DNA of 57,106 bases from a virus (lineage: Duplodnaviria; Caudoviricetes). Where the stretch lies: positions 1 to 57,106 of IMG/VR virus record IMGVR_UViG_3300048897_000037. The stretch is one strand, 5' to 3'. Below, piece by piece: positions 1 through 57,106 of the stretch. Within the stretch, counting starts at the first letter, position 1. Each line of letters opens with the position of its first letter. Below the pieces are notes generated by a model. That model was not told where the DNA came from and did not search any database. It saw only the letters and a program-made list of their open reading frames with translations. Both the position numbers and the translations under genes were made by a program.

Positions 1-29
1 TCCTCCACGGGGGATGTGGAAGGAACAAG

Positions 30-215
30 ATGGCTGGAAAGCATCGAGACGAAGGCAGCGGCTGGGAGGTCGGCGAGCACGACCGTGGCGGCCGAGGCGA
101 CAGCAAGTCCAACGACAGCCGGGGCACCCCGAGCAAGAACAACGGTCCGCGAGTGAAGCCGGCCGTGACCATGGAAGAAGTCAAGAAGTGGACCGAGGGC
201 CGGGAGGGGAAGTGA
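30..215 (+). CDS. hypothetical early protein
   Basis: ORF after GGA-rich upstream sequence; TGA overlaps next GTG. Confidence 0.55.
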   Translation: MAGKHRDEGSGWEVGEHDRGGRGDSKSNDSRGTPSKNNGPRVKPAVTMEEVKKWTEGREGK

Positions 216-412
216 TCTTCCAGTTCGAGTACGCCCGACTGGGATCCATGATCAGCGTGGATGTCTTTGCCGGCAGCGATCCAGAGGCCCTGGACTTTTG
301 CGGGACCGTGGTGTTCGCCGAGGCCGTGTTCATGGCCTTCCAGGAGTCCCTGCAGGATGAGATCTTCACGTCTCTACATGAGATCTACTTCGTGGACCTG
401 GACAAGTCATGA
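212..412 (+). CDS. hypothetical protein
   Basis: GTGA overlap with previous gene, GGAGG RBS, high GC3 (VIFQFEYARLG...). Confidence 0.65.
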   Translation: MIFQFEYARLGSMISVDVFAGSDPEALDFCGTVVFAEAVFMAFQESLQDEIFTSLHEIYFVDLDKS

Positions 413-573
413 CCAGGGGCCGACCGCCGTGGTACCACCTCTGGCACAGCTGGTCTCACTGGACCCAGCCCGACTTTGACATTCTCAGGCTGAGGATGAT
501 CGGGTATCCGGACATCAAGATCCAGTACCGGAGATGCGTGGACTGTGGACGCATCCAGCTCAAGGAGTTGTAG
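409..573 (+). CDS. small Zn-finger-like protein (HxWxxW...RRCVDCG)
   Basis: ATGA-coupled 54-aa ORF translated by hand; below the ORF-track cutoff. Confidence 0.6.
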   Translation: MTRGRPPWYHLWHSWSHWTQPDFDILRLRMIGYPDIKIQYRRCVDCGRIQLKEL

Positions 574-791
574 TGAAGGTCCTGGCGATCGTCAACAGCT
601 TTGGCGTCGTCCACAACTGGGCCAACGGCAACTGCCGGGTGGTCCAGCGGGTCCGGGAGATCGAAACACGTGGGGGCCGGGAGCAGCACAAGGTGGTGCG
701 CCCGGCCCAGGTCCTGGTGTATCACCTGCCGGCCTGCCCGGCGTGCTGGGGCTCACAGAAGGGGCTCATGAACCTGGTGGAGACCATGTGA
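573..791 (+). CDS. hypothetical protein with CxxC
   Basis: AAGGAG RBS, GTG overlapping previous stop. Confidence 0.6.
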   Translation: MKVLAIVNSFGVVHNWANGNCRVVQRVREIETRGGREQHKVVRPAQVLVYHLPACPACWGSQKGLMNLVETM

Positions 792-1150
792 ACCCGATCA
801 AGTGGATCAAGGACACCTGGTGGCTGATCTGGCACAAAGACTTCACGTTGATGGAGTCCGAGTACCTGACCGTCTTGCTCACCGTGAGCCGCTGGGATGG
901 CAGCACCGGGGCCACCGTGATCACATCCAGGCCCTCGTGGTCCTCGTTCGCCATGATCTTCCGCGCCTACGAGGTACCTGAACTCAGCGCCGAAGGACAT
1001 GATCAACTAGTCCGGCTCCTGGAGCTACCCGGCGGCCCCAACCACGGCCAGATCACCGTGTGGCTCTGGCACCAGGGTGTGAGCCAGCCTGTGGACACCT
1101 GGGCTGGTGACCACCCCAAGTTCCCACGATTCATGATGGAGGAGCCGTGA
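788..1150 (+). CDS. hypothetical protein
   Basis: GTGA coupling, GGAG RBS (MNPIKWIKDTWW...). Confidence 0.65.
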   Translation: MNPIKWIKDTWWLIWHKDFTLMESEYLTVLLTVSRWDGSTGATVITSRPSWSSFAMIFRAYEVPELSAEGHDQLVRLLELPGGPNHGQITVWLWHQGVSQPVDTWAGDHPKFPRFMMEEP

Positions 1151-1245
1151 ACGGCGCCGAACAACTCACAGCGATCATCTTCGTGTCGTCCGTGATCTTC
1201 TTCCTGGGTCTCGCTTTTCTCGTGCTGAAGTACGGGAAGAAGTAG
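1147..1245 (+). CDS. small single-TM membrane protein
   Basis: GTGA coupling, GGAGGAG RBS; MNGAEQLTAIIFVSSVIFFLGLAFLVLKYGKK. Confidence 0.6.
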   Translation: MNGAEQLTAIIFVSSVIFFLGLAFLVLKYGKK

Positions 1246-1285
1246 CTTCCCGAGCCAGGTCACGCTGGCGCACCACTGGGAAGGG

Positions 1286-1336
1286 GAAGCCCCCCGATCA
1301 CCTATGAGGTCCTGGCCTCGTGATCGGGGGCTTCTC
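1286..1336 (+). terminator. intrinsic terminator-like hairpin
   Basis: GAAGCCCCCCGATCAC...GTGATCGGGGGCTTC inverted repeat after the left operon. Confidence 0.7.
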
Positions 1337-1371
1337 TAGTCGAAACACCAGATCAGGCCCATGCTGAGGTC

Positions 1372-1518
1372 ATGACCGTAGCCGTGTTGTTCCTCGTTGC
1401 AGCACTCATCCTGTTCGTCCTGGCCGCCTTCAAGGTCACCACTCCCCGAGTCGATCTAGGCTGGGCGGGCATGGTGCTCCTGACCGTAGCCATCTGGCTG
1501 ATCCCGGCCCTGCACTGA
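1372..1518 (+). CDS. small two-TM membrane protein
   Basis: 48-aa hydrophobic ORF MTVAVLFLVAALILFVLAAFK...; CATGCT -10 6 nt upstream (leaderless). Confidence 0.65.
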   Translation: MTVAVLFLVAALILFVLAAFKVTTPRVDLGWAGMVLLTVAIWLIPALH

Positions 1519-1555
1519 AAAAGCCCCCTGATCCAGTGGTCAGGGGGCTTTTTCA
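1516..1555. terminator. bidirectional intrinsic terminator
   Basis: perfect 16-bp IR TGAAAAAGCCCCCTGA/TCAGGGGGCTTTTTCA between convergent genes. Confidence 0.9.
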
Positions 1556-1563
1556 TGTGCTCA

Positions 1564-2598
1564 CTACTCGCGAGGGACCGGCGCCCCATTGGCCACCAGG
1601 AAGTTACCCGACCAGGTGTTGATCGTGGCCAGCAACGTGTCCGACGGCCCCCAGTGCCGGTCCGGGCCGAACCCGTTCCCGGTGACCGCCATGATCTGGG
1701 TGCCCGCGTAGGCCCGGAACACGTATCCGCCCCCGTTGAGCAGGTTCTGGGTCACCACCACCCCGCTGACCGGACCCTGGGTGATCTCGAACTGGAACGC
1801 CCCGTTGAGGGGACCACAGGGGATCCACGGCCCGAGGTCGATGACGTTGCCGCTGAACATGGCACCGGCCACACCCAGAACCTGGATACCATCGGAGTGA
1901 TCAGAGCACTGGGGAGCCGGGGCGTGGATCCAGTTGTTGGTCACCATCACCGTGTTCACCGGGCCGGAGTCCGAGGTTATGTGCAGCCCGTCATCCCAGC
2001 CGGTGACGTTGTTGCGGGTGAAGGTGAAGTTGTCGCCCCCGGACAGGCTGACCCCGCCGTGGATGGTGCAGTGGTCGACGGTGACGTTGTTCCCGGTGAA
2101 CACCACCCCGGCCGCCATGGTGCAGTTGCGCAGTGTCAGCCCGCTCACGGTGACCGTACCCAGGGCCGAGGCCGGGATGGACACACCCGTGTATGTGGTG
2201 TTGGCCTGCAGCCGGCCCACCAGCGGCCGTAGTTGGGTCCCAGCCGGTACCCCGGACCCACCAGCTGGTCCGGTGGCAAACGAGCCGATCCCAGGTGGTG
2301 GCGTGGTCGTTGGTGGGACCGTCGTCGGGGGCACAGTGGTCGGGGGCACCGTGGTGGGCGGAACGGTCGTCGGTGGAGCTGTGGTCGGCGGCGGTGTGGT
2401 GGGCCCGGCCGTGGGCAGATCCCCGCTGCAGCTCAGGTGCGAGCCCGTCAGGGTGCAGGTGAGCGCGAAGGTGCCGTCGGTGGTGACCACGGAGGCCGGG
2501 GCTGCACCGGCTGGCAGGGCGACCAGGACCAGACCAGCAGCCATCATGCCGGCGCCGAACGTGACTAGTTCGCGGATGTGCTCTTTGAGCCGTGTCAT
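1564..2598 (-). CDS. secreted right-handed beta-helix (pectin-lyase-fold) protein with Pro/Thr linker
   Basis: signal peptide (...LVLVALPAGA/AP), PPTTV repeats, PbH1-like repeats (NNVTVDHCTIHG, VTNNWIH, HSDGIQ); ATG 2598 lies 6 nt after a -10. Confidence 0.75.
   Translation of the reverse strand: MTRLKEHIRELVTFGAGMMAAGLVLVALPAGAAPASVVTTDGTFALTCTLTGSHLSCSGDLPTAGPTTPPPTTAPPTTVPPTTVPPTTVPPTTVPPTTTPPPGIGSFATGPAGGSGVPAGTQLRPLVGRLQANTTYTGVSIPASALGTVTVSGLTLRNCTMAAGVVFTGNNVTVDHCTIHGGVSLSGGDNFTFTRNNVTGWDDGLHITSDSGPVNTVMVTNNWIHAPAPQCSDHSDGIQVLGVAGAMFSGNVIDLGPWIPCGPLNGAFQFEITQGPVSGVVVTQNLLNGGGYVFRAYAGTQIMAVTGNGFGPDRHWGPSDTLLATINTWSGNFLVANGAPVPRE
2295..2406 (-). repeat. coding tandem repeat (PPTTV/PPTTA linker)
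   Basis: PTTPPPTTAPPTTVPPTTVPPTTVPPTTVPPTTTPPP in translation. Confidence 0.85.
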
Positions 2599-2604
2599 GA
2601 TCCG

Positions 2605-2633
2605 AGCGTGCACAGAGAAGTCTCTGGTGTCAA
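2605..2633 (-). promoter_or_regulatory. sigA/HrdB-type promoter
   Basis: TTGACA-N17-CACGCT on minus strand. Confidence 0.6.
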
Positions 2634-2639
2634 CCTGCC

Positions 2640-2668
2640 TGGCCACCCCTCTCCGGACGTGCTACAAT
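2640..2668 (+). promoter_or_regulatory. sigA-type promoter with extended -10
   Basis: TGGCCA-N17-TACAAT, TGn extension. Confidence 0.6.
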
Positions 2669-2674
2669 GGGGAC

Positions 2675-2796
2675 ATCATGACCGTTGGCACGGAAGTGAT
2701 GGCCATAGATGTGGCGCCTAGGACCTCAACCGGACCGACGATGGCGCCAATCGGCCAGAAGGGCCCCTGGATCCTGTCCCAGGGGCCCTTCTTCTT
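2675..2796 (+). ncRNA. putative small structured RNA 1
   Basis: own promoter; hairpins CATCAT-GA-CCGT/ACGG-AA-GTGATG and TGGCC..TGGCGCC/GGCGCCA..GGCCA; terminator follows. Confidence 0.5.
2757..2796 (+). terminator. intrinsic terminator
   Basis: AGAAGGGCCCCTGG/CCAGGGGCCCTTCT plus T-rich tail. Confidence 0.75.
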
Positions 2797-2824
2797 GCCC
2801 TGTGACCCCTCCCTGGGGTACGCT
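2795..2824 (+). promoter_or_regulatory. sigA-type promoter
   Basis: TTGCCC-N18-TACGCT. Confidence 0.55.
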
Positions 2825-2829
2825 TCCGG

Positions 2830-2960
2830 AACGGCATGGCGTGCCGGGTCTCTGGGTAGGGCTTGGATAGTCCCAGGACAAAAGCTCGGGGAACCTGGGC
2901 CAAGCAGGTGGAACCGAGCCTCCCCCTTGAACCCCCCTGGTCTTGTAGCAGGGGGGTTTC
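2830..2960 (+). ncRNA. putative small RNA 2 with kissing-loop motif (copy A, 2848-2919)
   Basis: two adjacent hairpins with complementary loops GGGCTTGGA / GGCCAAG; same architecture at 25432-25493. Confidence 0.6.
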
Positions 2961-2966
2961 TTGGTT
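2929..2966 (+). terminator. intrinsic terminator
   Basis: GAACCCCCCTG/CAGGGGGGTTT followed by CTTGGTTT. Confidence 0.7.
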
Positions 2967-2973
2967 TCAGGAC

Positions 2974-3002
2974 TTGCCCCCCACCCCTCCCCAGGGTATA
3001 GT
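2974..3002 (+). promoter_or_regulatory. sigA-type promoter
   Basis: TTGCCC-N17-TATAGT. Confidence 0.7.
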
Positions 3003-3018
3003 TATGATCATCTGGCAG

Positions 3019-3092
3019 GCCCCCTGTAGCTCAATGGGTCAGAGCACTCTCACCAAAGAGAGATTCCCGTTCGAACCGGGACGGGGGCACCA
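3019..3092 (+). tRNA. atypical or pseudo tRNA (Trp-like CCA in a 6-nt loop)
   Basis: D arm GCTC/GAGC, T arm TCCCG-TTCGAAC-CGGGA, encoded ACCA end; shortened anticodon loop/variable region, bulged acceptor stem. Confidence 0.65.
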
Positions 3093-3129
3093 GAACAACC
3101 AATCTCTTATCCCTTGAAAGGGGAATGCA

Positions 3130-3762
3130 ATGGACTACGCACTGAAGATCAAGAAGCTGAAAAGACTGAAGTGGGCCTGCCGAGCGATCGTGGCGACCGC
3201 CACCTTCGTTTCGGTCTGGGCGAACCAACTCCAAGCACAACGCAACGGAGCGAGCATCTTCATCTCGATCATGCCCCCACTCATCGTGATGGCAGGTTTC
3301 GAGTTGGTGAGCCGAATCCCGATCAGTAACGGGATCTGGGTCACGAGGTTCACTCGGCCCGTGGTTACCGCCAGCATCACCCTGGGCAGCGCCTGGTTGA
3401 GTTACTTCCACCAGCGCGACGCCTTCGGTCGCTACACGACCGACGTTTCCACCATCCGTGTCCTGCCACTGCTCATCGACGGCCTCATGGTCATCGCGGC
3501 GGTGTCCTTGGTCGAACTGAACGTCCAGGTAGCTTTCCTGGAGACCAAGCAGGCCGGCCTGGATGTGAGGGTTGAGCGGGCCCCACGGCCGGCAACCAAG
3601 GTGGTCGCGAAGGCGCCGTCGGGCAAGGAGCGGATCGCCCTGGTCCTAGCCCAGGCCCCCGATCTGGCTATCAAGGAGATCGCGGCCAAGGCTGGCGTGA
3701 GCTACAACTACGCTCACAGCATCGTCAAGGAGCTTCGGCCTCCACAGGCCATCGGGTCATGA
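3130..3762 (+). CDS. DUF2637/SpdA-like membrane protein with C-terminal HTH
   Basis: 4 TM segments, AWLSYFH and LPLLIDGLMVIA motifs, C-terminal IKEIAAKAGVSYNYA; GAAAGGGG RBS. Confidence 0.75.
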   Translation: MDYALKIKKLKRLKWACRAIVATATFVSVWANQLQAQRNGASIFISIMPPLIVMAGFELVSRIPISNGIWVTRFTRPVVTASITLGSAWLSYFHQRDAFGRYTTDVSTIRVLPLLIDGLMVIAAVSLVELNVQVAFLETKQAGLDVRVERAPRPATKVVAKAPSGKERIALVLAQAPDLAIKEIAAKAGVSYNYAHSIVKELRPPQAIGS

Positions 3763-3770
3763 GCCCACAC

Positions 3771-3805
3771 GAAAGGCCCCCAGGATCGCTCCTGGGGGCC
3801 TTTTC
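3771..3805. terminator. bidirectional terminator
   Basis: GAAAGGCCCCCAGGA/TCCTGGGGGCCTTTT between convergent genes. Confidence 0.85.
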
Positions 3806-3814
3806 TGTGTTCTC

Positions 3815-4042
3815 TTACTCCTCGTCGAGGTCGAGAACCTTGATAGCGGAGATGACACGCTTCCGAAGCTGGACATAGGCCTCGACCAAGGTGTCGATTC
3901 GGCCATCGTCGTACGAGTCGCCGAGACCGCGAATATCTTGATCGGTCAAGTGCGGGAGGAGCGGGGAGGGAGCCTCCTCAGGCTCCTCCCCGTCCACAAA
4001 TCCCAGCCAGAACATCTCTTCCGCGTGGGATCGGTCGTTCAC
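3815..4042 (-). CDS. hypothetical protein
   Basis: GTGA overlap with upstream gene; acidic 75 aa. Confidence 0.6.
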   Translation of the reverse strand: MNDRSHAEEMFWLGFVDGEEPEEAPSPLLPHLTDQDIRGLGDSYDDGRIDTLVEAYVQLRKRVISAIKVLDLDEE

Positions 4043-4866
4043 CGGGAACGGCGCCACGCGGGCAGGGCCTTGGTCTTGAGTCCAGGCCCGGTGGGGTTGC
4101 GGTTGTAGTGGTCGGTGATCTGATCGGCCACCGCCATGGGTACCCGCATCCGTCGGGCCGCCGCGATGGTCTCAGCGTCGTTGAGAAGGGCACTGGGGCC
4201 CCCGGCGTACTGACTGAGCCGGTTGTAGAGCCGGTCGAAGTCGATCTTCGTGCCGTACTCCGTCAGGAAGGCGGCCAGGGCCTCGATGATGACCGCGCTA
4301 CCGGCGTGGCGATCGTTGCCCCAGGCCCGGTTCAGCACCATGGCCACGTCTTGCAGGACGTTCGGCTCGTCGCCGGCCGCCTGAGACCGTCGGTACACCC
4401 GCTCCAGGGCCTTGATGCACTGCAGGGTGCCGTTTCCGCCCTGGCGCTGGATCACCCAGCCGTAGTACTTGGTGACCTTGTCGATGTCGACGGCCACCGG
4501 GTCGCCGACGATGAGTCGGGCCCGGAACCGGTCCATGGCGTTGGGCTGGCTGCCGTCGTTGAGGTCGAGGAACAGCTGTGCCTCCTCTTCCAGGGTCAGG
4601 TCGTTGAACACGTTGCACAGCATCTCGCCGTTGTTGTCAGTCATGATCTTCACGGCTGACCAACGGTGCCATCCATCGACGATCACCTGAGTCACGGCAT
4701 TCCGCCGGGACACAGTGATGACGCCGAGGGCGGCCGGGTTGAAGTTCTTGATGATCCCCTCGACCTTGCGGTCGCTGTAGATCTCGCGCTGAACCTTCCT
4801 GTCGATCTCAAGATCCTTAACAGGAAGAACCTCTGTGTGGAAGCGCTTGTCCAGGGGGTTACTCAC
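4039..4866 (-). CDS. ParB/Srx-like N-terminal domain protein (DUF6551-like)
   Basis: LEIDRKVQR, FNPAALGVITVSRR, IVDGWHRW motifs. Confidence 0.75.
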   Translation of the reverse strand: MSNPLDKRFHTEVLPVKDLEIDRKVQREIYSDRKVEGIIKNFNPAALGVITVSRRNAVTQVIVDGWHRWSAVKIMTDNNGEMLCNVFNDLTLEEEAQLFLDLNDGSQPNAMDRFRARLIVGDPVAVDIDKVTKYYGWVIQRQGGNGTLQCIKALERVYRRSQAAGDEPNVLQDVAMVLNRAWGNDRHAGSAVIIEALAAFLTEYGTKIDFDRLYNRLSQYAGGPSALLNDAETIAAARRMRVPMAVADQITDHYNRNPTGPGLKTKALPAWRRSR

Positions 4867-5645
4867 TAGAATTCCCTTCGAAGTTCCTTGACAATAAGCC
4901 GGACCGACTTGGTCAGACTGTCGATCTTTTCCTTGACCGCATCACGACTTTCCGGTGAAAGCGTATGCATCCCTCCGATGCGGAAGGCTTGCTCTAGAGC
5001 CGTATCTGCAGCCTTGATGATGTTCGTCAGTGCCTCGACCCTTTCTTCCTCCCTCATGGGGGACATTCGCCTCTGGGCATTGTTGACGGCACTGATTCGC
5101 TCGTAGCCGATGATGGGAGACCCAGGAGGACTGGCGTAAATTTCCCCCACAATCCTCGCCGCCTGATGATTTCCGTGGTTTGCCATATTCACGAGCATGT
5201 TGAGGCGATTGATCGAATTCTCACTCACCCCACAGGCACGAGAACAAACCACCCGGGCTCCCTCAATGGGAGGGAGTTTGGTTCTCTGCTTGGCTCCGGT
5301 GCGACGCCTCAGATCCCAGGCGCGGCACAACACCTTGAAGTTGACGTACAGCTCCATGTTGCGCTGATGGGGAAAAGGCTCCCCAGCGCGCACCTTGACC
5401 AGCTCATCGGCTGCCTCAGATGGCGTATCGAAAAACAACGCCGGCACCACGGACCAGCCCAGCATTTGATATGCCCTGAGTCGATTCAGTCCGTCCAGGA
5501 GAAGTCCTGAGTGGGCATCGACCAGGATCGGGTGTTTCAGACCGTTGTCGCGGATGTCCTCGGCGAGCGCCTTGATCTCGGCGTCAGTGGCTCGGGACGA
5601 TCGAGAGAAGTGGATCTTCTCCGACGTCACGTTGCCCTTCTTCAT
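4866..5645 (-). CDS. ParB N-terminal domain protein with HTH
   Basis: LAEDIRDNGLKHPILVD...LLDGLNRLRAY; CSRACGVSENSINR HTH. Confidence 0.8.
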   Translation of the reverse strand: MKKGNVTSEKIHFSRSSRATDAEIKALAEDIRDNGLKHPILVDAHSGLLLDGLNRLRAYQMLGWSVVPALFFDTPSEAADELVKVRAGEPFPHQRNMELYVNFKVLCRAWDLRRRTGAKQRTKLPPIEGARVVCSRACGVSENSINRLNMLVNMANHGNHQAARIVGEIYASPPGSPIIGYERISAVNNAQRRMSPMREEERVEALTNIIKAADTALEQAFRIGGMHTLSPESRDAVKEKIDSLTKSVRLIVKELRREF

Positions 5646-5720
5646 AGCTCGCTCCAGTTCTACCTACCCCAGGGGGGGGTGGGCAAGTGAAGCGTATACC
5701 TATGAATCCAGGTTCGACAA

Positions 5721-8159
5721 CTACCCGTTCAGGAACGTACCCAGGTACCGACCAAGATCAGGCCAGAACTCGCGGCCAGCCTGGCGGACCCGCTCCGTGC
5801 CCCGGATCGACTGGACCCGCAAACTGAACCGCCGGTTGCCCAGACCCCGCTCGCCCACCGTCCGGGCCCACTCCTGGTACATGGCGAACAGCTCCCCGCA
5901 CGGGATCTGGTACCCCTCGCCCTCCACCAGCACCCCGTCCAGGATCTTGTCATCCAGGAACCGGGCCACCGAGTCCGAGTCGTGCCGCTGCTCCAAGGCC
6001 TGGGCCACAATCTCCTCCGGCTCCTGCAGGCCATGGGCCAGGAATTCGCGTAGGCCGGCCAACAGCCAGTTCAGGATCCCGGCGGCCTCCGGGTACAGCA
6101 TCTTGCGAGCAAAGTCGGAGATCTCCCCTTCACCCCGGAACACGGTGGTGAACGGGATCAACTTGGTCCGGCGCCAGATCGCGTCGTCGTCGCTGTTGAA
6201 CTTGGGCGGGTTGTTGGTGGCGATCCACAGGGTGCACTCCGGCACCCACTCGATCGACTTCTCGTACAGGCCTCGGGAGGTCACCCGGTCCCGGCCGGAC
6301 AGGCGCTTGAGTAGGTCCTCATCGAAGCTGGCGTTCTCGGCGGTCTCCGAGGTGGTCACGAAACGCTTGCCCCGCAAGGCGTGCAGGTCAGCGTTGGGTC
6401 CCTGCTCATTGCGGGAGGCCCGGAACGCTCCGGCACCGGCCGTGGTGCCGTACTCCCCGAACACCTCCCGCATCGTGTCGATCAGTGTGGACTTCCCGGT
6501 ACCGGACGGCCCGTGGATCAGGAAGATGCTGCGTTGGTCTGCGTCGCCCAGCAGGGAGTACCCCAGCGCCCGCTGGATGTAGGCCCGCATGTTGGGGTTG
6601 GGGATGGCTTCGGCCATGAACTTCTCGAACCGGGGGCACTCGGCCTCCGGGAGGTAGCTGGTCCCCATGGTTTTCACCATCAGGAACTCCGGGGCGTGCT
6701 TGTGTAGCTGCTCCGTCTTCAGGTCCAGGACGCCGTTGCGCAGGTTGACCAGGTGACGTTCCGGCGCCCACTCCAGGGAGCTGTGACTCAACCCGAAGTC
6801 ACGGGCGGCGGCGATGGCGGCGTTGATCCGCTCCCGGTTGCGTGACTTGGTGATCCACTTCCGGAAGACGGTCGCCTTCTCCGGGTCCATCTGGGCTGCT
6901 TCCTCCAGCATGGACTCGGTGACCTTGACCCACTCCCGAGTGATGCCACCGGTGAAATCAGGGACCCAGGCGTCCCGCCACTCGTACCAGGTCTTCTCCT
7001 CATGCACGTAGCGCCAACGTCCCCGGATGGCCTCCACCAGCCTCATGCCATTGCCCACGTCGTCAAGGCTATAGTGCTTCTCTTCGATGGTGGTCTGTTC
7101 GTCAGCTGTGGGGACGAAATCAGCCACATCGCTGACTGTGGTCACATTTCGCCGGTCGCCGAACCCGGCCCGGGCCAGCGCCTGAGCGGCCTGGGTGTGA
7201 TCCCCGCCGTGGTTGAGCAGGGCGAAGGCGCCGAACTTGGTGTAGGGGACCTCTGCTTCGAAGATCGTCGAGGTACTGAACACGTACAGCCGGTCCCGGT
7301 CGTTGGCCCGACCGGTGGTCGCCGAGATCCCTTCGTTGATGCTCTTGCCCGGACGTACCCATTCCCGCTGCCCGTTCAGGCTGCCGGAGGCAACCTGCCA
7401 GCCATGCGGATCCAGGATGTCCAGCCAGTCGGTCTTCTGTTCGAAGTCGTCACCAGGGGTGAGCCCGGTCGAGTCGTACATCCGGGCCGGGAGCTGGGCC
7501 GGCACCACCACCGGAAGCGGAGGGGGTGTCCGGTCCAAGGCGGTCTTCAGCGCGGCGTGCAGCCGGTTGCGCTGCTCCCAGGTGATCTCCGGGAGCCGGC
7601 CGTGGTTGCCGTTGGTCAAGATCCAGGGCTGCCCGGATGGATGGCACTCGCCAGGAGTGGGGGCCACGATCACGTAGCCGCCGTCGCCTCGGGTTTCGGC
7701 CAGGCACTCCCGCATGATCCCGCCCCCGGGCGCCGGCCTGGGCGCATCCTGGGCGATCTTGGTGTTTCCGGGCACCTCGTGGTCGATGATCCGGTACAGG
7801 AGGTGCATGCCCCCGGACGGAGAGTCCTCGGCGTACCCATCCGGCCCGGTGAGCAGGTCCCAGATCCCCCCGGCGCCGGCCTCGTCCATCCGGTTGATGA
7901 TCTCGATGAGGGCGCCCGGGGCCTCCAAGGCCCGGCCCTCGATCTCGGTCATCTCCAGGTTCCCGGAGACTGCCCCACAGATCAGGGCGAGCCCGTACGC
8001 CTCGCCATTGCCCCACCAGGCGTCGATCAGCTCCGAGGAGGGCACCTCGACCTGGAACGGAGCCCACCGGAAGGCCGGTCGTTTGGTCCCGTTGGCCAGG
8101 ATTGGAACACAAGACACGCCTGCCGCTTGCCATTGACGGGCAACTTCAGCTACGCTCAC
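5721..8159 (-). CDS. DNA primase-polymerase / SF3 (D5/P4-type) helicase
   Basis: Prim-Pol motifs (KRP, SPSGGMHLLY, ETRGDGGYVIVAPT), D5_N, Walker A GPSGTGKST; GTG 8159 has GAAAGGA RBS (ORF open to 8201). Confidence 0.9.
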   Translation of the reverse strand: MSVAEVARQWQAAGVSCVPILANGTKRPAFRWAPFQVEVPSSELIDAWWGNGEAYGLALICGAVSGNLEMTEIEGRALEAPGALIEIINRMDEAGAGGIWDLLTGPDGYAEDSPSGGMHLLYRIIDHEVPGNTKIAQDAPRPAPGGGIMRECLAETRGDGGYVIVAPTPGECHPSGQPWILTNGNHGRLPEITWEQRNRLHAALKTALDRTPPPLPVVVPAQLPARMYDSTGLTPGDDFEQKTDWLDILDPHGWQVASGSLNGQREWVRPGKSINEGISATTGRANDRDRLYVFSTSTIFEAEVPYTKFGAFALLNHGGDHTQAAQALARAGFGDRRNVTTVSDVADFVPTADEQTTIEEKHYSLDDVGNGMRLVEAIRGRWRYVHEEKTWYEWRDAWVPDFTGGITREWVKVTESMLEEAAQMDPEKATVFRKWITKSRNRERINAAIAAARDFGLSHSSLEWAPERHLVNLRNGVLDLKTEQLHKHAPEFLMVKTMGTSYLPEAECPRFEKFMAEAIPNPNMRAYIQRALGYSLLGDADQRSIFLIHGPSGTGKSTLIDTMREVFGEYGTTAGAGAFRASRNEQGPNADLHALRGKRFVTTSETAENASFDEDLLKRLSGRDRVTSRGLYEKSIEWVPECTLWIATNNPPKFNSDDDAIWRRTKLIPFTTVFRGEGEISDFARKMLYPEAAGILNWLLAGLREFLAHGLQEPEEIVAQALEQRHDSDSVARFLDDKILDGVLVEGEGYQIPCGELFAMYQEWARTVGERGLGNRRFSLRVQSIRGTERVRQAGREFWPDLGRYLGTFLNG

Positions 8160-8309
8160 TCCGAGTCCTTTCATAGGCCCCCCTGGGTGTGCTACCAACA
8201 CATGGACCTGGGGGGGCTGAAGGATTTCTGATCTTGACCGGCAGCCCGGTGCCTTATCCTCGCACCCTCCGCCGTCTGAATCAACGGTCTGGCTCCCAAC
8301 CAGTCTGAG

Positions 8310-8352
8310 GGCCCCCGCTTCCCGGCAGAACCATTGGAAGCGGGGGCCTTCT
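8310..8352. terminator. terminator-like hairpin
   Basis: 13-bp IR GGCCCCCGCTTCC/GGAAGCGGGGGCC just after the stop at 8359. Confidence 0.75.
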
Positions 8353-8358
8353 CCATTT

Positions 8359-9057
8359 CTAGAACGGAATGTCCGAGTCCCCCGGCGCCCCGAACTGGGG
8401 ACCGCTGGACATGCGCTTCAGGCGGTCCATGACCTCCTGCTGCGCCGGGCTCAACACACTGATCCCGTCCGGGTTCAGCGATGTTGTCTGGGTCAACGAG
8501 GCCCGGGCTGCGGCCTCCAGGGGCGTCTCCATGGGACGCTCCGGCGGCAGCGGCAGGGAACGCTGCACCGGGACCTCCGTCGGAGCTTCCTGCTTCACCC
8601 GGTCGTCCACGTACACGGCGCTCGGGGTGAAGGTGGGATTGGCGGCGTACCACTTGTTGGCCCTGGCCACGGAGGCCGGGTCGGCCGACATGCTGGCGAT
8701 CTCGAACGGCGCGGACTGGCCTTGGGCGGCCCCACCTCGCTGCATCCGGACCAAGATCGGGTTGGGCTTGCCCACCCGAGGCTTCAGCACCCCGATCAGG
8801 CGACCCTGGCGCCACCAGGTCTTGCGAGCCAGGAGGCCAGCCTCCCCGTTCTCGTCGTACTGGTCCAGGTCCACCACATCCACGATCACAGCGTCACAGG
8901 GCGTGGTGGCCTTGCCCTCGTCGTCGTACTTGGTGAACTTGGTGGGGCTGTACTCCATGTACTCGATCGCCCACACCAGAAGCAGGTGGTTGACGATGTC
9001 TTTCGGGTAGAGCCGTGCCCCCCCGCTGTCATCAGGCTCATCCAGGCTCAGTGGCAT
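8359..9057 (-). CDS. putative ssDNA-binding protein
   Basis: acidic C-terminal DSDIPF tail; lies between exonuclease and primase. Confidence 0.55.
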   Translation of the reverse strand: MPLSLDEPDDSGGARLYPKDIVNHLLLVWAIEYMEYSPTKFTKYDDEGKATTPCDAVIVDVVDLDQYDENGEAGLLARKTWWRQGRLIGVLKPRVGKPNPILVRMQRGGAAQGQSAPFEIASMSADPASVARANKWYAANPTFTPSAVYVDDRVKQEAPTEVPVQRSLPLPPERPMETPLEAAARASLTQTTSLNPDGISVLSPAQQEVMDRLKRMSSGPQFGAPGDSDIPF

Positions 9058-9060
9058 GGT

Positions 9061-9249
9061 TCACTCCTCGGTTGCTGGTGCTGGTTCGTTGAGCTGTTGC
9101 TGTTGCGAGATGCGCAGGGTCTCGATCTCCGCCTCGGCCTCGGCCTTCGCGGTCTCCCAGCGTTCGATCATGGCGACAGCCTTGTCCCGTGCCTTGATCG
9201 CCGACGCCATGTCGGTGTACCAGGTCTCGTCGTTGTCCAATGTGTTCAC
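9061..9249 (-). CDS. small coiled-coil protein
   Basis: GTGA coupling with exonuclease gene. Confidence 0.6.
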   Translation of the reverse strand: MNTLDNDETWYTDMASAIKARDKAVAMIERWETAKAEAEAEIETLRISQQQQLNEPAPATEE

Positions 9250-10103
9250 CTCCCCGGGCATCCTGTGTTGTCCGCGCCCCGCTCCGGGTCACGGCCTGGG
9301 TCATACCAGGGACAGAACCCGCAGTGGTTGCCTGGGGTTGCGTCCATCTGTTCCCAGCGGTGCTCATTGCCCTTAGTCAATGGATCCAGCTCCACGACTT
9401 GGCGGGCGATCCCGTACATGCGTTCCAGTGCTGTCTCGGCCACAGCCCGGCTGTAGTCAGCCGACCAGACGTAGATCTTGGACAGGGTGCTGGCGCGCGG
9501 AAGGAAGACCAGCGCCACCTTCTTGACCGGGTAGCCGGCCCGTTCGAACAGGTATCCATAGATGTGGGTCTGGATCCGGTACCCGTCCGGTGGCCCTTCC
9601 TTGACCACCCTCCGCATCACGTCAACCCCGGCGGTCTTCCAGTCGATGACCGCCTCATGCTTCACGGAGTACAGGTCCGCATGACCGGTGACGATCTGGT
9701 CCAGAGCCAGCTCAGTCTCCGTGATCCACGGAGGCGTGTGCTCCTCCGTGGACAGGTTCTCCACCCACTCGGTGACGGCCTTGTCCAGCCAGGCATGGAT
9801 GGCGGTCCCGACGATGCTGGCCCACGGGTCGAACTCCACGTTGATACCTGGCAAGTCCACCAACCGGTACCCAATGCTGCGCTCACAGGGGTTGCCGATC
9901 TCGCTGGGCCCGATGTTAGTCTGCCACTCCCGGGGGTTCCGCTTGGCCTGCCACTTGATGATGTCCACCAGTTCCTGCTTCAGCAGGACACTGAACGGAT
10001 CCTGGCCCTCCACCGGCTCCTCGATCATGAGGCAGGTGGGGTGGGTGACCTGGTCCGGCGTCAGCAGCACGGACATCTCCAACCCGCAGGCCAAGCAGTT
10101 CAT
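9246..10103 (-). CDS. Cas4-like PD-(D/E)XK exonuclease
   Basis: IGPSEIGNPCER, GTAIH, GHADL, IDWKT, QxxxY, C-terminal CxxCPW...CP. Confidence 0.85.
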   Translation of the reverse strand: MNCLACGLEMSVLLTPDQVTHPTCLMIEEPVEGQDPFSVLLKQELVDIIKWQAKRNPREWQTNIGPSEIGNPCERSIGYRLVDLPGINVEFDPWASIVGTAIHAWLDKAVTEWVENLSTEEHTPPWITETELALDQIVTGHADLYSVKHEAVIDWKTAGVDVMRRVVKEGPPDGYRIQTHIYGYLFERAGYPVKKVALVFLPRASTLSKIYVWSADYSRAVAETALERMYGIARQVVELDPLTKGNEHRWEQMDATPGNHCGFCPWYDPGRDPERGADNTGCPGR

Positions 10104-10513
10104 ACGACCTCGGCCACCTTGTCCAGGTCGGCCCGGTACACCCACAGTCCCAGCAGGCCAAGGTCTTCAGCCTCGAACAGACCTTCCCGGTACCGCCGGA
10201 TCAGGAGTTCATGACTGACCCCGAGCTGCCCTGCCACGTCGTGCAGCGGCATCAGCTTCTTCAGGTGGATCTTGTGTTCGCGCAGGACGGCCAGCTGCTT
10301 CTTGGAGTGCAGCATGAACCGGCCCACTTTCATGGCGGTCTCCGGACGGATCCGGGTTCCTGGGTAGTCCTCCCAGGTGTTGTACGTCTGCGGGGACGTG
10401 TAGAGCAGGTCGGACATCGCGTTGCGCGACAGGCCCAGCCGTTCCCGCATCCTGCCAAGCTGCCCGAGCTGAACCGCCCGGTACCCGGCGGACATGATGT
10501 CGTCTTGAAGCAA
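10100..10513 (-). CDS. HTH DNA-binding protein (XRE-like plus second HTH)
   Basis: RERLGLSRNAMSDLLYTSPQTYNTWE; LHDVAGQLGVSHELL. Confidence 0.7.
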   Translation of the reverse strand: MLQDDIMSAGYRAVQLGQLGRMRERLGLSRNAMSDLLYTSPQTYNTWEDYPGTRIRPETAMKVGRFMLHSKKQLAVLREHKIHLKKLMPLHDVAGQLGVSHELLIRRYREGLFEAEDLGLLGLWVYRADLDKVAEVV

Positions 10514-10530
10514 CGCACCCCTCCCTAAGT

Positions 10531-10554
10531 GACCATGACCCTAGACCATGACCC
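10531..10554. repeat. 11-bp direct repeat, possible operator
   Basis: GACCATGACCC at 10531 and 10544. Confidence 0.6.
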
Positions 10555-10560
10555 CGACAG

Positions 10561-10597
10561 GAAACAGCCCCCCGGACCGTGTCCGAGGGGCTGTTTC
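10561..10597 (-). terminator. terminator hairpin
   Basis: GAAACAGCCCC..GGAC/GTCC..GGGGCTGTTTC. Confidence 0.75.
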
Positions 10598-10616
10598 TTC
10601 GGGGGGTGGAGAAAAG

Positions 10617-10958
10617 CTACGGGGTCGGCTCCGGAGCCGGGGCGGCCGGCGTGCCGTCGCCGTCAGCGTCGCCCAGCTCGACGCGGGCCGCGTCCAGGTC
10701 GGCCTTGATGTCGGCCACGGTCTGCACGGCGGCCGGATCACCGTCGGCGATCTGGGTCTGCAGGTCCGTGATCTGCGTGGACAGGTCGTTCAGCTTGGCG
10801 GCCACGTCGGCCTTGTAACCGTCGAAATCGGCCTTCAGGTCAGCCAGGTCGTCGGTGAGAGTCATGAGGAGCGCCTCCAGGGCGTCGAAACGAGGGGCGT
10901 AGTCCACGCCCGGGGGTACATGGACGTGGACGTGGATGTTGATATCTTCCGTTGCCAC
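10617..10958 (-). CDS. coiled-coil hypothetical protein
   Basis: GTG start divergent from TerL; acidic heptad repeats. Confidence 0.6.
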   Translation of the reverse strand: MATEDINIHVHVHVPPGVDYAPRFDALEALLMTLTDDLADLKADFDGYKADVAAKLNDLSTQITDLQTQIADGDPAAVQTVADIKADLDAARVELGDADGDGTPAAPAPEPTP

Positions 10959-10980
10959 ACCCTGGTTATACCATGATCGT

Positions 10981-12411
10981 GTGGCCCATTCACTCGCAGA
11001 GCGCGTGGCCCTCCTCCCAGAAGTTGAGCGGCGGGCCTGGTTTGAAACTCTGCCTGTCCGAATGGTCGACGAAGTCCTCCGGGATGAGTGGTGGTGGACC
11101 GCTCGCCCGGAGCAGGTCCCCCCTCCTGGGGAATGGCTAGTTTGCCTGGCTCTGGCCGGGCGCGGTTTCGGGAAGAGCCGTGCGGGTTCTGAGTGGATGG
11201 TGGAACGTGTCCTCAAGCATCCGTTTGACCGCCAAGGTGTCCCGACAGAATGGCTCGTAGTAGCAGACACTCTTTCGGACTCGCGGACGATCAACGCTGA
11301 AGGTCCTAGCGGCCTCCTCAACGTCCTCAACCGGCGCGGGGTAAAGCACCGGTATAAGCAGAACCCGCGCCCAATGATCTTGTTCCCCCAGGGAGCCAAG
11401 ATCTACCTCGAAGGGGCTGACACTCCAGACACAGGACGTGGGTACAACGCCGCTGGCATCCTCTGCGACGAGATGGCGAAGTGGCTGAAGCCCTACGAGA
11501 CCTGGTATCACGGCCTGCTGCCAGCACTCCGGGCCGACTTGGTGGACGACCACCCACGGGCGTTTGTCACGACCACGCCAAAGCCAATAGCCCTGCTGGA
11601 AGACTGGGTTTCCCGCACCGATGGAACGATCCATGTCATCTCCGGGTCCACATTCGACAATGCCAGCAACCTGTCCCGGCACGCCCTCGCCGAGATGAAG
11701 CGACAGTACGACGGTACGGCACTTGGTGAACAGGAGCTATACGGGAAGCTGCTGGAGCTTGGTGGCGGTGGCCTGTTCAAGCGCAAGGATCTCAACGACA
11801 ACCGGGTCCCGGGCGTGAAGCCCGAGGACATTGTGTCCACTGTGGTCGGTTGCGACCCCAACCTCACCGGCGAGGACGCCAACTTCGGCATCGTGGTGGC
11901 CTGCCGCTGCCGGGACGGGCACATGTACGTCCTGGCCGACCGGTCCACTCAGGACTCGGGGCGCTCGGCTGCCCTGAACGCCTGGCGGGCGGTGTCCGAG
12001 TTCCGGGCCGACCTTCTGGTCTACGAGGAGAACCTGGGCAAGCGGTACCTGGAGGAGGTTCTTCGGGACGCGTACAAGGAGTGCGTGGATCAGGGGCTGT
12101 TCCCTCCACACACCTCTCCCCCCATGCAGGCGGTCCACGCGAAGCACGGAAAGAAGACCCGGGCCGAGCCGGTGGCCATGCGGTCGGAGCAAGGCAGATT
12201 GCACATGGTCAATGTGTGGCCGGAGCTGGAGAAGGAGATGGTGAACTTCGATCCGGAGTCCACCCGGGAATCGCCGGACCGCATGGACGCCATGGTGCAC
12301 GCCTGCATCAAGCTGATGGCCGGGGAGCGCCGGCAGATGCGCATTGGGTACCCGGGGACCTACGACTTCCAGCTGGACCAGAGCATGTACGACCTGAACA
12401 GACTCATATGA
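10981..12411 (+). CDS. terL: terminase large subunit
   Basis: AGRGFGKS Walker A, ILCDE Walker B, TTTP, VVGCDP, SPDRMDA. Confidence 0.95.
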   Translation: MAHSLAERVALLPEVERRAWFETLPVRMVDEVLRDEWWWTARPEQVPPPGEWLVCLALAGRGFGKSRAGSEWMVERVLKHPFDRQGVPTEWLVVADTLSDSRTINAEGPSGLLNVLNRRGVKHRYKQNPRPMILFPQGAKIYLEGADTPDTGRGYNAAGILCDEMAKWLKPYETWYHGLLPALRADLVDDHPRAFVTTTPKPIALLEDWVSRTDGTIHVISGSTFDNASNLSRHALAEMKRQYDGTALGEQELYGKLLELGGGGLFKRKDLNDNRVPGVKPEDIVSTVVGCDPNLTGEDANFGIVVACRCRDGHMYVLADRSTQDSGRSAALNAWRAVSEFRADLLVYEENLGKRYLEEVLRDAYKECVDQGLFPPHTSPPMQAVHAKHGKKTRAEPVAMRSEQGRLHMVNVWPELEKEMVNFDPESTRESPDRMDAMVHACIKLMAGERRQMRIGYPGTYDFQLDQSMYDLNRLI

Positions 12412-12454
12412 TCGGTGCTGGCCCTTGCCATGGGCTCACCCGTACGCTATGGGC

Positions 12455-12742
12455 ATGCTGATCATCGGCCTGATCCTGGGCGTCCTCACAGTCGCGCGGC
12501 TCACTCGACTTGTGGTGACCGACCGACTTGGCGTGGACTTGCGCCGGTGGGTGGTGAACAAATGGGGGGCCGAGTCCCTGCCCTCCTACCTGGTGCATTG
12601 TCCCTGGTGTATGAGCATGTGGTTCGCGATTCCCGTGATGCCAGTGGCCGTGTTGTTCCCCAACAAATGGGTTCTGGCAGCCTTGGCCATCCCCCCCGCC
12701 TCGTACATCACCGGCCTGCTGGCAAAGGCAGAAGGGGAGTAA
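12455..12742 (+). CDS. DUF1360-like membrane protein
   Basis: VARLTRLVVTD...LVHCPWCMSMW; lies between TerL and portal. Confidence 0.75.
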   Translation: MLIIGLILGVLTVARLTRLVVTDRLGVDLRRWVVNKWGAESLPSYLVHCPWCMSMWFAIPVMPVAVLFPNKWVLAALAIPPASYITGLLAKAEGE

Positions 12743-12748
12743 CACCAC

Positions 12749-14659
12749 ATGGCCTTCACCCGCAGGAAGGCGGTGCCGACCGCCACCGGGCACGACGAAC
12801 CGGTGCAGAGTCTGGTCGCCTCGGCCGTCCGGATCACCAACCTGGAGGGTCGGGGCTGGCCGGCGTACAAGTTCGGGGACGTCACCTGGCAGACGGAGGC
12901 CTGGCGCCTCTACGACGTGATCGGGGAGCTGCACTTCCTAGCCAACTGGATCGGATCGGCTCTGTCGCGTGTGCGACTGTACGTCGCCGAGGTCGACGAC
13001 AACGGCCGGGTCCAGGGTGAAACCAAGGACAAGAAGGTGGCCGCGCTGGCCGACTCCTTGCTGGGCGGCCCAGCCCGGCGGCCGGAGCTGATCAAGGCGC
13101 TGGGAATCAACCTGACCATCGCCGGGGACGCCTACATCATCGGACGCGGGACGGACGACCCGAAGTCGGATGAGTGGTTCGTGCTCAGTTGCTCCGAGCT
13201 GAAGCGGTACACCCGGACCGGCCGCGTGGAGATGATCAGCTACACGGGCGAACCGGAGATCTTGGACCCCGAGACCGACATGATCATCCGGGTGTGGACG
13301 CCCCACCCCCGCCGGACTCTCTGGGCCGACTCCCCCACCCGGGCCGCCATGCCGATGCTGTTCGAGATCGAGCGGCTCACTCGGTACGTGTTCGCCCAGA
13401 TTGACTCCCGGCTGGTGTCCGCTGGGATCCTGCCCATCCCCAAGGAGACCTCGTTCCCAGACGAGGAAGGCCTGGAGACCAGTGGCGCCGAGGCTCTGGG
13501 CCAGGCCATCCTCCGATACGGCTCGGCCTCCCTGAAGGGGGAAGGCACGGCTGCCGGCGTGGTGCCGGTGGTGGTGGAGATGCCCCTGGAGGCACTGGGC
13601 AAGATCGGCGTGGTCGAGTTTGGGTCCACGCTCAGCTCCCAGGCCCTGGATCTGCGGGCCGAGGCCATCCGCCGGTTCGCCTTGAGCATGGACATCGACC
13701 CTTCCATCCTGTCCGGCGCCGGTGAAGCCAATCACTGGGGGGCCTGGCAGATCATGGAAGGGCAGGTGAAGATCCACATTGAGCCACTGATCGGCCGGGT
13801 GTGTGATGCCCTGACTCAGGCCTACCTGGTGGCCGCACTCAAGTCGATCAAGAAGGACCCTGACAAGTACGTCTACTGGTACGACACCGCGCCCCTCACC
13901 GTGCGTCCCGAGCGACTGAAAGACACCCGGGAGATGTACGACGCCGGCTTGGTGTCCGCCAACGCGGTCCGCCTGTCCGGGGACTACAAGGACTCCGACG
14001 CCCCCACCGATGAGGAACAGGCCCAGAAGTTCGTCCGCGAGCTGATGCTGCGCGACCCCAACCTGTTCCAGATCCCAGCCGTGCGCAACCTGGCTGGCTT
14101 CAGTGATGAGCTACTGCCCCCAGATAAAGTGTTCCCGCCACAAGGGAGTGGTCCCGGTGGCGGAGGGGCTGGGCCTCCTCCGCCACCGCCACCCCCCACC
14201 GGGATCAGCGACACCACCGCCGGCCCCATCCCGCAGGCCAGTGTCGCCCAGAACGCGCCCGGCGGCCCGCCCCCCGGCCCGCCAGCCGGCATCACGGCGG
14301 CGGCCAGTGTCGCTCCACTCAATCTGTTTGTCATCGCCAACGCCACGGTGCTGCGGGCGCTGGAGCTGGCCGGGAAGCGGCTGGCCGGCAACGACCGGCA
14401 ACAGTTCGGCTGCTCCCCCTATGAGCTGCACACCCGCATCCCGGTACAGGGCGAGGAGAAGGCCAAGAAGCTACTCAACGGGGTGTGGGAGCACCTGTCC
14501 GTGCTCGCCGAACAAGTGGACCCCACCCTGGACGTGACCCAGCTTCAGTTGGCCTTGGATGGTTACTGCACCGCGCTGCTGACGCACGGCAAGGCGCATC
14601 ATGTTGTGCTGCTTCGGGAGTACCTGACCCGGTCGGGGATCCTTCATGGGTCGCAATGA
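12749..14659 (+). CDS. portal protein
   Basis: position; WQTEAWRLYDVIGEL, RVWTPHPRR, SRLVSAGIL, ANHWGAW motifs of actinophage portals. Confidence 0.85.
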   Translation: MAFTRRKAVPTATGHDEPVQSLVASAVRITNLEGRGWPAYKFGDVTWQTEAWRLYDVIGELHFLANWIGSALSRVRLYVAEVDDNGRVQGETKDKKVAALADSLLGGPARRPELIKALGINLTIAGDAYIIGRGTDDPKSDEWFVLSCSELKRYTRTGRVEMISYTGEPEILDPETDMIIRVWTPHPRRTLWADSPTRAAMPMLFEIERLTRYVFAQIDSRLVSAGILPIPKETSFPDEEGLETSGAEALGQAILRYGSASLKGEGTAAGVVPVVVEMPLEALGKIGVVEFGSTLSSQALDLRAEAIRRFALSMDIDPSILSGAGEANHWGAWQIMEGQVKIHIEPLIGRVCDALTQAYLVAALKSIKKDPDKYVYWYDTAPLTVRPERLKDTREMYDAGLVSANAVRLSGDYKDSDAPTDEEQAQKFVRELMLRDPNLFQIPAVRNLAGFSDELLPPDKVFPPQGSGPGGGGAGPPPPPPPPTGISDTTAGPIPQASVAQNAPGGPPPGPPAGITAAASVAPLNLFVIANATVLRALELAGKRLAGNDRQQFGCSPYELHTRIPVQGEEKAKKLLNGVWEHLSVLAEQVDPTLDVTQLQLALDGYCTALLTHGKAHHVVLLREYLTRSGILHGSQ

Positions 14660-15353
14660 GGATGAGGCTCGACTGACCCAGGTGGTGGGGGGAGTCCTGC
14701 GGTCCTGGCTGGACAAGGCCCGTGCGGCCGTGATGAAGCCGTTCCAGCCGGACCCCACCCAGATCTACGGCCTTCAGGGGGCATGGGAGTCCAATGTGGA
14801 CACCATCCTTACGGAGATCGGGAAGATCGGACTGGGGGCTTGGAGTGAGGCGACCGGAGTACCGCCGGTGTCCCGGCACTCGTTCATCGTTGCCTACCTA
14901 TCGGACGTCCGGTCGCTACTGGTACGGATCCCCGATGAGGTGGCGAATCTGGTGTTCGCGGAAATCACGGATGGCGTGAACGCCGGGGAGAGCCGGGACC
15001 AGATCGCTGCCCGGATTGACAGGGTGCTCAGCTACACAGGGTCGGAGCGGTGGCCAAATCGAGCAAGAACCATTGCTCAGACGGAAACGACTCGGGCGCG
15101 TGCCGCTGGAACCATGGGTGCTGGCATCGAACAGAGCAGAGTGTCCGGCAAGCAGCTATCAAAGACCTGGCTGAGCCGTCATGATAACGACGTGCGGACT
15201 GATCATCGAGAGGTCGACGGGAAGACAGTCCCGGTCTGGATGCCCTTCCAGGTCGGTGTCTCCTCGATGCAGTTTCCGGGCGATCCCACTGCGCCCCCAG
15301 GAGAAGTGATCAACTGCCGCTGCAGTCTGGTGATCGGAGATGGAAATGGCTGA
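14646..15353 (+). CDS. MuF-like minor head protein
   Basis: RARTIAQTET, KTWLSRHDNDVRTDH, FPGDP...VINCRC. Confidence 0.85.
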   Translation: MGRNEDEARLTQVVGGVLRSWLDKARAAVMKPFQPDPTQIYGLQGAWESNVDTILTEIGKIGLGAWSEATGVPPVSRHSFIVAYLSDVRSLLVRIPDEVANLVFAEITDGVNAGESRDQIAARIDRVLSYTGSERWPNRARTIAQTETTRARAAGTMGAGIEQSRVSGKQLSKTWLSRHDNDVRTDHREVDGKTVPVWMPFQVGVSSMQFPGDPTAPPGEVINCRCSLVIGDGNG

Positions 15354-17688
15354 TCCCAACCCGGCACGGGGTATGCCGCTGCAATTGCAGAAGTACTGGC
15401 TGGCCGGCAAGGGGGCAGCCAAGATTCGGTGGAACATCCCCGGCGACTTCAAGCGGTGCGTGCGCAACCTGCGCAAGTACTTCCCCAAGAACCCCGAGGG
15501 CCTGTGCAACATCCTGCACACCAAGGCCACCGGAGGCCCGCCCGGACACGGCTCAGCGGAGAAGCCACTGCACGCCTTGCACGCCTCCATGGTGGGCCAC
15601 TACAACCTTGAAGCTCTCACGGCCGCCCAGGCCCTGATGGACAAGCAGCCCCAGCTGGGCCGGTACACCTGGGCCGCTCCCCTGGCCCCCATTGGCCGTC
15701 CCACGGCCGAGCCTCGGCGCTCCCGGGTGTTTGAGCCTGGCTCCCTGTACCACCGGACGCTGCCGCTGCCCCTGGACTTCCGGGAGCGCCAGGCGCCCGG
15801 CCACACCGGCGCCGTCACCGTGGGCCGGATCCTGGGCCTCACCTACGGGCCCGACCACCAGGGCAATGAGTACGCCTGGGGCTGGGGTGACTTTCTTGAC
15901 GAGTCAATTATCCCGGACGCAACAAAGGCTCGGTACCTGGCCGAGCAGGGCGTCTACGGCACCAGTCTGGACCCGGGCGGTCCGATCACGGCCGGCGTGG
16001 ATCCGGAGTCCGGCCAAGAACACATGATCAAGTTCGGTATCGGCGGGGCCACCATGGTGCCGATCGAGGCCTTCACCTTGATGCGGATGCACGTGTTCGA
16101 CAGCGAGGATGGCGACTGGCCCGAGGACGATCCGGATATGCAGGCCCTCATGGAGGGCGAGGACTGCGGGTGCGGCGAACCGAAGGCCATCACGGCCGCC
16201 GTGAACTCGTCCGGCTGGCGCGGACTCCCCCTGGCGCCTCGGGAAGCCGTGTTCGACAACGACGACGCAGTGAAGCGCATCACGGCCTGGGCCGGTGGGG
16301 ATGCGGCCAAGATGCAGAAGGCCTTCATGTGGCACAGCGACCAGGGCAACCCGTTGGACCCCACCAGCTATCGACTGCCACTGGGCGACATCATCAACGG
16401 CGAGCTGACCATCATCTTCCACGCCATCTACGCCGCCGCCGCGCTGATGTCGGGCGCCCACGGCGGCCTTCCGGATGTGTCCCCCCACGACGACGCCGAG
16501 ATCCGGAGCACCATCAGCGCGATCTACGCCGAGATGGCGCACGCCTTCGGCGACACCTCTGTCCGTGCCCCATGGGACCGGTCAGCACAGGAAGGAGTAC
16601 AGCTCAGCATGGACCAGTTCGCAGCAGCAGAACCCTATGGGGACGTCAAGTACGCCGACCCGGGCTACCGGGACGGCAAGAAGCGGTACCCGATTGACAC
16701 CGAGGAGCACTGCCGCGCGGCATGGTCCTACATCAATCAGGCTGACAACGCGAAGATGTATAACGCCACCCAGCTGAAGGCAATCAAGGACCGCATCATG
16801 GCTGCCGGGAAGAAGTTCGGCATCAAGTTCTCTGACAACAACGGGGACGAAGGCGCCAAGGAAGGTAGCAAGCAGGACATGGAGTACTCGTCCGCCGGAA
16901 TCCCGATCACCCCACCCAAGGCGTGGTTCGAGGATCCCAAGTTGCCCCGCAAGACCAAGCTCACCGTTACCCCGGAAGGTCGGGTGTACGGCCACCTGGC
17001 GGCCTGGAATGAGTGCCACCGCGACGTGGCGATGCGGGAGTGTGTGCTGGCGCCCAAGTCCATGTTGGACTATGCGCCGTTCCACCTGGGGTCCACGCTC
17101 ACGGCTGAGGGGGAGCTGATCGACACCGGGAAGATCGTCATGGACACCCGGCACGCCAACATCAACCTGGGGTACGCGGCCACCGCCATCCACTACGACA
17201 ACACGGGCGACGAGATCGCCACCATCCGCTGCGGCGAGGACGAGTTCGGCATCTGGTTTGCCGGAGCCGTGGTCCCCGAGGCGACCCCGGCGAAGATCGC
17301 CAAGCTGCGTCGGTCCCCTCTGTCCGGGGACTGGCGACGGGAAAAGGGATCCCTGGAGCTGACCGCCGCTCTGGCCGTCAACGCCCCCGCCTTCCCTGTG
17401 TACGCGATGGAGGACGACGAGCGCCTGGCCCTGGTTGCAGCCGGCTCGGTCTGGTACGACGACGGGGACTACATCCTGGCCTCTGATGTGCCGACTGGGA
17501 TCGCCAACGCCATCACCTCGGCTGTCAACGACGCCTTCGCTGCCCAGGAGGACGACAAGGCCGCCGAGGAGCGCGAGGAACGGTTGCGGGATCTGCTGGA
17601 AGACGACGAGATCTACGCTCGGCGGGACCGCCAGGAACGCCTCATGAAGGTGTTCACCGTCGACCAGACCGGAGTTCTTCAGCGATGA
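15346..17688 (+). CDS. capsid maturation protease with inserted domains
   Basis: HTGAVTVGRI, GRVYGHLAAW, LSGDWR motifs; DUF6582-like insert RYPIDTEEHCRAAWSYINQ. Confidence 0.7.
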   Translation: MADPNPARGMPLQLQKYWLAGKGAAKIRWNIPGDFKRCVRNLRKYFPKNPEGLCNILHTKATGGPPGHGSAEKPLHALHASMVGHYNLEALTAAQALMDKQPQLGRYTWAAPLAPIGRPTAEPRRSRVFEPGSLYHRTLPLPLDFRERQAPGHTGAVTVGRILGLTYGPDHQGNEYAWGWGDFLDESIIPDATKARYLAEQGVYGTSLDPGGPITAGVDPESGQEHMIKFGIGGATMVPIEAFTLMRMHVFDSEDGDWPEDDPDMQALMEGEDCGCGEPKAITAAVNSSGWRGLPLAPREAVFDNDDAVKRITAWAGGDAAKMQKAFMWHSDQGNPLDPTSYRLPLGDIINGELTIIFHAIYAAAALMSGAHGGLPDVSPHDDAEIRSTISAIYAEMAHAFGDTSVRAPWDRSAQEGVQLSMDQFAAAEPYGDVKYADPGYRDGKKRYPIDTEEHCRAAWSYINQADNAKMYNATQLKAIKDRIMAAGKKFGIKFSDNNGDEGAKEGSKQDMEYSSAGIPITPPKAWFEDPKLPRKTKLTVTPEGRVYGHLAAWNECHRDVAMRECVLAPKSMLDYAPFHLGSTLTAEGELIDTGKIVMDTRHANINLGYAATAIHYDNTGDEIATIRCGEDEFGIWFAGAVVPEATPAKIAKLRRSPLSGDWRREKGSLELTAALAVNAPAFPVYAMEDDERLALVAAGSVWYDDGDYILASDVPTGIANAITSAVNDAFAAQEDDKAAEEREERLRDLLEDDEIYARRDRQERLMKVFTVDQTGVLQR

Positions 17689-17912
17689 CCGCACCCATGC
17701 CAGCCCCCGCCGCGCCCGCTCCTGCTGCCCCCGCCCCGGCTCCTGTTGATCCAAATGCGGCCCCGCCTGCGCCGGCTCCAACAGATCAGGGTGGACAATC
17801 AGCCACGGATGCTGCTGGGGATGACTTGGGCGCCTGGCAGGCAGCAGCCGAGATGGACAGCCGGCTCACGGTCCTCCGTCGACCCGATGTAGCAAGTGGA
17901 CAGATGGGATAA
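17685..17912 (+). CDS. small Pro/Ala-rich protein
   Basis: ATGA coupling; fills the gap before the giant gene. Confidence 0.55.
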   Translation: MTAPMPAPAAPAPAAPAPAPVDPNAAPPAPAPTDQGGQSATDAAGDDLGAWQAAAEMDSRLTVLRRPDVASGQMG

Positions 17913-17915
17913 ACC

Positions 17916-20900
17916 GTGGGACTGGGCAGCTTTTGGGACCCGAACGACCACCCTCGCGGGTGGCACGGTCGGTTCGCGAAGAAGTGGAAAATCTCCGACA
18001 CGCTTCGGAAGCTGCTCGACGGTTTCACCCCTCGTACGTTCCAGTCGGACAGTCAGGCTGGCCAGTACGCCTTCAACCAGGGCCACAAGAACGGGCCGTT
18101 CTCCTCCGTTGAGCTGACCCGGCTCCGCAAGGACTGGGACGAGGCGCAGGACCACATCAGGGCTGGGGACATGGATCCCCAGACCAAGGCCTTCGACGAC
18201 ATGATGCAGTCCCACATGCATCCGACGTCGGACGGCTTGATCGCCACCACTACGTTCGGCGCGGATGCCTTGGGGCTGCGACCCGACCAGTTGCACGACG
18301 GTCCGGGCGGCATCACCGACCTGTTCGGCACCGTGCTGGGCAACAAGGGATACCAGGCCGTACACCTTGGTACGGATGTCACGCCCGGACAGCATGGTCC
18401 CGGCAAGATCAGCGCCACCATCATGGTGCCGGCCGGAACCCGGGTCGCCTTCCCTGGCCAGTCCCCCCAGGACCGGGGCTTCTTCCTGGACAAGGAACAG
18501 CCCCTGCTCGTCACCCGGATCGACCCGGACGGCATGGGCGGCTGGCGCATCGCTGCGGTCGCCGAACCGCACCCAGGCGTGGGTGCCTCTCAGGTCAGCC
18601 AGGACCTCAACCCCGGTCGCAAGGGGGTAGGCCTCACCCCTGAGGAGCGAGCCGCCCGACTGGCGGAACCATCCACCATGCCAGCACCGGCCACCCCCCA
18701 GGCTGCCCCGGCCACCGAGGCCGTCATGCGCCCCGAGTCGGTGCAGGCGCCCGCCGTGGGCCGCACCCCGGAGCAGGAGGCGGCGCGGGTCCAGCGCGCC
18801 CAGGCTGGGCGGCAGGCCAACGTCAACGAGGGCAACCCCCCGGTCCAGGCCCCACTGCCCACGCCCAACCCTCGGCCAGCCCCAGCCCCACCACCGGCCG
18901 CCGGGCCCCCGTCGCCCACCGGGGTACCGGACCGCAACGAGCCCATCCACGCCCCCTCCATCGGAGGAACAGGCAACGAAGGCAAGTCGGCTTCTGAGAT
19001 TGCCAACCGGCCACCAGAGCCGGCTCCGGAGCCTCCACCGGCGCTGTCCCCGGCAGAGCAGGGCAAGTCGCTCAAAGACGCCTATGTGGAGAGTGGCATC
19101 GAGTCCCCGGCTGCCGGCCCGCACCGGGCTGCCTTCAACCGGGCCTACCTGAACGCCAAGAGTCAGAACGGGCACCCGGAGCAGGCTCTCCGCAACCTGG
19201 AAGCCGACATCAAGTCGGTCGAGGAGAAGGCGGCCGAACAGAAGGTTCACCCCAGTGACCGGGCCGACATGCTCACCGCCGAGGCCGATGCCAAGTCAAT
19301 GAACGACCTGGCCGACCTGATCGCCACACACTTCGGACTACCTCGGGCCAAGAAGGAGGAGAAGGCTCCTAGCTCCCCGGTGCAGCGCACCGGGGCACCT
19401 GATGAGTTCCTGGGCGAGAAGAAGCCGGGCGCCCGCGAAGCCCGCAAGGTGTCCGGGCAGCCATCCCGTAGCGCCACCGGCCTCACCGAGCACGAACAGG
19501 CCGGCGCCGGGCCAGGTACGGCCGGCGTGGGTGGGCGCAAGGAGGGGGCTCCGGAGACTCCCGCGCCGCGCGGCTCCACTGGCACCACCAAGGAGACCCA
19601 GAAGCCCACGGTCAGCGCTGCCCGGGTGAAGGCCGGCGACGTAGTCCTGGCGCGCAAGGATGAGAACGGTAACTGGGTCCACACGTCACGCAAGACGGGC
19701 GCGACTCCGATCACGGTGACCGGCAAGCAGACTGGCAACGGGGCCCACATCATTGAGGGAACCGATCCTGAAGGCAACAAGGTCACCCTTCAGCCGATCC
19801 GTGGCCAGAACGTTTTGCACCGCCACCAGGAGAAGGCGCCCAAGGCGCCGGCCGCCAAGAAGGCGGCCAAGGCTGCGGCGCCCCAGGAGAAGCCGCTCTC
19901 TCACGACGAGATCGCCAAGCGTTCGGCCGAGATGCTGGCCCGTCCACCGGCTACCGGAGGCAAGGAGCAGCCACCGCTAACCGAGGCGGATCACCGGGAG
20001 ATGCTGGCCGGCAACAGCAAGGATCAGCTCCGCAAGATCGGTGAAGACCTGGGCGTCTCGGTGTCCGATAAGGACTCCAAGGCGTCCATGATCGACAAGA
20101 TCGCACCGGCTGCCGCTGCCGACACCGCCAAGCGGCGGGCCGAACGCGTGGCCGGCGAAGGTCCGAGCCCGGCCCTGGGGGAGCGTCAGAGCGCCGACAC
20201 CCCTGCCGTGGACCGTGTTCTGAAGGCCTACAACGACATCGTGGCCCAGGGCGACGGACACGACCGTCGTGTGTCCATTGCGGACATTCGGGCCGAGGTG
20301 GGCGGCGACCTGTCCCGGGCCGAACTGACCCGGGCGCTGCGGGAGATTGGTCGCGGCAACTCCGAGCACGGCGGCTTGCTGTCGCGTGGGGTGAAGCCGG
20401 ACGCCCGCACTGAGGCCAGCGGCATGGACATGGGCGGGGAGAAGGTTCACTTCCTGCAGCTCCCGCGCCCAGGCGAGAAGGAGCGTGGTAAGGAGACCAC
20501 CCCGGTCCCGAAGGAGGAGCCAGCCAAGGCGGTCGCCAAGGCGGCCAAGGCTGTACCGACCAAGGCCCCTGCGAAGGAAACCGGCGACCAGGCCGAGGTC
20601 TCCAAGGTTGCGAGCGCCTTCCATGCGGATTGGCAGAAGACGCAGGCACCCGAGGGGTCTGGCCGCAAGCCCAAGTTCAAGACGACCAAGGACGAAGCCT
20701 GGATCAAGAAGCACGGCACCGATCAGGTCGATATCGCCAACACCTCGTACGCTGATCTGCCCGACGACTGGCAGAAGGAAAACCGAGACGCGGCGGAGGT
20801 AGTGCAGCGCATCCTCAAGGAGCACGGCGGCACTGTTGATCTTTCTGACGAGAAGACGCGCCTTGAGGTTGGCGACCAGATCCACAAGGCTTGGCTGTCC

Positions 20901-23900
20901 CGGGAAAACAACAGCCACGCCAAGGGTGGTGAGCTGGACAAGCCTTTCTCGGAACTCTCCCGCGCAGAGCAGGACAAGGACACCGACCAACTGAAGGTCG
21001 CCATGGAGGTCCTGTCTCCGGCGAAGAAGGGCGGCACCAGTCCCGAAACAGTGTCGGCGGTCAAGCAGGCGTACGAGAACATCGTGGCCCGGCGCGGACC
21101 TGATGGTGACCGCAAGGTGTCCCTGCAGGACATTCGCCAAGAGTTGGATCTGCAGCACGGCTTCAGTCGGCCCGAGGTCGACAAGGCGCTGAAGGAGCTG
21201 GGCCGTGGTGGGTCGGAGCATGGTGGCCTGATCAGCGGTACCACCAACCCCAGCAACCGGGAGGCCGCCGGGGCCATGAAGATGGGCGGCGAGGACGTCC
21301 ACTTCCTGCAGCTACCGCGTCCCGGTGAGGCTGGCCGTGGCGGGGAGGTCACGCCCAACGCTCCCGAGTCTTCTGCTGAAGCGGATGCGGTACGGAACCT
21401 GGCTCCCGCCGACCAGAGCATCTATCACCGTGCCCGGGAAAGCGGGCAGACTCATGAACAGGCCATGGCGACGGTGGCTACCCCTGCGCCGGCAGCCGAG
21501 GCTAAGCCCTTGGAGAAGATGACCAAGGCTGAGCTACTGGCCCACCCTGATGCTGCAGGAGCCAAGCAGTCCTGGACCAAGGACAAGATCAAGCAGCACA
21601 TCCAGGCAGCGCAAGGTGCCAAGACTGCTGCGGCACAACAGGAAGCGGCGAAGGTTGTAGGGAAGGCCGCCCCGCGTCCCACTACACCCATCGACAACGC
21701 CCCCCGGGCCAACGAGTTCACCAAGGCCTGGGACACGGCCGGGATCCCGGAGGCACCGGGCTCGGCCGGGCGCTCCATGAAGGAGATCCGCTCCGACCTG
21801 GCCGAGGGGAAGATCGATCCCGCTGAAGGTGTCCGGCGCATGGAGTCGGAGATCTCCTTCAACAAGGAAGAACTGTCCCAAGTGGAGGCTGACCTCCGCG
21901 CCCCGGACCTAACCGACAAGCAACGGGCTGATCTGCAGGCACAGCACGCCAAGCTCACCGAAGGAGTGAAGGCGCAGGAGAAGGCGTCCGAGTTCCTGCG
22001 CTCCCACTTCGGTGGCGAAGGCGACAAGCCCACCGTGGAGGAAGTGAAGGCGTTCCTTCCGGAAGGTTCGGAGCGCTTCCTGGACAAGGCAACCCCGGAC
22101 GAGATGCGAGATGTTGCCCGGATTCAGGGGCTGGACGAGCCGAAGGGCTCCACGGCCGAGGAGATGTTCAATGACCTGTTGAAGCAGACCGTTGATCGGG
22201 CACTCAAAGAAAAGCGGGAAGAGGGTGCCAGTAAGGCGGCCAAGGCTGAAGCGGCCCGCCTGAAGAAGGAAGCCCGAGAAGCCGGCAAGGCTGGGTTCCG
22301 ACCGGGCGGTGCCAAGCACCTGGACGCGGCGAAGATCGCCGAGGGTTTGGACCTGGGCGAGGACAACAGCTACGTCCAGGACGCCCAGGCTGAGCTGAAC
22401 GACGGCAAGACCCCGAAGCAGGTCGCCGACCGTGTTCGGTTCATGGCCCAGGGGCTGGCCAACAGTAACGCGATCATCCATGGATCTGTTGCTGCCGGCC
22501 ACGAGACGCCCGACGACAAGATGCACCGGGAGACCAAGCTCGCCGAGGGTCGGGCCGCCGTGGCCAAGCTGGAGGAACTGGCCAAGCGGATCGAGGAGTC
22601 CAAGCGCCCCCGCAAGCCTCGGGCGCCGTCCACGAAGCTGACCCCCACGGATCATGTGGCGGCCAGGGAGGCGGCCAAGGCGACCGGTACCCCGGTGGCC
22701 GAGGTGCGCTCCGCTATGGAGGACGCCAAGAAGGCCGACGCCAAGTTGCAGGAGCTGGGCATCCCCACCACGGCCGACGAGCTACACGCCCGGGTGATCG
22801 CGCGCGCCTCAGGGCCGTTCAATGACGCCAAGACCGCCGAGGAAGCACGCCGGGCTGCGACATCCATGCATGGCAACCTGACCCTGGCCGAGATCCGCAA
22901 GATGGGTGCGGAGCACGGCATCACGGGCCGGTCCAAGAAGGACATCACCGACAAGATCATTGAGCGCCGGTTCCCGCCAGAGCCAGGCGCCCCAACTCGG
23001 CTCACTGGTGGCCAGTTCGACCAGTTGAAGGCCGGCGACCCCATCGACATCCACTTGGGCGGCAGCAAGACGCGCAAGGACTCGGTGGCCAAGGTGGACC
23101 CGGATGGCACCCTGCACACGAAGGGTGGCTACAAGTACGGACCCACCAGCGACGTGCAGATCTCCCGGGGCGGAGCGGCCGACACCCGGCCATCCACGCC
23201 GGCTCGCAGCGCCCAGGTGGAGCGGGCCCGGAAGACGGCCGACGTGGTGGCCGAGGTTCACGAACTGGTGGGCAATGGGGCCAGCCCCGACGCCATCCGG
23301 GCCCGGCTGCGCACGGCCGGCCAGGCCAACGGAATCGACACTGCTGAGCTGCAGTCCCTGGCTGATGACCCACAGGCGCTCACCAAGGCGGCTGACAAGC
23401 TGGGCACCTCGGCCGGCCTGTCCCGGGTGGGGGACGTCGGATCCACGACGCCGTTCAACCGGACCAGTCACGAAGGACCCAGTGGCCGGGATCTGGGCAA
23501 CGGGGAGAACGTCCGGGTGACCCGTCCAGGCCACACTGCACGCCTCAGTAACGGCGAGGATGTCACCATCAGCCGGCCCAAGGTGCACCCGGTGTCGGCC
23601 GAGCCAGCGAAGGCAACCCCGGCGAAGCGGGCGGCCAAGAAGGCTCTCCCGGGCCCCCAGGCCAGTCCTCAGGAAGCCTTGGCGGCACTGAACAATGCGA
23701 ACAGCTCCACCACCCGTGAAGAGGCACACGGGATGATCGAACACTTCACGCGTGACGAGCTGATCAGCATGGCCAAGGAGCTGTCAGTTCCCAGCGCCAG
23801 CAGCAAGAGCAAGAAGGCTCTCCGTGATGACATCGTTCATGCGACGGTGGGAGTTCGAGCTGACTCTGAGGCAACCCGTGACCTTCTCCGAGCCCCGCGC

Positions 23901-24821
23901 GCCGGAGACAACGGCTTCCTGCCGACTGACCAGGAGCGACTGGGTGGCCGCCTTGCAGCGGCCAAGAAGGCAGCCAAGGGGGCCGGCCCGGCCGCTGAGC
24001 CACGACTCAGCCCTGCAGCGGAGCAGGCCCGCCTGGAGCAGGAGCGGGCTGACAACATGGCCCGGCTGGCGGCGGCCAAGGCAGTGAAGAAGGCCGCCCC
24101 GACCAAGGCCGCGCCCGCCAAGAAGGAGCGGTTCAGCGAGGCGGCGGCCGAGAAGCAGTTCGGTCCGCAGCCTGGGGAGGCCCGCATTGAGTCTGGCAAG
24201 TTCTCCGACAAGCCGTTGCGTCAGCAGACCTGGGGCGGCCGGGCTCAACCCAATGACGTCCGGTTCCACGAAGATGGAGCTATTGGCAGTGCCCTGAGTT
24301 CGATGGGCCAAGACAAGCGCCTGGATGTTGGTGGCGAGCCGCTCTACAACGTGCTGGGTCAGATCGCCACGGACGTGAACCGTGGAAACATCACCCCGGC
24401 CCAGGGCCTGGAGCGGTACAAGGCCTTGGCGGCTCGACTTCCAGAAGGCAGCAATGCAAGGAAGGAGCTGGAGTACGCCATCCAGAAGATTGACTCCCCT
24501 CCGCGCAAGCCAAACCTGCCAGAGGGGACCCCGGACTACCTTCGGAAGCTGGCTGACCGGTTGGCCGAGATCCCCATTGCCCGCAAGGATGTTGGACGCA
24601 CTGGACGCAAGGGTGAGCTGGACCAGGTGGAGGAGCTGGCCCGACTGTTGACTGACGGAGAGCCCAAGTCTCGATTCACGGCGCAATCCGCACTGGAGAG
24701 GATGATGGGTACCCGGCACGAGAGCGACAGTGACGCCGGGGACCAGCAGATCCTTGCAGCCATCCAGGAAGCACTGAAGGATGAGGAAAGAGCACGGATG
24801 GCCGCCCGTAAGGCGAAGTAG
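17916..24821 (+). CDS. giant multidomain head-associated/ejected protein (degenerate ART, wHTH x2, RyR-like, HeH repeats, GrpE-like)
   Basis: 2301-aa ORF in head module; N-terminal WDPNDHPRGWHGRF motif; domain motifs listed in findings. Confidence 0.75.
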   Translation: MGLGSFWDPNDHPRGWHGRFAKKWKISDTLRKLLDGFTPRTFQSDSQAGQYAFNQGHKNGPFSSVELTRLRKDWDEAQDHIRAGDMDPQTKAFDDMMQSHMHPTSDGLIATTTFGADALGLRPDQLHDGPGGITDLFGTVLGNKGYQAVHLGTDVTPGQHGPGKISATIMVPAGTRVAFPGQSPQDRGFFLDKEQPLLVTRIDPDGMGGWRIAAVAEPHPGVGASQVSQDLNPGRKGVGLTPEERAARLAEPSTMPAPATPQAAPATEAVMRPESVQAPAVGRTPEQEAARVQRAQAGRQANVNEGNPPVQAPLPTPNPRPAPAPPPAAGPPSPTGVPDRNEPIHAPSIGGTGNEGKSASEIANRPPEPAPEPPPALSPAEQGKSLKDAYVESGIESPAAGPHRAAFNRAYLNAKSQNGHPEQALRNLEADIKSVEEKAAEQKVHPSDRADMLTAEADAKSMNDLADLIATHFGLPRAKKEEKAPSSPVQRTGAPDEFLGEKKPGAREARKVSGQPSRSATGLTEHEQAGAGPGTAGVGGRKEGAPETPAPRGSTGTTKETQKPTVSAARVKAGDVVLARKDENGNWVHTSRKTGATPITVTGKQTGNGAHIIEGTDPEGNKVTLQPIRGQNVLHRHQEKAPKAPAAKKAAKAAAPQEKPLSHDEIAKRSAEMLARPPATGGKEQPPLTEADHREMLAGNSKDQLRKIGEDLGVSVSDKDSKASMIDKIAPAAAADTAKRRAERVAGEGPSPALGERQSADTPAVDRVLKAYNDIVAQGDGHDRRVSIADIRAEVGGDLSRAELTRALREIGRGNSEHGGLLSRGVKPDARTEASGMDMGGEKVHFLQLPRPGEKERGKETTPVPKEEPAKAVAKAAKAVPTKAPAKETGDQAEVSKVASAFHADWQKTQAPEGSGRKPKFKTTKDEAWIKKHGTDQVDIANTSYADLPDDWQKENRDAAEVVQRILKEHGGTVDLSDEKTRLEVGDQIHKAWLSRENNSHAKGGELDKPFSELSRAEQDKDTDQLKVAMEVLSPAKKGGTSPETVSAVKQAYENIVARRGPDGDRKVSLQDIRQELDLQHGFSRPEVDKALKELGRGGSEHGGLISGTTNPSNREAAGAMKMGGEDVHFLQLPRPGEAGRGGEVTPNAPESSAEADAVRNLAPADQSIYHRARESGQTHEQAMATVATPAPAAEAKPLEKMTKAELLAHPDAAGAKQSWTKDKIKQHIQAAQGAKTAAAQQEAAKVVGKAAPRPTTPIDNAPRANEFTKAWDTAGIPEAPGSAGRSMKEIRSDLAEGKIDPAEGVRRMESEISFNKEELSQVEADLRAPDLTDKQRADLQAQHAKLTEGVKAQEKASEFLRSHFGGEGDKPTVEEVKAFLPEGSERFLDKATPDEMRDVARIQGLDEPKGSTAEEMFNDLLKQTVDRALKEKREEGASKAAKAEAARLKKEAREAGKAGFRPGGAKHLDAAKIAEGLDLGEDNSYVQDAQAELNDGKTPKQVADRVRFMAQGLANSNAIIHGSVAAGHETPDDKMHRETKLAEGRAAVAKLEELAKRIEESKRPRKPRAPSTKLTPTDHVAAREAAKATGTPVAEVRSAMEDAKKADAKLQELGIPTTADELHARVIARASGPFNDAKTAEEARRAATSMHGNLTLAEIRKMGAEHGITGRSKKDITDKIIERRFPPEPGAPTRLTGGQFDQLKAGDPIDIHLGGSKTRKDSVAKVDPDGTLHTKGGYKYGPTSDVQISRGGAADTRPSTPARSAQVERARKTADVVAEVHELVGNGASPDAIRARLRTAGQANGIDTAELQSLADDPQALTKAADKLGTSAGLSRVGDVGSTTPFNRTSHEGPSGRDLGNGENVRVTRPGHTARLSNGEDVTISRPKVHPVSAEPAKATPAKRAAKKALPGPQASPQEALAALNNANSSTTREEAHGMIEHFTRDELISMAKELSVPSASSKSKKALRDDIVHATVGVRADSEATRDLLRAPRAGDNGFLPTDQERLGGRLAAAKKAAKGAGPAAEPRLSPAAEQARLEQERADNMARLAAAKAVKKAAPTKAAPAKKERFSEAAAEKQFGPQPGEARIESGKFSDKPLRQQTWGGRAQPNDVRFHEDGAIGSALSSMGQDKRLDVGGEPLYNVLGQIATDVNRGNITPAQGLERYKALAARLPEGSNARKELEYAIQKIDSPPRKPNLPEGTPDYLRKLADRLAEIPIARKDVGRTGRKGELDQVEELARLLTDGEPKSRFTAQSALERMMGTRHESDSDAGDQQILAAIQEALKDEERARMAARKAK

Positions 24822-24833
24822 AAGGAGAAGATC

Positions 24834-25004
24834 ATGCCCTGCGCTTGCAACGGTGGTGCGACTCAGTCGACGGCTGCCCAAGACAAGGAGTACGAGGTCA
24901 AGCTGCCCAACGGGCGCACAGAGTACGTGCGCGGGGAGCACGCGGCCAAGGTCGCGGCGACCATGGGCGGTCCCGGTACCACGTACTCCGCCACTGGACG
25001 CTGA
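24834..25004 (+). CDS. small protein (MPCACNGG...) of the kind found before actinophage capsid genes
   Basis: AAGGAG RBS, 56 aa, followed by terminator. Confidence 0.7.
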   Translation: MPCACNGGATQSTAAQDKEYEVKLPNGRTEYVRGEHAAKVAATMGGPGTTYSATGR

Positions 25005-25006
25005 AC

Positions 25007-25042
25007 GCAAAGAAGCCCCCACCGAAATGGAGGCTTCTTTGC
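25007..25042. terminator. bidirectional terminator
   Basis: GCAAAGAAGCC/GGCTTCTTTGC IR where the head operon and the antisense RNA operon converge. Confidence 0.8.
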
Positions 25043-25065
25043 TGCTGGCCTAGATCCCTCTACCA

Positions 25066-25147
25066 ACCCCACCCTGGAGGGAAGCTGAGCGACCCCGAAG
25101 GGTTTCTGCTACCTGGCTGGCAGCTTCGTCAGGCTTAACGGTGGGAC
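25066..25147 (-). ncRNA. type I hammerhead ribozyme
   Basis: minus strand GTTAAGC-CTGACGA-A-GCTGCC-AGCCA-GGTAGC-A-GAAA-CCC-TTCG-GGG-TC-GCTCAGC: complete core, GUC site, UUCG-capped stem III. Confidence 0.75.
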
Positions 25148-25192
25148 TTGCACCTCTCATCACACCTCACCAGCACGGAGAGGTCTTAAGCG

Positions 25193-25266
25193 TGATCCGA
25201 GGAGGGGTCGAACCTCCGACGCGCGGGTTAAGGGCCCGCCGCTCTTGACCGCTGAGCTACCGGATC
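25193..25266 (-). tRNA. tRNA-Lys(CTT), C33 variant, no encoded CCA
   Basis: GATCCGG/TCGGATC acceptor, GCTC/GAGC D stem, GCGGG-CCCTTAA-CCCGC, GGAGG-TTCGACC-CCTCC. Confidence 0.9.
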
Positions 25267-25273
25267 GGGTGGC

Positions 25274-25346
25274 TGGAACTGGTGTCCCAGTCGAGGGGAC
25301 TTCTACACGGTAGCGACCCGTGTTTTCGTGAGGCCTCAACCAGCCC
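25274..25346 (-). ncRNA. tRNA-like cloverleaf RNA
   Basis: GGCTGGT/ACCAGTT then CCA; ACACGG-GTCGCTA-CCGTGT; GTCCC-CTCGACT-GGGAC T-arm-like. Confidence 0.5.
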
Positions 25347-25351
25347 AACCG

Positions 25352-25427
25352 TGGCGCAGGTCGGATTCGAACCGACGATCTCGGGCTTATGGGGCCCACG
25401 GGGACGACCGAACTCCCCTACCGCGCT
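25352..25427 (-). tRNA. tRNA-Met(CAT), initiator-like, C33 variant
   Basis: AGCGCGG/CTGCGCC (A1xC72 mismatch), G11:C24, TGGGC-CCCATAA-GCCCG, GTCGG-TTCGAAT-CCGAC. Confidence 0.88.
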
Positions 25428-25431
25428 CTGT

Positions 25432-25493
25432 TGGTGCCACGCTGCTTGGACAGCCGCACCACTAGACCTGCTACTCCAAGCCCGCTGGTCCAG
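25432..25493 (-). ncRNA. kissing-loop RNA motif (copy B)
   Basis: CTGGACC..GGGCTTGGA..GGTCTAG plus TGGTGC-G-GCTG-TCCAAG-CAGC-GTG-GCACCA. Confidence 0.6.
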
Positions 25494-25500
25494 GTAACCC

Positions 25501-25529
25501 ACCCTACCCAGGCCTCTTGACGGTTGCAA
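25501..25529 (-). promoter_or_regulatory. promoter of the antisense RNA operon
   Basis: TTGCAA-N17-TAGGGT. Confidence 0.65.
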
Positions 25530-25545
25530 CATGTTGATCTACCCT
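25517..25545 (+). promoter_or_regulatory. promoter of the capsid operon
   Basis: TTGACG-N17-TACCCT, overlapping the divergent promoter. Confidence 0.6.
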
Positions 25546-25642
25546 TCGCCCAACAGGTGTCTGGCTTCTGTGCCGGCTTGCTGAGCGGTGGATGCGGCCT
25601 GTCCCTCACCAAGGATGATCGACTTCCTTGTGAGGAGTGACA

Positions 25643-27373
25643 GTGTTCCAAATCCCCGAGGACCTGGACCAGTTCAGTGTCTCCAGCTTGCAGGATCTGG
25701 CCAAGATCGCGCGTGACGAGTACACCGCGCTGAAGGAAAACGTCCGTATCGAGACGGTCACCGCTGAGGAAATCGAGCGCCTGGAGGAACTCCAGGGCTT
25801 CGTGTTCAGCACCGTTCCCACGGAGATCGCCGCGCGCCAGGAGCTGTCCGACCGGTTCACGGCGGCCACCACCGAGCCCAACACCGAGGAGCCGGCCGAG
25901 GAGGCCCCCGCCACTGAGGAGCCGGCGGTTGAGGCCGTCGTGGCCTCCACCAAGGTCACCGTGGCCGACATGAAGGCGGCCGGCGGCGGCAACACCGAGG
26001 TCACCCCCGCCGGGACGACCCGCCAGTCCTACTCCACGCTGGTCGCCTCGGCGACGGTTCAGGCGCAGGGCGGCAGCTACGAGTCCGGCCAGGTCCTGAC
26101 CAGCCTCCTGGACGTGGCCAAGGTGTTCGAGGCCCGCTCCATGGCCCACAACTCGATGGCCGCCCGTGGCATGTCCACGATGACCTCGGGCCCGGTGTCC
26201 TCGCCAGTGGCCCAGCTGGTCCGCAACTACCCGGACGAGTTCTCCGTGTCCGGCACGGATGACGACTACGAGAAGCTGCTCAAGGTCGCCAACGAGGCCC
26301 GACTGCCCGGCGGATCCTTGCTCGCCTCGGTGGAGCTGGACCGCAAGCGTCTCAACACTGAGGCCCCGTACCGGGACTCTCTGGTTGCCGCGCAGGGTTG
26401 GTGTGCTCCCTCGGAGACTGACTACGACATCTGTCTGCAGATCACCACGGACGGCCTGTTCGACGCCCCCGAGGTGCAGGCCCGCCGGGGCGGCATCCGG
26501 CACAACACGGGCCTGGAGTTCGACACGATCTTCGGCGACGGCACCGGGTTCTTCAACCTGACTGAGGCCCAGGTTGCGGCCGGCACCACCAAGACCTGCG
26601 TCGAGATCCCCTGCCCCAGCTTCACTGACACCCGACTGGGTGTCACCGGCCTCTGCCTGACCGGCAACATCCTGGCCATCCGGGGCTACCCGGAGATGAC
26701 CGCCACGTTCACCCGGGGTGCCCTGGCGGCGTCCGCGCACCAGATCAACCGGGAGCAGATCGCGGTCGTGGCGGCCGGCTCCACGGCGGTGTCGCTGGCC
26801 AACCAGCCGTACACCTCCGACGGCAGTGTCGTGTCGCAGGTTCTCAGCGCGGTCGAGATGGCCATTGTGGACATCAAGTACCGGCTGCGGCTGCAGCGCT
26901 CGGCCACCCTGGAAGTGCTCATGCCGTTCTGGATGGGCGCCCAGATGCGGGCCGACTGGATTCGGCGCAACGCCACCGGGTCTGGCCCGGACGCTCTCAC
27001 CCTGGCTGACTCGGCGATCAGCGCGGCCTACGCGGCCCGTGGGGCCCGGGTCCAGTACGTGTACGACTGGCAGGACGCCTTCTCCTCGGCGTCGCTGTCG
27101 GGCGGCGGCCCTGGCGCGGACACTCCGATGACTGAGCTGCCCACCTCCCTGCAGTTCATCGTGTACCCGTCGGGTACGTGGGTCAGGGCGGTGTCCGACG
27201 TCATCACCCTGAACTCGGTCTACGACAGCACCAAGCTGGCCACCAACCAGGTCACGCACCTGTTCACGGAAACCGGCTGGGCGATGTTGAAGATGTGCCC
27301 ACTGTCTCGCATCTACACCGTGGCCATCTGCCCCAACGGCAGCACTGGGGTTCAGCGCGCGGTGACTTGCTAA
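25643..27373 (+). CDS. major capsid (hexamer) protein with N-terminal scaffold-like region
   Basis: LVAAQGWCAPSETDYD, ARRGGI, K-C-EIPCP-F motifs of cluster-B-like MCPs; GAGGAG RBS (alternative start 25637). Confidence 0.88.
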   Translation: MFQIPEDLDQFSVSSLQDLAKIARDEYTALKENVRIETVTAEEIERLEELQGFVFSTVPTEIAARQELSDRFTAATTEPNTEEPAEEAPATEEPAVEAVVASTKVTVADMKAAGGGNTEVTPAGTTRQSYSTLVASATVQAQGGSYESGQVLTSLLDVAKVFEARSMAHNSMAARGMSTMTSGPVSSPVAQLVRNYPDEFSVSGTDDDYEKLLKVANEARLPGGSLLASVELDRKRLNTEAPYRDSLVAAQGWCAPSETDYDICLQITTDGLFDAPEVQARRGGIRHNTGLEFDTIFGDGTGFFNLTEAQVAAGTTKTCVEIPCPSFTDTRLGVTGLCLTGNILAIRGYPEMTATFTRGALAASAHQINREQIAVVAAGSTAVSLANQPYTSDGSVVSQVLSAVEMAIVDIKYRLRLQRSATLEVLMPFWMGAQMRADWIRRNATGSGPDALTLADSAISAAYAARGARVQYVYDWQDAFSSASLSGGGPGADTPMTELPTSLQFIVYPSGTWVRAVSDVITLNSVYDSTKLATNQVTHLFTETGWAMLKMCPLSRIYTVAICPNGSTGVQRAVTC

Positions 27374-27382
27374 GAGCGTGAC

Positions 27383-27410
27383 CGAGGGGCCGGGAACCCG
27401 GCCCCTCGTT
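27383..27410 (+). terminator. hairpin after MCP (terminator or attenuator)
   Basis: CGAGGGGCCGGG/CCCGGCCCCTCG. Confidence 0.7.
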
Positions 27411-27431
27411 ACCTCTTAGGAAGGAGGTCCG

Positions 27432-28277
27432 ATGGCTACCATCTCCAACGCTTTCACACTGATCGACGCTCCTCCGGTTCCACCGCGACCGTATGGGCTG
27501 TTCGATGTCGCCCTCGGGCCGATGCCGTTCCCGGAGCTGGGCGCCATGGGCGCCCCCATCCAGTACGTGCCCGACACGTGCGAGGACGACGTCTTCCTGT
27601 ACGCCATGAACTGCCCGGCGGTCAGTGGATCCAAGACGTTCTCCCCGATCGACCCGGCTGTGTCCGGCAACCCGTTCGGCGTGATCACCTCCTACCAGTG
27701 CTCCTCCATCGGGTACTCGTTCGACGAAGCCCGGCAGCGCGTCCTGACCCGCATGCAGTTGCGGGAGCAGCGTGCGGTGGAGCGCCGAGTGTGGCAGGGA
27801 TCGCCGCTGGGCGGCATTGGCGGCATTCCGGGCCTGTTCCAGGGGGCCACCAGCCTGGGTACAGCCTCATGCCCCACGGTGGCGGTACAGCTGCTGGAGC
27901 AGGCTCTGGCTGACAACGCCGTAGTGGGCGGTCTACTCCATGCCCGGCCAGGCATGTCCTCGCACCTGTCCCGGTCCTACCAACTGCAGCCTCCCAAGGG
28001 TCGTCAGATCAACACCTGGCTGGGGACTCCGGTGGTGTTCGGGCAGGGGTACGACGGGTCCGGCCCGGCCGGACAGGCTGCCACTGCCGGCGCCGAGTGG
28101 ATGTACGCCTCGGGCCGGGTCCTGATCTGGCAGTCCGATGTGGATGTACCCCCGATCGGTCCCAACATGAACCTGGCCACCAATACTGTGTTCACTTTCG
28201 CGGAGAAGATCTTCAACGTGATCGTCGAATGTGGAGTGTGGGCCGTCCAGGTCACTCGCGATTGCAGCACCCTGTGA
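27432..28277 (+). CDS. probable major capsid pentamer protein
   Basis: position after MCP; PPRPYGLF, EQRAVE, LGTPVVFGQGY, WMYASG motifs. Confidence 0.65.
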   Translation: MATISNAFTLIDAPPVPPRPYGLFDVALGPMPFPELGAMGAPIQYVPDTCEDDVFLYAMNCPAVSGSKTFSPIDPAVSGNPFGVITSYQCSSIGYSFDEARQRVLTRMQLREQRAVERRVWQGSPLGGIGGIPGLFQGATSLGTASCPTVAVQLLEQALADNAVVGGLLHARPGMSSHLSRSYQLQPPKGRQINTWLGTPVVFGQGYDGSGPAGQAATAGAEWMYASGRVLIWQSDVDVPPIGPNMNLATNTVFTFAEKIFNVIVECGVWAVQVTRDCSTL

Positions 28278-28311
28278 TGTCCGCGCCTACAGTGCCGGAG
28301 ATTGGACGATC

Positions 28312-29022
28312 ATGACTACGGTGTGTTACACCCCCTGGAAAATCCCACGGGTCCGGGTAACCCAGCTCAACTCCTGTGGGGTTCCGGTGACGGGATGCTC
28401 CACTGTGGTCAGTGACGGCATCATCTCGATCGCCATGACCAAGGAGTACGAGGCCCGGCAGGAGTTCTTCGTCAAGAACGGTGACGGTGTCTTCTGTGTC
28501 CGGGAGACCAACCCGCCGGTCCTGAAGTGGATCAACCTGGTGCTGACGTTCTGCAACGTCGACCCCGAGATGGTCAACATCATGTCGGCCGAACCCCTGG
28601 TCCTCAACGACGCAGTGTCCCCGGTCTCCACCGGCTACTCCACCGAGGAGGGCTCGGCGGCCAACGTCAACTTCGCACTGGAGGGTTGGACCCGGATCTC
28701 TGGTGCTGGGGTTGCCTGCACTGGCGGCCAGGAGTACGGCTACACCCTGTTCCCTTGGATCGTGGAAGGGACCATCGGTGACCTCACCTACGAGAACGGT
28801 GCAGCCAACTTCGTCCTCAACGCCCGGACCAAGGCCGGCGGCGGCTGGGGCACGGGACCGTACATGGTCGACTACTCCGACAACCCGGCTGGATCCACCA
28901 CCCGGATCCCGCTTCTCACGCCCATCGGCTCTCGGCAGCACGAGCGGATGTTCCTTACCCGCCTGGCTCCGCCCACGTCGGTGTGTGGTTGCCAGCAGCT
29001 GTCCAGCCTGACCCCAAGCTGA
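28312..29022 (+). CDS. major tail protein
   Basis: RVRVTQLNSCG, LTFCNVDP, YGYTLFPW, WGTGPY. Confidence 0.75.
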   Translation: MTTVCYTPWKIPRVRVTQLNSCGVPVTGCSTVVSDGIISIAMTKEYEARQEFFVKNGDGVFCVRETNPPVLKWINLVLTFCNVDPEMVNIMSAEPLVLNDAVSPVSTGYSTEEGSAANVNFALEGWTRISGAGVACTGGQEYGYTLFPWIVEGTIGDLTYENGAANFVLNARTKAGGGWGTGPYMVDYSDNPAGSTTRIPLLTPIGSRQHERMFLTRLAPPTSVCGCQQLSSLTPS

Positions 29023-29046
29023 TCATCAACCCAGGAAGAGGTCGCC

Positions 29047-30075
29047 ATGAGCGCGTTCATCTTCGCTGGTGGCGACCCTTCCAAGGTTGATGTCAGCGGT
29101 TACACCAAGGGGGATCTGCTCGCCGCCGATGCGACGGGCACCCTGCAGCCGGTCGCCGTCGGACCTGACACGGATGTCCTCACCGCTGATTCAGCGGCCA
29201 CCGAGGGCGTGGACTGGCAGGCTGGCGGCGGAGGCGGTGGCGGGGTCAACACCGTGTTCGGCCGCTCCGGCAACGTGGTGGCCGTGGCCGGGGACTACAC
29301 CAAGGCTCAGGTCGGCCTGGCCAACGTGGCCAACTCCTTGCAGCTGGTGGCGGCCAGCAACCTGTCCGACCTGACCAACGTGGTCACGGCCCGGACCAAC
29401 CTGGGCCTGGGCACGGCGGCCACCCAGAACACAGGTGCCTTCGACGCGGCCGGCGCGGCTGCGGCGGCGCAGGCGGCCTCCCAGCCACTGGACAGTGACC
29501 TGACCACCATCGCCGGGTTGTCCTCGGCGACGGGCAACGTGATCCAGGGTGTTGCTGGGGTGTGGGCCGCCCAGACCCCAGCCCAGGTGAAGACGTCCCT
29601 GATCCTGGTGAAGGGTGACGTGGGCCTCGGCAACGTCGACAACACCTCGGACGCCAACAAGCCAGTCAGCACCGCCCAGCAGACCGCCTTGAACCTGAAG
29701 GCCAACCTGGCGAGTCCCACCTTCACCGGTACCGTCACCATGGCCAAGAGTGTGAACACCCCGGTGGTGCTCACTGACAGCTCCCCTGTGACAGTGGACG
29801 CGTCGCTGGGGAACTTCTTCCGCCTCACTCTGACCGGGTCCGGGCACACGCTGGGAAACCCCAGCAACCTGACCGACGGCCAGATGATCCTGTTCGAGAT
29901 CATCCAGGCGGCCGGTGGTGGGAACACCTTGGCGCTGGACACCAAGTACTCCTTCGGGACCGGGATCACCAGTTTCACCATGACCAGCACCGCCAGCAAG
30001 AGGGACTTCCTCGGTGTGGTCTACAACCTGGCGGCCGACAAGCTGTATGTGATTGCCCTGGCCCAGGGGTACTAA
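29047..30075 (+). CDS. virion fibre / minor structural protein
   Basis: fibre repeats VFGRSGNVVA, KGDVGLGNVDNTSDANKPVSTAQQTAL, NLASPTFTGTVT. Confidence 0.7.
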   Translation: MSAFIFAGGDPSKVDVSGYTKGDLLAADATGTLQPVAVGPDTDVLTADSAATEGVDWQAGGGGGGGVNTVFGRSGNVVAVAGDYTKAQVGLANVANSLQLVAASNLSDLTNVVTARTNLGLGTAATQNTGAFDAAGAAAAAQAASQPLDSDLTTIAGLSSATGNVIQGVAGVWAAQTPAQVKTSLILVKGDVGLGNVDNTSDANKPVSTAQQTALNLKANLASPTFTGTVTMAKSVNTPVVLTDSSPVTVDASLGNFFRLTLTGSGHTLGNPSNLTDGQMILFEIIQAAGGGNTLALDTKYSFGTGITSFTMTSTASKRDFLGVVYNLAADKLYVIALAQGY

Positions 30076-30575
30076 TGGTCTCCTTCTACGGCGCCGGGGA
30101 CGTCGGCTCCATTGGGTTCTTCAACCAGGGGGGTGGCATCTCCCTGGGCGTTCAGATGACCCTCCCGGCTGGGACGGTCACCGCCGGGAGATGGTTCTAC
30201 CCGGACCAGCCAGTGGGGACTTTGACCTGGACCTTGTGGAACAGCGCAGGGACCATTCAGCTGGCCACGGCGTCTGCTGACGCAGTGACCCAGCAGACGT
30301 TTGTCACCTTCACCACCGGGTCAGTCAACCTGCCCCTGCACGTGGCGGCCGGGACGTACTGGAGCGTCATCAACACCAGTGGTCCCTACTCTGCTATCCC
30401 TGGGTTCTTCGGTGGGGGCTCGGTCACCCGCAACGGGCTCACCTTCGTGACCTCAGGGTTCAACACGACAGTGGGGTCTTTCCCCAACAGTCCTTCCTCG
30501 GCGTCGTACCTTTCCGACATCGTGTTCACCCCGGATGGCACCCGGGTCCCCGACTTCATGCCATTCTTTCGGTAG
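30075..30575 (+). CDS. DUF4082-like beta-sandwich structural protein
   Basis: SLGV...AGTVTAGRWF, TLWN, AAGTYWS, Y..DIVF pattern. Confidence 0.55.
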   Translation: MVSFYGAGDVGSIGFFNQGGGISLGVQMTLPAGTVTAGRWFYPDQPVGTLTWTLWNSAGTIQLATASADAVTQQTFVTFTTGSVNLPLHVAAGTYWSVINTSGPYSAIPGFFGGGSVTRNGLTFVTSGFNTTVGSFPNSPSSASYLSDIVFTPDGTRVPDFMPFFR

Positions 30576-30584
30576 GAGGGGATC

Positions 30585-31694
30585 ATGACCACATCAATGG
30601 TGCAGGGCATCGGCGGACCGCTCACCTTGGAGGTGCGGCAGTTCGACGGTGGTCCCTTGGTCAACCTGGATTCCCTGCCCACCATCACCATCACCTCCCT
30701 GGCCGATGGGGCAGTGGTGCTTGGACCCACCACTGCCGGGGTGATCAACCCGACCACGGGTGTGTACTTCTACCAGTGGTCGGCCCCGGTCTCCACTGGC
30801 CTGTACCTGGATGTGTGGTCAGGATCCATCTCCGGCAACCCCCACCAGGGTTCCGAGATGATCAGCGTGTACGCCCCCTCCACGGTGACCGCCGGCCCCT
30901 GTGAATCCGGCTGGGACATCGACACCTCCTGCTGCGCGGAGTGGAGCACCTACTCATCCGAGCTGCAGGCGGCGGCCAAGTCCTACGCCTCCCTGGTCCT
31001 GTGGGCGGCCACCGGGCGTCGGTTCGGTCTCTGCACCCAAGTGGTGCGGCCGTGTGGTCGGTACTGTTCTGGGAATGACGGGCTGGGAACCTACGGGTAC
31101 TACTGGAACGGGGAGGGTTTCTTCGTCCCCTATCTGTTCGCAGGTGAGTGGCGTAACTGCTGGTGTGGAGTGGGGATCGGGTGCCTCTCCTGTCGGCCTG
31201 ACTGTCAGGTCTATCTGGAGGGACCCGTCAACTCCATCATCTCGGTGGTGCAGGACGGGGAGCTTATCGACCCCGCAACCTACCGGGTCGACAATGGAAC
31301 CTGGCTGGTTCGTACTCACGACCAATCCACCGACGACTGCTGGACCCTGCGTCAAGACTTCAACCTGAACACTGGACCCAACACCCTGATCGTGTCGTAC
31401 CTGCAGGGCATGCCAGTCCCGGCCGCCCTGCAGCGCGCTGGCGGGGAACTGGCCTGTGAGTGGGCCAAGGCCTGCACTGGGGCGGCGTGCCGGCTTCCCC
31501 AGCGGGTCACATCCATCTCCCGGCAGGGTGTGACGGTGTCCCTGGCCGACATTGATGATCTCCTGGAGCGGGGCCTCACCGGTGTGCCCACAGTGGACAA
31601 CGTGATCCATGCCTTCAACCCGTACCGGCTGCAATCCCGCATGCAAGTGCTGAGCCCCGACATCCCCACCGGCCGGAAGACGACCTGGCCATGA
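30585..31694 (+). CDS. head-to-tail adaptor
   Basis: LWAATGRRFG-C-VRPC, LACEWAKAC, RLPQRVTSISRQGV, TGVPTVD. Confidence 0.75.
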   Translation: MTTSMVQGIGGPLTLEVRQFDGGPLVNLDSLPTITITSLADGAVVLGPTTAGVINPTTGVYFYQWSAPVSTGLYLDVWSGSISGNPHQGSEMISVYAPSTVTAGPCESGWDIDTSCCAEWSTYSSELQAAAKSYASLVLWAATGRRFGLCTQVVRPCGRYCSGNDGLGTYGYYWNGEGFFVPYLFAGEWRNCWCGVGIGCLSCRPDCQVYLEGPVNSIISVVQDGELIDPATYRVDNGTWLVRTHDQSTDDCWTLRQDFNLNTGPNTLIVSYLQGMPVPAALQRAGGELACEWAKACTGAACRLPQRVTSISRQGVTVSLADIDDLLERGLTGVPTVDNVIHAFNPYRLQSRMQVLSPDIPTGRKTTWP

Positions 31695-32290
31695 GTTTCC
31701 CCTTCCCTGACCCTGTCATCTATTTGGCCCAGCTGGCCAAGGCGTGCCTATCCCAGGCCATCACCGAGGTGGGGAACCTGGTCAACGATGTGACCATCTG
31801 GAAACCCCCGGCCGAGGTGTGTTTCCGGGTGTCCACGCAGATCCCGTTTGACATGGACAAGTACCAGGACCTGTGCTGCAACGGCCTGGGCTACGTGGCC
31901 CTGGCCGGGACGTGGCCTTCAGCAGAATCGTTCCCGCAGCAGGACATCAACCGGCAAGCCGCCACCCGGTGCGCTCCCCCCGCCTGGGCTGAGGAGTACC
32001 GCATGGGTCTGGTTCGATGCCTTCCGGTGGTAACCCAGGGGGAAGGCTTCCAGGAGGGCGGGATGCCCACCTGCGCGGAGTGGAACCAGGCATCCATCCA
32101 GAACATGTGGGACTCGGTCGTCCTGCGCAAGGCCACCTGCTGCTTCCGGGTGGCCGTCATCACTGATGACACTGGGTTCTTTGACGGGATGTCCGTGGTG
32201 ATGGACCGCCAGGTGCAGGGGCCGCCCCTGGGTGGTTGCGTGGAGAGGTATGTGAACGTCCAGGTCCAGCACCCGAACTGCGACTGCTGA
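31691..32290 (+). CDS. head-tail connector / tail terminator-like protein
   Basis: position; Cys-rich, GLVRC and GPPLGGCV motifs. Confidence 0.6.
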   Translation: MSFPFPDPVIYLAQLAKACLSQAITEVGNLVNDVTIWKPPAEVCFRVSTQIPFDMDKYQDLCCNGLGYVALAGTWPSAESFPQQDINRQAATRCAPPAWAEEYRMGLVRCLPVVTQGEGFQEGGMPTCAEWNQASIQNMWDSVVLRKATCCFRVAVITDDTGFFDGMSVVMDRQVQGPPLGGCVERYVNVQVQHPNCDC

Positions 32291-32430
32291 TGCGTGTTGT
32301 CCAGGTCCTGGCGCTGAAAAGCTTCGACACCTTCGAAGCTGGCCAGGTGTACTGGTTGGGCATGGATGAGAGGCTCGCCCACCTGATCGTCAACTGCTAC
32401 TTTCGACTGATCCACGATCCAGGAGTGTGA
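32290..32430 (+). CDS. small hypothetical protein
   Basis: TGATG coupling, 46 aa. Confidence 0.55.
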   Translation: MRVVQVLALKSFDTFEAGQVYWLGMDERLAHLIVNCYFRLIHDPGV

Positions 32431-32434
32431 GCCA

Positions 32435-32929
32435 ATGGTCGCCAAGGTGAAGGTGAACTTCCCCTTGGCGGTGTTCGCCTCCGAGCGCGCGGCCTCCGAG
32501 TTCATGGAGGTGATCCTTCAGGAGATGGCCACTGGGGCCCGCGCCATTGCTGCCACGGGCACGTACTCCACCGGCGAACTGGCTTCCTCCATTGAGATCC
32601 AGGGTCCCCTGGTAGTGGGTATGCAGATCCGGGGCGCCATCGGCTCCCGCCTGGACTACGCACTGGCTGTGCATGACGGCGCCAAGCAGCACTGGATCTT
32701 CCCCAAGGGGGCCTGGGGTGTTATGCGGTTTGGATCCCGCAAACGCCCACAGCTGAAGTTCTACTGGCGCCGAGAAGGGAGGGTGGCGTTCTTCCCTCAC
32801 ATCCCAGGCGGCCGTGGTCGGATCGGGCTGTCCCATCCAGGCATCAGGTACGGGAAGAGGTTCCTGGAGATTCCCATGGTTGCAGTGGCGAGGAGACATG
32901 GCTTGAAGATCCGGGCCAGGGACGTATGA
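32435..32929 (+). CDS. HK97 gp10-like tail completion protein
   Basis: TGELASSI, YALAVHDGAK-H-I-P, HPG...FL. Confidence 0.7.
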   Translation: MVAKVKVNFPLAVFASERAASEFMEVILQEMATGARAIAATGTYSTGELASSIEIQGPLVVGMQIRGAIGSRLDYALAVHDGAKQHWIFPKGAWGVMRFGSRKRPQLKFYWRREGRVAFFPHIPGGRGRIGLSHPGIRYGKRFLEIPMVAVARRHGLKIRARDV

Positions 32930-32937
32930 TCACCGCC

Positions 32938-33297
32938 ATGACTGAACCCACTCCTGACGAGGTAGCCCGCAAGACCCAGATCGTTTCAGTCGGTGGCAGA
33001 TCCATCGTGATCCGCGAGCTGACTGAACTGCAGATGATGCACCTAGCCCGGTATGCCAACATCCTGCAGCACGAGGACGTTGCCACGAACGCCAAGCTGG
33101 AGGCCGTGGAGAAGATGCTGAACATCCTGCACGCCTGCGTGGCCAACGAGCAGGACCGGGCACTCCTGGTTTCCGCCGAGGAGGCAGGGGAGGTCTCCCT
33201 CACCGACCTGGTGTCGTTCGTGAAGACGTCTCAGGCCGAAGAAGAACCGAAGCCGGCAGTACGGCGTGGCCGTGTCGCAGCCCGACGTAGCAAGTAG
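32938..33297 (+). CDS. tail assembly chaperone
   Basis: position before TMP; TATGAT -10 7 nt upstream (alternative start 32926). Confidence 0.6.
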   Translation: MTEPTPDEVARKTQIVSVGGRSIVIRELTELQMMHLARYANILQHEDVATNAKLEAVEKMLNILHACVANEQDRALLVSAEEAGEVSLTDLVSFVKTSQAEEEPKPAVRRGRVAARRSK

Positions 33298-33829
33298 CTC
33301 GTTCCAGGTCCCCCAGTTCAACCGGAGCCCGGTCCGGTCCCTGCGCCCCACCCCCATACCTTTCACCGTGGCAGGGCTGGAGTTCGAGATCCCAGCCCTG
33401 CCGGCGGCCGACTGGTTGAACATCTTCATGCAGGACTGGACCCCGGACGACGTTCTCCTGGACCTGCTGGACAACGGGGTCGACGTGGTCTTCAAGCTGG
33501 AACCGGATGAGGTCGAGGACCTTGTCATGAACATCATCGAGGAGGCCACCGGCCGGGACTGGTGGGTGGCGCTGCGCCTCATCGGAGCTGTCCAGGGGGG
33601 ATGGCACGTCCTGGGCGCGGAGATGGTCCTGCGACACGTGGACCCGGAGAAACTTTCCCTGGCCGGGTGGCTGGACGCCATGACCTTGCTGATGCTGCAG
33701 TCCCTGGACAAGGACAACGTGACCATGTTCGTGTCCCAGCTGGAGTTGCCCCCGGTGAAGGTGCGCGCGGAGATCATGGAAGAGATCGAAATGTCCCAGG
33801 ACCAGTTCATGTCCCTGATGAGGGGCTAG
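33266..33829 (+). CDS. tail assembly chaperone 2
   Basis: immediately precedes TMP; IPALPAADWL, ATGRDWWVALRL. Confidence 0.65.
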   Translation: MAVSQPDVASSSFQVPQFNRSPVRSLRPTPIPFTVAGLEFEIPALPAADWLNIFMQDWTPDDVLLDLLDNGVDVVFKLEPDEVEDLVMNIIEEATGRDWWVALRLIGAVQGGWHVLGAEMVLRHVDPEKLSLAGWLDAMTLLMLQSLDKDNVTMFVSQLELPPVKVRAEIMEEIEMSQDQFMSLMRG

Positions 33830-33897
33830 CCCTATCATGATCTGGTAGCGCTTCGCCAAGACGGCCTACACCCAATGCTCCGAGGGGTGGTGACGTC

Positions 33898-35931
33898 ATG
33901 GCTATCGAAGGTCCCGGGCATGGGGAGACCATCGGTGAAGTCTCCATGGACGTCACCGCCGACGTCTCCCATTTTCCCAAGGACGTCGAGCAGGGCGTAG
34001 AGCGCGCCAGTACCGGGGTCGAGCCGGAGCTGAAGAAGGCCGGCGACAAGTGGGGCAAGACACTCTCCGACAACTTGGCCGGGCGCCTCCGCAAGGAGGC
34101 CCCCAAGATCGGCAAGGATTTCGAAGAGGCCCTTAACAAGGAGAAGGTCACCGCCACCGTCAAGGTGGGCACCGACGTCGAGGTGGACCGGGACCCTGTG
34201 GTCAAGGGGATCCGCAAGGCCATCGCGGATGTCGAGAAGGAACTGTCCGGGGCTGACACCAGTGGCTTCACGCTGTTCGGCAAGAACGTGGGGCAGGCAG
34301 TTCAGGACGGCATCGGGGCCGTCTTCAACGTATCCGGCAAGTCCCCGCTCATCGTTCTGCTGATCCCTGTCTTCGCTGCCATCGTCGGCCTGGTCGGGGC
34401 CCTCATTCAGTCCCTTACCATCGTGGGCGCGCTGCTCACCACCCTTCCTGCCATCCTCGGCGGCCTGGGTCTAAGCGCCGTCGCCCTTTACAGCGCGTTC
34501 AAGGGGCTGGGCACCGCCATCCAGGCTGCCTTCGCCGCCAAAAATGCCAGAGAACTCAATAAGGCGATCAAGGACCTGACGCCTGGCGCCCAAGAGTTTG
34601 TCAAAAACCTTCTCCCGCTCCGGTCGATCTTCAACGACATCTCCAAGGCAACACAAAACGAGTTCTTCCGGCATGCCGCGCCGGCAGTGAACCAGTTTGT
34701 TGACCTCTTGAAGTTCGCCGGGCCGTACATCACCCAACTGGCAACCACTCTCGGCATCATGGCCGACAAGCTGTCCGGCTTTTTTGGAGACGAGAAGACC
34801 CGCGCCTTCCTCTCCATGTTCGGCAATGACACCAGCAACTGGCTGAGTGGCTTCGGCGATGCGATCAAGAAGCTTCTGGAGGGGTTCCGCGACATAGGCA
34901 TCGCGGCTGAGCCGTTCCTGGTGAACTTCGGGGAGCAGTTCAACCAGTTCATTACTGGGTTCGCCGGGTTCCTTACTCAGCTGGCCAACGACCCCGATAC
35001 CCAGAAGTTCTTCAAAAGCATGGAGAACTCGGTCGCTTCGCTATTGGGCCTGCTGAACGCTGCATCGGACTTTGTCTTCACGTTCATGAACCAACTGGAC
35101 CAGGCGGGGGGCACCAAACTCCTGGACGCGTTGATCGACGTGTTCAACCAGTGGACCTTCATCCTCCAAGGCAAGCCAGGCACCGAAGTTCTGAAGGGAA
35201 TCATCACCCTCGGCGTCGGAGCTATCTACATCGTCGGTGGCCTCATCAGTGCCTTGCTGATCTTCATTGCCGACCTGCAAATCGCCGGGGAATACCTCGG
35301 TTGGCTTGGTGGCAAGATCGTCGACTTCCTGGGGTGGGCCCGGAAGAAGTGGGACGAGTTCTGGGACAAGTTCGGCGAGGGTCTCAGCGGCGTGGAGAAC
35401 AACGCGGCTCAGGCCTTCGATAACATCAAGACCAGCATCGGAAACACTATCGGCAACGTCATCGCCACCATCAAGGGCCTCCCTGGCAAGGCGGCCGACG
35501 CATTGGGGAACCTGGGTTCCGCTCTGTTCCACGCGGGGGCCTCACTGTTGCAAGGGTTCATCAACGGCATCGCCAGCAAGGTCCCCAACCTGAGTGACCT
35601 GATGCGCACGGTGGTCCACGCTGCTACCGATTGGTTGCCCGGCTCCCCGGCCAAGAAGGGTCCCCTGTCCGGCTCCGGGTACAGCCTCCTGCGTGGCCAG
35701 CGAATGATGGAAGAGTTCGCCAAGGGCATCGCCATGGGCGTGCCCTTGGTGGCCAGTGCCACCAACACGGCGGTGTCTTCGGTGAACTTCGGTCCGGGCG
35801 CTGTTAACGCCAACTTCTACGGGTCCACCCCCACTGAGGCTCAGGCCCAGACTTTGGGCAACGGTGTGGCTGCCGGTATCGGTGGCATGTTGGCGGCCCG
35901 ACAAGCGCGTGCAGCGATCAGGAGTATGTGA
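33898..35931 (+). CDS. tape measure protein
   Basis: long Ala/Gly-rich amphipathic helices; LPGSPAKKGPLSG motif near C-terminus. Confidence 0.85.
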   Translation: MAIEGPGHGETIGEVSMDVTADVSHFPKDVEQGVERASTGVEPELKKAGDKWGKTLSDNLAGRLRKEAPKIGKDFEEALNKEKVTATVKVGTDVEVDRDPVVKGIRKAIADVEKELSGADTSGFTLFGKNVGQAVQDGIGAVFNVSGKSPLIVLLIPVFAAIVGLVGALIQSLTIVGALLTTLPAILGGLGLSAVALYSAFKGLGTAIQAAFAAKNARELNKAIKDLTPGAQEFVKNLLPLRSIFNDISKATQNEFFRHAAPAVNQFVDLLKFAGPYITQLATTLGIMADKLSGFFGDEKTRAFLSMFGNDTSNWLSGFGDAIKKLLEGFRDIGIAAEPFLVNFGEQFNQFITGFAGFLTQLANDPDTQKFFKSMENSVASLLGLLNAASDFVFTFMNQLDQAGGTKLLDALIDVFNQWTFILQGKPGTEVLKGIITLGVGAIYIVGGLISALLIFIADLQIAGEYLGWLGGKIVDFLGWARKKWDEFWDKFGEGLSGVENNAAQAFDNIKTSIGNTIGNVIATIKGLPGKAADALGNLGSALFHAGASLLQGFINGIASKVPNLSDLMRTVVHAATDWLPGSPAKKGPLSGSGYSLLRGQRMMEEFAKGIAMGVPLVASATNTAVSSVNFGPGAVNANFYGSTPTEAQAQTLGNGVAAGIGGMLAARQARAAIRSM

Positions 35932-38618
35932 TGGGCGACTACAACCCTTACCGGCCCTACATTCTGGGCGAGGAGTGGGTGCCGATTCGCCAGGCCTCCT
36001 ACAGCTACAGCCAGGATGCCAACAGCTTCGAGCGCGGCACCAAGTTCACCACCACTCAGTCGTACAACCTGACGGAGGGTCGGTTCTACGTCGACCAGTT
36101 GAACCCCAACTTCTACCGCAACCAGATCATGAACATCTCCGTGTATCCGTACGGAGTGGCGGCGGCCGACGCGGGCCCGATCCGGCGGGTGGTGATCCCC
36201 TGCAACTCGGGAACCATCGCCAACCTGGGTACCCCCAACTCAGTGTGGGGGGCCTTGCTGCAGTCCTCCAGTGTGGCCGAAGCGGTATCCAATCCAGGCG
36301 CGGATAAGGGTGTCATCATCGCCTACAACGTGCTCACAGGCGAGGTCACCCAGCTCACCCGTACCGTCACCATGAACTTCGCCGTCAACCAGTACGCCCA
36401 GGCGCTGGCCGGCAAGCGGATCGTCGGGCTGAACTGGCTCTACAACGCGACCATCTCCCCCGCCGACGGGCTTACCTTCCTGGAGCCCATCCCGGTCAGC
36501 TTCATGCCGATGTCTTTGGAGGGCAGCGGCGGCACCACCATCCTCAACTGGCAGGACCCCATCCGAGGAACCACATTCGCCGGGGACGCTGCCCTGTCCC
36601 GCATGCGGATCGGGGACCAGGCGGTCTACTACACCAACACGGTGTACCCGTACACGATCGAGACCATGCCGTGGCGGTACGAGGAGCTGCAACGGTTCGA
36701 GACCACCAACGCCAACCCGATCAACATGGTTCTGAAGATCACCTCCCAGTTCTTCACCAGCATCGGATCAGCAGTGTCGGTGTTTCTCTCCTACTCCGCG
36801 CTGGAGGTCTTGTTCTGCGAGGAGACCCGGCTGGCCACTGGCTCCCGGGTCTACAACAACTCGCAGCTTTCCTCGGTGCTGGCCTCCAACCCCACCGGCG
36901 GCCGGGAGTTGCCGTACGCCTTGGGCGCCAACGCCATCACCTTGCGTCACCCGCAGACCTGGGCGGCCAACCCCACCCTTCCGGCCGGCCAGTACCTGGT
37001 CACGTTGTCGCAGGGCAACTGGGGGGACGTCCGGACCACCGACACCTCCGGTCACCCGGAGCCCACCATCAACGCGATCCACCAGTACTACGAGATCCCC
37101 AGCCACCCCGGCATCCAGATCAACATTCCGACCCCCACCACAGATCTGATCGTTGACAACACCCTGACCGAGACGTCGACCCAGATCCTGCCTCAGATCT
37201 CCTTGCACGCCAGCGGCGGCACCGTCATGACCGAGGTGCACGTGTATGGCCAGCAGTCCCAAGGTCAGGTGTGGGGAAACCAGACGGTTGCCCAGAAGAT
37301 CGCGGACAACATGGGGGTGGCCCGGTCCTACCCCAACATTCGCTTCTGGGCTCGTCGGTTCGGTGACACCACGGTCCCGTTGACGGTGACCAGTGGGGCT
37401 TCTGTTGCCAGCATTGCTGCCGCTGACTTTGATGATCTTGATGACATCATCGATGGTTGGAAGCAAGTCGATCTCCGGTTCCCCCAGGCCCACATCCCCT
37501 CCATGGGACTGAGCACCTTCCCCACCTTCACCTGGTCAGCTACAGGAGAACTGGCCGGCAATCGGTGGGAAGTTCTCGGCGCCACAGCTCCGGCCCTGAG
37601 CGGCATTGTAGGCAACAACTGGAACCTGGCCACTGTGCAGCTCGGAACAGCCACCTACGCCCCACCCTCCGGTACGGCACTGTTCGAAACGTGGATGCCG
37701 CAGTACGCCCCCATGGTCTCCGGCTCGGCGGGCGACATTACCTCCGACGTGGCCGTGATGTTCAGCGTGGACATGCCCGTCGTCGACGGGTTCTTCCTCA
37801 GCACCCAGAACCAGACCCTGACCGGAATAGGCCTGGAGTGCGGGGTGGATCCGTGGTTCATCCCCAGCACCCTGGAGTACCGGAAGATCTTCTGGAGCAC
37901 CACCTCCGGCACCTCTGTTCCCCTGTCCGGGTTCGGGTACTACGAACTGCAGCGCATGGACACTCTCACCGATTGGCAGACCATCGCCTTGGTGACCAGC
38001 CCCACGGTGTCCTCGTTCAACGACTACGAGCTGCGGGTGGGGGCCAACATCACCACCAGCTACCGGATCCGGGCGGTCAACAACTACCTGTTCCCCGGCG
38101 ACTGGAGTACCACTCTCACCGGAATTCACGTCACAGCACCAGGATGCTCTGGGTTGGGGATGACCAGCACCAACGCCCATGTGCTCCTGTTCACCAGCAA
38201 CGCGGTGCAGAACGGCGTCCGCAACCTGGCCTACTCCATGGCCTGGCAAGGGGGGGGAGCGGTCACTGAGAACTTCACCTTCCCTGAGGCCAGTTGGAAC
38301 ACGCTGCAACCCATGTTCCAGCGAGACTTTTTCACTGCTCTACGCCCAACCGAGCGCGGAGGCGTGGAGTTCGAGCGGACCATCCTGGTTCAGGCTGCCG
38401 CCATCTCTGCCCCCACCGTTCCCGACTTCACCTCACTGCGGGACCTGGCCTGGGATCAACTTCCGTACGTGTGTGTGCGGGACCAGGACGGAAACCGGTG
38501 GTTCGCCAACATCACTGTCCCCAGTGGACAGGTATCCCTTAACCGTTCCCTTTACATCGCCACTGTCCACATTGCTGAGGTGACCGACACGGCCGCCCAG
38601 GTGGAGGTGTCCAGCTGA
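35931..38618 (+). CDS. minor tail protein (large, beta-rich, FN3-like C-terminal region)
   Basis: directly after TMP; YELQR...SYRIRAVN. Confidence 0.7.
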   Translation: MGDYNPYRPYILGEEWVPIRQASYSYSQDANSFERGTKFTTTQSYNLTEGRFYVDQLNPNFYRNQIMNISVYPYGVAAADAGPIRRVVIPCNSGTIANLGTPNSVWGALLQSSSVAEAVSNPGADKGVIIAYNVLTGEVTQLTRTVTMNFAVNQYAQALAGKRIVGLNWLYNATISPADGLTFLEPIPVSFMPMSLEGSGGTTILNWQDPIRGTTFAGDAALSRMRIGDQAVYYTNTVYPYTIETMPWRYEELQRFETTNANPINMVLKITSQFFTSIGSAVSVFLSYSALEVLFCEETRLATGSRVYNNSQLSSVLASNPTGGRELPYALGANAITLRHPQTWAANPTLPAGQYLVTLSQGNWGDVRTTDTSGHPEPTINAIHQYYEIPSHPGIQINIPTPTTDLIVDNTLTETSTQILPQISLHASGGTVMTEVHVYGQQSQGQVWGNQTVAQKIADNMGVARSYPNIRFWARRFGDTTVPLTVTSGASVASIAAADFDDLDDIIDGWKQVDLRFPQAHIPSMGLSTFPTFTWSATGELAGNRWEVLGATAPALSGIVGNNWNLATVQLGTATYAPPSGTALFETWMPQYAPMVSGSAGDITSDVAVMFSVDMPVVDGFFLSTQNQTLTGIGLECGVDPWFIPSTLEYRKIFWSTTSGTSVPLSGFGYYELQRMDTLTDWQTIALVTSPTVSSFNDYELRVGANITTSYRIRAVNNYLFPGDWSTTLTGIHVTAPGCSGLGMTSTNAHVLLFTSNAVQNGVRNLAYSMAWQGGGAVTENFTFPEASWNTLQPMFQRDFFTALRPTERGGVEFERTILVQAAAISAPTVPDFTSLRDLAWDQLPYVCVRDQDGNRWFANITVPSGQVSLNRSLYIATVHIAEVTDTAAQVEVSS

Positions 38619-39670
38619 TGGCGTTCACCACCAACACTTTCAACACCACCTTGGATCAGGCGCGCTGGGTGGGGCAGCGGTCCAACTCGTTCCTGTTCCG
38701 GGTGGTGGATGCGGACGGGTTCAACCGGGGAACGGTCACACCGGTGCGTACCGGCACCGGGTTGTCTCATGACACTGGTCGCACCATCAAGCGCCAGATC
38801 ACACTAGAGTTCGGCGTACAGGACAGCGCCTTCCTGAACCCCGTGTCGGACCGGCTGCTGATCTTCTTTGTGGTTCCAGGAGTGGGGCAGTTCCAGCTGG
38901 GCCGCTACATCTTCACCGATGAGACATCGGCCGTGTATGTGAATGGCCGCAAGCTTCTCACCGGGGTCCTCAACGATGAGATGTACCTGGTCGACCAGCC
39001 CATCCTGCAAGGAATCAGCGGGGATGGGACCAACACGGTGTCGTTGGTGATCCCCCAGGTCCTGGCCGGTCTGCCTGTCACGTTCCAGGCCGGGTACACC
39101 CAGTTCGGATCAAAGCAGTCATTCTCCATCGGGACCAACCGGGGACAGGTTCTCAATCAACTCGCCCTAGCCGGGGCGTACTGGTCTCCCTGGTTCGACA
39201 ACAACGGGGTCCTGCAGTTTCTCCCCTCCTTCGACCCGGCCCGCCAGATCCCCGACTTCGACTTCGACGCCGGCACCAGTGTCCAAGGGCAGACTGTTCC
39301 CACCACCACCAACCTGTTGACGGCACCCAACCGGTTCATCGTCATCTCCAACAATGCCGAATCCAACAGCGCGGCGGCCGGGTTCGCTGACGTTCCCGAC
39401 AGTGCCCCCAACTCCATCGTCAACCGGGGCTTTGTCATCGCCCAGGTGTCCCAGCTGCAGGCGGCCGACCAGTCCCAGGCCCGAGGTATGGCGTTCACCT
39501 TGGCCAACCAGAACAGCATCATTGAAACGGTGGAACTGACCACGGCAGTGGATCCTCGCCACGACTCCTACAACGTGATCCGGTGGCAGGGTGAGTTGTG
39601 GCTTGAACTGGCGTGGGCGATCAACTTTGATGGCACCATGACACATTCCCTGCGCCGGGCCTACCGGTGA
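38618..39670 (+). CDS. minor tail (hub-like) protein
   Basis: position; QLGRY, WFDNNGVL, PNRFIV, DPRHD motifs. Confidence 0.7.
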   Translation: MAFTTNTFNTTLDQARWVGQRSNSFLFRVVDADGFNRGTVTPVRTGTGLSHDTGRTIKRQITLEFGVQDSAFLNPVSDRLLIFFVVPGVGQFQLGRYIFTDETSAVYVNGRKLLTGVLNDEMYLVDQPILQGISGDGTNTVSLVIPQVLAGLPVTFQAGYTQFGSKQSFSIGTNRGQVLNQLALAGAYWSPWFDNNGVLQFLPSFDPARQIPDFDFDAGTSVQGQTVPTTTNLLTAPNRFIVISNNAESNSAAAGFADVPDSAPNSIVNRGFVIAQVSQLQAADQSQARGMAFTLANQNSIIETVELTTAVDPRHDSYNVIRWQGELWLELAWAINFDGTMTHSLRRAYR

Positions 39671-40260
39671 ACCACGACACCGAGGCGCTCACGGCGGCGG
39701 CCCAGCAGGTGGTGGCCGACGCCAAGCGCCTCGGCTTGGTCTGGACCATGCAGAACGGAACGGTTACCTCAACTAATCCGATCAAGGTTCAGATGGACGG
39801 GGACGCCGTCTCCATCCTGGTGACCTCAATGGTGGGGGTGGTGTCCCTTAAACAGCGGGTCTACATCATCCAGGTACCCCCGGCTGGGAACTTCATCGTG
39901 GGCACGGTCAACCTGTCCAAGGTATCGGATGGATCCTGGGCCTCCATGACCCTGCTCAACGGGTGGACCAACGTGGGCTCGGCCGAGGTAACTGCCCAGT
40001 ACCGGTTGGTCCCATCCCCACCCAACACCCTGCAGATCGTGGGTGAAATCGTGGCTGGGACCATCACGGACGGCACCGTTATAGCCAATCTCAACGACGG
40101 GTTCCGCCCCATCCATTCGGTGACGTTTCCTCTGGCGTGCAACCCCACCAACCGGGCCGCCGTGTTGAGAATGACCAGTGCCGGCGACCTCACCATTTTC
40201 GGACTGGTTGCAGGCACCGTGCAGATCTACTTCAACACTCTCATCCCCCTGGACGCCTGA
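39667..40260 (+). CDS. minor tail / tail-tip protein
   Basis: GTVTSTNPIKVQMDGD N-terminus; W...TLLNGW, LNDGFRP C-terminal beta domain. Confidence 0.7.
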   Translation: MNHDTEALTAAAQQVVADAKRLGLVWTMQNGTVTSTNPIKVQMDGDAVSILVTSMVGVVSLKQRVYIIQVPPAGNFIVGTVNLSKVSDGSWASMTLLNGWTNVGSAEVTAQYRLVPSPPNTLQIVGEIVAGTITDGTVIANLNDGFRPIHSVTFPLACNPTNRAAVLRMTSAGDLTIFGLVAGTVQIYFNTLIPLDA

Positions 40261-41318
40261 TGAGAGTGGTGGTGTTCCCCGCCGACGCAGCGGCCTGTGG
40301 CCACAACCGGATCATCTGGCCCAGCAACGTCCTTCAGGCCCAGGGCGTGAGCATCTACATCGTCCCGCCCAAAGGGGACACGGGGTTCCTCATCAAGACC
40401 GAGGAGCAACCCGACGGCTCACAGCGTCTCGTCCAACTCACCGCCCCCGACTGTGACGTGGTTGTCCTGCAACGCCCCTCTCATGAGCTGCAGCCCCAAC
40501 TGATCCGGGCCCTGCGCAGTGCCGGGATTGCCGTGGTGGTGGACATGGACGATGACATGTCCACGGTGCACCCAGGCAACGTGGCGTTCCGGAACTACCA
40601 CACCAAGTCACGGACCCCGTTCTCCTGGCGCACCGCGTTCGAGGCGTGCAAGGAGGCCACCCTGGTCACCACCTCCACGGAGGCCTTGCAGAAGACGTAC
40701 GCCAAGCACGGCCGTGGCATGGTGCTGGACAACTTCATCCCCGAGGTGGTGCTCAACCCGGACTTCGTGCAACCGGCGACCGACGGGTTCGGCTGGGCTG
40801 GCACCCTGAAGTCACACCCGGACGACCTGCACACTGCTCGCGGCGTCCAAGCCTTGGTCGACGACGGGTTCCCTCTGCGCATCGTGGGCGACGGGAAGGG
40901 GGTGAAGGAAGCGCTGAAGCTGCGCCAGGACCCCTCTGCCACCGGCCTGGTCCAACTGGACGTGTGGTGCAAGACGATCGCCGCCACGTACAGCGTGGGC
41001 ATGGTTCCCCTGGCGCCCACCGTGTTCAACACGGCCAAGTCCCGGCTCAAAGGGATCGAACACATGGCTATAGGGGTCCCTTGGGTAGCCTCCCCCCGGG
41101 CGGAGTACCGTCGACTGCACCGGGAGTCTGGGTGCGGGTTCCTGGCCGACACACCCAAGGAGTGGGTTGGCCACCTGCGCCGGCTCCTCACCGATGAGGT
41201 GCTTCGCAAGGAGCAGGCCGAGATGGGCAGGGAGTTCATGAAGGATCAGACGTACCAGGCGCAGGCCTGGCGCTGGCAGGAAGCGTGGACCCGGGCATTG
41301 GAGATCCAGCGTGGCTGA
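40260..41318 (+). CDS. glycosyltransferase (GT-B fold)
   Basis: VVVLQR, VVDMDDD, FGWAG, PLAPTVFNTAKSRLKGIEHMAIGVPWVAS. Confidence 0.85.
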   Translation: MRVVVFPADAAACGHNRIIWPSNVLQAQGVSIYIVPPKGDTGFLIKTEEQPDGSQRLVQLTAPDCDVVVLQRPSHELQPQLIRALRSAGIAVVVDMDDDMSTVHPGNVAFRNYHTKSRTPFSWRTAFEACKEATLVTTSTEALQKTYAKHGRGMVLDNFIPEVVLNPDFVQPATDGFGWAGTLKSHPDDLHTARGVQALVDDGFPLRIVGDGKGVKEALKLRQDPSATGLVQLDVWCKTIAATYSVGMVPLAPTVFNTAKSRLKGIEHMAIGVPWVASPRAEYRRLHRESGCGFLADTPKEWVGHLRRLLTDEVLRKEQAEMGREFMKDQTYQAQAWRWQEAWTRALEIQRG

Positions 41319-41616
41319 GACATATGGCACCAGGATGAATCGGGCCACTCTGAAAGGCCTCCTGCTGGCCATTGAAGCCAACGACACCCAGTACCACATT
41401 CGGTACTCCCTGGTACTGCGTGCGGCCGGCACTGCCGCCGAGCTGGGGTTCGCCGTCGGCATCCGGATCGACCCGGAGGAGCCGGAGTGGCCGGTCATCT
41501 ACATCGAGTTGCCCACCGGCCAGGTGTCCTGGCACATGCCCCAGCACCCGGTGCCGTACGACGGGCACAGTACCGAGGAGAAGTACCGCCGGATCCAGGA
41601 GTACATCAATGGATGA
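41311..41616 (+). CDS. conserved phage hypothetical protein
   Basis: IYIELPTGQVSWH...YDGHSTEEKYRRI. Confidence 0.7.
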   Translation: MAETYGTRMNRATLKGLLLAIEANDTQYHIRYSLVLRAAGTAAELGFAVGIRIDPEEPEWPVIYIELPTGQVSWHMPQHPVPYDGHSTEEKYRRIQEYING

Positions 41617-41725
41617 TCACAAGAATGACGTCAACACCTGCCTCAACATCGGGACCATCGGGACACTGGTGGCGTTCCTGGCCTACGCCGGCCTCCTGTT
41701 GGGAGCCTGGCTGGTGCTGAAGTGA
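41609..41725 (+). CDS. small membrane protein
   Basis: AGGAG RBS, single TM, GTGA coupling to next gene. Confidence 0.55.
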   Translation: MDDHKNDVNTCLNIGTIGTLVAFLAYAGLLLGAWLVLK

Positions 41726-42414
41726 GTGACCGTTGGCGCTGCGCCATCATCCCCACCACGGGGCGTGCCTGTCTTCGGGATGCGGTGGCCGCGATCCAGC
41801 CTCAGGTGGATCGGGTGGCGCTCATCTACACCACCAACACTCCGGAGAACCACGTCAACACGGGGATGTGGACCTGGGACACCAAGGAGCCCCGGAATAT
41901 CTCCCGGTGGTGGAACCGGGGGCTCCAGTTCGTCCAGGACGACCTGATCAATCACAAGATCTCTATGCAGGCCAATGGTTTCGAGCCACGTAACACCGAT
42001 GAGTGGGACGTGGCCATCCTCAACGACGACGCCATTGTTCCTGAAGGCTGGTTCGAGGCGGTCTCCAGTGCCATGCGGGGATACGGGGCAGCGGCGGCCT
42101 GTTCCGTTGGTGGCGGGGTCAGCACCACATTCCTGACCGAGCCAGGACCTGTCCCAGGGTGGCCCAACCCGCTCACCGGGTACGCCTTCATGCTGGCCGG
42201 CGAGAAGGGCCTGCGAGCCAATGAGGATCTGCACTGGTATTTTACGGACAACTACATCGACTGGGAGTCACGAAAGCTGGGCGGCACCGTGGTGATCCCC
42301 GGTTTCCCGGTCCAGCACCTGTATCCCAACGGTCAGATGGATCCTGACCTTCAGGTCCGGACCGGGGTGGATGCGCAGGTCTTTGTTGATCTCTACGGAA
42401 TGAGGCCCTGGTGA
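41722..42414 (+). CDS. glycosyltransferase (GT-A/GT2-like)
   Basis: AIIPT, NISRWWNRGL, ILNDD, W.FTDN. Confidence 0.8.
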   Translation: MSDRWRCAIIPTTGRACLRDAVAAIQPQVDRVALIYTTNTPENHVNTGMWTWDTKEPRNISRWWNRGLQFVQDDLINHKISMQANGFEPRNTDEWDVAILNDDAIVPEGWFEAVSSAMRGYGAAAACSVGGGVSTTFLTEPGPVPGWPNPLTGYAFMLAGEKGLRANEDLHWYFTDNYIDWESRKLGGTVVIPGFPVQHLYPNGQMDPDLQVRTGVDAQVFVDLYGMRPW

Positions 42415-42722
42415 TCTTGAATCCCGAGTACATAGGACTGATCGAAAGGCTCGAAGCCTATCTCCGGAGCCGAAACGTCACAATCCCAGTCCAGATCATC
42501 AAGGTCCAAGAGGAGCTTGGCGAAGTTGCTGAAGCCTTCGTGGGCTTCATGGGCCTGAACCCCCGCAAGGGCATCACTCATACCCCCGAGGATGTGGCCC
42601 TGGAACTGGCTGACGTGGTAATGACCGCTCTGGTGGGCATCAAAATGGCCGGGTTCGAACCTGACTACATCCTGGGACTGCAGGCCAAGAAGGCAGAGGA
42701 GCGATTGAATGACGCGGCATGA
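42411..42722 (+). CDS. MazG-like nucleotide pyrophosphohydrolase
   Basis: KVQEELGEVAEA...GLNPRKG...ELADV. Confidence 0.85.
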   Translation: MILNPEYIGLIERLEAYLRSRNVTIPVQIIKVQEELGEVAEAFVGFMGLNPRKGITHTPEDVALELADVVMTALVGIKMAGFEPDYILGLQAKKAEERLNDAA

Positions 42723-43434
42723 GTTCCTGGCCGCCCTGCACGATCTGCTGCGGCCCAAGGTGTACCTGGAGGTGGGCGTCCATGAGGGCGCCTCCCTGGC
42801 CCTGGCTGTGCACTCCACGGTGGCCATCGGGATCGACCCCAAGCCGCTGACTACTTCGGTGGGCAACCAGAACATCTACACCATGACCTCGGACGTCTAC
42901 TTCGCCGGTCCTCCCAGCGGTCCAGCGCCGAGCCTCCACCTCCCGATCGACCTGGCCTTCATCGACGGGTCGCACTTGTTTGAGGATGCCCTGCGCGACT
43001 TCATCAACATCGAGCGGCACTGCGGACCCAAGTCGGTGGTGGTGTTCGATGACGTGCTCCCGTACAACCAGGCCATCGCCGAGCGGATCCAGCCGGAGGG
43101 GGACTGGACCGGGGATGTGTGGAAGGTCTGGTCCATCCTGCAGGACTACCGGGGAGACCTGGAGATCCACGCCGTGGACACGTCCCCTACGGGGACCCTG
43201 GTGGTGTTCGGGTTCGGCATCCCCCTACTCTTCTCGTCCCTGCACACCAACTACAACAAGATCGTGTCGGACTGGTCCGAGGACGACGCTGTGCCAGGAT
43301 ACGTGCTGAGGCGTGACAACGCCCTGCAGCCGGAAGCTGCACTCGCCCTGGTCAAGGAGCAGGTATGCGCATCGCCGTTACAGGGGGGGCCGGCTTCATC
43401 GGCCGAGCCGTCCTCCACCGAGCCCGGGGCCTAG
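42709..43434 (+). CDS. class I SAM-dependent methyltransferase (Methyltransf_24-like)
   Basis: YLEVGVHEGASL, IDLAFIDGSH, VVFDDVLP, WTGDVWK. Confidence 0.85.
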   Translation: MTRHEFLAALHDLLRPKVYLEVGVHEGASLALAVHSTVAIGIDPKPLTTSVGNQNIYTMTSDVYFAGPPSGPAPSLHLPIDLAFIDGSHLFEDALRDFINIERHCGPKSVVVFDDVLPYNQAIAERIQPEGDWTGDVWKVWSILQDYRGDLEIHAVDTSPTGTLVVFGFGIPLLFSSLHTNYNKIVSDWSEDDAVPGYVLRRDNALQPEAALALVKEQVCASPLQGGPASSAEPSSTEPGA

Positions 43435-44195
43435 GGCACGAAGTCTGGAGATTCGACCGGGCCGACGGCCACGATGTGCTCACCGACCTGTCCAACCTGG
43501 ACGGGGCCGAGTGCGTCATCCACCTGGCCGGCGCCCTGGGCACCTCGGAGCTGTTCGACTTCCCCGAGCACGCCGTGGAAGTCAACATCAAGGGGACCTT
43601 GGCCATCCTGAAATGGTGCGCCCGCAACAAGGCCAGGTTCGTGGGCATCACCATGCCCGACTCGGACTGGGCGAACGTGTACCAGGCCACCAAGCTGTGC
43701 TCCATGAAGCTGGCCACGGCCTGGCACCACAACTTCGGGGTACCGGTGAGTCACGTCCGGGCGTTCAACGCCTACGGTCCGGGCCAGAAGCACGGGGCGG
43801 GGCACCCGCAGAAGTTCCTGCCCACCTTCGCCTCCTTGGCCTGGCGGGGGGAGCCCATCCCGATCTGGGGGGACGGGCTGCAGTCGGTGGACCCCATCCA
43901 TGTGGATGAGGTGGCCCGGATGCTGGTGGACGCCACTCGGTTCGGCAACGACGAGATCTTCGATGCCGGCACCGGGGTGGCAGTCACCGTGAACCGGATC
44001 GCCACGTTCGTGAACCGGGTGTGCGGGCAGCCGGACACCAACGTGGTCCACTACCCGATGCGACTGGGGGAGACCCCGCAGACCCACATCCGGGCCAAGG
44101 GAGCCGGCTGGGATCTGCTGGACTGGCGGCCCACGTTGGATTGGGAGCGGATGAAGGAGACCGTGGAGTGGTACAAGCCGACCCACCTCGCGTAG
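43365..44195 (+). CDS. NAD-dependent epimerase/dehydratase
   Basis: VTGGAGFIG, HLAG, YQATK, FNAYGPGQ, IWGDG. Confidence 0.9.
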   Translation: MRIAVTGGAGFIGRAVLHRARGLGHEVWRFDRADGHDVLTDLSNLDGAECVIHLAGALGTSELFDFPEHAVEVNIKGTLAILKWCARNKARFVGITMPDSDWANVYQATKLCSMKLATAWHHNFGVPVSHVRAFNAYGPGQKHGAGHPQKFLPTFASLAWRGEPIPIWGDGLQSVDPIHVDEVARMLVDATRFGNDEIFDAGTGVAVTVNRIATFVNRVCGQPDTNVVHYPMRLGETPQTHIRAKGAGWDLLDWRPTLDWERMKETVEWYKPTHLA

Positions 44196-44881
44196 CCCTC
44201 TACACGGCCATCTGGGGCGGCTACGAGACTCCCAAGCCGCTCCCGGTCGGGCTGACCTGTCACGCGTACCTGTTCACTGACTCGGTGGCCACGGCGCTGC
44301 AGGCCTCGGCGCTGGGATGGTGCGCCAAGGTGGAGGAGGATCACTACTTCCCCGAGGAATACCTGTCCACGCATGGGGACCCGGAGATCGTGGTCCCCAT
44401 GCTGAACCACAAGTGGTTCAAGATGCACCCGGGGGAGGTGCTACCCGACTACGACGTCTCCCTGTGGATCGACGGGTCCATGGAACTTATCGTGGATGAC
44501 TACGCGGAACGATGCCTGGCCGCTCTCGGAGATGACGACTGGTCCTGCGTGCCACATCCAGCCCGTTCCTGCATCTACCCCGAGGCTGACTACTCCGCCA
44601 CACTCACATGGCGGTACGACGCGGACAGCATCCTTGCTCAGAAGGCGCATTATGAGCAGTTCCACCCACCCGGTACGGGACTGATCGCCACCGGTGCTAA
44701 TGCTCGCCGGCACACCCCTGCGGTCCTGGAGCTTTCGCGGCTCTGGTGGGACGAATGCGTCAACTGGAGCCATCAAGATCAGCTCTCGCTTCCGGTTCTG
44801 CTCCGACTATGGGAGGACAAGGTTCGATGGAATTCCAGGATGACATGGCACCAGGACTGGATCCTGCACGAGCACGGCTAG
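44168..44881 (+). CDS. glycosyltransferase (DUF616/MUCI70-like)
   Basis: LYTAIWGGYE, LFTD, SLWIDGS, HPARSCIYPEA, QDQLSLP. Confidence 0.8.
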   Translation: MVQADPPRVALYTAIWGGYETPKPLPVGLTCHAYLFTDSVATALQASALGWCAKVEEDHYFPEEYLSTHGDPEIVVPMLNHKWFKMHPGEVLPDYDVSLWIDGSMELIVDDYAERCLAALGDDDWSCVPHPARSCIYPEADYSATLTWRYDADSILAQKAHYEQFHPPGTGLIATGANARRHTPAVLELSRLWWDECVNWSHQDQLSLPVLLRLWEDKVRWNSRMTWHQDWILHEHG

Positions 44882-45123
44882 TTGAAGCACTCATCGATTA
44901 CGGCTGGCTGGACGACCGTCGGCCTGAGCCTCAGTCCGACAGCGCTCAAGCCTTCGCCCGATACGTCTTCGAACAGCGGGCCACGCTTGCTCCCTGGGAA
45001 GTGGAACACTTCGCTGCGCTAGCTGGGATCGTGCTGGACCACAACCCGGACCCGCACGACACCGATCTGGCAGGCACCGTCCTGGCTGTGATGGAGTTCT
45101 ACAAGGACAAGCTCAGTGGCTGA
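44845..45123 (+). CDS. hypothetical protein
   Basis: fills operon; start uncertain (44827 or 44845). Confidence 0.55.
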   Translation: MAPGLDPARARLVEALIDYGWLDDRRPEPQSDSAQAFARYVFEQRATLAPWEVEHFAALAGIVLDHNPDPHDTDLAGTVLAVMEFYKDKLSG

Positions 45124-45367
45124 ACAATCTCCCGTAGGTACCGTCATTCACGGCTTCGCTCACGGCTGGTTCGGTCGGGATCACTACGACTGCATCCGGG
45201 TCGAAGCGATCGGCGCTGACTGGCTGGTCGGTCGTACAACAGACGGTCATTCCAGGGCAACTACCTGTCTCCCTTTCCGGACGGATGAGTTCTGGCACGC
45301 CATGAAGGAAGCCTCCACGGACTACAGCTACTGCCGAGAAGCAAGGGGCTCCTGTGACTTCGACTGA
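45116..45367 (+). CDS. hypothetical protein
   Basis: VGTVIHGFAHGWFGRDHYDCIRVEAIGADW. Confidence 0.65.
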   Translation: MAEQSPVGTVIHGFAHGWFGRDHYDCIRVEAIGADWLVGRTTDGHSRATTCLPFRTDEFWHAMKEASTDYSYCREARGSCDFD

Positions 45368-45977
45368 GCACTACGACCTGGACCTAGTGACCCAGAAGCT
45401 ACGTCCCGGAGTCACCGTATGCATCGCCGCACATCCAGCCCGGCTCCAGAACGGGATGCTGGCACGTGCGCTGGCCTCGGTGAACGCACAGACGAAGCAG
45501 CCAGAGGCCATCGCGGTGGTCAACGACACCGAGCGCAAGGGTGCCGGATGGACACGGCGCACCCTGCTGGATCTCGTGCAGACAGAGTGGATTGCATGGC
45601 TTGACTCCGACGATGAGTGGCTGCCCGAGCACCTTGCCAAGCTCACGGAGGTAGCAGCTTCGACAGACTCCGTGTTTGTGAACTCCTGGTTCCATGGGAA
45701 CGAGCCCTTCAAGCACATGGGGATCCCCCTGGACCCGTGCAACATTCACCATACGACCATGACGGTCCTGGTCCGGACTGACATCGCTAAGCGGGTGGGG
45801 TTCCAGGACACCCAGCCGCCCCCGTTCAGCAACGAGGACTGGGGGTTCATCACCGGGGTGGCGGCCATCTGCTGCGCCGAGGGGTTGAAGATGACCCATT
45901 TGCCCGAGAGGACCTGGCACTACCACCAACAGGGCCAGAACACCAGTGGTCAACCGACCCAAGGGGACGCCCGGTAG
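45354..45977 (+). CDS. glycosyltransferase family 2
   Basis: RALASV, WIAWLDSDDEWLPEHL, NEDWGF. Confidence 0.85.
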   Translation: MTSTEHYDLDLVTQKLRPGVTVCIAAHPARLQNGMLARALASVNAQTKQPEAIAVVNDTERKGAGWTRRTLLDLVQTEWIAWLDSDDEWLPEHLAKLTEVAASTDSVFVNSWFHGNEPFKHMGIPLDPCNIHHTTMTVLVRTDIAKRVGFQDTQPPPFSNEDWGFITGVAAICCAEGLKMTHLPERTWHYHQQGQNTSGQPTQGDAR

Positions 45978-45991
45978 CTCATACTGTGCCG

Positions 45992-46852
45992 GTGACGCTC
46001 AAGTTCCCCGACGTGTCGCACCACAACGCGCCCCTGTCACTGCTGGGCGCGTCAGCGGTGATCGCCAAGGCGACCGAGGGGGCCACCTTCAGGGACCCCT
46101 ACTACGTCAACTTCCGGGCCCAGGCGGCGGCCATGAAGGTCCCGTTCATGGGGTACCACTGGGTGAACACCGACTCCATCGCCGGTCAGGCCCGCAACGC
46201 TTTTGCCGTCATGGGGGCCACCCCCTGCATGTGGGACGCCGAGGCCGCCGGGGTCACAGTTCCTCGCCTGGTCGACCTGACCAACCAGTACCGGGGGTTG
46301 GGCGGGGTGGTGCACATGGTGTACCTGCCCCACTGGTGGTGGCACGACCACATGGGTGCCCCCGACCTGTCTCCGCTGTCCAAGCTCGGCCTGAATCTGG
46401 TGTCCAGCAACTACACCACCTACACCGATTCCGGCCCCGGCTGGGCCCCGTATGGGGGTATGGCCCCTGTTCAATGGCAGTACTCGGACAACACCCCGTT
46501 CAACGGGAAGCCGCTCGACTTCAACGCCTACAAGGGGACGGCTGAGCAGTATCAGGCACTCATCTCAGGAGGAACCGTGGCACTTACCAAGGCGGACGTG
46601 GACGCAGTTGTGGCCGGCGTCTTCGAGCACATCATCAACGCGGTGTCCCAGGGCTACTCCCAACCGTTCAGTGAGTACGTGAAGTGGATCCATCAGAACA
46701 ACCTGGACATTGCCTCGCTCAACTCCAAGCTGGACCGCATCATGGCTCTGCTGGCGGCCGGGGACGGGAATGGTGGCCTCACCACGGAGCAGGTCCAGGA
46801 AATTGCTGACGCAAGGATTGCTTCCTCTTCCGTCACTCCACCCGCCCCCTGA
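45992..46852 (+). CDS. endolysin (GH25 lysozyme)
   Basis: DVSHHN, IAKATEG, GYHW, WDAE, WQYSD, DFNAY (alternative start 45986). Confidence 0.9.
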   Translation: MTLKFPDVSHHNAPLSLLGASAVIAKATEGATFRDPYYVNFRAQAAAMKVPFMGYHWVNTDSIAGQARNAFAVMGATPCMWDAEAAGVTVPRLVDLTNQYRGLGGVVHMVYLPHWWWHDHMGAPDLSPLSKLGLNLVSSNYTTYTDSGPGWAPYGGMAPVQWQYSDNTPFNGKPLDFNAYKGTAEQYQALISGGTVALTKADVDAVVAGVFEHIINAVSQGYSQPFSEYVKWIHQNNLDIASLNSKLDRIMALLAAGDGNGGLTTEQVQEIADARIASSSVTPPAP

Positions 46853-46870
46853 TCAACTACTCTCAGGTTC

Positions 46871-47236
46871 ATGAACATGAAGAACCCCCACATCATCTGG
46901 GCCTCCGTGGCCATCGTGTTCATGCTGATCGCCGGCTCAGTAACGCTGACCGCCATGGGTAAAGACACCACGGTCATTCTCACGTTGGCTGCTGCCGTAG
47001 CCGTCCCTGTGCTGGGTGCTTTTGGGGCCGCCATCTACCAGAAGGTGGACCAGGTGAAGGAGATCTCCAACGGCACTACGAAGCGACATGAGGAGCGGGC
47101 GGAGGCACTCCAGGCTGAACTGAAGCTGGCCCATGAAAAGATCGTCCAGATGGCCCTCCAGTCCCAGCCCCCACCTATCCCGGGCCCGGATGGGGTAACC
47201 ACGGTGACCACCACCACGAAGACGGATCCAGCATGA
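46871..47236 (+). CDS. putative holin
   Basis: two TM helices plus coiled coil directly after endolysin. Confidence 0.65.
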   Translation: MNMKNPHIIWASVAIVFMLIAGSVTLTAMGKDTTVILTLAAAVAVPVLGAFGAAIYQKVDQVKEISNGTTKRHEERAEALQAELKLAHEKIVQMALQSQPPPIPGPDGVTTVTTTTKTDPA

Positions 47237-47451
47237 GCGACCCAGTAGCCATCATCGCGGCCTGCAGTGGGGGGGTGGTCGCCATCATCACCGCCTACGG
47301 TGCGATCCAGGCCAAGAAGACCCACACCATCGTCAACAGCCGCACCGACAAGATGCTGGCCCACCAGGCGGCCACCGATGAACGGGTGGACCAGCTGGAG
47401 GCCGAGCTACGCACCCGGGGGGATGGATCCGTACCAGAGGTGAGGCTGTGA
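47233..47451 (+). CDS. small membrane protein (lysis-associated)
   Basis: N-terminal TM plus coiled coil; ATGA coupling. Confidence 0.6.
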   Translation: MSDPVAIIAACSGGVVAIITAYGAIQAKKTHTIVNSRTDKMLAHQAATDERVDQLEAELRTRGDGSVPEVRL

Positions 47452-47777
47452 CCACCCATCGTCGGTACTTCTTCGAATACCCGGGGCAGTGGCCAGGACG
47501 GCCGGAGGGCTGGGAGCTGGCCCGGCAGACCTTGGAGCATCACTGCCGCGTCAGCTGGTGGTTCAGTGATCCACAAGTGGAAGGCCAGCCGTTTGCACGA
47601 CTGGCCTTCGGGATCACGGTGAGCGCCCGGGATCAGTGGTGGTGCCACCGGCGGGCCATGGGTTTGGCGACCGACGTGTTCAGGCGCCTGGGCGTCGCCG
47701 AGGAGCACGTCCCGGTCCCGACATGGGAAGCGCTAGCCCCGCATACGAACCGTGGTCGCTATCGAGTTCCCCGCTGA
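47448..47777 (+). CDS. hypothetical protein
   Basis: GTGA coupling, GAGG RBS. Confidence 0.6.
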   Translation: MTTHRRYFFEYPGQWPGRPEGWELARQTLEHHCRVSWWFSDPQVEGQPFARLAFGITVSARDQWWCHRRAMGLATDVFRRLGVAEEHVPVPTWEALAPHTNRGRYRVPR

Positions 47778-47967
47778 GCCCCAGGCAGCCCAGCACGTTT
47801 TCCAGGTCTTCCTCGGGCCACTCCTCCTTCTCGGCCACCCGCTGGATGAGCGCCTTGGCCGTCTTCGACTCCTGCAGGCGGTGTTGACGCAGCTGCTCGC
47901 GCTGCTGGGCCGACAGCTGGGCGTAGGTGTCGTGGGGCCCGCTGCTGATGTCCTTGAAGCTGCTCAC
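47680..47967 (-). CDS. hypothetical protein
   Basis: coupled to upstream gene; convergent overlap with 47448-47777. Confidence 0.55.
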   Translation of the reverse strand: MSSFKDISSGPHDTYAQLSAQQREQLRQHRLQESKTAKALIQRVAEKEEWPEEDLENVLGCLGLSGELDSDHGSYAGLALPMSGPGRAPRRRPGA

Positions 47968-48173
47968 AGCTCCGTCACCTCAATGTGAGGGCCCGCCTCG
48001 ATGACAACGTTAACGAGGCGCTTGGAGCCGATGCGCTCAACGTGCATCATTACGGGCTGATCGGGTACGACGTCAATGATGATTCGAGTGAGCATCGGCC
48101 ACTCAGGCAGTAGGCCAGCCTCATGTAGAGCCTTCATGAAGTGCCTGCCTTGGATGTAGTCGATCTCACTCAC
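47964..48173 (-). CDS. hypothetical protein
   Basis: 4-nt overlaps on both sides. Confidence 0.6.
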   Translation of the reverse strand: MSEIDYIQGRHFMKALHEAGLLPEWPMLTRIIIDVVPDQPVMMHVERIGSKRLVNVVIEAGPHIEVTEL

Positions 48174-48358
48174 AACGGATCCACCCCTTCATGGTCGGCC
48201 TCATGCTCGGCGAGGATGTCGCCGGCCACCAAGGTGTCGATGCGCAACTTCTCAGCGGCGTAGAACGTGGGCGCTACACCAGGCTCCGGGTACCAGGGTC
48301 CGTAGATCTGGCACTCGTGCGTCTTGTGACTGAGTTCGCCACAGTTTCTGCACCTCAT
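48170..48358 (-). CDS. zinc-knuckle (CCHC) protein
   Basis: CRNCGELSHKTHEC. Confidence 0.65.
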   Translation of the reverse strand: MRCRNCGELSHKTHECQIYGPWYPEPGVAPTFYAAEKLRIDTLVAGDILAEHEADHEGVDPL

Positions 48359-48600
48359 GCTGCCGGCTTCCTGTAGTTGAAGATGTGATCGCGGGTGACT
48401 TTGCCCCAGCGCACGTCGTTGGGAAGCCCACCCACGTGCCAGAAAAGATCATTGAACGGACACTGGTAGGTGGACTTGTGTGGATGATGTTGGCGCCCAA
48501 TGCGACGAGCTGCCTTGCGTTCCAGGTAGATGATCTTCTGGCAGCTATCACACCACCCTGTTACCGGCTTGTTGGTGGAGTCGAACGGTCCTTGTCCCAT
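48355..48600 (-). CDS. Zn-binding hypothetical protein
   Basis: CDSC...AYQC-like STYQCP...WHVG. Confidence 0.6.
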   Translation of the reverse strand: MGQGPFDSTNKPVTGWCDSCQKIIYLERKAARRIGRQHHPHKSTYQCPFNDLFWHVGGLPNDVRWGKVTRDHIFNYRKPAA

Positions 48601-48604
48601 GCGT

Positions 48605-49036
48605 TCATGACACCTCACGATCTCTGGCCAGTCGAGCAAGGGCACGGTTGAAGTCACCGGAGAGGGCGTCCTGGTCCTGCTTGAGGGCCGCGCGGTCCTG
48701 GATGGCACCGGCAGCCAGGGCCCGAGGGTTGAGGGCCCTGAAACGGCGCTGAGGCAGTGGCGGGATATCGAACTCGTCCCCGAGCCAGACCAGGCCAACA
48801 TCCGGGTTCCAGTCCAGCACCGACGTGGTGCGAGTCAACTCACGGAACACCCGTCGGTTCCTGGCCGCCTCATCCCGCTGGGCCCGGACCTCGCGATCAC
48901 TGGCCCGTGTGGCCCTCCCTGGTGCCCGGTGCCGGCCTTCCGGCTGCGGGTCGGGCATCAGGGCGGCCACCCGGAACATGAGGGCCAGGCAGAAGCTCAG
49001 CGCCTGGAAGCCCCACTGGTTCAGCCTGGCCTTCAT
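48605..49036 (-). CDS. hypothetical protein
   Basis: operon position, RBS. Confidence 0.6.
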   Translation of the reverse strand: MKARLNQWGFQALSFCLALMFRVAALMPDPQPEGRHRAPGRATRASDREVRAQRDEAARNRRVFRELTRTTSVLDWNPDVGLVWLGDEFDIPPLPQRRFRALNPRALAAGAIQDRAALKQDQDALSGDFNRALARLARDREVS

Positions 49037-49210
49037 CTACTTCCCCTTCTGCTGCTGGTCTCGCTTGTACCGGGCGGCGTTCTCCCGGGCGATGCGCTGG
49101 TTCTCCCGGTCACGCCGGGCTGCCTCGGCGGCCTCCCGGTCACGCTGCTGGCGCCGGAGAGCCTCCTGGGCGTGCTGGACCGCCCTGCGCTTGGTCTCCT
49201 CGTCAGTCAC
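49037..49210 (-). CDS. charged helical protein
   Basis: GTGA coupling; R/E/Q-rich. Confidence 0.5.
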   Translation of the reverse strand: MTDEETKRRAVQHAQEALRRQQRDREAAEAARRDRENQRIARENAARYKRDQQQKGK

Positions 49211-49437
49211 TTCTTGTTCTTCTTCGCCTGTTGCTGTGCTTCCCACTCGGCTGCTTTGCGGCGGGCCTTCTCGGCGTTGGCCCGGTCCTGGGCATCCTTG
49301 CGGGCAGCTGCCTCACGGTTGAGTCGAGCCCGTTCCTCGTGCCGCTTTTGCTGTTCAGCCGCTCGCTCGGCTCGTTGTCGAGCCTTCGCCTCCTCGGATT
49401 CGCGCCTCTGGCGGTCCTCCTGCGACTCCCTGACCAT
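49207..49437 (-). CDS. charged helical protein
   Basis: GAGGAG RBS; R/E/A/K-rich. Confidence 0.55.
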   Translation of the reverse strand: MVRESQEDRQRRESEEAKARQRAERAAEQQKRHEERARLNREAAARKDAQDRANAEKARRKAAEWEAQQQAKKNKK

Positions 49438-49606
49438 CCAACAACTCCTCTGGTAGTGCCAGTAGAAGCCGGCGTAGCCGGTACCACTGGTGGGTTTCGA
49501 TCATGACTGTGCTGAAACTGGGCTTGGGCCAGAGTTCGGCGACAAAGCCCAGGGCCTCGTTGGCGAGCTGGAGCCTACGCTCCTCGCGCAGACTTGGATC
49601 TTCCAC
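49355..49606 (-). CDS. hypothetical protein
   Basis: AAGGAG upstream; fills gap. Confidence 0.5.
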   Translation of the reverse strand: MEDPSLREERRLQLANEALGFVAELWPKPSFSTVMIETHQWYRLRRLLLALPEELLDGQGVAGGPPEARIRGGEGSTTSRASG

Positions 49607-50066
49607 TTACTGTGATCTCCTTCAATGTTTCCAGAATACCAAGGACGATGAAGCACCCGGTGCTGTTCAGTGCTTCAATGTCCTCGCCCACGTAGACCTT
49701 GGCCAGCCGGGTGTACTCCACGATCCGGGAATCATCCTTGAACACCCCGGCCGCCTTGAGGGCGTCCTCTGTGGAGCGTGCCAGCTTGCACAGGTCGCCC
49801 GGCGGGTTGGTGCTGGGGTACGGGCGCTTGCTGTACGGCACCGTCTTGGGCCGCCAGAAGCAGAACACCATCCTGGCCACCACCGGGCCATCCCAGGGCA
49901 CATGGCCTTCCGGGAGGACCGCCCTGGCGGCAGTGATCACGTCACTGCGCCAGGGGGCGGTCCTCTTGTTGGCCTCCACGATCACGGCGGCGTGCTGGGC
50001 GTTGCCCCGGTTGATGACCCGCTTGGATCCTTGCGGGGCCGGCTCCCCGTACGCCCTGATGATCAC
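49575..50066 (-). CDS. rusA: RusA family Holliday junction resolvase
   Basis: GEPAPQGSKR, PGDLCKLARSTEDAL, FKDDSRIV. Confidence 0.88.
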   Translation of the reverse strand: MIIRAYGEPAPQGSKRVINRGNAQHAAVIVEANKRTAPWRSDVITAARAVLPEGHVPWDGPVVARMVFCFWRPKTVPYSKRPYPSTNPPGDLCKLARSTEDALKAAGVFKDDSRIVEYTRLAKVYVGEDIEALNSTGCFIVLGILETLKEITVSGRSKSARGA

Positions 50067-50506
50067 TCGAACGTCACCCCGGTGACACTGGTGATGAGTT
50101 TCTTGAACTCGAACAGCGTCAGGTTGAAGCCGGAGTGGAAGAGGTTCGCTTCCTGTTCCAGGCTAAGGCCCAACAGTTCAGTTGCCTTGTCGGGGATGTA
50201 GCTCACCTCGCCGGTTGCAGGATCGACGCAGCGGCCGTAGCCGTGCGCTCCCGCTAGGGGACGAAAACCAGCCATCACTGTGACGTGGCCGGCAAGGCAC
50301 ATCACGGTTCCGCAGTTCTCCAAATCCTGGAACTGTCCCTGGAGTTGGTAGCCATCATCCTCAGCCCAATTAACCCATGGCCCAGATCCAACGGGGAATC
50401 CGTCATTGGAACCATGGGTACTGTTCCACAACCGCTGATCCCAGCGCTTGGGTTCGGCTTCGATGGCCTTCACGGCCAGCTTGAGCAACTCAGGATCCTT
50501 GATCAT
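50063..50506 (-). CDS. conserved phage hypothetical protein
   Basis: P..WDQ..W, CGTVMCLAGH, A.ELLGL...A..LF. Confidence 0.65.
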   Translation of the reverse strand: MIKDPELLKLAVKAIEAEPKRWDQRLWNSTHGSNDGFPVGSGPWVNWAEDDGYQLQGQFQDLENCGTVMCLAGHVTVMAGFRPLAGAHGYGRCVDPATGEVSYIPDKATELLGLSLEQEANLFHSGFNLTLFEFKKLITSVTGVTFE

Positions 50507-50888
50507 CTGTCTCCACCTCCGTGGGCTCGGCGACCAATCGGAATGATCGGACGCGGTACTTCTCAGCGATGTCACGGTGCACCAGCAGGAAGCTGGCTTC
50601 GTCGAACTCCGTGGTCGTCACCGGGCGCATGTAGTGCTCCACCAGGGCCGGGTAGTCCTCCATGAGGCGCTTCACTGCGATGCGCCTGCTGGGCCGGTTG
50701 GTGAGCACCTTGCGCCCATTGATGGTGGCCGCGTCAGCGTCGCCCATGGCCAGTTCCAGCCGTTCCCGCCGTCGTTGCTCCTCGCCCCTCCAGGCTTCGG
50801 CAGCCCACTTAGCGTCCTTCCAGGACTCAAGCAGCTCGGCCTGGATCTCGCGGGTGGCCTCGTTGGCGTGCCTGTCAGGAACGGACAT
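50490..50888 (-). CDS. hypothetical protein (resembles the C-terminal part of YqaJ-type proteins)
   Basis: AMGDADAATINGRKVLT, FD...HRDIAEKY...RSFRL; GGAGG RBS. Confidence 0.6.
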   Translation of the reverse strand: MSVPDRHANEATREIQAELLESWKDAKWAAEAWRGEEQRRRERLELAMGDADAATINGRKVLTNRPSRRIAVKRLMEDYPALVEHYMRPVTTTEFDEASFLLVHRDIAEKYRVRSFRLVAEPTEVETDDQGS

Positions 50889-51087
50889 AGCGCCTCCCGT
50901 AGATGATCACGAACAGCCACCAGAACAGCGACATCGCCATGGTCAGGAGCAGGGCCGGCCAGAACGTCTTGGCGGTCAGAGGCTTACCGCTGGCCAGCAG
51001 TGTCTCGTTGATCGGGAACACAGTCACGAAGAAGGTGCAGTACCCGAACCAGAAGATGGCCAGGATCCAGAAGACCAGGAGGTTCAT
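50875..51087 (-). CDS. two-TM membrane protein
   Basis: MNLLVFWILAIFWFG...; TGATG coupling. Confidence 0.6.
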   Translation of the reverse strand: MNLLVFWILAIFWFGYCTFFVTVFPINETLLASGKPLTAKTFWPALLLTMAMSLFWWLFVIIYGRRYVRS

Positions 51088-51335
51088 CAGACGCCGTCGT
51101 TCAGGTCGGCCGGGTCCGTCTTCCTGACCGTGTCCGAGCCCCAGTCGCTCTCGTTGTAGGGCTTCTCCTGCTCCCGCTTCAACAGCTCCTGCTCCCATTC
51201 ATCGGGCCCGTATTCGCCCTGAGGGTCGTAGTCTGGGTCGCCGGGTTCGGCTGCCGGCTTGCTCAGGTGCTGCACGACCCCATACACAACAAGGCCCCCA
51301 CCGACGATGATGAGGGCCCAACCAAGCTTGTTCAC
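51087..51335 (-). CDS. single-TM protein with acidic tail
   Basis: GGAGG RBS, N-terminal TM. Confidence 0.6.
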   Translation of the reverse strand: MNKLGWALIIVGGGLVVYGVVQHLSKPAAEPGDPDYDPQGEYGPDEWEQELLKREQEKPYNESDWGSDTVRKTDPADLNDGV

Positions 51336-51670
51336 TGTGAACCTCCGTTGCTGTTGGCCACCATGGAGATGATGGACAGAACTACATCCTTGCTGACGTA
51401 CCCGAGGGGGGCGTTGAGCATCCGGATCCGGTAGTCGATCTCGCGGAACTGCTCCTGCTTGATCCGGGCCATGCGCTCCAGGACCTTGTTGGTCCCGTTC
51501 ATCACGGCCTGCGCCGCGATCTGCTGCAGGTCACCTTGCAGGCCACGCACCTCCAGGGGGGCCATGCCCATCTGGACCATGTTGGCGCCGAACTCTGCGA
51601 TGTCGCCGGGGGTGAGCCCCGGCAGGGGGCGGGCGTACTGGACGTCCACCTCCCGCAGGTCCTTGCTCAT
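51332..51670 (-). CDS. hypothetical protein
   Basis: ATGA coupling. Confidence 0.65.
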   Translation of the reverse strand: MSKDLREVDVQYARPLPGLTPGDIAEFGANMVQMGMAPLEVRGLQGDLQQIAAQAVMNGTNKVLERMARIKQEQFREIDYRIRMLNAPLGYVSKDVVLSIISMVANSNGGSQ

Positions 51671-51966
51671 GCGTTGCTGCCCTTCGGGAGTGGTATGCCG
51701 GCTGCTGCTGCTGCCTGACGACGGTGGTACCCGATCTCTTCCTGGTACTCCGTCCGCTGGGTCTCGTGCCGGTCACCGGGGCGGTAGCCGGCACTGTCGT
51801 AGGTACCGTTTTCGGCTCGCTCCTTCAGAACCGCCTCGTACTCATCGATCTGCCACCGATAGCTCTGGTGATACCAGCTGAGGCTCGGATCTTCGAGATT
51901 CTCCTTGTAACGCTGGATGATCTCCTTGATCCGGGCGCTGGTCATCTCGTGCGGGCTCATGCACAT
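51667..51966 (-). CDS. hypothetical protein
   Basis: AAAGGAG RBS before ATG 51966. Confidence 0.65.
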   Translation of the reverse strand: MCMSPHEMTSARIKEIIQRYKENLEDPSLSWYHQSYRWQIDEYEAVLKERAENGTYDSAGYRPGDRHETQRTEYQEEIGYHRRQAAAAAGIPLPKGSNA

Positions 51967-51992
51967 GGGCTGTGCTCCTTTCCGTGAGACCA

Positions 51993-52022
51993 AGCCTACC
52001 CAGGGGTCCCTGGGGATGCCAA
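51993..52022 (-). promoter_or_regulatory. promoter containing palindrome CCCAGGG-N2-CCCTGGG
   Basis: TTGGCA-N18-TAGGCT. Confidence 0.55.
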
Positions 52023-52172
52023 CTTTGCCTGAACATGATCTTGTCCGGCCCGCAAGGCATCCTGGGGCCGGACGTTCTTGCCCGATTGGTAGCCACAGGA
52101 ACACACGGCTACGTAGACATACTCGCTGGAGAAGTACGGGTACTCCTCCAGCGATATTGAATGCCAGTTCAT
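51996..52172 (-). CDS. small CxC...H protein
   Basis: AAAGGA RBS; VAVCSCGY...DH. Confidence 0.55.
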   Translation of the reverse strand: MNWHSISLEEYPYFSSEYVYVAVCSCGYQSGKNVRPQDALRAGQDHVQAKLASPGTPG

Positions 52173-52528
52173 GACAAGATCCTTTCGTCGGTTACAGGCG
52201 TCCACTTCCCGCCCACCTTGATCTCCGTCTTCAGCTCCTCGGCCGGGATGGTGTACCCGTCCAGGACGGCCTCCACCATGGAGGCCCGGCCAGTCTCGAT
52301 CCTGAGCCAGAGCAGGAACTTCGGGTGCTCGGCCATGCGCCGGAACGCCGCCTTCTTGTTCTGCAACTGGGAGCGTTCCTCGCGGGACTCGCCCCGGGCG
52401 CCGGACGGGTGATGGATCACTCGGACCCCGGTGTCGCGCTTGTTCTGGTTCTGGCCGCCGGACCCACCGGACCGGAAGGTCTGCACCTCGCAGTCATGGA
52501 TCGAGACGGACAGGATGCGACGCCTCAT
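52169..52528 (-). CDS. RF-1-domain peptidyl-tRNA hydrolase (GGQ; ArfB/release-factor-like)
   Basis: EVQTFRSGGSGGQNQNKRDTGVRVIHHPSG...ERSQLQNKKAAF. Confidence 0.9.
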   Translation of the reverse strand: MRRRILSVSIHDCEVQTFRSGGSGGQNQNKRDTGVRVIHHPSGARGESREERSQLQNKKAAFRRMAEHPKFLLWLRIETGRASMVEAVLDGYTIPAEELKTEIKVGGKWTPVTDERILS

Positions 52529-52728
52529 GATCTCCACTCCGCATCTTTGCGGTCTGCACAGGGCCAGAAGCCACCGCAGTAGTTGCATACCGCGTGAGTC
52601 TGGTGGTCTTCGGACGGGTACCACGGAGAATGCCGGTCGCAGATCCGGTCCAGCCGGGCGCCAAAATCCATGATCGTCTTGGCCTGGTTCACGAAGCGCT
52701 CCGGGTAGTACTTGCTCTGATCCTCCAT
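52525..52728 (-). CDS. Zn-binding hypothetical protein
   Basis: H.P...CNYCGGFWPC; GGAGG RBS. Confidence 0.6.
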   Translation of the reverse strand: MEDQSKYYPERFVNQAKTIMDFGARLDRICDRHSPWYPSEDHQTHAVCNYCGGFWPCADRKDAEWRS

Positions 52729-52742
52729 GATCATCACCTCCC

Positions 52743-53009
52743 TCACGGCATGTGGTGTGACGGCTCAACTTCCTCCACGGCGAACAGCTCCTGCTGCCCG
52801 TCCAGAACCTGTGGTGCCGGCGCCCGCGTCGACCCGGTGCAATGGGGGCACAGACGTACCTCGGAGTAGAACCCGGAGTGCAACGTCCCCCGCCACACGT
52901 GCCAGCCCCGGGCTCGGAGTCGGTCGTCGGAGGGGGTACCACCCCCCAGGTCCAGGTACACGCCCTGGCAGCCGCCCAGCTTGTTGCGGTCGCAGTACAC
53001 GTTGCTCAT
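52743..53009 (-). CDS. Cys-rich hypothetical protein
   Basis: CD....C...RARGW...LCPHC. Confidence 0.6.
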   Translation of the reverse strand: MSNVYCDRNKLGGCQGVYLDLGGGTPSDDRLRARGWHVWRGTLHSGFYSEVRLCPHCTGSTRAPAPQVLDGQQELFAVEEVEPSHHMP

Positions 53010-53299
53010 GAACGCTCCTTGACGTACACCTCAAGCCATTCTGAGATCCGGGCATGCATGTCGAAAGGGGTATGTGAGTCCCTGGCGTTCTGGAAGCGCA
53101 GCAACTCGTCCGGCCGCCACTGCAGGAAACTGATCAACAGCCCTTGCAGTGCCTGCGCCTGGGCCTGCTCAAACCGTTGCGCGGTCAGGAGCAGGTGGGC
53201 CTGGTGCAGGGCTTCCACGGGGTCCAGGCCGGCGTGCAGGGCATGGGCCAGGACCTCCTTGGTGTGCCGGTACGTCTCCTGGTCCAGGACGTCTTTCAC
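53006..53299 (-). CDS. hypothetical protein
   Basis: GTGA coupling. Confidence 0.55.
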   Translation of the reverse strand: MKDVLDQETYRHTKEVLAHALHAGLDPVEALHQAHLLLTAQRFEQAQAQALQGLLISFLQWRPDELLRFQNARDSHTPFDMHARISEWLEVYVKERS

Positions 53300-53487
53300 T
53301 GGGCCACCCGCACCTCGGTAAGGATCTCCACGCCGTGGCCTGCCCAGTTCGAATGGGTCTCGGCCCAGTAGTCCCGATCCTTGGTGCTGGAGAACGGGAT
53401 CGGCAACTTGGGGGTGCAGGTGTTGCACATGGCCACGTGGAACACCTGGATGTTGGCCTTGCCGTGGATCCTGAGTGTCTCCTGCAT
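53296..53487 (-). CDS. CxxC/His hypothetical protein
   Basis: GGGAGG RBS; CNTC...H...GH. Confidence 0.6.
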   Translation of the reverse strand: MQETLRIHGKANIQVFHVAMCNTCTPKLPIPFSSTKDRDYWAETHSNWAGHGVEILTEVRVAQ

Positions 53488-53556
53488 CTGGCCTCCCAAA
53501 GCCCAGCGGCCCGGCCGCGACATTGGCTGTCTACGACCGGGCCGGGTTCCTCTTCG

Positions 53557-53585
53557 ATACTACCCAGGGATCCCTCCCCAGACAA
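53557..53585 (-). promoter_or_regulatory. sigA-type promoter
   Basis: TTGTCT-N17-TAGTAT with AGGGATCCCT palindrome in spacer. Confidence 0.6.
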
Positions 53586-53588
53586 AGG

Positions 53589-53858
53589 CTATGCGTCCAC
53601 CCGTTCCTCGCGGAGCAGGCGCCGGCCTTCCTCCACCAGGCGCTGCACCGTTCCGATGCGGCTGCCGATCGACTCGGCCAGGCTGGAGTAGCTATACGCC
53701 TTACTCTCGATCAGCTGCACTGCCAGGGTCCGGCGTTCCCGGCCCAGCAGTGGCAGCAGGTGCTGGGACATCCGGGTGATGTTCTCGGCCATCGCCACGA
53801 TGCGCTCGGCTTCGGGCAGCGCGTCAAGCTCCGCCCACATTGCCTCCTCCCATGCCAT
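53589..53858 (-). CDS. HTH DNA-binding protein
   Basis: YSYSSLAESIGSRIGTVQRLVEEGR; AAGGAGG RBS. Confidence 0.65.
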   Translation of the reverse strand: MAWEEAMWAELDALPEAERIVAMAENITRMSQHLLPLLGRERRTLAVQLIESKAYSYSSLAESIGSRIGTVQRLVEEGRRLLREERVDA

Positions 53859-53983
53859 GACTTCCTCCTTGCATTGCTTGTCTCAGCAACATCTTCAGTT
53901 GCTGCGTGTCCACCAGGGAGGTATCCCCCCCCTGGGACCAAGCATACGTCGCATCGGACAACTGTTCAACAGTGAAGATCCAC

Positions 53984-54466
53984 TCAGGCTGCCCGCAACT
54001 CACTGGTACCGCCATCCTTGACCACCTTCATGAACTCGCCGGGCACCCGACTGGGAAGCTCGATCACTGCGTCAGGGCCGTCCCAGGGGATCACCACGGT
54101 CCAGATCCCCCGGCGCCTGGCCTTGCCAATGGCGTCCAGTGTGCCGGTAGAGTTGTTCCGGAGGAAGGCCACGCAGAGGTCACCTCCAGCGGCCATCATC
54201 TGCTCGTTGCGGACCGGACCGGCGGCCTTGCCGTACAGGTCCCAGTCAGCCGGCCACGTGGTCAACATGACCATTTCGGCTATCTCCGACACGTGGGCCC
54301 AGCTGTTGGCGATCTCATCTGCGCCGGTCGGGCACGCGCCGTGGATCAGCTCGAAGCCCTGACCCATGGTGTCGGCCATGTTCAGGGTGGCGTCCAGGAC
54401 CTCGTAGATCCTGTTGATGCCCCACTGGCCCGTCCAGTTCCGGGAGCCGGTAACGATAACTCTCAT
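53984..54466 (-). CDS. SLOG-family (DUF2493/YspA-like) protein
   Basis: MRVIVTGSRNW, IHGACPTGAD, PADW..YGKAAGPVRN, STGT. Confidence 0.85.
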   Translation of the reverse strand: MRVIVTGSRNWTGQWGINRIYEVLDATLNMADTMGQGFELIHGACPTGADEIANSWAHVSEIAEMVMLTTWPADWDLYGKAAGPVRNEQMMAAGGDLCVAFLRNNSTGTLDAIGKARRRGIWTVVIPWDGPDAVIELPSRVPGEFMKVVKDGGTSELRAA

Positions 54467-55044
54467 TCGATATCTCCTTCGGCAAGTTTCCTCAGTCCAG
54501 GCGCCTTGGCTGCCTCGGCATCGGCCAGGACGCGGTTCATCACATACTCGTCCAGGGCCTCACCGAACACGTCCGGGATGTCCCAGCCCAGGGACCGCAG
54601 CCGGAACAGCTGGGTCATGACAGCAGTGGCACCCCGGCCGTCCAGGACCGTGACTTCCATGGTGTCTTCTATAGCCTGCTGCCAGCCCCGGTCCACCTGC
54701 AGGAACGGGATCAGCTCCAGCAGAACCACCACCATCCCCGCCCCAGTGATGGTCCAGCGACCGATGGGTGGCATGTCAGTGGAACCCAGCTCGTTGACGT
54801 GCACGTGCGGCTCGGGGCAGTGATCGTTGCAGCCACGTCGCATGAACTCGGCCTGCGGGATGGCTTTCATCATCTCGGGGTTGGTGCCGGTCATGGAGCT
54901 GAGGCTCCGGATAACTAGGAACTCCTTGCTATTGACGGCGAGGACCGCCTGGGGAGTGGCCCGCATCTTGTTGTTCTTGTAGACCAGGCGACCTTTCAGG
55001 TCCACCACCCCGGCCATCCATCCCAGCCGACCCGGGGGAATCAT
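54463..55044 (-). CDS. LAGLIDADG-like protein
   Basis: LGWMAGVVDLKGRL N-terminal helix; RW.ITG...LL..LIPFL. Confidence 0.55.
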   Translation of the reverse strand: MIPPGRLGWMAGVVDLKGRLVYKNNKMRATPQAVLAVNSKEFLVIRSLSSMTGTNPEMMKAIPQAEFMRRGCNDHCPEPHVHVNELGSTDMPPIGRWTITGAGMVVVLLELIPFLQVDRGWQQAIEDTMEVTVLDGRGATAVMTQLFRLRSLGWDIPDVFGEALDEYVMNRVLADAEAAKAPGLRKLAEGDIE

Positions 55045-55349
55045 TCGCTGAACCGATCAATGTAGGCCGGTTCGATCCGAGCGATCGGGGAAAGAGTCAT
55101 GTAGACCTCGACCACCTCCACTTGGATGTCGCGTTTACGGTCCGACAAGTCCCAGATACGCCAAGCTCCTATTGCCTCCCTTTCGGCATCCTCCCGACTG
55201 GTGTAATCCAATGAGGCGTAGGAGGAACGGTGCCACTTTCCCCAGCTTTCTCCGTCGCCGAAGTTGGAGAATCGTATCCGGACTCGGAAAAAGGTGGACT
55301 CCCCGTCGTCCACCATGCTGTCAGTGCTCACTCTCACCCTCCTCGTCAT
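55041..55349 (-). CDS. hypothetical protein
   Basis: operon position; start uncertain. Confidence 0.55.
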   Translation of the reverse strand: MTRRVRVSTDSMVDDGESTFFRVRIRFSNFGDGESWGKWHRSSYASLDYTSREDAEREAIGAWRIWDLSDRKRDIQVEVVEVYMTLSPIARIEPAYIDRFSE

Positions 55350-55545
55350 CCAGATAATCGAAGTATCGATTCAATAGCTTCATTCTGATCAGGAGATACA
55401 TACCCCAGTCGCCTTGCCAACGGAACTTCCACTCACGTGGACCAATTTCCCTTGTCTTGATGTTCACGGAATGCGTACGCCGGTAGCTAGGAATCCAGTC
55501 CAGTTGTATCACGCACCAGCAGAACGCCCTAAGCCACCGGTTCAC
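55321..55545 (-). CDS. hypothetical protein
   Basis: operon position. Confidence 0.5.
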   Translation of the reverse strand: MNRWLRAFCWCVIQLDWIPSYRRTHSVNIKTREIGPREWKFRWQGDWGMYLLIRMKLLNRYFDYLDDEEGESEH

Positions 55546-55819
55546 GGCCGGCCTTCAGCATGGCCATGGTGTCCCGGGCATTCTGCAGCGACCGGTTGAC
55601 GGCCGCCCGGACAGAGCCATAGGCCCCGTTGCGGGCCACACGCTGCTCCAGGAGCAGAGGTTCCCGGTCGGGGGCAGCTTCCTTGGCCTGCAGGTTCTTG
55701 ATGTCCTTCAGGATGTCCTCCAGGGCCAGGATGTAGCCGTCCACGTAGGCCATCTGAACTTCCCTGGCCTGTTCGGTGACGGCGACCTTGTCCAGGTCCT
55801 TGAATGCGTAATGGGTCAC
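55529..55819 (-). CDS. hypothetical protein
   Basis: GGAGGA RBS, GTGA coupling, high GC3. Confidence 0.6.
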   Translation of the reverse strand: MTHYAFKDLDKVAVTEQAREVQMAYVDGYILALEDILKDIKNLQAKEAAPDREPLLLEQRVARNGAYGSVRAAVNRSLQNARDTMAMLKAGREPVA

Positions 55820-56019
55820 TCGTCGTCCTCCTTCAGTCGAGCCAGGACTTCGGCGTCCTGCTTGATGATGGCCTGTCCACTTTGGACAACCAAGGTGCGG
55901 TGTTGACAGTCACACCAAGTCTTAGCCTGGTGCGGTATGAATGGAGCTGGGTGAGGTAGAAACCGGTCTACTGTCGGGCATTCGTCATGGCGTTGGTCCT
56001 TGCACGGCGCGCAGATCAT
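55816..56019 (-). CDS. Cys/His Zn-binding protein
   Basis: MICAPC....H..C...CDCQHR. Confidence 0.6.
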   Translation of the reverse strand: MICAPCKDQRHDECPTVDRFLPHPAPFIPHQAKTWCDCQHRTLVVQSGQAIIKQDAEVLARLKEDDE

Positions 56020-56224
56020 TGGTCTTCTCCACCCATGTTTTGTATGCGATGTCAGATAGTTCCTGCGCCCAGTTCATCAGAGAATTCAATTGCTGGAGAG
56101 TCATTCCATTGAGCTGCTGCCGAGCTTTGCCTCGGTTACCGGTGATCAGAAGTCCGAGCAGCACCCGGGAGCCATCGGCACCGAACTGGATCTTGTTCCT
56201 GATTCCCTCCGCTTCGCTGGTCAT
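55985..56224 (-). CDS. hypothetical protein (paralogue of 56221-56403)
   Basis: ATGA coupling; similarity to neighbour. Confidence 0.6.
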   Translation of the reverse strand: MTSEAEGIRNKIQFGADGSRVLLGLLITGNRGKARQQLNGMTLQQLNSLMNWAQELSDIAYKTWVEKTNDLRAVQGPTP

Positions 56225-56403
56225 GGCCGGCTCATCTTCTTAATCCGGGTGGCGTAGGCCATCTCTTCCAAGCTGATGGCCCAGGTCTCCAGGACTCGCA
56301 GCTCGTTGGGAAGCATTTTGTCCAGAAGTTCCTGAGCATGGAGATGGTCGCCGTTCATGATGGCCACCAGGATCTCGGTCTTCGTATACGGGGTCTCGTT
56401 CAC
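56221..56403 (-). CDS. hypothetical protein
   Basis: GTGA coupling (VNETPYTKTEILVAI...). Confidence 0.6.
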   Translation of the reverse strand: MNETPYTKTEILVAIMNGDHLHAQELLDKMLPNELRVLETWAISLEEMAYATRIKKMSRP

Positions 56404-56678
56404 TTCGCCGCGTTCAGGCACTTGACCTTCCCCTTCTCCTGGACCGTCTTGGCCGGGCAGTCGGCGATCCCGACCACCCACACGATCCAGCCGTCCTTGT
56501 CGTTGCCGGTGGTGCACGGATGGGTGGCGCCGTGGCCCTGGTTGTCGTCGCAGCGCGGGAACTGGGACACGTCCTGGATGTTCGTGTTCTGGATCTTGGG
56601 TGCGTGGTCGGCGCACCCGGCCGGGGCCGCCGCGCTCATGGCGAGGACGGCGGCGGCCAGGGCAAGCGTCTTGATCAT
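56400..56678 (-). CDS. small secreted or lipoprotein-like Cys-rich protein
   Basis: signal peptide MIKTLALAAAVLAMSAAAPAGC; 4 further Cys. Confidence 0.65.
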   Translation of the reverse strand: MIKTLALAAAVLAMSAAAPAGCADHAPKIQNTNIQDVSQFPRCDDNQGHGATHPCTTGNDKDGWIVWVVGIADCPAKTVQEKGKVKCLNAAK

Positions 56679-56854
56679 CTCTGTCCTTCTTCCTGGTGAC
56701 GGTGCCACTCATCGTGCTGGTCGGCCTTCAGCTCCAGTCGGTACTCATCCCCGCCGAAGAACGCCGTGCAGCACTCCTCACACTCGTACCGGAATTGCCC
56801 GGGCTCTACTTCGTAGACGGCGCCCAAGATCGTTCCGTCGCTTTCGATCTTCAC
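56675..56854 (-). CDS. small CxxC/His protein
   Basis: AAGGAG RBS; hand translation FRYECEECC...HDEWH, 59 aa. Confidence 0.55.
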   Translation of the reverse strand: MKIESDGTILGAVYEVEPGQFRYECEECCTAFFGGDEYRLELKADQHDEWHRHQEEGQR

Positions 56855-57102
56855 TTGGTCTCCTTGATGGGCACCACGACAGCCGGCACCAGCACGATCG
56901 TGCCGTCCGGCTCTCGGGTCACCAGGTATCGATCATGGGTGGCCAGGCCACGGAGGCTGGCCCTTCCACGCTTGTCCAGCGTCACCAGTTGACGGTCCCT
57001 CGGGGGGTACTGGATGCCCCCACGGACCGCGCTCACAACGCCCGGATCGTCGGTCTCGCCCCTCAGGTAGGCGGCGAACTGCTCGGGGTCATCAGTGATC
57101 AT
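56851..57102 (-). CDS. AbrB/MazE-like DNA-binding protein (start at window edge)
   Basis: VTLDKRGRASL...YLVTREPDGTIVLVP. Confidence 0.55.
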   Translation of the reverse strand: MITDDPEQFAAYLRGETDDPGVVSAVRGGIQYPPRDRQLVTLDKRGRASLRGLATHDRYLVTREPDGTIVLVPAVVVPIKETK

Positions 57103-57106
57103 TTCT

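Follow-up and report, generated by a model that had tools for sequence, protein, structure and literature searches.

A predicted self-cleaving hammerhead of an extended family at the 3' end of a phage tRNA cassette

Genomic organization of the tRNA cassette

The window, that is, the whole 57,106-nt stretch of Caudoviricetes DNA analysed here (IMG/VR record IMGVR_UViG_3300048897_000037), contains a short tRNA cassette that lies antisense between a major head protein gene and a small ORF. The head protein gene (25637..27373, plus strand, 578 aa) was assigned from its match to phrog_777 (E 2.6e-120) and from codon-position GC, and the small ORF (24834..25004, plus strand, 56 aa, beginning MPCACNGG) is conserved in relatives and ends 2 nt before a long hairpin. 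PHROGs also located the tape measure gene at 33841-35931 and overturned two candidate assignments, namely the 2301-aa ORF as tape measure and the 578-aa ORF as tail protein; a Pfam search of five ORFs returned no match.

Read along the minus strand, the cassette opens with tRNA-Met (CAT, 25351..25427; ARAGORN; Rfam tRNA 47.4 bits) and continues through a structured spacer (25267..25350) to tRNA-Lys (CTT, 25192..25266; ARAGORN; Rfam tRNA 55.8 bits), which encodes no CCA and ends in ...GGAUCA followed by CGC. The spacer, which lies outside the ribozyme described below, comprises an outer stem and three hairpins in a cloverleaf-like arrangement (MFE -29.1 kcal/mol for 25350-25272). Its identification as a tRNA or permuted tRNA was rejected, as ARAGORN at default settings called none, whether the spacer was given singly or doubled, and a relaxed threshold gave only a poor tRNA-Ala-like call. 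One contig of an RNA library spans 25272-25351, covering the spacer and not the ribozyme element, and carries a head-to-tail junction. Upstream of the cassette, TTGCAA and TAGGGT at a spacing of 17 nt (25500..25528, minus strand) were picked out by eye as a possible promoter; a consensus promoter scan found no promoter for the cassette.

The long GC-rich hairpin (25007..25042), a long perfect stem between the small plus-strand ORF and the minus-strand cassette, is presumed to be a two-way terminator. In Rfam it matches only the terminator parts of unrelated leaders, and a simple terminator scan does not call it (25042-25007), the hairpin being without a T-run. The first-pass annotation of this DNA, made from the sequence alone, had taken it for the terminator of the tRNA operon. 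That description stands insofar as the hairpin ends the cassette, and falls short insofar as the hairpin also directly follows the small ORF, at the same place as in relatives that lack the cassette. Among contigs of four sequencing runs, positions 25017-25078 were uncovered in all; one contig of run X5, guessed to be DNA, begins at 25092, one base off the cleavage position predicted below, and was given no weight.

A complete type I hammerhead core downstream of tRNA-Lys

Between tRNA-Lys and the terminal hairpin, on the strand of the tRNAs, minus-strand positions 25147-25066 form a complete type I hammerhead motif, and every feature that the first-pass annotation had listed for it was found again where it had been placed. 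The proximal part of stem I (P1a) joins GUUAAGC (25139-25133) to GCUCAGC (25090-25084) through six of seven possible pairs, with one C.A mismatch. The core C3-A9 reads CUGACGA (25132-25126), A10.1 (25125) and A11.1 (25107) flank the 6-bp hairpin of stem II (P2; GCUGCC-AGCCA-GGUAGC, 25124-25108), and GAAA follows at 25106-25103, with G12, A13 and A14 at 25106-25104. Stem III (P3) is a 4-bp hairpin, ACCC-UUCG-GGGU (25103-25092), in which A15.1 and U16.1 (25092) form the closing pair. The defining hammerhead positions (C3-A9, G12 A13 A14, the A15.1-U16.1 pair and a residue other than G at H17) are thus all present, in the three-helix layout in which stem I is open and stems II and III are capped.

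Hammerheads cut after C17 and before G1.1. Applied to this sequence, the consensus predicts cleavage at the GUC triplet between C17 (25091) and G1.1 (25090). The earlier estimate of a cut about 100 nt after tRNA-Lys agrees with the measured distance of 101 nt (25191..25091), and because the predicted cut lies so far away it cannot define the tRNA-Lys 3' end.

No pairing was found between loop II and stem I; the stem I bulge pairs instead with a downstream segment, forming the helix termed X below. When the 82-nt core is folded by itself, the hammerhead (-25.1 kcal/mol) is not the minimum-energy structure (-31.9 kcal/mol): a competing fold, more stable by 6.8 kcal/mol, forms a hairpin that draws on stem III and X, and the z-score of the MFE is only -1.38.

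The Watson-Crick pair at 10.1-11.1, usually G-C, is absent in the window, where A25125 stands opposite A25107. This deviation, already remarked on in the first pass, is real and is also common in the family to which the element belongs. In 50 sequences selected by their flanks, the position is G-C in 22, A.A in 14, U.U in eight, G.U in three, C.A in two and A.G in one; A.A also occurs in 29 of 66 family rows, and AT-rich viral contigs carry simple type I hammerheads that have it as well. Given how common it is in the extended family, A10.1/A11.1 is no ground for doubt, and, judged from these alignments, pairing at 10.1-11.1 is relaxed across the whole family. A natural U10.1-U11.1 mismatch has been published, and Perreault et al. 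rejected candidates with a mispair at this position (PMC3088659); the same rule would discard roughly half of the extended family.

Peripheral helices extend the element to about 145 nt

The 82 nt originally assigned to the ribozyme understate its extent. The whole element occupies approximately 25185-25041 on the minus strand, about 145 nt; the first reading had missed its closing helix and two more helices that covary. Its seven helices (Y, P0, P1b, P1a, P2, P3 and X) are arranged in the order Y, P0, Y', P1b, P1a, core, P2, P3, P1a', X, P1b', X', P0', all of which are present in the window, giving 44 pairs with a single mismatch.

The closing helix P0 pairs UGCUGGU (25169..25175) with GCCAGCA (25043..25049), the 3' strand abutting the terminal hairpin. 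Around its 5' strand, helix Y joins ACCUCUC (25178..25184) to GAGAGGU (25152..25158), so that the loop of the Y hairpin encloses that strand of P0. The distal part of stem I, P1b, pairs (A)GUCCCACC, that is, AGUCCCACC (25140..25148), with GGUGGGGU(U), that is, GGUGGGGUU (25065..25073), beyond a bulge of 10 nt on the 3' side of stem I. Inside this bulge lies the 5' strand of X, UCCCUC (25077..25082), which pairs with GAGGGA (25055..25060) and encloses the 3' strand of P1b in its hairpin loop. Y and X are pseudoknot helices, with P0 and distal stem I respectively. The four peripheral helices of the window score 72, compared with 42.3 +/- 17.1 for shuffled sequences, of which 7 in 3000 reach 72.

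Some details set the window apart from most of its relatives. The main subgroup has the linkers ACAUCUGG, GGAG, GGGGAAUAACUG and CUAG, of which the window keeps CUAG only, in the UCUAG that follows X'. The c2 subgroup (L100, L108, L146 and L201) is likewise without the other three linkers and shares the window's short ones. Stem I of the window lacks a 5' internal loop that is present in the other 18 parsed members.

A widespread phage family with covarying helices and an invariant core

The window element belongs to a widespread and apparently undescribed family of phage hammerheads of about 150 bases. We assembled this family from viral contigs, named phages and bacterial genomes; a single flank pattern by itself retrieved 64 viral loci, and the named carriers are Mycobacterium phage Gaia, Arthrobacter phage Constance and prophages of M. 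abscessus. Records deposited for phages either leave the element without annotation or place 'hypothetical protein' or tRNA features across it.

All seven helices could be parsed in each of the first 19 members (19/19). In these 19 sequences, 90.0% of cells were paired, as against 68.3% after shuffling, and both sides had changed at 31 of 39 pairs. With 66 distinct sequences the values rose to 93.8% (67.0 +/- 0.6 for shuffles) and 35 of 39 pairs, the covariation score being 0.628 versus 0.160; slid controls paired in at most 45.1% of cells, and none of 500 shuffles scored as high. P1a, P2 and P3 all covary across the family, P1b is paired in 98.7% of cells, and P0 is paired in 88.8% with both sides changed at eight of eight pairs. 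The pseudoknot helices behave similarly, Y being paired in 94.0% of cells (five of six pairs changed on both sides) and X in 97.7% (six of six). Since Y and X were left out of the covariance model, their pairing counts were not fitted to it. In alignments A4 and A6 some misalignment affects the rows of the window and of c2; its effect is to depress the paired percentages, not to raise them. When the window and the c2 subgroup were aligned by MAFFT, the result was out of structural register and was excluded from the counts.

Conservation of the catalytic positions is near complete. In the 66 distinct rows U4, G5, A6, A9, G12, A13, A14 and A15.1 are invariant, GAAA is found in 66/66, and C3 and G8 are each retained in 65/66, the lone exception being phage Gaia with U3 together with A8, a double change that Perreault et al. 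reported as active (PMC3088659). H17 is C in 48 rows, A in 14 and U in one, and three c2 rows that are misaligned at this position read GUC by eye. In the sample chosen by non-core flanks alone, CUGANGA and GAAA are kept in 50/50 distinct sequences, and the Constance element carries a fully canonical G10.1-C11.1 core within the same scaffold. These alignments indicate that the catalytic core of the family is under selection.

Detection by covariance models and chance controls

With a motif descriptor tolerant of a mismatch at 10.1/11.1 and of one mismatch in stem I, both strands of the window yielded a single site, and 300 random windows generated by a first-order Markov model yielded none. 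Model R2, a covariance model with roughly calibrated E-values that was trained on 18 related elements with the window left out, had as its sole match in the window at E<=10 the segment 25193-25040 on the minus strand, aligned over model positions 1-152 at 35.6 bits and E 1.5e-6. With the window in its seed, model R1 matched 25186-25041 at 66.6 bits; among 78 matches of R1 at E<=1e-05, the window ranks well below the c1 and named-phage members, and six matches score lower.

The Rfam search proposed with the original annotation gave no hammerhead. None of the hammerhead models of Rfam 15 reported the site at gathering score, nor did they when stretches of 501 and 101 bases were scanned at E<=10; over the entire record, RF00163, RF00008 and RF02276 stayed without a match at the same threshold. 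HDV-family models in Rfam were likewise silent when the region was scanned at E<=10. The hammerhead cut-offs were reached by 0 of 25 family or hammerhead loci, and a positive control, the canonical phage type I hammerhead of locus L005, scored 23.8 bits against the RF00163 cut-off of 34. As the control is also below the cut-off, the silence of Rfam is uninformative. Nucleotide searches of the phage collection were similarly quiet: blastn with the window element alone gave no match at E<=1, as did the c2 element L100, megablast of 24000-27000 gave none, and blastn found tRNA-Met look-alikes and one unrelated 155-nt match only.

Distribution, genomic contexts and the link to tRNAs

A same-strand tRNA within 150 nt accompanies 13 of the 74 distinct elements, compared with 1.5% of positions in the same loci, which corresponds to an enrichment of about 12-fold, and in several loci (L177, L190 and L204) the element exactly fills the gap between two tRNAs. 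The remaining 61 elements have no such neighbour, a distribution that speaks against a tRNA-specific device. Other members precede genes for the terminase large and small subunits, portal and head-tail joining proteins, follow a methyltransferase gene, or lie directly after a gene for an Rnl1-like RNA ligase. By record title, carriers span at least six bacterial phyla, with one copy per genome in four of the five records searched, and near-identical copies of the window element were found in other soil runs; in the reading of habitats, shares under 0.2 were disregarded.

Close relatives of the window, represented by DNA contigs, retain the tRNA-Lys/tRNA-Met cassette, but other sequence stands in place of the element and tRNA-Lys is followed immediately by a plain hairpin, which implies that tRNA maturation does not need the element. 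Three further contigs, related through the capsid protein, have neither the tRNAs nor the element and for this reason yield no covariation. The element is likely to be an optional, portable processing module and not a dedicated tRNA device.

Proposed function and alternative explanations

Taken together, we consider it probable (roughly 0.7) that minus-strand positions 25185-25041 encode a self-cleaving type I hammerhead of the extended ~150-nt family, which acts as an optional module and cuts after C25091. The orientation of the tRNAs suggests a minus-strand transcript composed of tRNA-Met, structured spacer, tRNA-Lys, element and hairpin, in which the ribozyme would fold as a self-contained module insulated by P0. 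Cleavage after C25091, expected because the catalytic core is conserved throughout the family, would leave an upstream tRNA precursor whose 101-nt trailer ends in a 2',3'-cyclic phosphate, and a downstream 5'-OH piece of about 85 nt bearing the terminal hairpin. The two tRNAs are the only possible clients in the window phage, and the likely effect here would be a separation of the tRNA precursor from the 3' hairpin that protects it; in other phages, tRNA arrays or mRNAs would be split at a fixed point. The interpretation given in the first-pass annotation is, on balance, partly supported.

Several other explanations were weighed against this reading. An active but portable or selfish module, brought along with the tRNA cassette or placed next to it by insertion, with no specific tRNA task and with removal of the hairpin of no selected consequence, is unlikely but deserves some weight: the contexts of members are very varied (terminase, portal, head-tail, methyltransferase, RNA ligase), single copies prevail (4/5 records) across at least six phyla, and there are relatives that carry the same tRNAs without the element as well as three related contigs without the whole cassette. 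On the other hand, the roughly 12-fold enrichment near same-strand tRNAs and the members that occupy an inter-tRNA gap exactly point to some functional fit with tRNA operons. It is more improbable still that the window holds a decayed, catalytically dead copy, recognizable in structure and no longer able to cleave. Its low score among members (35.6 bits against model R2), the stem I mismatch, the more stable competing fold (by 6.8 kcal/mol) and the missing 5' internal loop, which all 18 other parsed members have, would all be expected of such a copy; however, every invariant core position is intact, as are all seven helices with one mismatch in 44 pairs, near-identical copies exist in other soil runs, and the short linkers shared with the nearest subgroup (L100, L108, L146 and L201) make the divergence look like lineage. 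A chance hammerhead-like motif, or a mere part of the terminator region, can be practically dismissed. Rfam reports no hammerhead, and very many windows were screened initially, so that rare chance motifs are expected somewhere; against this, the random windows contained 0 sites in 300, the independent family model matches over its full 152 positions at E 1.5e-6, and the peripheral helices fit the family architecture, which, with the covariation of the family, effectively refutes the idea.

Because one strand of P0 lies within the Y hairpin and one strand of P1b within the X hairpin, both P0 and P1b being long-range helices, the element might also be a two-state ribozyme, in which P0 and P1b clamp the products and Y and X release them, thereby timing the break-up of tRNA operons or late mRNAs. 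We regard this behaviour as a rather doubtful possibility. Were it correct, formation of P0 and P1b would clamp the products by about 20 bp and favour re-ligation or a stable two-piece RNA, whereas in a state that has Y and X alone, stem I would be reduced to 4-7 bp and the 3' product would be released. Such an RNA would be a natural switchable or product-retaining hammerhead and might act with RNA repair enzymes, an idea suggested by the Rnl1-like ligase neighbouring one member and by the head-to-tail junction of the spacer in the RNA library.

Returning to the self-cleaving optional module that we favour, the extended element would represent a ready-made, context-insulated self-cleaving unit. 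Cultured carriers with harmless hosts, such as Gaia and Constance, make its biology directly testable, and the family offers a natural test bed for the need of the 10.1-11.1 pair.

Comparison with known ribozymes

Hammerheads are the best-studied small ribozymes, and yet the extended family has escaped curated models. In the full-text literature we found neither the extended element nor hammerheads in phage tRNA operons (subscription journals and supplementary alignments being outside the scope), no hammerheads in actinobacteriophages, the mycobacteriophage papers being unrelated by title, and no cleavage data for any extended-family member. Papers on self-cleaving RNA and tRNA arrays in a phage setting dealt with CRISPR engineering, and the passages on hammerheads and drum RNA in a further paper do not mention the element.

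The type I hammerheads of phages and prophages (RF00163; PMC3088659) share with the family the core, the three-helix junction, the open stem I, the GUC or GUA triplet and, in the 65 canonical examples examined, an intergenic location in phage operons; the role proposed for known phage hammerheads, the cutting of long phage transcripts, is also the same (PMC3088659). The extended family differs in length (~150 versus ~50 nt), in the addition of P0 and the pseudoknotted helices Y and X, and in having G-C at 10.1/11.1 in only 22 of 50 flank-selected members, unlike canonical type I elements. The published natural U10.1-U11.1 variants (PMC3088659) have the same kind of mispair beside the core in stem II, and eight of the 50 members are U.U; the commonest mismatch of the extended family is, however, A.A (14/50), for which no mention was found in the sections of PMC3088659 consulted, and C.A and A.G also occur.

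Hammerheads with a pseudoknot between stems I and II likewise form base pairs beyond the three stems, and these are presumed to hold the active geometry in place; according to PMC3088659, a loop in one of the two stems pairs there with the loop or tail of the other. In the extended family the stem I bulge pairs instead 3' of stem I, forming X, and the Y hairpin encloses a strand of the closing helix, while the stem II loops are short (GAAA, UGAGAU, AGCCA) and have no predicted pairing.

The parallel raised in the original annotation, the theta (HDV-like) ribozymes, is borne out by the literature: these have been proposed to cut phage tRNA 3' trailers, and their reported carriers are gut Caudoviricetes that infect Bacteroidota and Bacillota (Kienbeck et al. 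2024, PMC10879173). As with theta ribozymes, the window element is a small ribozyme on the tRNA strand directly downstream of a tRNA. It differs in fold and class, having a hammerhead core and no nested double-pseudoknot HDV fold, and in its cleavage position, as theta ribozymes, in that description, cut the trailer itself and the predicted cut here falls well beyond the tRNA 3' end. Unlike the gut-reported theta ribozymes, the extended family is found in soil-type high-GC phages and in several other phyla. With the extended element, small ribozymes embedded in clusters of phage tRNA genes would be known from two independent cases, theta ribozymes being the first.

A hammerhead antisense to the virion genes

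Direct reading of positions 24900-25400 recovered on the minus strand every part of the type I hammerhead listed in the first-pass annotation, and that motif call was correct. The proximal part of stem I pairs GUUAAGC (25139-25133) with GCUCAGC (25090-25084) with one C·A mismatch and is continued past a 10-nt 3' bulge by a distal part, in which (A)GUCCCACC pairs with GGUGGGGU(U). The core CUGACGA (25132-25126), stem II (GCUGCC-AGCCA-GGUAGC), GAAA (25106-25103) and stem III (ACCC-UUCG-GGGU) follow, with C17 at 25091 and G25090 as the next base; at positions 10.1 and 11.1, A25125 lies opposite A25107. A motif descriptor loosened to fit this candidate (10.1/11.1 mismatch allowed, six of seven stem I pairs) matched this site alone on both strands of the window and gave no match in 300 first-order Markov random windows.

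The Infernal comparison with Rfam hammerhead models proposed earlier was negative: no hammerhead family was reported at the site at gathering score or, with 501 or 101 bases around it, at E≤10, and RF00163, RF00008 and RF02276 had no match at E≤10 in the whole 57-kb record. This result is not counted against the motif, because a positive control, the textbook-perfect phage type I hammerhead at locus L005, likewise fell below the cut-off (23.8 bits against RF00163, cut-off 34). Among 25 hammerhead-holding loci, none reached any Rfam hammerhead cut-off.

The record (57,106 bases, estimated completeness 88%, G+C 64%) encodes on the plus strand a portal (12743-14659), a head-morphogenesis protein (15334-17688), a 56-aa ORF (24834-25004), the major head protein (25637-27373; phrog_777, E 2.6e-120) and a tape measure (33841-35931). 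Between the head-morphogenesis and capsid genes, a 2301-aa ORF (17916-24821, plus strand) shows a coding-type GC pattern, and comparison with Pfam and PHROG at the chosen thresholds gave no match. Upstream of the hammerhead on its own strand lie tRNA-Met(CAT) (25427-25351) and tRNA-Lys(CTT) (25266-25192), separated by an 84-nt structured spacer, and a long hairpin (25042-25007) stands between the cassette and the 56-aa ORF. Since the surrounding protein genes run along the plus strand, the cassette is antisense to them and occupies the interval ahead of the capsid gene. Elsewhere in the record, ARAGORN reported a 'tRNA-???' with a two-base anticodon (cc) at 3019-3092 (plus strand), where the Rfam tRNA model scored below cut-off.

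Three viral contigs whose capsid protein is 71-73% identical keep the small ORF, a hairpin and the capsid gene and have neither tRNAs nor a hammerhead, so the cassette is an insertion in the window's lineage. Contigs from other soil/rhizosphere runs (X3, X4) retain both tRNAs and differ over 25001-25189: in one, this hairpin and ribozyme stretch is swapped for 117 other letters, and in another a simple GC-rich hairpin directly follows tRNA-Lys. Because these DNA contigs with the same two tRNAs do without it, the element is an optional module. A second swap in these relatives, just upstream of tRNA-Met, replaces the 68 bases of 25428-25495 with 85.

The spacer between the tRNAs (25272-25351) folds into an outer stem and three hairpins, one with a T-loop-like CUCGACU loop (MFE -29.1 kcal/mol), and ARAGORN called no tRNA in its linear or doubled copy. 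An RNA-seq contig from run X19 (109 nt, depth ~4, 100% identical) begins with eight letters equal to 25280-25273 and reads on the minus strand from 25351 to 25272 and then from 25350 to 25330. It thus holds a 79-nt unit and overlaps it by a further 30 nt, a pattern typical of circular or tandem units. Circular RNA could account for the junction, as could a relative whose DNA carries the unit duplicated in tandem, or an artefact. This RNA-library contig covers the tRNA spacer only, outside the element.

An extended hammerhead family

Relatives were sought in viral contigs by complementary patterns. One pattern, CUGANGA followed after a gap by the stem III sequence of the window, matched 65 loci, all plain type I hammerheads, one of them (L041) with A·A beside the core. 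Scanning for the A·A arrangement (CTGAYGAAGC...GCAGAAAC) gave at least 116 loci, and 26 of those listed had the full hammerhead architecture after a stem filter; about 15 of these 26 were simple short hammerheads on AT-rich contigs and 11 were high-GC elements whose likeness to the window reached far beyond the core. A narrower scan added further members, and blastn with one member located the element in Mycobacterium phage Gaia, in Arthrobacter phages Constance and Karkharias and in four M. abscessus phage or prophage records, where it is unannotated or lies under 'hypothetical protein' or tRNA features. In Constance (42702-42812 of its record), 'hypothetical protein' gp68 covers the 5' half of the element, and the flanks carry T-arm-like motifs where ARAGORN calls no tRNAs; in Gaia (77990-78283), gene 147 begins at the element's last bases. 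To remove the bias of core-based retrieval, a further scan of viral contigs used a pattern of just two linkers outside the core (ACATCTKGCC...GGGGAATAACTG), yielding 64 loci with 50 distinct inner sequences; pooled with earlier members, these gave 78 matches, 66 of them distinct. In a bacterial genome collection, eight of nine pattern matches were true members (E≤5e-18), in records titled Phycisphaerales, Microbacterium, Spirochaetes, Marinibaculum, Rhizobiales, Thermomicrobiales, Mycobacterium and Bacteroidetes, host assignments that are soft because many of the records are MAGs.

The first 19 members, among them the window, share one helix order: Y, P0 (5'), Y', P1b (5'), P1a (5'), CUGANGA, P2, GAAA, P3, UH and the cut, P1a (3'), X, P1b (3'), X', P0 (3'). 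Within hairpin Y lies the P0 5' strand, and within hairpin X, formed by the stem I 3' bulge and a downstream segment, lies the P1b 3' strand; Y/P0 and X/P1b may each be read either as pseudoknots or as alternative pairings. In the window, on the minus strand, Y pairs ACCUCUC (25184-25178) with GAGAGGU (25158-25152), P0 pairs UGCUGGU (25175-25169) with GCCAGCA (25049-25043) and X pairs UCCCUC (25082-25077) with GAGGGA (25060-25055). With these extra helices the element starts 7 nt past tRNA-Lys and directly abuts the terminal hairpin. In a helix search, the window's four peripheral helices scored 72 against 42.3 ± 17.1 for shuffled flanks, a value reached by 7 of 3000 shuffles.

Membership was assessed with two covariance models: R1, built from 19 sequences including the window, matches its own seeds by construction, and R2, built from the 18 others realigned without the window, provides an independent test. 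The sole R2 match in the window at E≤10 was 25193-25040 on the minus strand, spanning model positions 1-152 (35.6 bits; E 1.5e-6, roughly calibrated). Subgroup c1 and named-phage members reach 110-150 bits against R1, far above the window's R2 score. The window is thus a divergent family member, nearest by its short linkers to subgroup c2 (L100, L108, L146, L201). A conserved hairpin of the type CCUCG-GAAAGA-CGAGG lies downstream of these c2 elements (at ~3905-3960 in L100) and is followed in two members by CUUACACGCAUG. No Rfam 15 model reports the extended family.

Covariation and the catalytic core

Covariation, suggested earlier as a check, was found across the family in both alignments. 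Among 19 sequences, with both pseudoknot helices included, 90.0% of cells were paired against 68.3 ± 1.1% with shuffled 3' partners and at most 44.8% with slid partners, and 31 of 39 pairs had changed on both sides. The 66 distinct sequences gave 93.8% against 67.0 ± 0.6% (slid controls at most 45.1%), two-sided changes at 35 of 39 pairs and a covariation score of 0.628 against 0.160, none of 500 shuffles attaining the observed value, although kinship among the sequences inflates these shuffle tests and partial misalignment of the window and c2 rows lowers the pairing counts. In the same 66 sequences, helix Y was 94.0% paired and helix X 97.7%, with six of six X pairs covarying; the alignment was not fitted to either helix, since both lie outside the covariance model.

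U4, G5, A6, A9, G12, A13, A14 and A15.1 are invariant across the 66 distinct rows, N7 being U, C or A. C3 is present in 65 of 66 rows, and so is G8; the one exception is phage Gaia (UUGAUAA), whose U3 and A8 form a compensatory change of the C3-G8 pair that is natural and active according to Perreault et al. (PMC3088659). CUGANGA and GAAA persist in all 50 flank-selected sequences, two with GAAAU, and Constance has a fully canonical G10.1-C11.1 core inside the same scaffold. The catalytic core is thus under selection, and its conservation is strong indirect evidence that cleavage is the selected activity.

The A10.1/A11.1 deviation flagged in the first-pass annotation is real. Positions 10.1/11.1 in the 50 flank-selected sequences are G-C in 22, A·A in 14, U·U in 8, G·U in 3, C·A in 2 and A·G in 1, and this comparison shows a family-wide tolerance of mispairs there. 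A natural U10.1-U11.1 mismatch is on record in Perreault et al. (PMC3088659), whose pipeline rejected 10.1-11.1 mispairs unless context suggested function; this filter may explain the family's absence from curated models. A·A between core and stem II also occurs in simple short type I hammerheads upstream of ribosome-binding sites in AT-rich viral contigs (L075, L090, L099, L112, L120, L176, L185; L081, L095, L114, L147, L169, L173, L175, L131), so the mismatch is not confined to the extended family.

Genomic contexts and proposed role

Contexts were compared for 74 distinct elements, the 66 plus eight from bacterial genome records, with tRNAs called by ARAGORN. A same-strand tRNA lay within 150 nt of 13 of the 74, compared with 1.5% of positions in the same loci; Gaia's annotated tRNA-Ser would raise the count to 14. 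At three loci (L177, L190, L204) the element takes up the whole interval between two tRNAs apart from a few bases. The tRNA-processing link drawn in the first-pass annotation is plausible but too narrow. The majority of members lie away from tRNAs, for example before terminase large and small subunit, portal or head-tail joining genes, after a methyltransferase or after an Rnl1-like RNA ligase. The ligase gene, a single instance (L236, 1453-2670, plus strand; phrog_562, E 1.4e-52), ends ~40 nt before the element (2710-2856). Rnl1-like RNA ligases act in the repair of cyclic-phosphate and 5'-OH ends, as hammerheads produce. Gaia, Constance, phiGD24-3 and a complete 190-kb virus carry a single copy per genome; the short viral contig L251 has a tandem pair (2563-2700 and 2735-2879, minus strand) ~35 nt apart.

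The best-fitting reading is a portable, self-insulated processing site separating upstream from downstream RNA. In this phage, production of tRNA-Met and tRNA-Lys would require a minus-strand transcript, and the predicted cut would fall 101 nt past tRNA-Lys, in agreement with the ~100 nt first estimated, detaching a 3' piece of ~85 nt (P1a' to P0' plus the hairpin). The ribozyme would thereby take a stabilising 3' hairpin off the tRNA precursor, with faster maturation or faster decay as possible outcomes. As tRNA-Lys has no encoded CCA, its 3' end would have to be made by host enzymes, ribozyme or not. Against activity of the window copy stand the stem I mismatch, the absence of the 5' internal loop of other members, the low score (35.6 bits against R2) and the folding energy of the 82-nt core, in which a rival structure using stem III and X is favoured over the hammerhead by 6.8 kcal/mol (MFE z-score -1.38).

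No description of the extended family was found in searches of full-text papers. With theta ribozymes (PMC10879173) the sole likeness is a small ribozyme beside phage tRNAs, whereas fold, cut site and reported hosts differ from those of the window family. The closer comparison is with the type I hammerheads that Perreault et al. (2011) described from phages and prophages: the window element would work alike and falls within the core definition of that class, whereas its family adds ~100 nt of conserved periphery, a double pseudoknot topology and relaxed 10.1/11.1 positions.

Follow-up and report, generated by a model that had tools for sequence, protein, structure and literature searches.

Two neighbouring tRNA genes of an uncultured phage, an initiator-type tRNA-Met(CAU) and an elongator tRNA-Lys(CUU), both carry cytidine at position 33, where uridine is regarded as a near-invariant base of tRNA. 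Comparison of related sequences suggests, in a reading that is tentative and falls somewhat short of probable, that both are working tRNAs and that C33 would be a tolerated pyrimidine swap favoured by high G+C content, of early origin in the initiator and recent in tRNA-Lys. The new points are the two-tRNA case, the involvement of an initiator and the natural pair of C33 and U33 alleles; phage tRNAs with anticodon-loop variants are a kind already known and are discussed as nuclease-insensitive in the accessible part of PMC10264068.

The DNA analysed here (the window) is a stretch of 57,106 bases, which makes up a whole IMG/VR virus record, linear and with a CheckV completeness of 88. Its G+C content is about 64%. 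The gene set includes a terminase, a portal protein, a MuF-like protein, a 2301-aa ORF, a phrog_777 major capsid protein and a tape measure protein, and the Pfam and PHROGs profile scans also revealed a primase-helicase, glycosyltransferases and a GH25 lysin. The nearest named capsid protein is that of Actinoplanes phage phiAsp2 (45%), and a megablast search with 20 kb of the window returned a single 83-base match. The window represents an uncultured GC-rich siphovirus from soil, the host of which is probably an actinomycete. ARAGORN predicts three tRNA-like genes in it; the two adjacent ones are listed with their surroundings in Table 1.

Table 1. Features of the tRNA region, with positions counted from the first base of the window; identities are those to the related metagenome contig L450.
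Feature	Position	Strand	Basis or remark
2301-aa ORF, flanking, Lys-rich	17916..24821	+	7.5% Lys vs 3.1% in other genes
Likely terminator of the tRNA unit (G+C-rich hairpin, then U run)	25008..25042	-	MFE fold, sequence
Conserved non-coding trailer downstream of tRNA-Lys	25043..25192	-	97.2% identical over 25013-25192 (trailer plus terminator)
Elongator tRNA-Lys(CUU)	25193..25266	-	ARAGORN, start 25192/3; Rfam RF00005, 55.8 bits
C33 of tRNA-Lys	25233 (G on + strand)	-	ARAGORN cloverleaf; polymorphic in nature
Inter-tRNA spacer, poorly conserved	25267..25351	-	60.2% identical; fold z-score -1.5
Initiator-type tRNA-Met(CAU)	25352..25427	-	ARAGORN, start 25351/2; Rfam RF00005, 47.4 bits
C33 of tRNA-Met	25392 (G on + strand)	-	ARAGORN cloverleaf, Rfam alignment
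Leader			57.1% identical
Promoter-like block	25498-25603		96.2% identical
Possible promoter of the tRNA unit, TTGCAA-17 nt-TAGGGT (TANNNT type)	25501..25529	-	Inferred by reading the sequence
Major capsid protein gene, flanking	25637..27373	+	phrog_777, E 2.6e-120

The tRNA-Met gene is 76 nt long and does not encode CCA. Its acceptor end begins with an A1xC72 mismatch, drawn as unpaired by ARAGORN and aligned as non-canonical by Infernal, followed by G2:C71 and C3:G70. The anticodon stem has 5 bp (UGGGC/GCCCG: U27.G43, G28:C42, G29:C41, G30:C40 and C31:G39) and closes a loop of 7 nt, C32 C33 C34 A35 U36 A37 A38 (CCCAUAA). Bacterial tRNA-fMet has three consecutive G:C pairs, 29:41, 30:40 and 31:39, and a purine at position 11 paired with a pyrimidine at 24. 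In the window tRNA the anticodon CAU is combined with A73, the 1:72 pair is not of the Watson-Crick type and position 11 is paired as G11:C24; pairs 29:41 and 30:40 are G:C, 31:39 is C:G and a further G:C pair is present as G28:C42, which places the GGG run at 28-30. The initiator marks and the shifted GGG run had already been pointed out in the initial annotation, and the cloverleaf bears both out. The same anticodon stem, with GGG at 28-30, is found in the relatives L060, L064 and L450. In contrast, the elongator tRNA-Met of an Actinomycetes MAG (G007) has the D-stem GCUC/GAGC, and so C11:G24.

The tRNA-Lys gene comprises 74 nt, ends in A73 and likewise lacks an encoded CCA. Its 5-bp anticodon stem (GCGGG/CCCGC) carries the 7-nt loop C32 C33 C34 U35 U36 A37 A38 (CCCUUAA). 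The cloverleaf, the invariant bases, the anticodon CUU and A73 are those of an elongator tRNA-Lys, except that C33 stands in place of U33. Positions U8, G53, T54, T55, C56, A58 and C61 are canonical in both tRNAs. ARAGORN and the Rfam RF00005 alignment agree on C33 and on the loops CC-CTT-AA and CC-CAT-AA that the initial annotation had read.

Reading of the sequence suggests a single minus-strand unit, which would run from the promoter-like block through tRNA-Met, the spacer, tRNA-Lys and a trailer of about 150 nt to the hairpin, antisense between late genes. It seems that the unit was inserted between virion genes and the capsid gene. A scan of 24700-25750 for consensus sigma-70 promoters gave no site, and on the plus strand TTGACG-17 nt-TACCCT, found by reading the sequence, overlaps the possible tRNA promoter and faces the capsid gene. 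The hairpin at 25008-25042 was not reported by a scan for consensus terminators; read on the opposite strand, it is a likely terminator of a small ORF ending at 25004. An Rfam match to RsmY at 25013-25126 is weak, with 25.7 bits under a gathering score of 57. The RNA-seq run X19 yielded one 109-nt contig, which covers 25272-25351 only, i.e. the spacer. This is a weak hint of transcription, and it was rejected as proof of tRNA expression, the spacer alone being covered. Most likely, the two tRNAs would supplement initiation and AAG decoding in infection. The AAG supply role of tRNA-Lys is suggested by codon usage, because AAG accounts for 574 of the 611 Lys codons in the phage, 170 of them in the adjacent 2301-aa ORF.

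Both C33 recur in independent material. The sequencing runs X2, X3, X5 and X19 were read as contigs. Contigs of run X2 (soil, from another sample and study) are identical to the window over 24900-25559, both C33 included. A contig of 986 bases from the rhizosphere run X5 keeps 25190-25427, that is, both tRNAs and the spacer with both C33 unchanged; its trailer (25001-25189) and leader (25428-25495) are swapped for different sequence, with 117 other letters in place of the trailer. The window was assembled from a metagenome, and sequencing error had been named in the initial annotation as a finding that could overturn the C33 calls. The agreement of X2 and X5 with the window at both sites, together with C33 in the tRNA-Met of the separately assembled L450, leaves an assembly or sequencing error as the source of both C33 with a practically negligible probability.

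The two sites differ in their history. L450, a metagenome contig of 6.6 kb, is 83-84% identical to the window across the giant ORF and carries the same Met-Lys cassette. Its tRNA-Met has 75 of 76 bases identical (98.7%) and C33; its tRNA-Lys, with 70 of 73 aligned bases identical and one gap (95.9%), has U33. This level of identity, compared with 57-60% in the leader and spacer, indicates purifying selection on both tRNAs. In the soil run X3, two contigs have A at plus-strand position 25233, i.e. a U33 tRNA-Lys, at a depth of 6.46 of 9.06, and this allele is accompanied by a one-base D-loop deletion at 25246; the contigs do not extend over 25392, the C33 site of tRNA-Met. Judging by these comparisons, C33 of tRNA-Met is old and predates the split of the window phage and L450, and C33 of tRNA-Lys is a younger allele which coexists with U33 alleles in soil. 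The initial annotation took the shared substitution of two unrelated tRNAs as a sign of selection. Since L450 combines Met C33 with Lys U33 and X3 contains a U33 tRNA-Lys, the two substitutions are separate events, and in that form the argument does not stand. The three closest IMG/VR relatives, with capsid proteins 71-73% identical to that of the window, possess no tRNA at this site; in these phages about 190 bases separate the small ORF from the capsid gene, and all their tRNAs with 7-nt anticodon loops elsewhere have U33.

The initial annotation had called for a survey of position 33 in related phage tRNAs. In the surveys carried out here, tRNAs were called by ARAGORN and base positions were parsed from its structure strings; the surveys are samples with about 120 loci per scan at most listed, and related phages were counted as distinct sequences irrespective of kinship. 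Among 1133 distinct phage tRNAs from the matches listed, none of them pattern-selected, 66 (5.8%) have C33, three have G and two have A. C33 is real, then, and unexceptional; the surveys suggest its presence in roughly one of 17 phage tRNAs. The prevalence of C among the non-U33 phage tRNAs (66 of 71) is compatible both with transition bias and with selection. We estimate the chance of finding C33 in two of two tRNAs of one phage at roughly 1-2%, which is unusual, yet not extraordinary.

Viral and cellular tRNAs were also compared with one pattern, blind to position 33, applied to both collections; all counts refer to the matches listed. The viral sample contained 66 Lys(CUU) tRNAs with U33 and two with C33, and the neighbouring tRNAs had 703 U, 42 C, 2 G and 2 A; the cellular sample contained 92 Lys(CUU) tRNAs with U33 and none with C33, and all 100 neighbouring tRNAs had U. 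By the structure-string parse, 48 of 811 viral tRNAs (44 of them with C) and 0 of 191 cellular tRNAs depart from U33 (p = 4e-5). In the same sample, departures from U8 (39/723 viral vs 0/189 cellular) and from T54 (25/811 vs 0/191) follow suit. The C33 rate in phages is 3.8-4.0% at G+C contents below 50%, 8.2% at 50-60% and 9.4% (16/170) at 60% and above, a rise supported by the Mann-Whitney test (p = 0.0012). The rate of about 6%, its rise with G+C content and the parallel departures at U8 and T54 indicate that a mutation-driven swap would explain much of C33. GC pressure alone seems insufficient, because GC-rich cellular genomes retain U33.

The distribution of C33 is uneven. It clusters by phage (permutation p = 0.0076; for example, 6/30, 6/27 and 5/14 tRNAs) and by anticodon (Val GAC 4/11, Ile GAU 10/41, Glu CUC 4/19), and Lys(CUU) is no hotspot in phages (2/68 among the matches listed). 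In two cultured actinophages, Gilson and Racecar, every tRNA in the stretches read has U33 (24/24 and 22/22, respectively). The exact anticodon arm of the window tRNA-Lys was searched in both forms: in cells, the C33 form gave 2 tRNAs among 28 matches vs 18 among 53 for the U33 form, and in viruses the counts were 1 and 6. The ratio was dropped as a measure, the numbers being too small and tRNA arrays being among the cellular matches. The 25-base U33 version of the arm had no match in the cellular genomes searched. As for tRNA-Met, no full-length homologue was found in 301 genomes of the phylum of the Actinomycetes MAG G007, 47 of which have partial matches in the T arm only.

A search with an initiator C33 pattern (C32-C33, a CWU anticodon, AA, a G+C-rich stem and GTTC) gave 25 loci in the viral collection. 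Twenty-two of the 24 new ones are tRNA-Met(CAU) with C33; in most of them the stem is GGG/CCC and 1:72 is mismatched, and many have no other tRNA nearby. The U33 version of the pattern was found at no fewer than 116 viral loci, with at least 94 distinct U33 tRNA-Met sequences, so C33 would account for a fifth of such phage tRNA-Met or thereabouts at most. In cellular genomes the C33 pattern matched at least 120 loci, at least 105 of which are C33 tRNA-Met according to ARAGORN, with at least 63 distinct sequences; among the matches listed they belong to Phycisphaerae, Pirellulales, Sedimentisphaerales, Erysipelotrichaceae, Patescibacteria and DPANN archaea. When the initiator arm GGGCYCAUAACCC was searched, the C33 form was the sole match in two complete Phycisphaerales chromosomes and one Bacilli MAG. 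A native tRNA operon of Fructilactobacillus lindneri DSM 20690 contains one U33 and one C33 initiator copy.

Many eukaryotic initiators have C33, according to the accessible parts of PMC5041475 and PMC8887486. The accessible part of the latter lists bacterial initiators as U33, whereas C33 initiators were found here in Planctomycetota, Erysipelotrichaceae, F. lindneri, Patescibacteria and DPANN archaea. Judging by these sequences, C33 appears to be a normal, stable initiator state in several prokaryotic lineages. The view of U33 as almost universal in bacteria, from which the initial annotation proceeded, does not extend to initiators, and initiator-type tRNAs with C33 are abundant both in phages and in several cellular lineages. 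A literature search, which left most subscription journals uncovered, gave no paper that deals with C33 in phage tRNAs or with C33 initiators of bacteria.

C33 also occurs in cellular elongators. In a Pseudomonadota MAG (G008) with 35 tRNAs, the only two tRNA-Lys found (CUU and UUU) both have C33 and the other 33 tRNAs have U33; the two genes are adjacent to each other, quite different in sequence and located among ordinary cellular genes. Among 38 tRNAs of the Actinomycetes MAG, C33 is present in the only tRNA-Asn found and in one of four CAU tRNAs. Both genomes are MAGs and possibly incomplete. A prophage origin of the C33 tRNAs in the MAG contigs L040, L232 and L259 was considered and rejected, Pfam having given ordinary cellular genes. 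In a viral contig of 234 kb (L010), both Lys isoacceptors have C33. A yeast tRNA-Gln with U33C supports growth at reduced efficiency (PMC3664417, accessible part). This mutant and the sole tRNA-Asn and tRNA-Lys of the two MAGs nevertheless show that C33 is compatible with decoding.

The substitution probably has a consequence for modification of the neighbouring anticodon base. The accessible part of PMC8887486 gives C32, U33, U36, A37 and A38 as determinants of t6A37 for TsaBCDE and yeast KEOPS, and reports that an initiator U33C mutant is not modified by E. coli TsaBCDE and that U33 is needed by yeast KEOPS. Both window tRNAs have C32, U36, A37 and A38, and position 33 alone deviates. Because U33C blocks these enzymes, A37 of both tRNAs probably lacks t6A; in other words, C33 probably prevents t6A37. 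Avoidance of t6A was rejected as a general driver of C33: decoders of ANN codons had C33 in 11 of 103 cases vs 13 of 257 in a first, smaller sample (p = 0.063), and the trend was lost in the larger one (26/402 vs 40/731, p = 0.51).

Several other explanations were weighed. Decay would make the two genes pseudogenes or barely functional remnants, with C33 as one lesion. The same phage does contain a tRNA-like gene that is plainly aberrant, its anticodon loop having 6 nt (3019-3092, ARAGORN), the closest relatives have no tRNAs at the site, and departures from invariant bases are more frequent in phage than in cellular tRNAs. However, no checked invariant besides C33 is affected in the two tRNAs, their Rfam scores are normal, and they have been kept at 96-99% identity to L450 next to a strongly diverged leader and spacer. 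Phage tRNAs with C33 are no more degenerate than those with U33, another invariant having departed or remained unparsed in 20 of 89 and 275 of 1220, respectively (22.5% each), and at eleven loci C33 tRNAs score 42-69 bits, similarly to neighbouring tRNAs. Decay is very unlikely on this evidence, as the initial annotation had held. Nor does a role outside decoding appear at all probable, in which the RNAs would serve as decoys or regulators and might, for instance, sequester a nuclease or a modifying enzyme. In its favour are the antisense placement, the strongly conserved 180-nt trailer beside the tRNAs and the likely effect of C33, owing to which the t6A machinery would accept them poorly or possibly be inhibited by them. 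Against it, the cloverleaves are canonical, the MetRS and LysRS identity sets are complete as far as the sequence tells (anticodon, A73), in each of two cellular MAGs one amino acid is served, among the tRNAs found, by C33 elongators alone, and nothing specific indicates decoy action. C-to-U editing, which would return U33 post-transcriptionally, is more improbable still: no deaminase domain was found among the window proteins scanned (30 with Pfam and nine with PHROGs, small ORFs being outside the scan), and C33 tRNAs are found in numerous phages and cells unrelated to each other. We know of no bacterial C33 editing, and the literature search gave none. Both decoy function and editing had been proposed in the initial annotation and found no support here.

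The explanation that C33 was selected, with the phage tRNAs being poor substrates for host enzymes which require U33, is possible, if somewhat doubtful. Such an enzyme might be an anticodon nuclease of the PrrC/RloC type or another uridine-specific (HEPN) one acting at 33|34, or a t6A37-dependent toxin, and the phage tRNAs would outlast the destroyed host tRNA-Lys and initiator tRNA. That these two tRNAs are nuclease targets, as was stated initially, is documented; PrrC cuts 3' to U33 (PMC2610378, accessible part), and position 33 borders the cut. A Cas13b enzyme cleaves anticodon loops after uridines, U33 included (accessible part of the preprint PMC13692257), and loop-changed phage tRNAs have been proposed or shown to be nuclease-resistant (accessible parts of PMC10264068 and PMC12409363). 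The C33/U33 polymorphism of tRNA-Lys in soil would fit an arms race, and the clustering of C33 by phage, the otherwise intact state of C33 tRNAs, the in vitro block of bacterial t6A formation (PMC8887486, accessible part), the C33 tRNA-Lys(CUU) of the cultured Roseobacter phage DSS3P8 and the convergent C33 in both Lys isoacceptors of L010 and G008 point in the same direction; for the last case, drift is no easy explanation. On the other hand, cleavage by the K. lactis gamma-toxin is as good with C33 as with wild-type substrates (PMC2275089), and the literature search gave nothing on an effect of U33C on PrrC or on protection against bacterial nucleases. PARIS AriB, named in the initial annotation, does not bear on position 33, for its specificity lies at positions 36-41 (PMC12409363, accessible part). 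The Met C33 is a native initiator base of free-living bacteria too, neither the t6A class of decoders nor Lys(CUU) is enriched, the C33 rate follows G+C content with U8 and T54 relaxed as well, and the window proteins scanned (30 with Pfam, nine with PHROGs) include none related to tRNA repair or defence. The broader proposal that C33 is a general counter-defence allele of phages and some bacteria, such as G008, by which anticodon-loop nucleases or modification-dependent toxins needing U33 are escaped through the sole substitution that still decodes, is on balance unlikely.

The preferred reading, a tolerated swap in working tRNAs, would proceed as follows. C33 would have arisen by T-to-C transition, favoured in a GC-rich genome, and would persist as phage tRNAs are less constrained than cellular ones and C seems to be the sole still-working alternative at position 33; in the initiator it would be conserved as in numerous initiators of cells and phages. 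Such tRNAs would be less good substrates for enzymes by which U33 is read or cut, which may give some protection as a by-product, and C33 may in this way blunt U33-reading nucleases. A point against this reading comes from related phages. According to annotation, an RNA ligase is encoded beside the tRNA arrays of related cultured actinophages, in Gilson together with a polynucleotide kinase, which suggests that anticodon nucleases matter in such hosts.

The C33 and U33 alleles of tRNA-Lys form a natural, isogenic-like pair suited for testing the role of U33 in decoding speed, t6A37 formation and nuclease recognition. If the counter-defence reading were true, their polymorphism in soil would be a live arms race, testable with these natural alleles, and if C33 is protective, it would serve as a simple marker of defence pressure directed at tRNAs. 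If it is not, C33 would exemplify the shaping of phage tRNAs by relaxed selection and GC pressure, and would be a caution against taking every loop change as counter-defence. Several bacterial lineages apparently have C33 initiators; if so, they are structured exceptions to the textbook U33 rule.

As compared with known systems, the window tRNA-Met is similar to the C33 initiators of the eukaryotic cytoplasm and of prokaryotes in its CAU anticodon, C32-C33, A37-A38, G:C-rich anticodon stem and mismatched 1:72, and also in the retention of C33 within the lineage (L450). It differs from them in being phage-encoded and in having C:G at 31:39, with the resulting GGG run at 28-30. The mismatch is A1xC72, whereas C1xA72 is canonical in bacterial initiators. 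The closest named homologues, with 79-85% identity, are those of Streptomyces phages (Gilson, Annadreamy and relatives) and Arthrobacter phages (Racecar, Atuin). They have the type of 1:72 mismatch and the D-loop in common with the window tRNA-Met and come from phages of Actinomycetota hosts, but have U33 and are placed in large tRNA arrays beside the RNA ligase gene.

For tRNA-Lys, the identical CC-CUU-AA loop is found in the tRNA-Lys(CUU) of the cultured Roseobacter phage DSS3P8 (KT870145.1, 17991-18062), which blastn aligns at 82% across 76% of the query. Unlike the window phage, DSS3P8 is a 146-kb phage and infects a host of another phylum, Ruegeria pomeroyi; its tRNA-Lys has mismatches in the T arm and the acceptor as drawn by ARAGORN. 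To our knowledge, there is no functional study of this tRNA.

The hypothesis of nuclease-insensitive phage tRNAs was put forward by van den Berg et al. in 2023 (PMC10264068), and the accessible main text of that paper contains no mention of position 33 or the U-turn. The tRNA-Lys, tRNA-Thr and tRNA-Asn of phage T5 are known to act against PARIS AriB (PMC12409363, accessible part). The window tRNAs resemble these cases in combining a targeted anticodon class with a loop substitution. However, the window isoacceptor is CUU and not UUU, and the T5 tRNA-Lys evades AriB, which cuts at 40|41, through positions 39 and 41 (accessible part of PMC12409363), whereas the change in the window tRNAs is at position 33.

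C33, the cytidine replacing the usual U33, was also found in elongator tRNAs of cellular metagenome-assembled genomes (MAGs). In the Pseudomonadota MAG G008, the two neighbouring Lys tRNAs, which are the only Lys tRNAs found there and are dissimilar in sequence, both carry C33, and all of the remaining 33 tRNAs carry U33. Two actinomycete MAG contigs (L232 and L259) contain several C33 tRNAs amid cellular genes, and the sole Asn tRNA found in the Actinomycetes MAG G007 is of the same form. Among initiator tRNAs, at least 63 distinct C33 sequences were found, distributed over Planctomycetota, Erysipelotrichaceae, Patescibacteria and DPANN archaea. Two complete Phycisphaerales chromosomes and one Bacilli MAG yielded no form of the initiator arm other than that with C33, and one of the two initiator copies of Fructilactobacillus lindneri has C33. 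These native bacterial initiator tRNAs lie on the genome contigs L274, L283, L221 and L255.

The non-coding trailer following tRNA-Lys is 97.2% identical to that of L450, a 6.6-kb metagenome contig carrying the same tRNA cassette, which exceeds the identity of the coding sequence (83–84% over the giant ORF in this relative). The trailer is closed by a strong hairpin and a U run, and its match to RsmY is weak (25.7 bits against a gathering score of 57). In the contig of the rhizosphere run X5, 117 other letters stand in place of the trailer. The trailer may represent a phage small RNA. A 109-nt contig from the soil RNA-seq run X19 matches the window exclusively in the inter-tRNA spacer (25272–25351); it is possibly a fragment left by precursor processing, or it might derive from DNA carry-over or from a break in the assembly graph. 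Between the tRNAs and the capsid gene lies a conserved block, 96.2% identical to L450, which contains two overlapping promoter-like hexamer pairs in opposite orientation.

The window also contains a tRNA-like gene whose anticodon loop has 6 nt (ACCAAA) and whose CCA end is encoded; further tRNA-like genes with 6-nt loops are present in relatives, as is a tRNA with the anticodon CUA, of the amber-suppressor type (e.g., L069, 1500–1575). Two viral contigs with large tRNA arrays contain other RNA genes, namely a bacterial-type RNase P RNA (L015, 2937–3246; 137 bits) and a tmRNA (L075, 4160–4600; 61.9 bits). The family search with the giant ORF of the window gave no confident match; its coding strand shows a strong skew of A over T, and at the same position the relatives have ORFs of about 1870–1890 aa, cut at the locus end.

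Coordinates of the features in the window and in other loci
Feature	Location	Strand	Remarks
Non-coding trailer	window 25013–25192	minus	compared with L450
Promoter-like TTGACG-17-TACCCT	within window 25498–25603		facing capsid gene
Promoter-like TTGCAA-17-TAGGGT	within window 25498–25603		facing tRNAs
tRNA-like gene	window 3019–3092	plus	Rfam, 40.7 bits
2301-aa ORF	window 17916–24821	plus	Ala/Gly/Glu/Pro/Lys-rich
Lys tRNA pair, CUU and UUU	L040 965–1120 (G008:C22)		Pseudomonadota MAG
C33 tRNAs Met, Asn	L232 5010–5193		actinomycete MAG contig
C33 tRNAs Met, Glu(UUC), Asn, Asp	L259 295–789		actinomycete MAG contig
tRNA-Lys(CUU) with C33	L697 58–132 (KT870145.1 17991–18062)		Roseobacter phage DSS3P8

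A tRNA-Lys with C33 is also encoded by a cultured phage, Roseobacter phage DSS3P8; the blastn match was identical for Ruegeria phage vB_RpoS-V10. DSS3P8 offers a tractable system in which the meaning of C33 can be probed.
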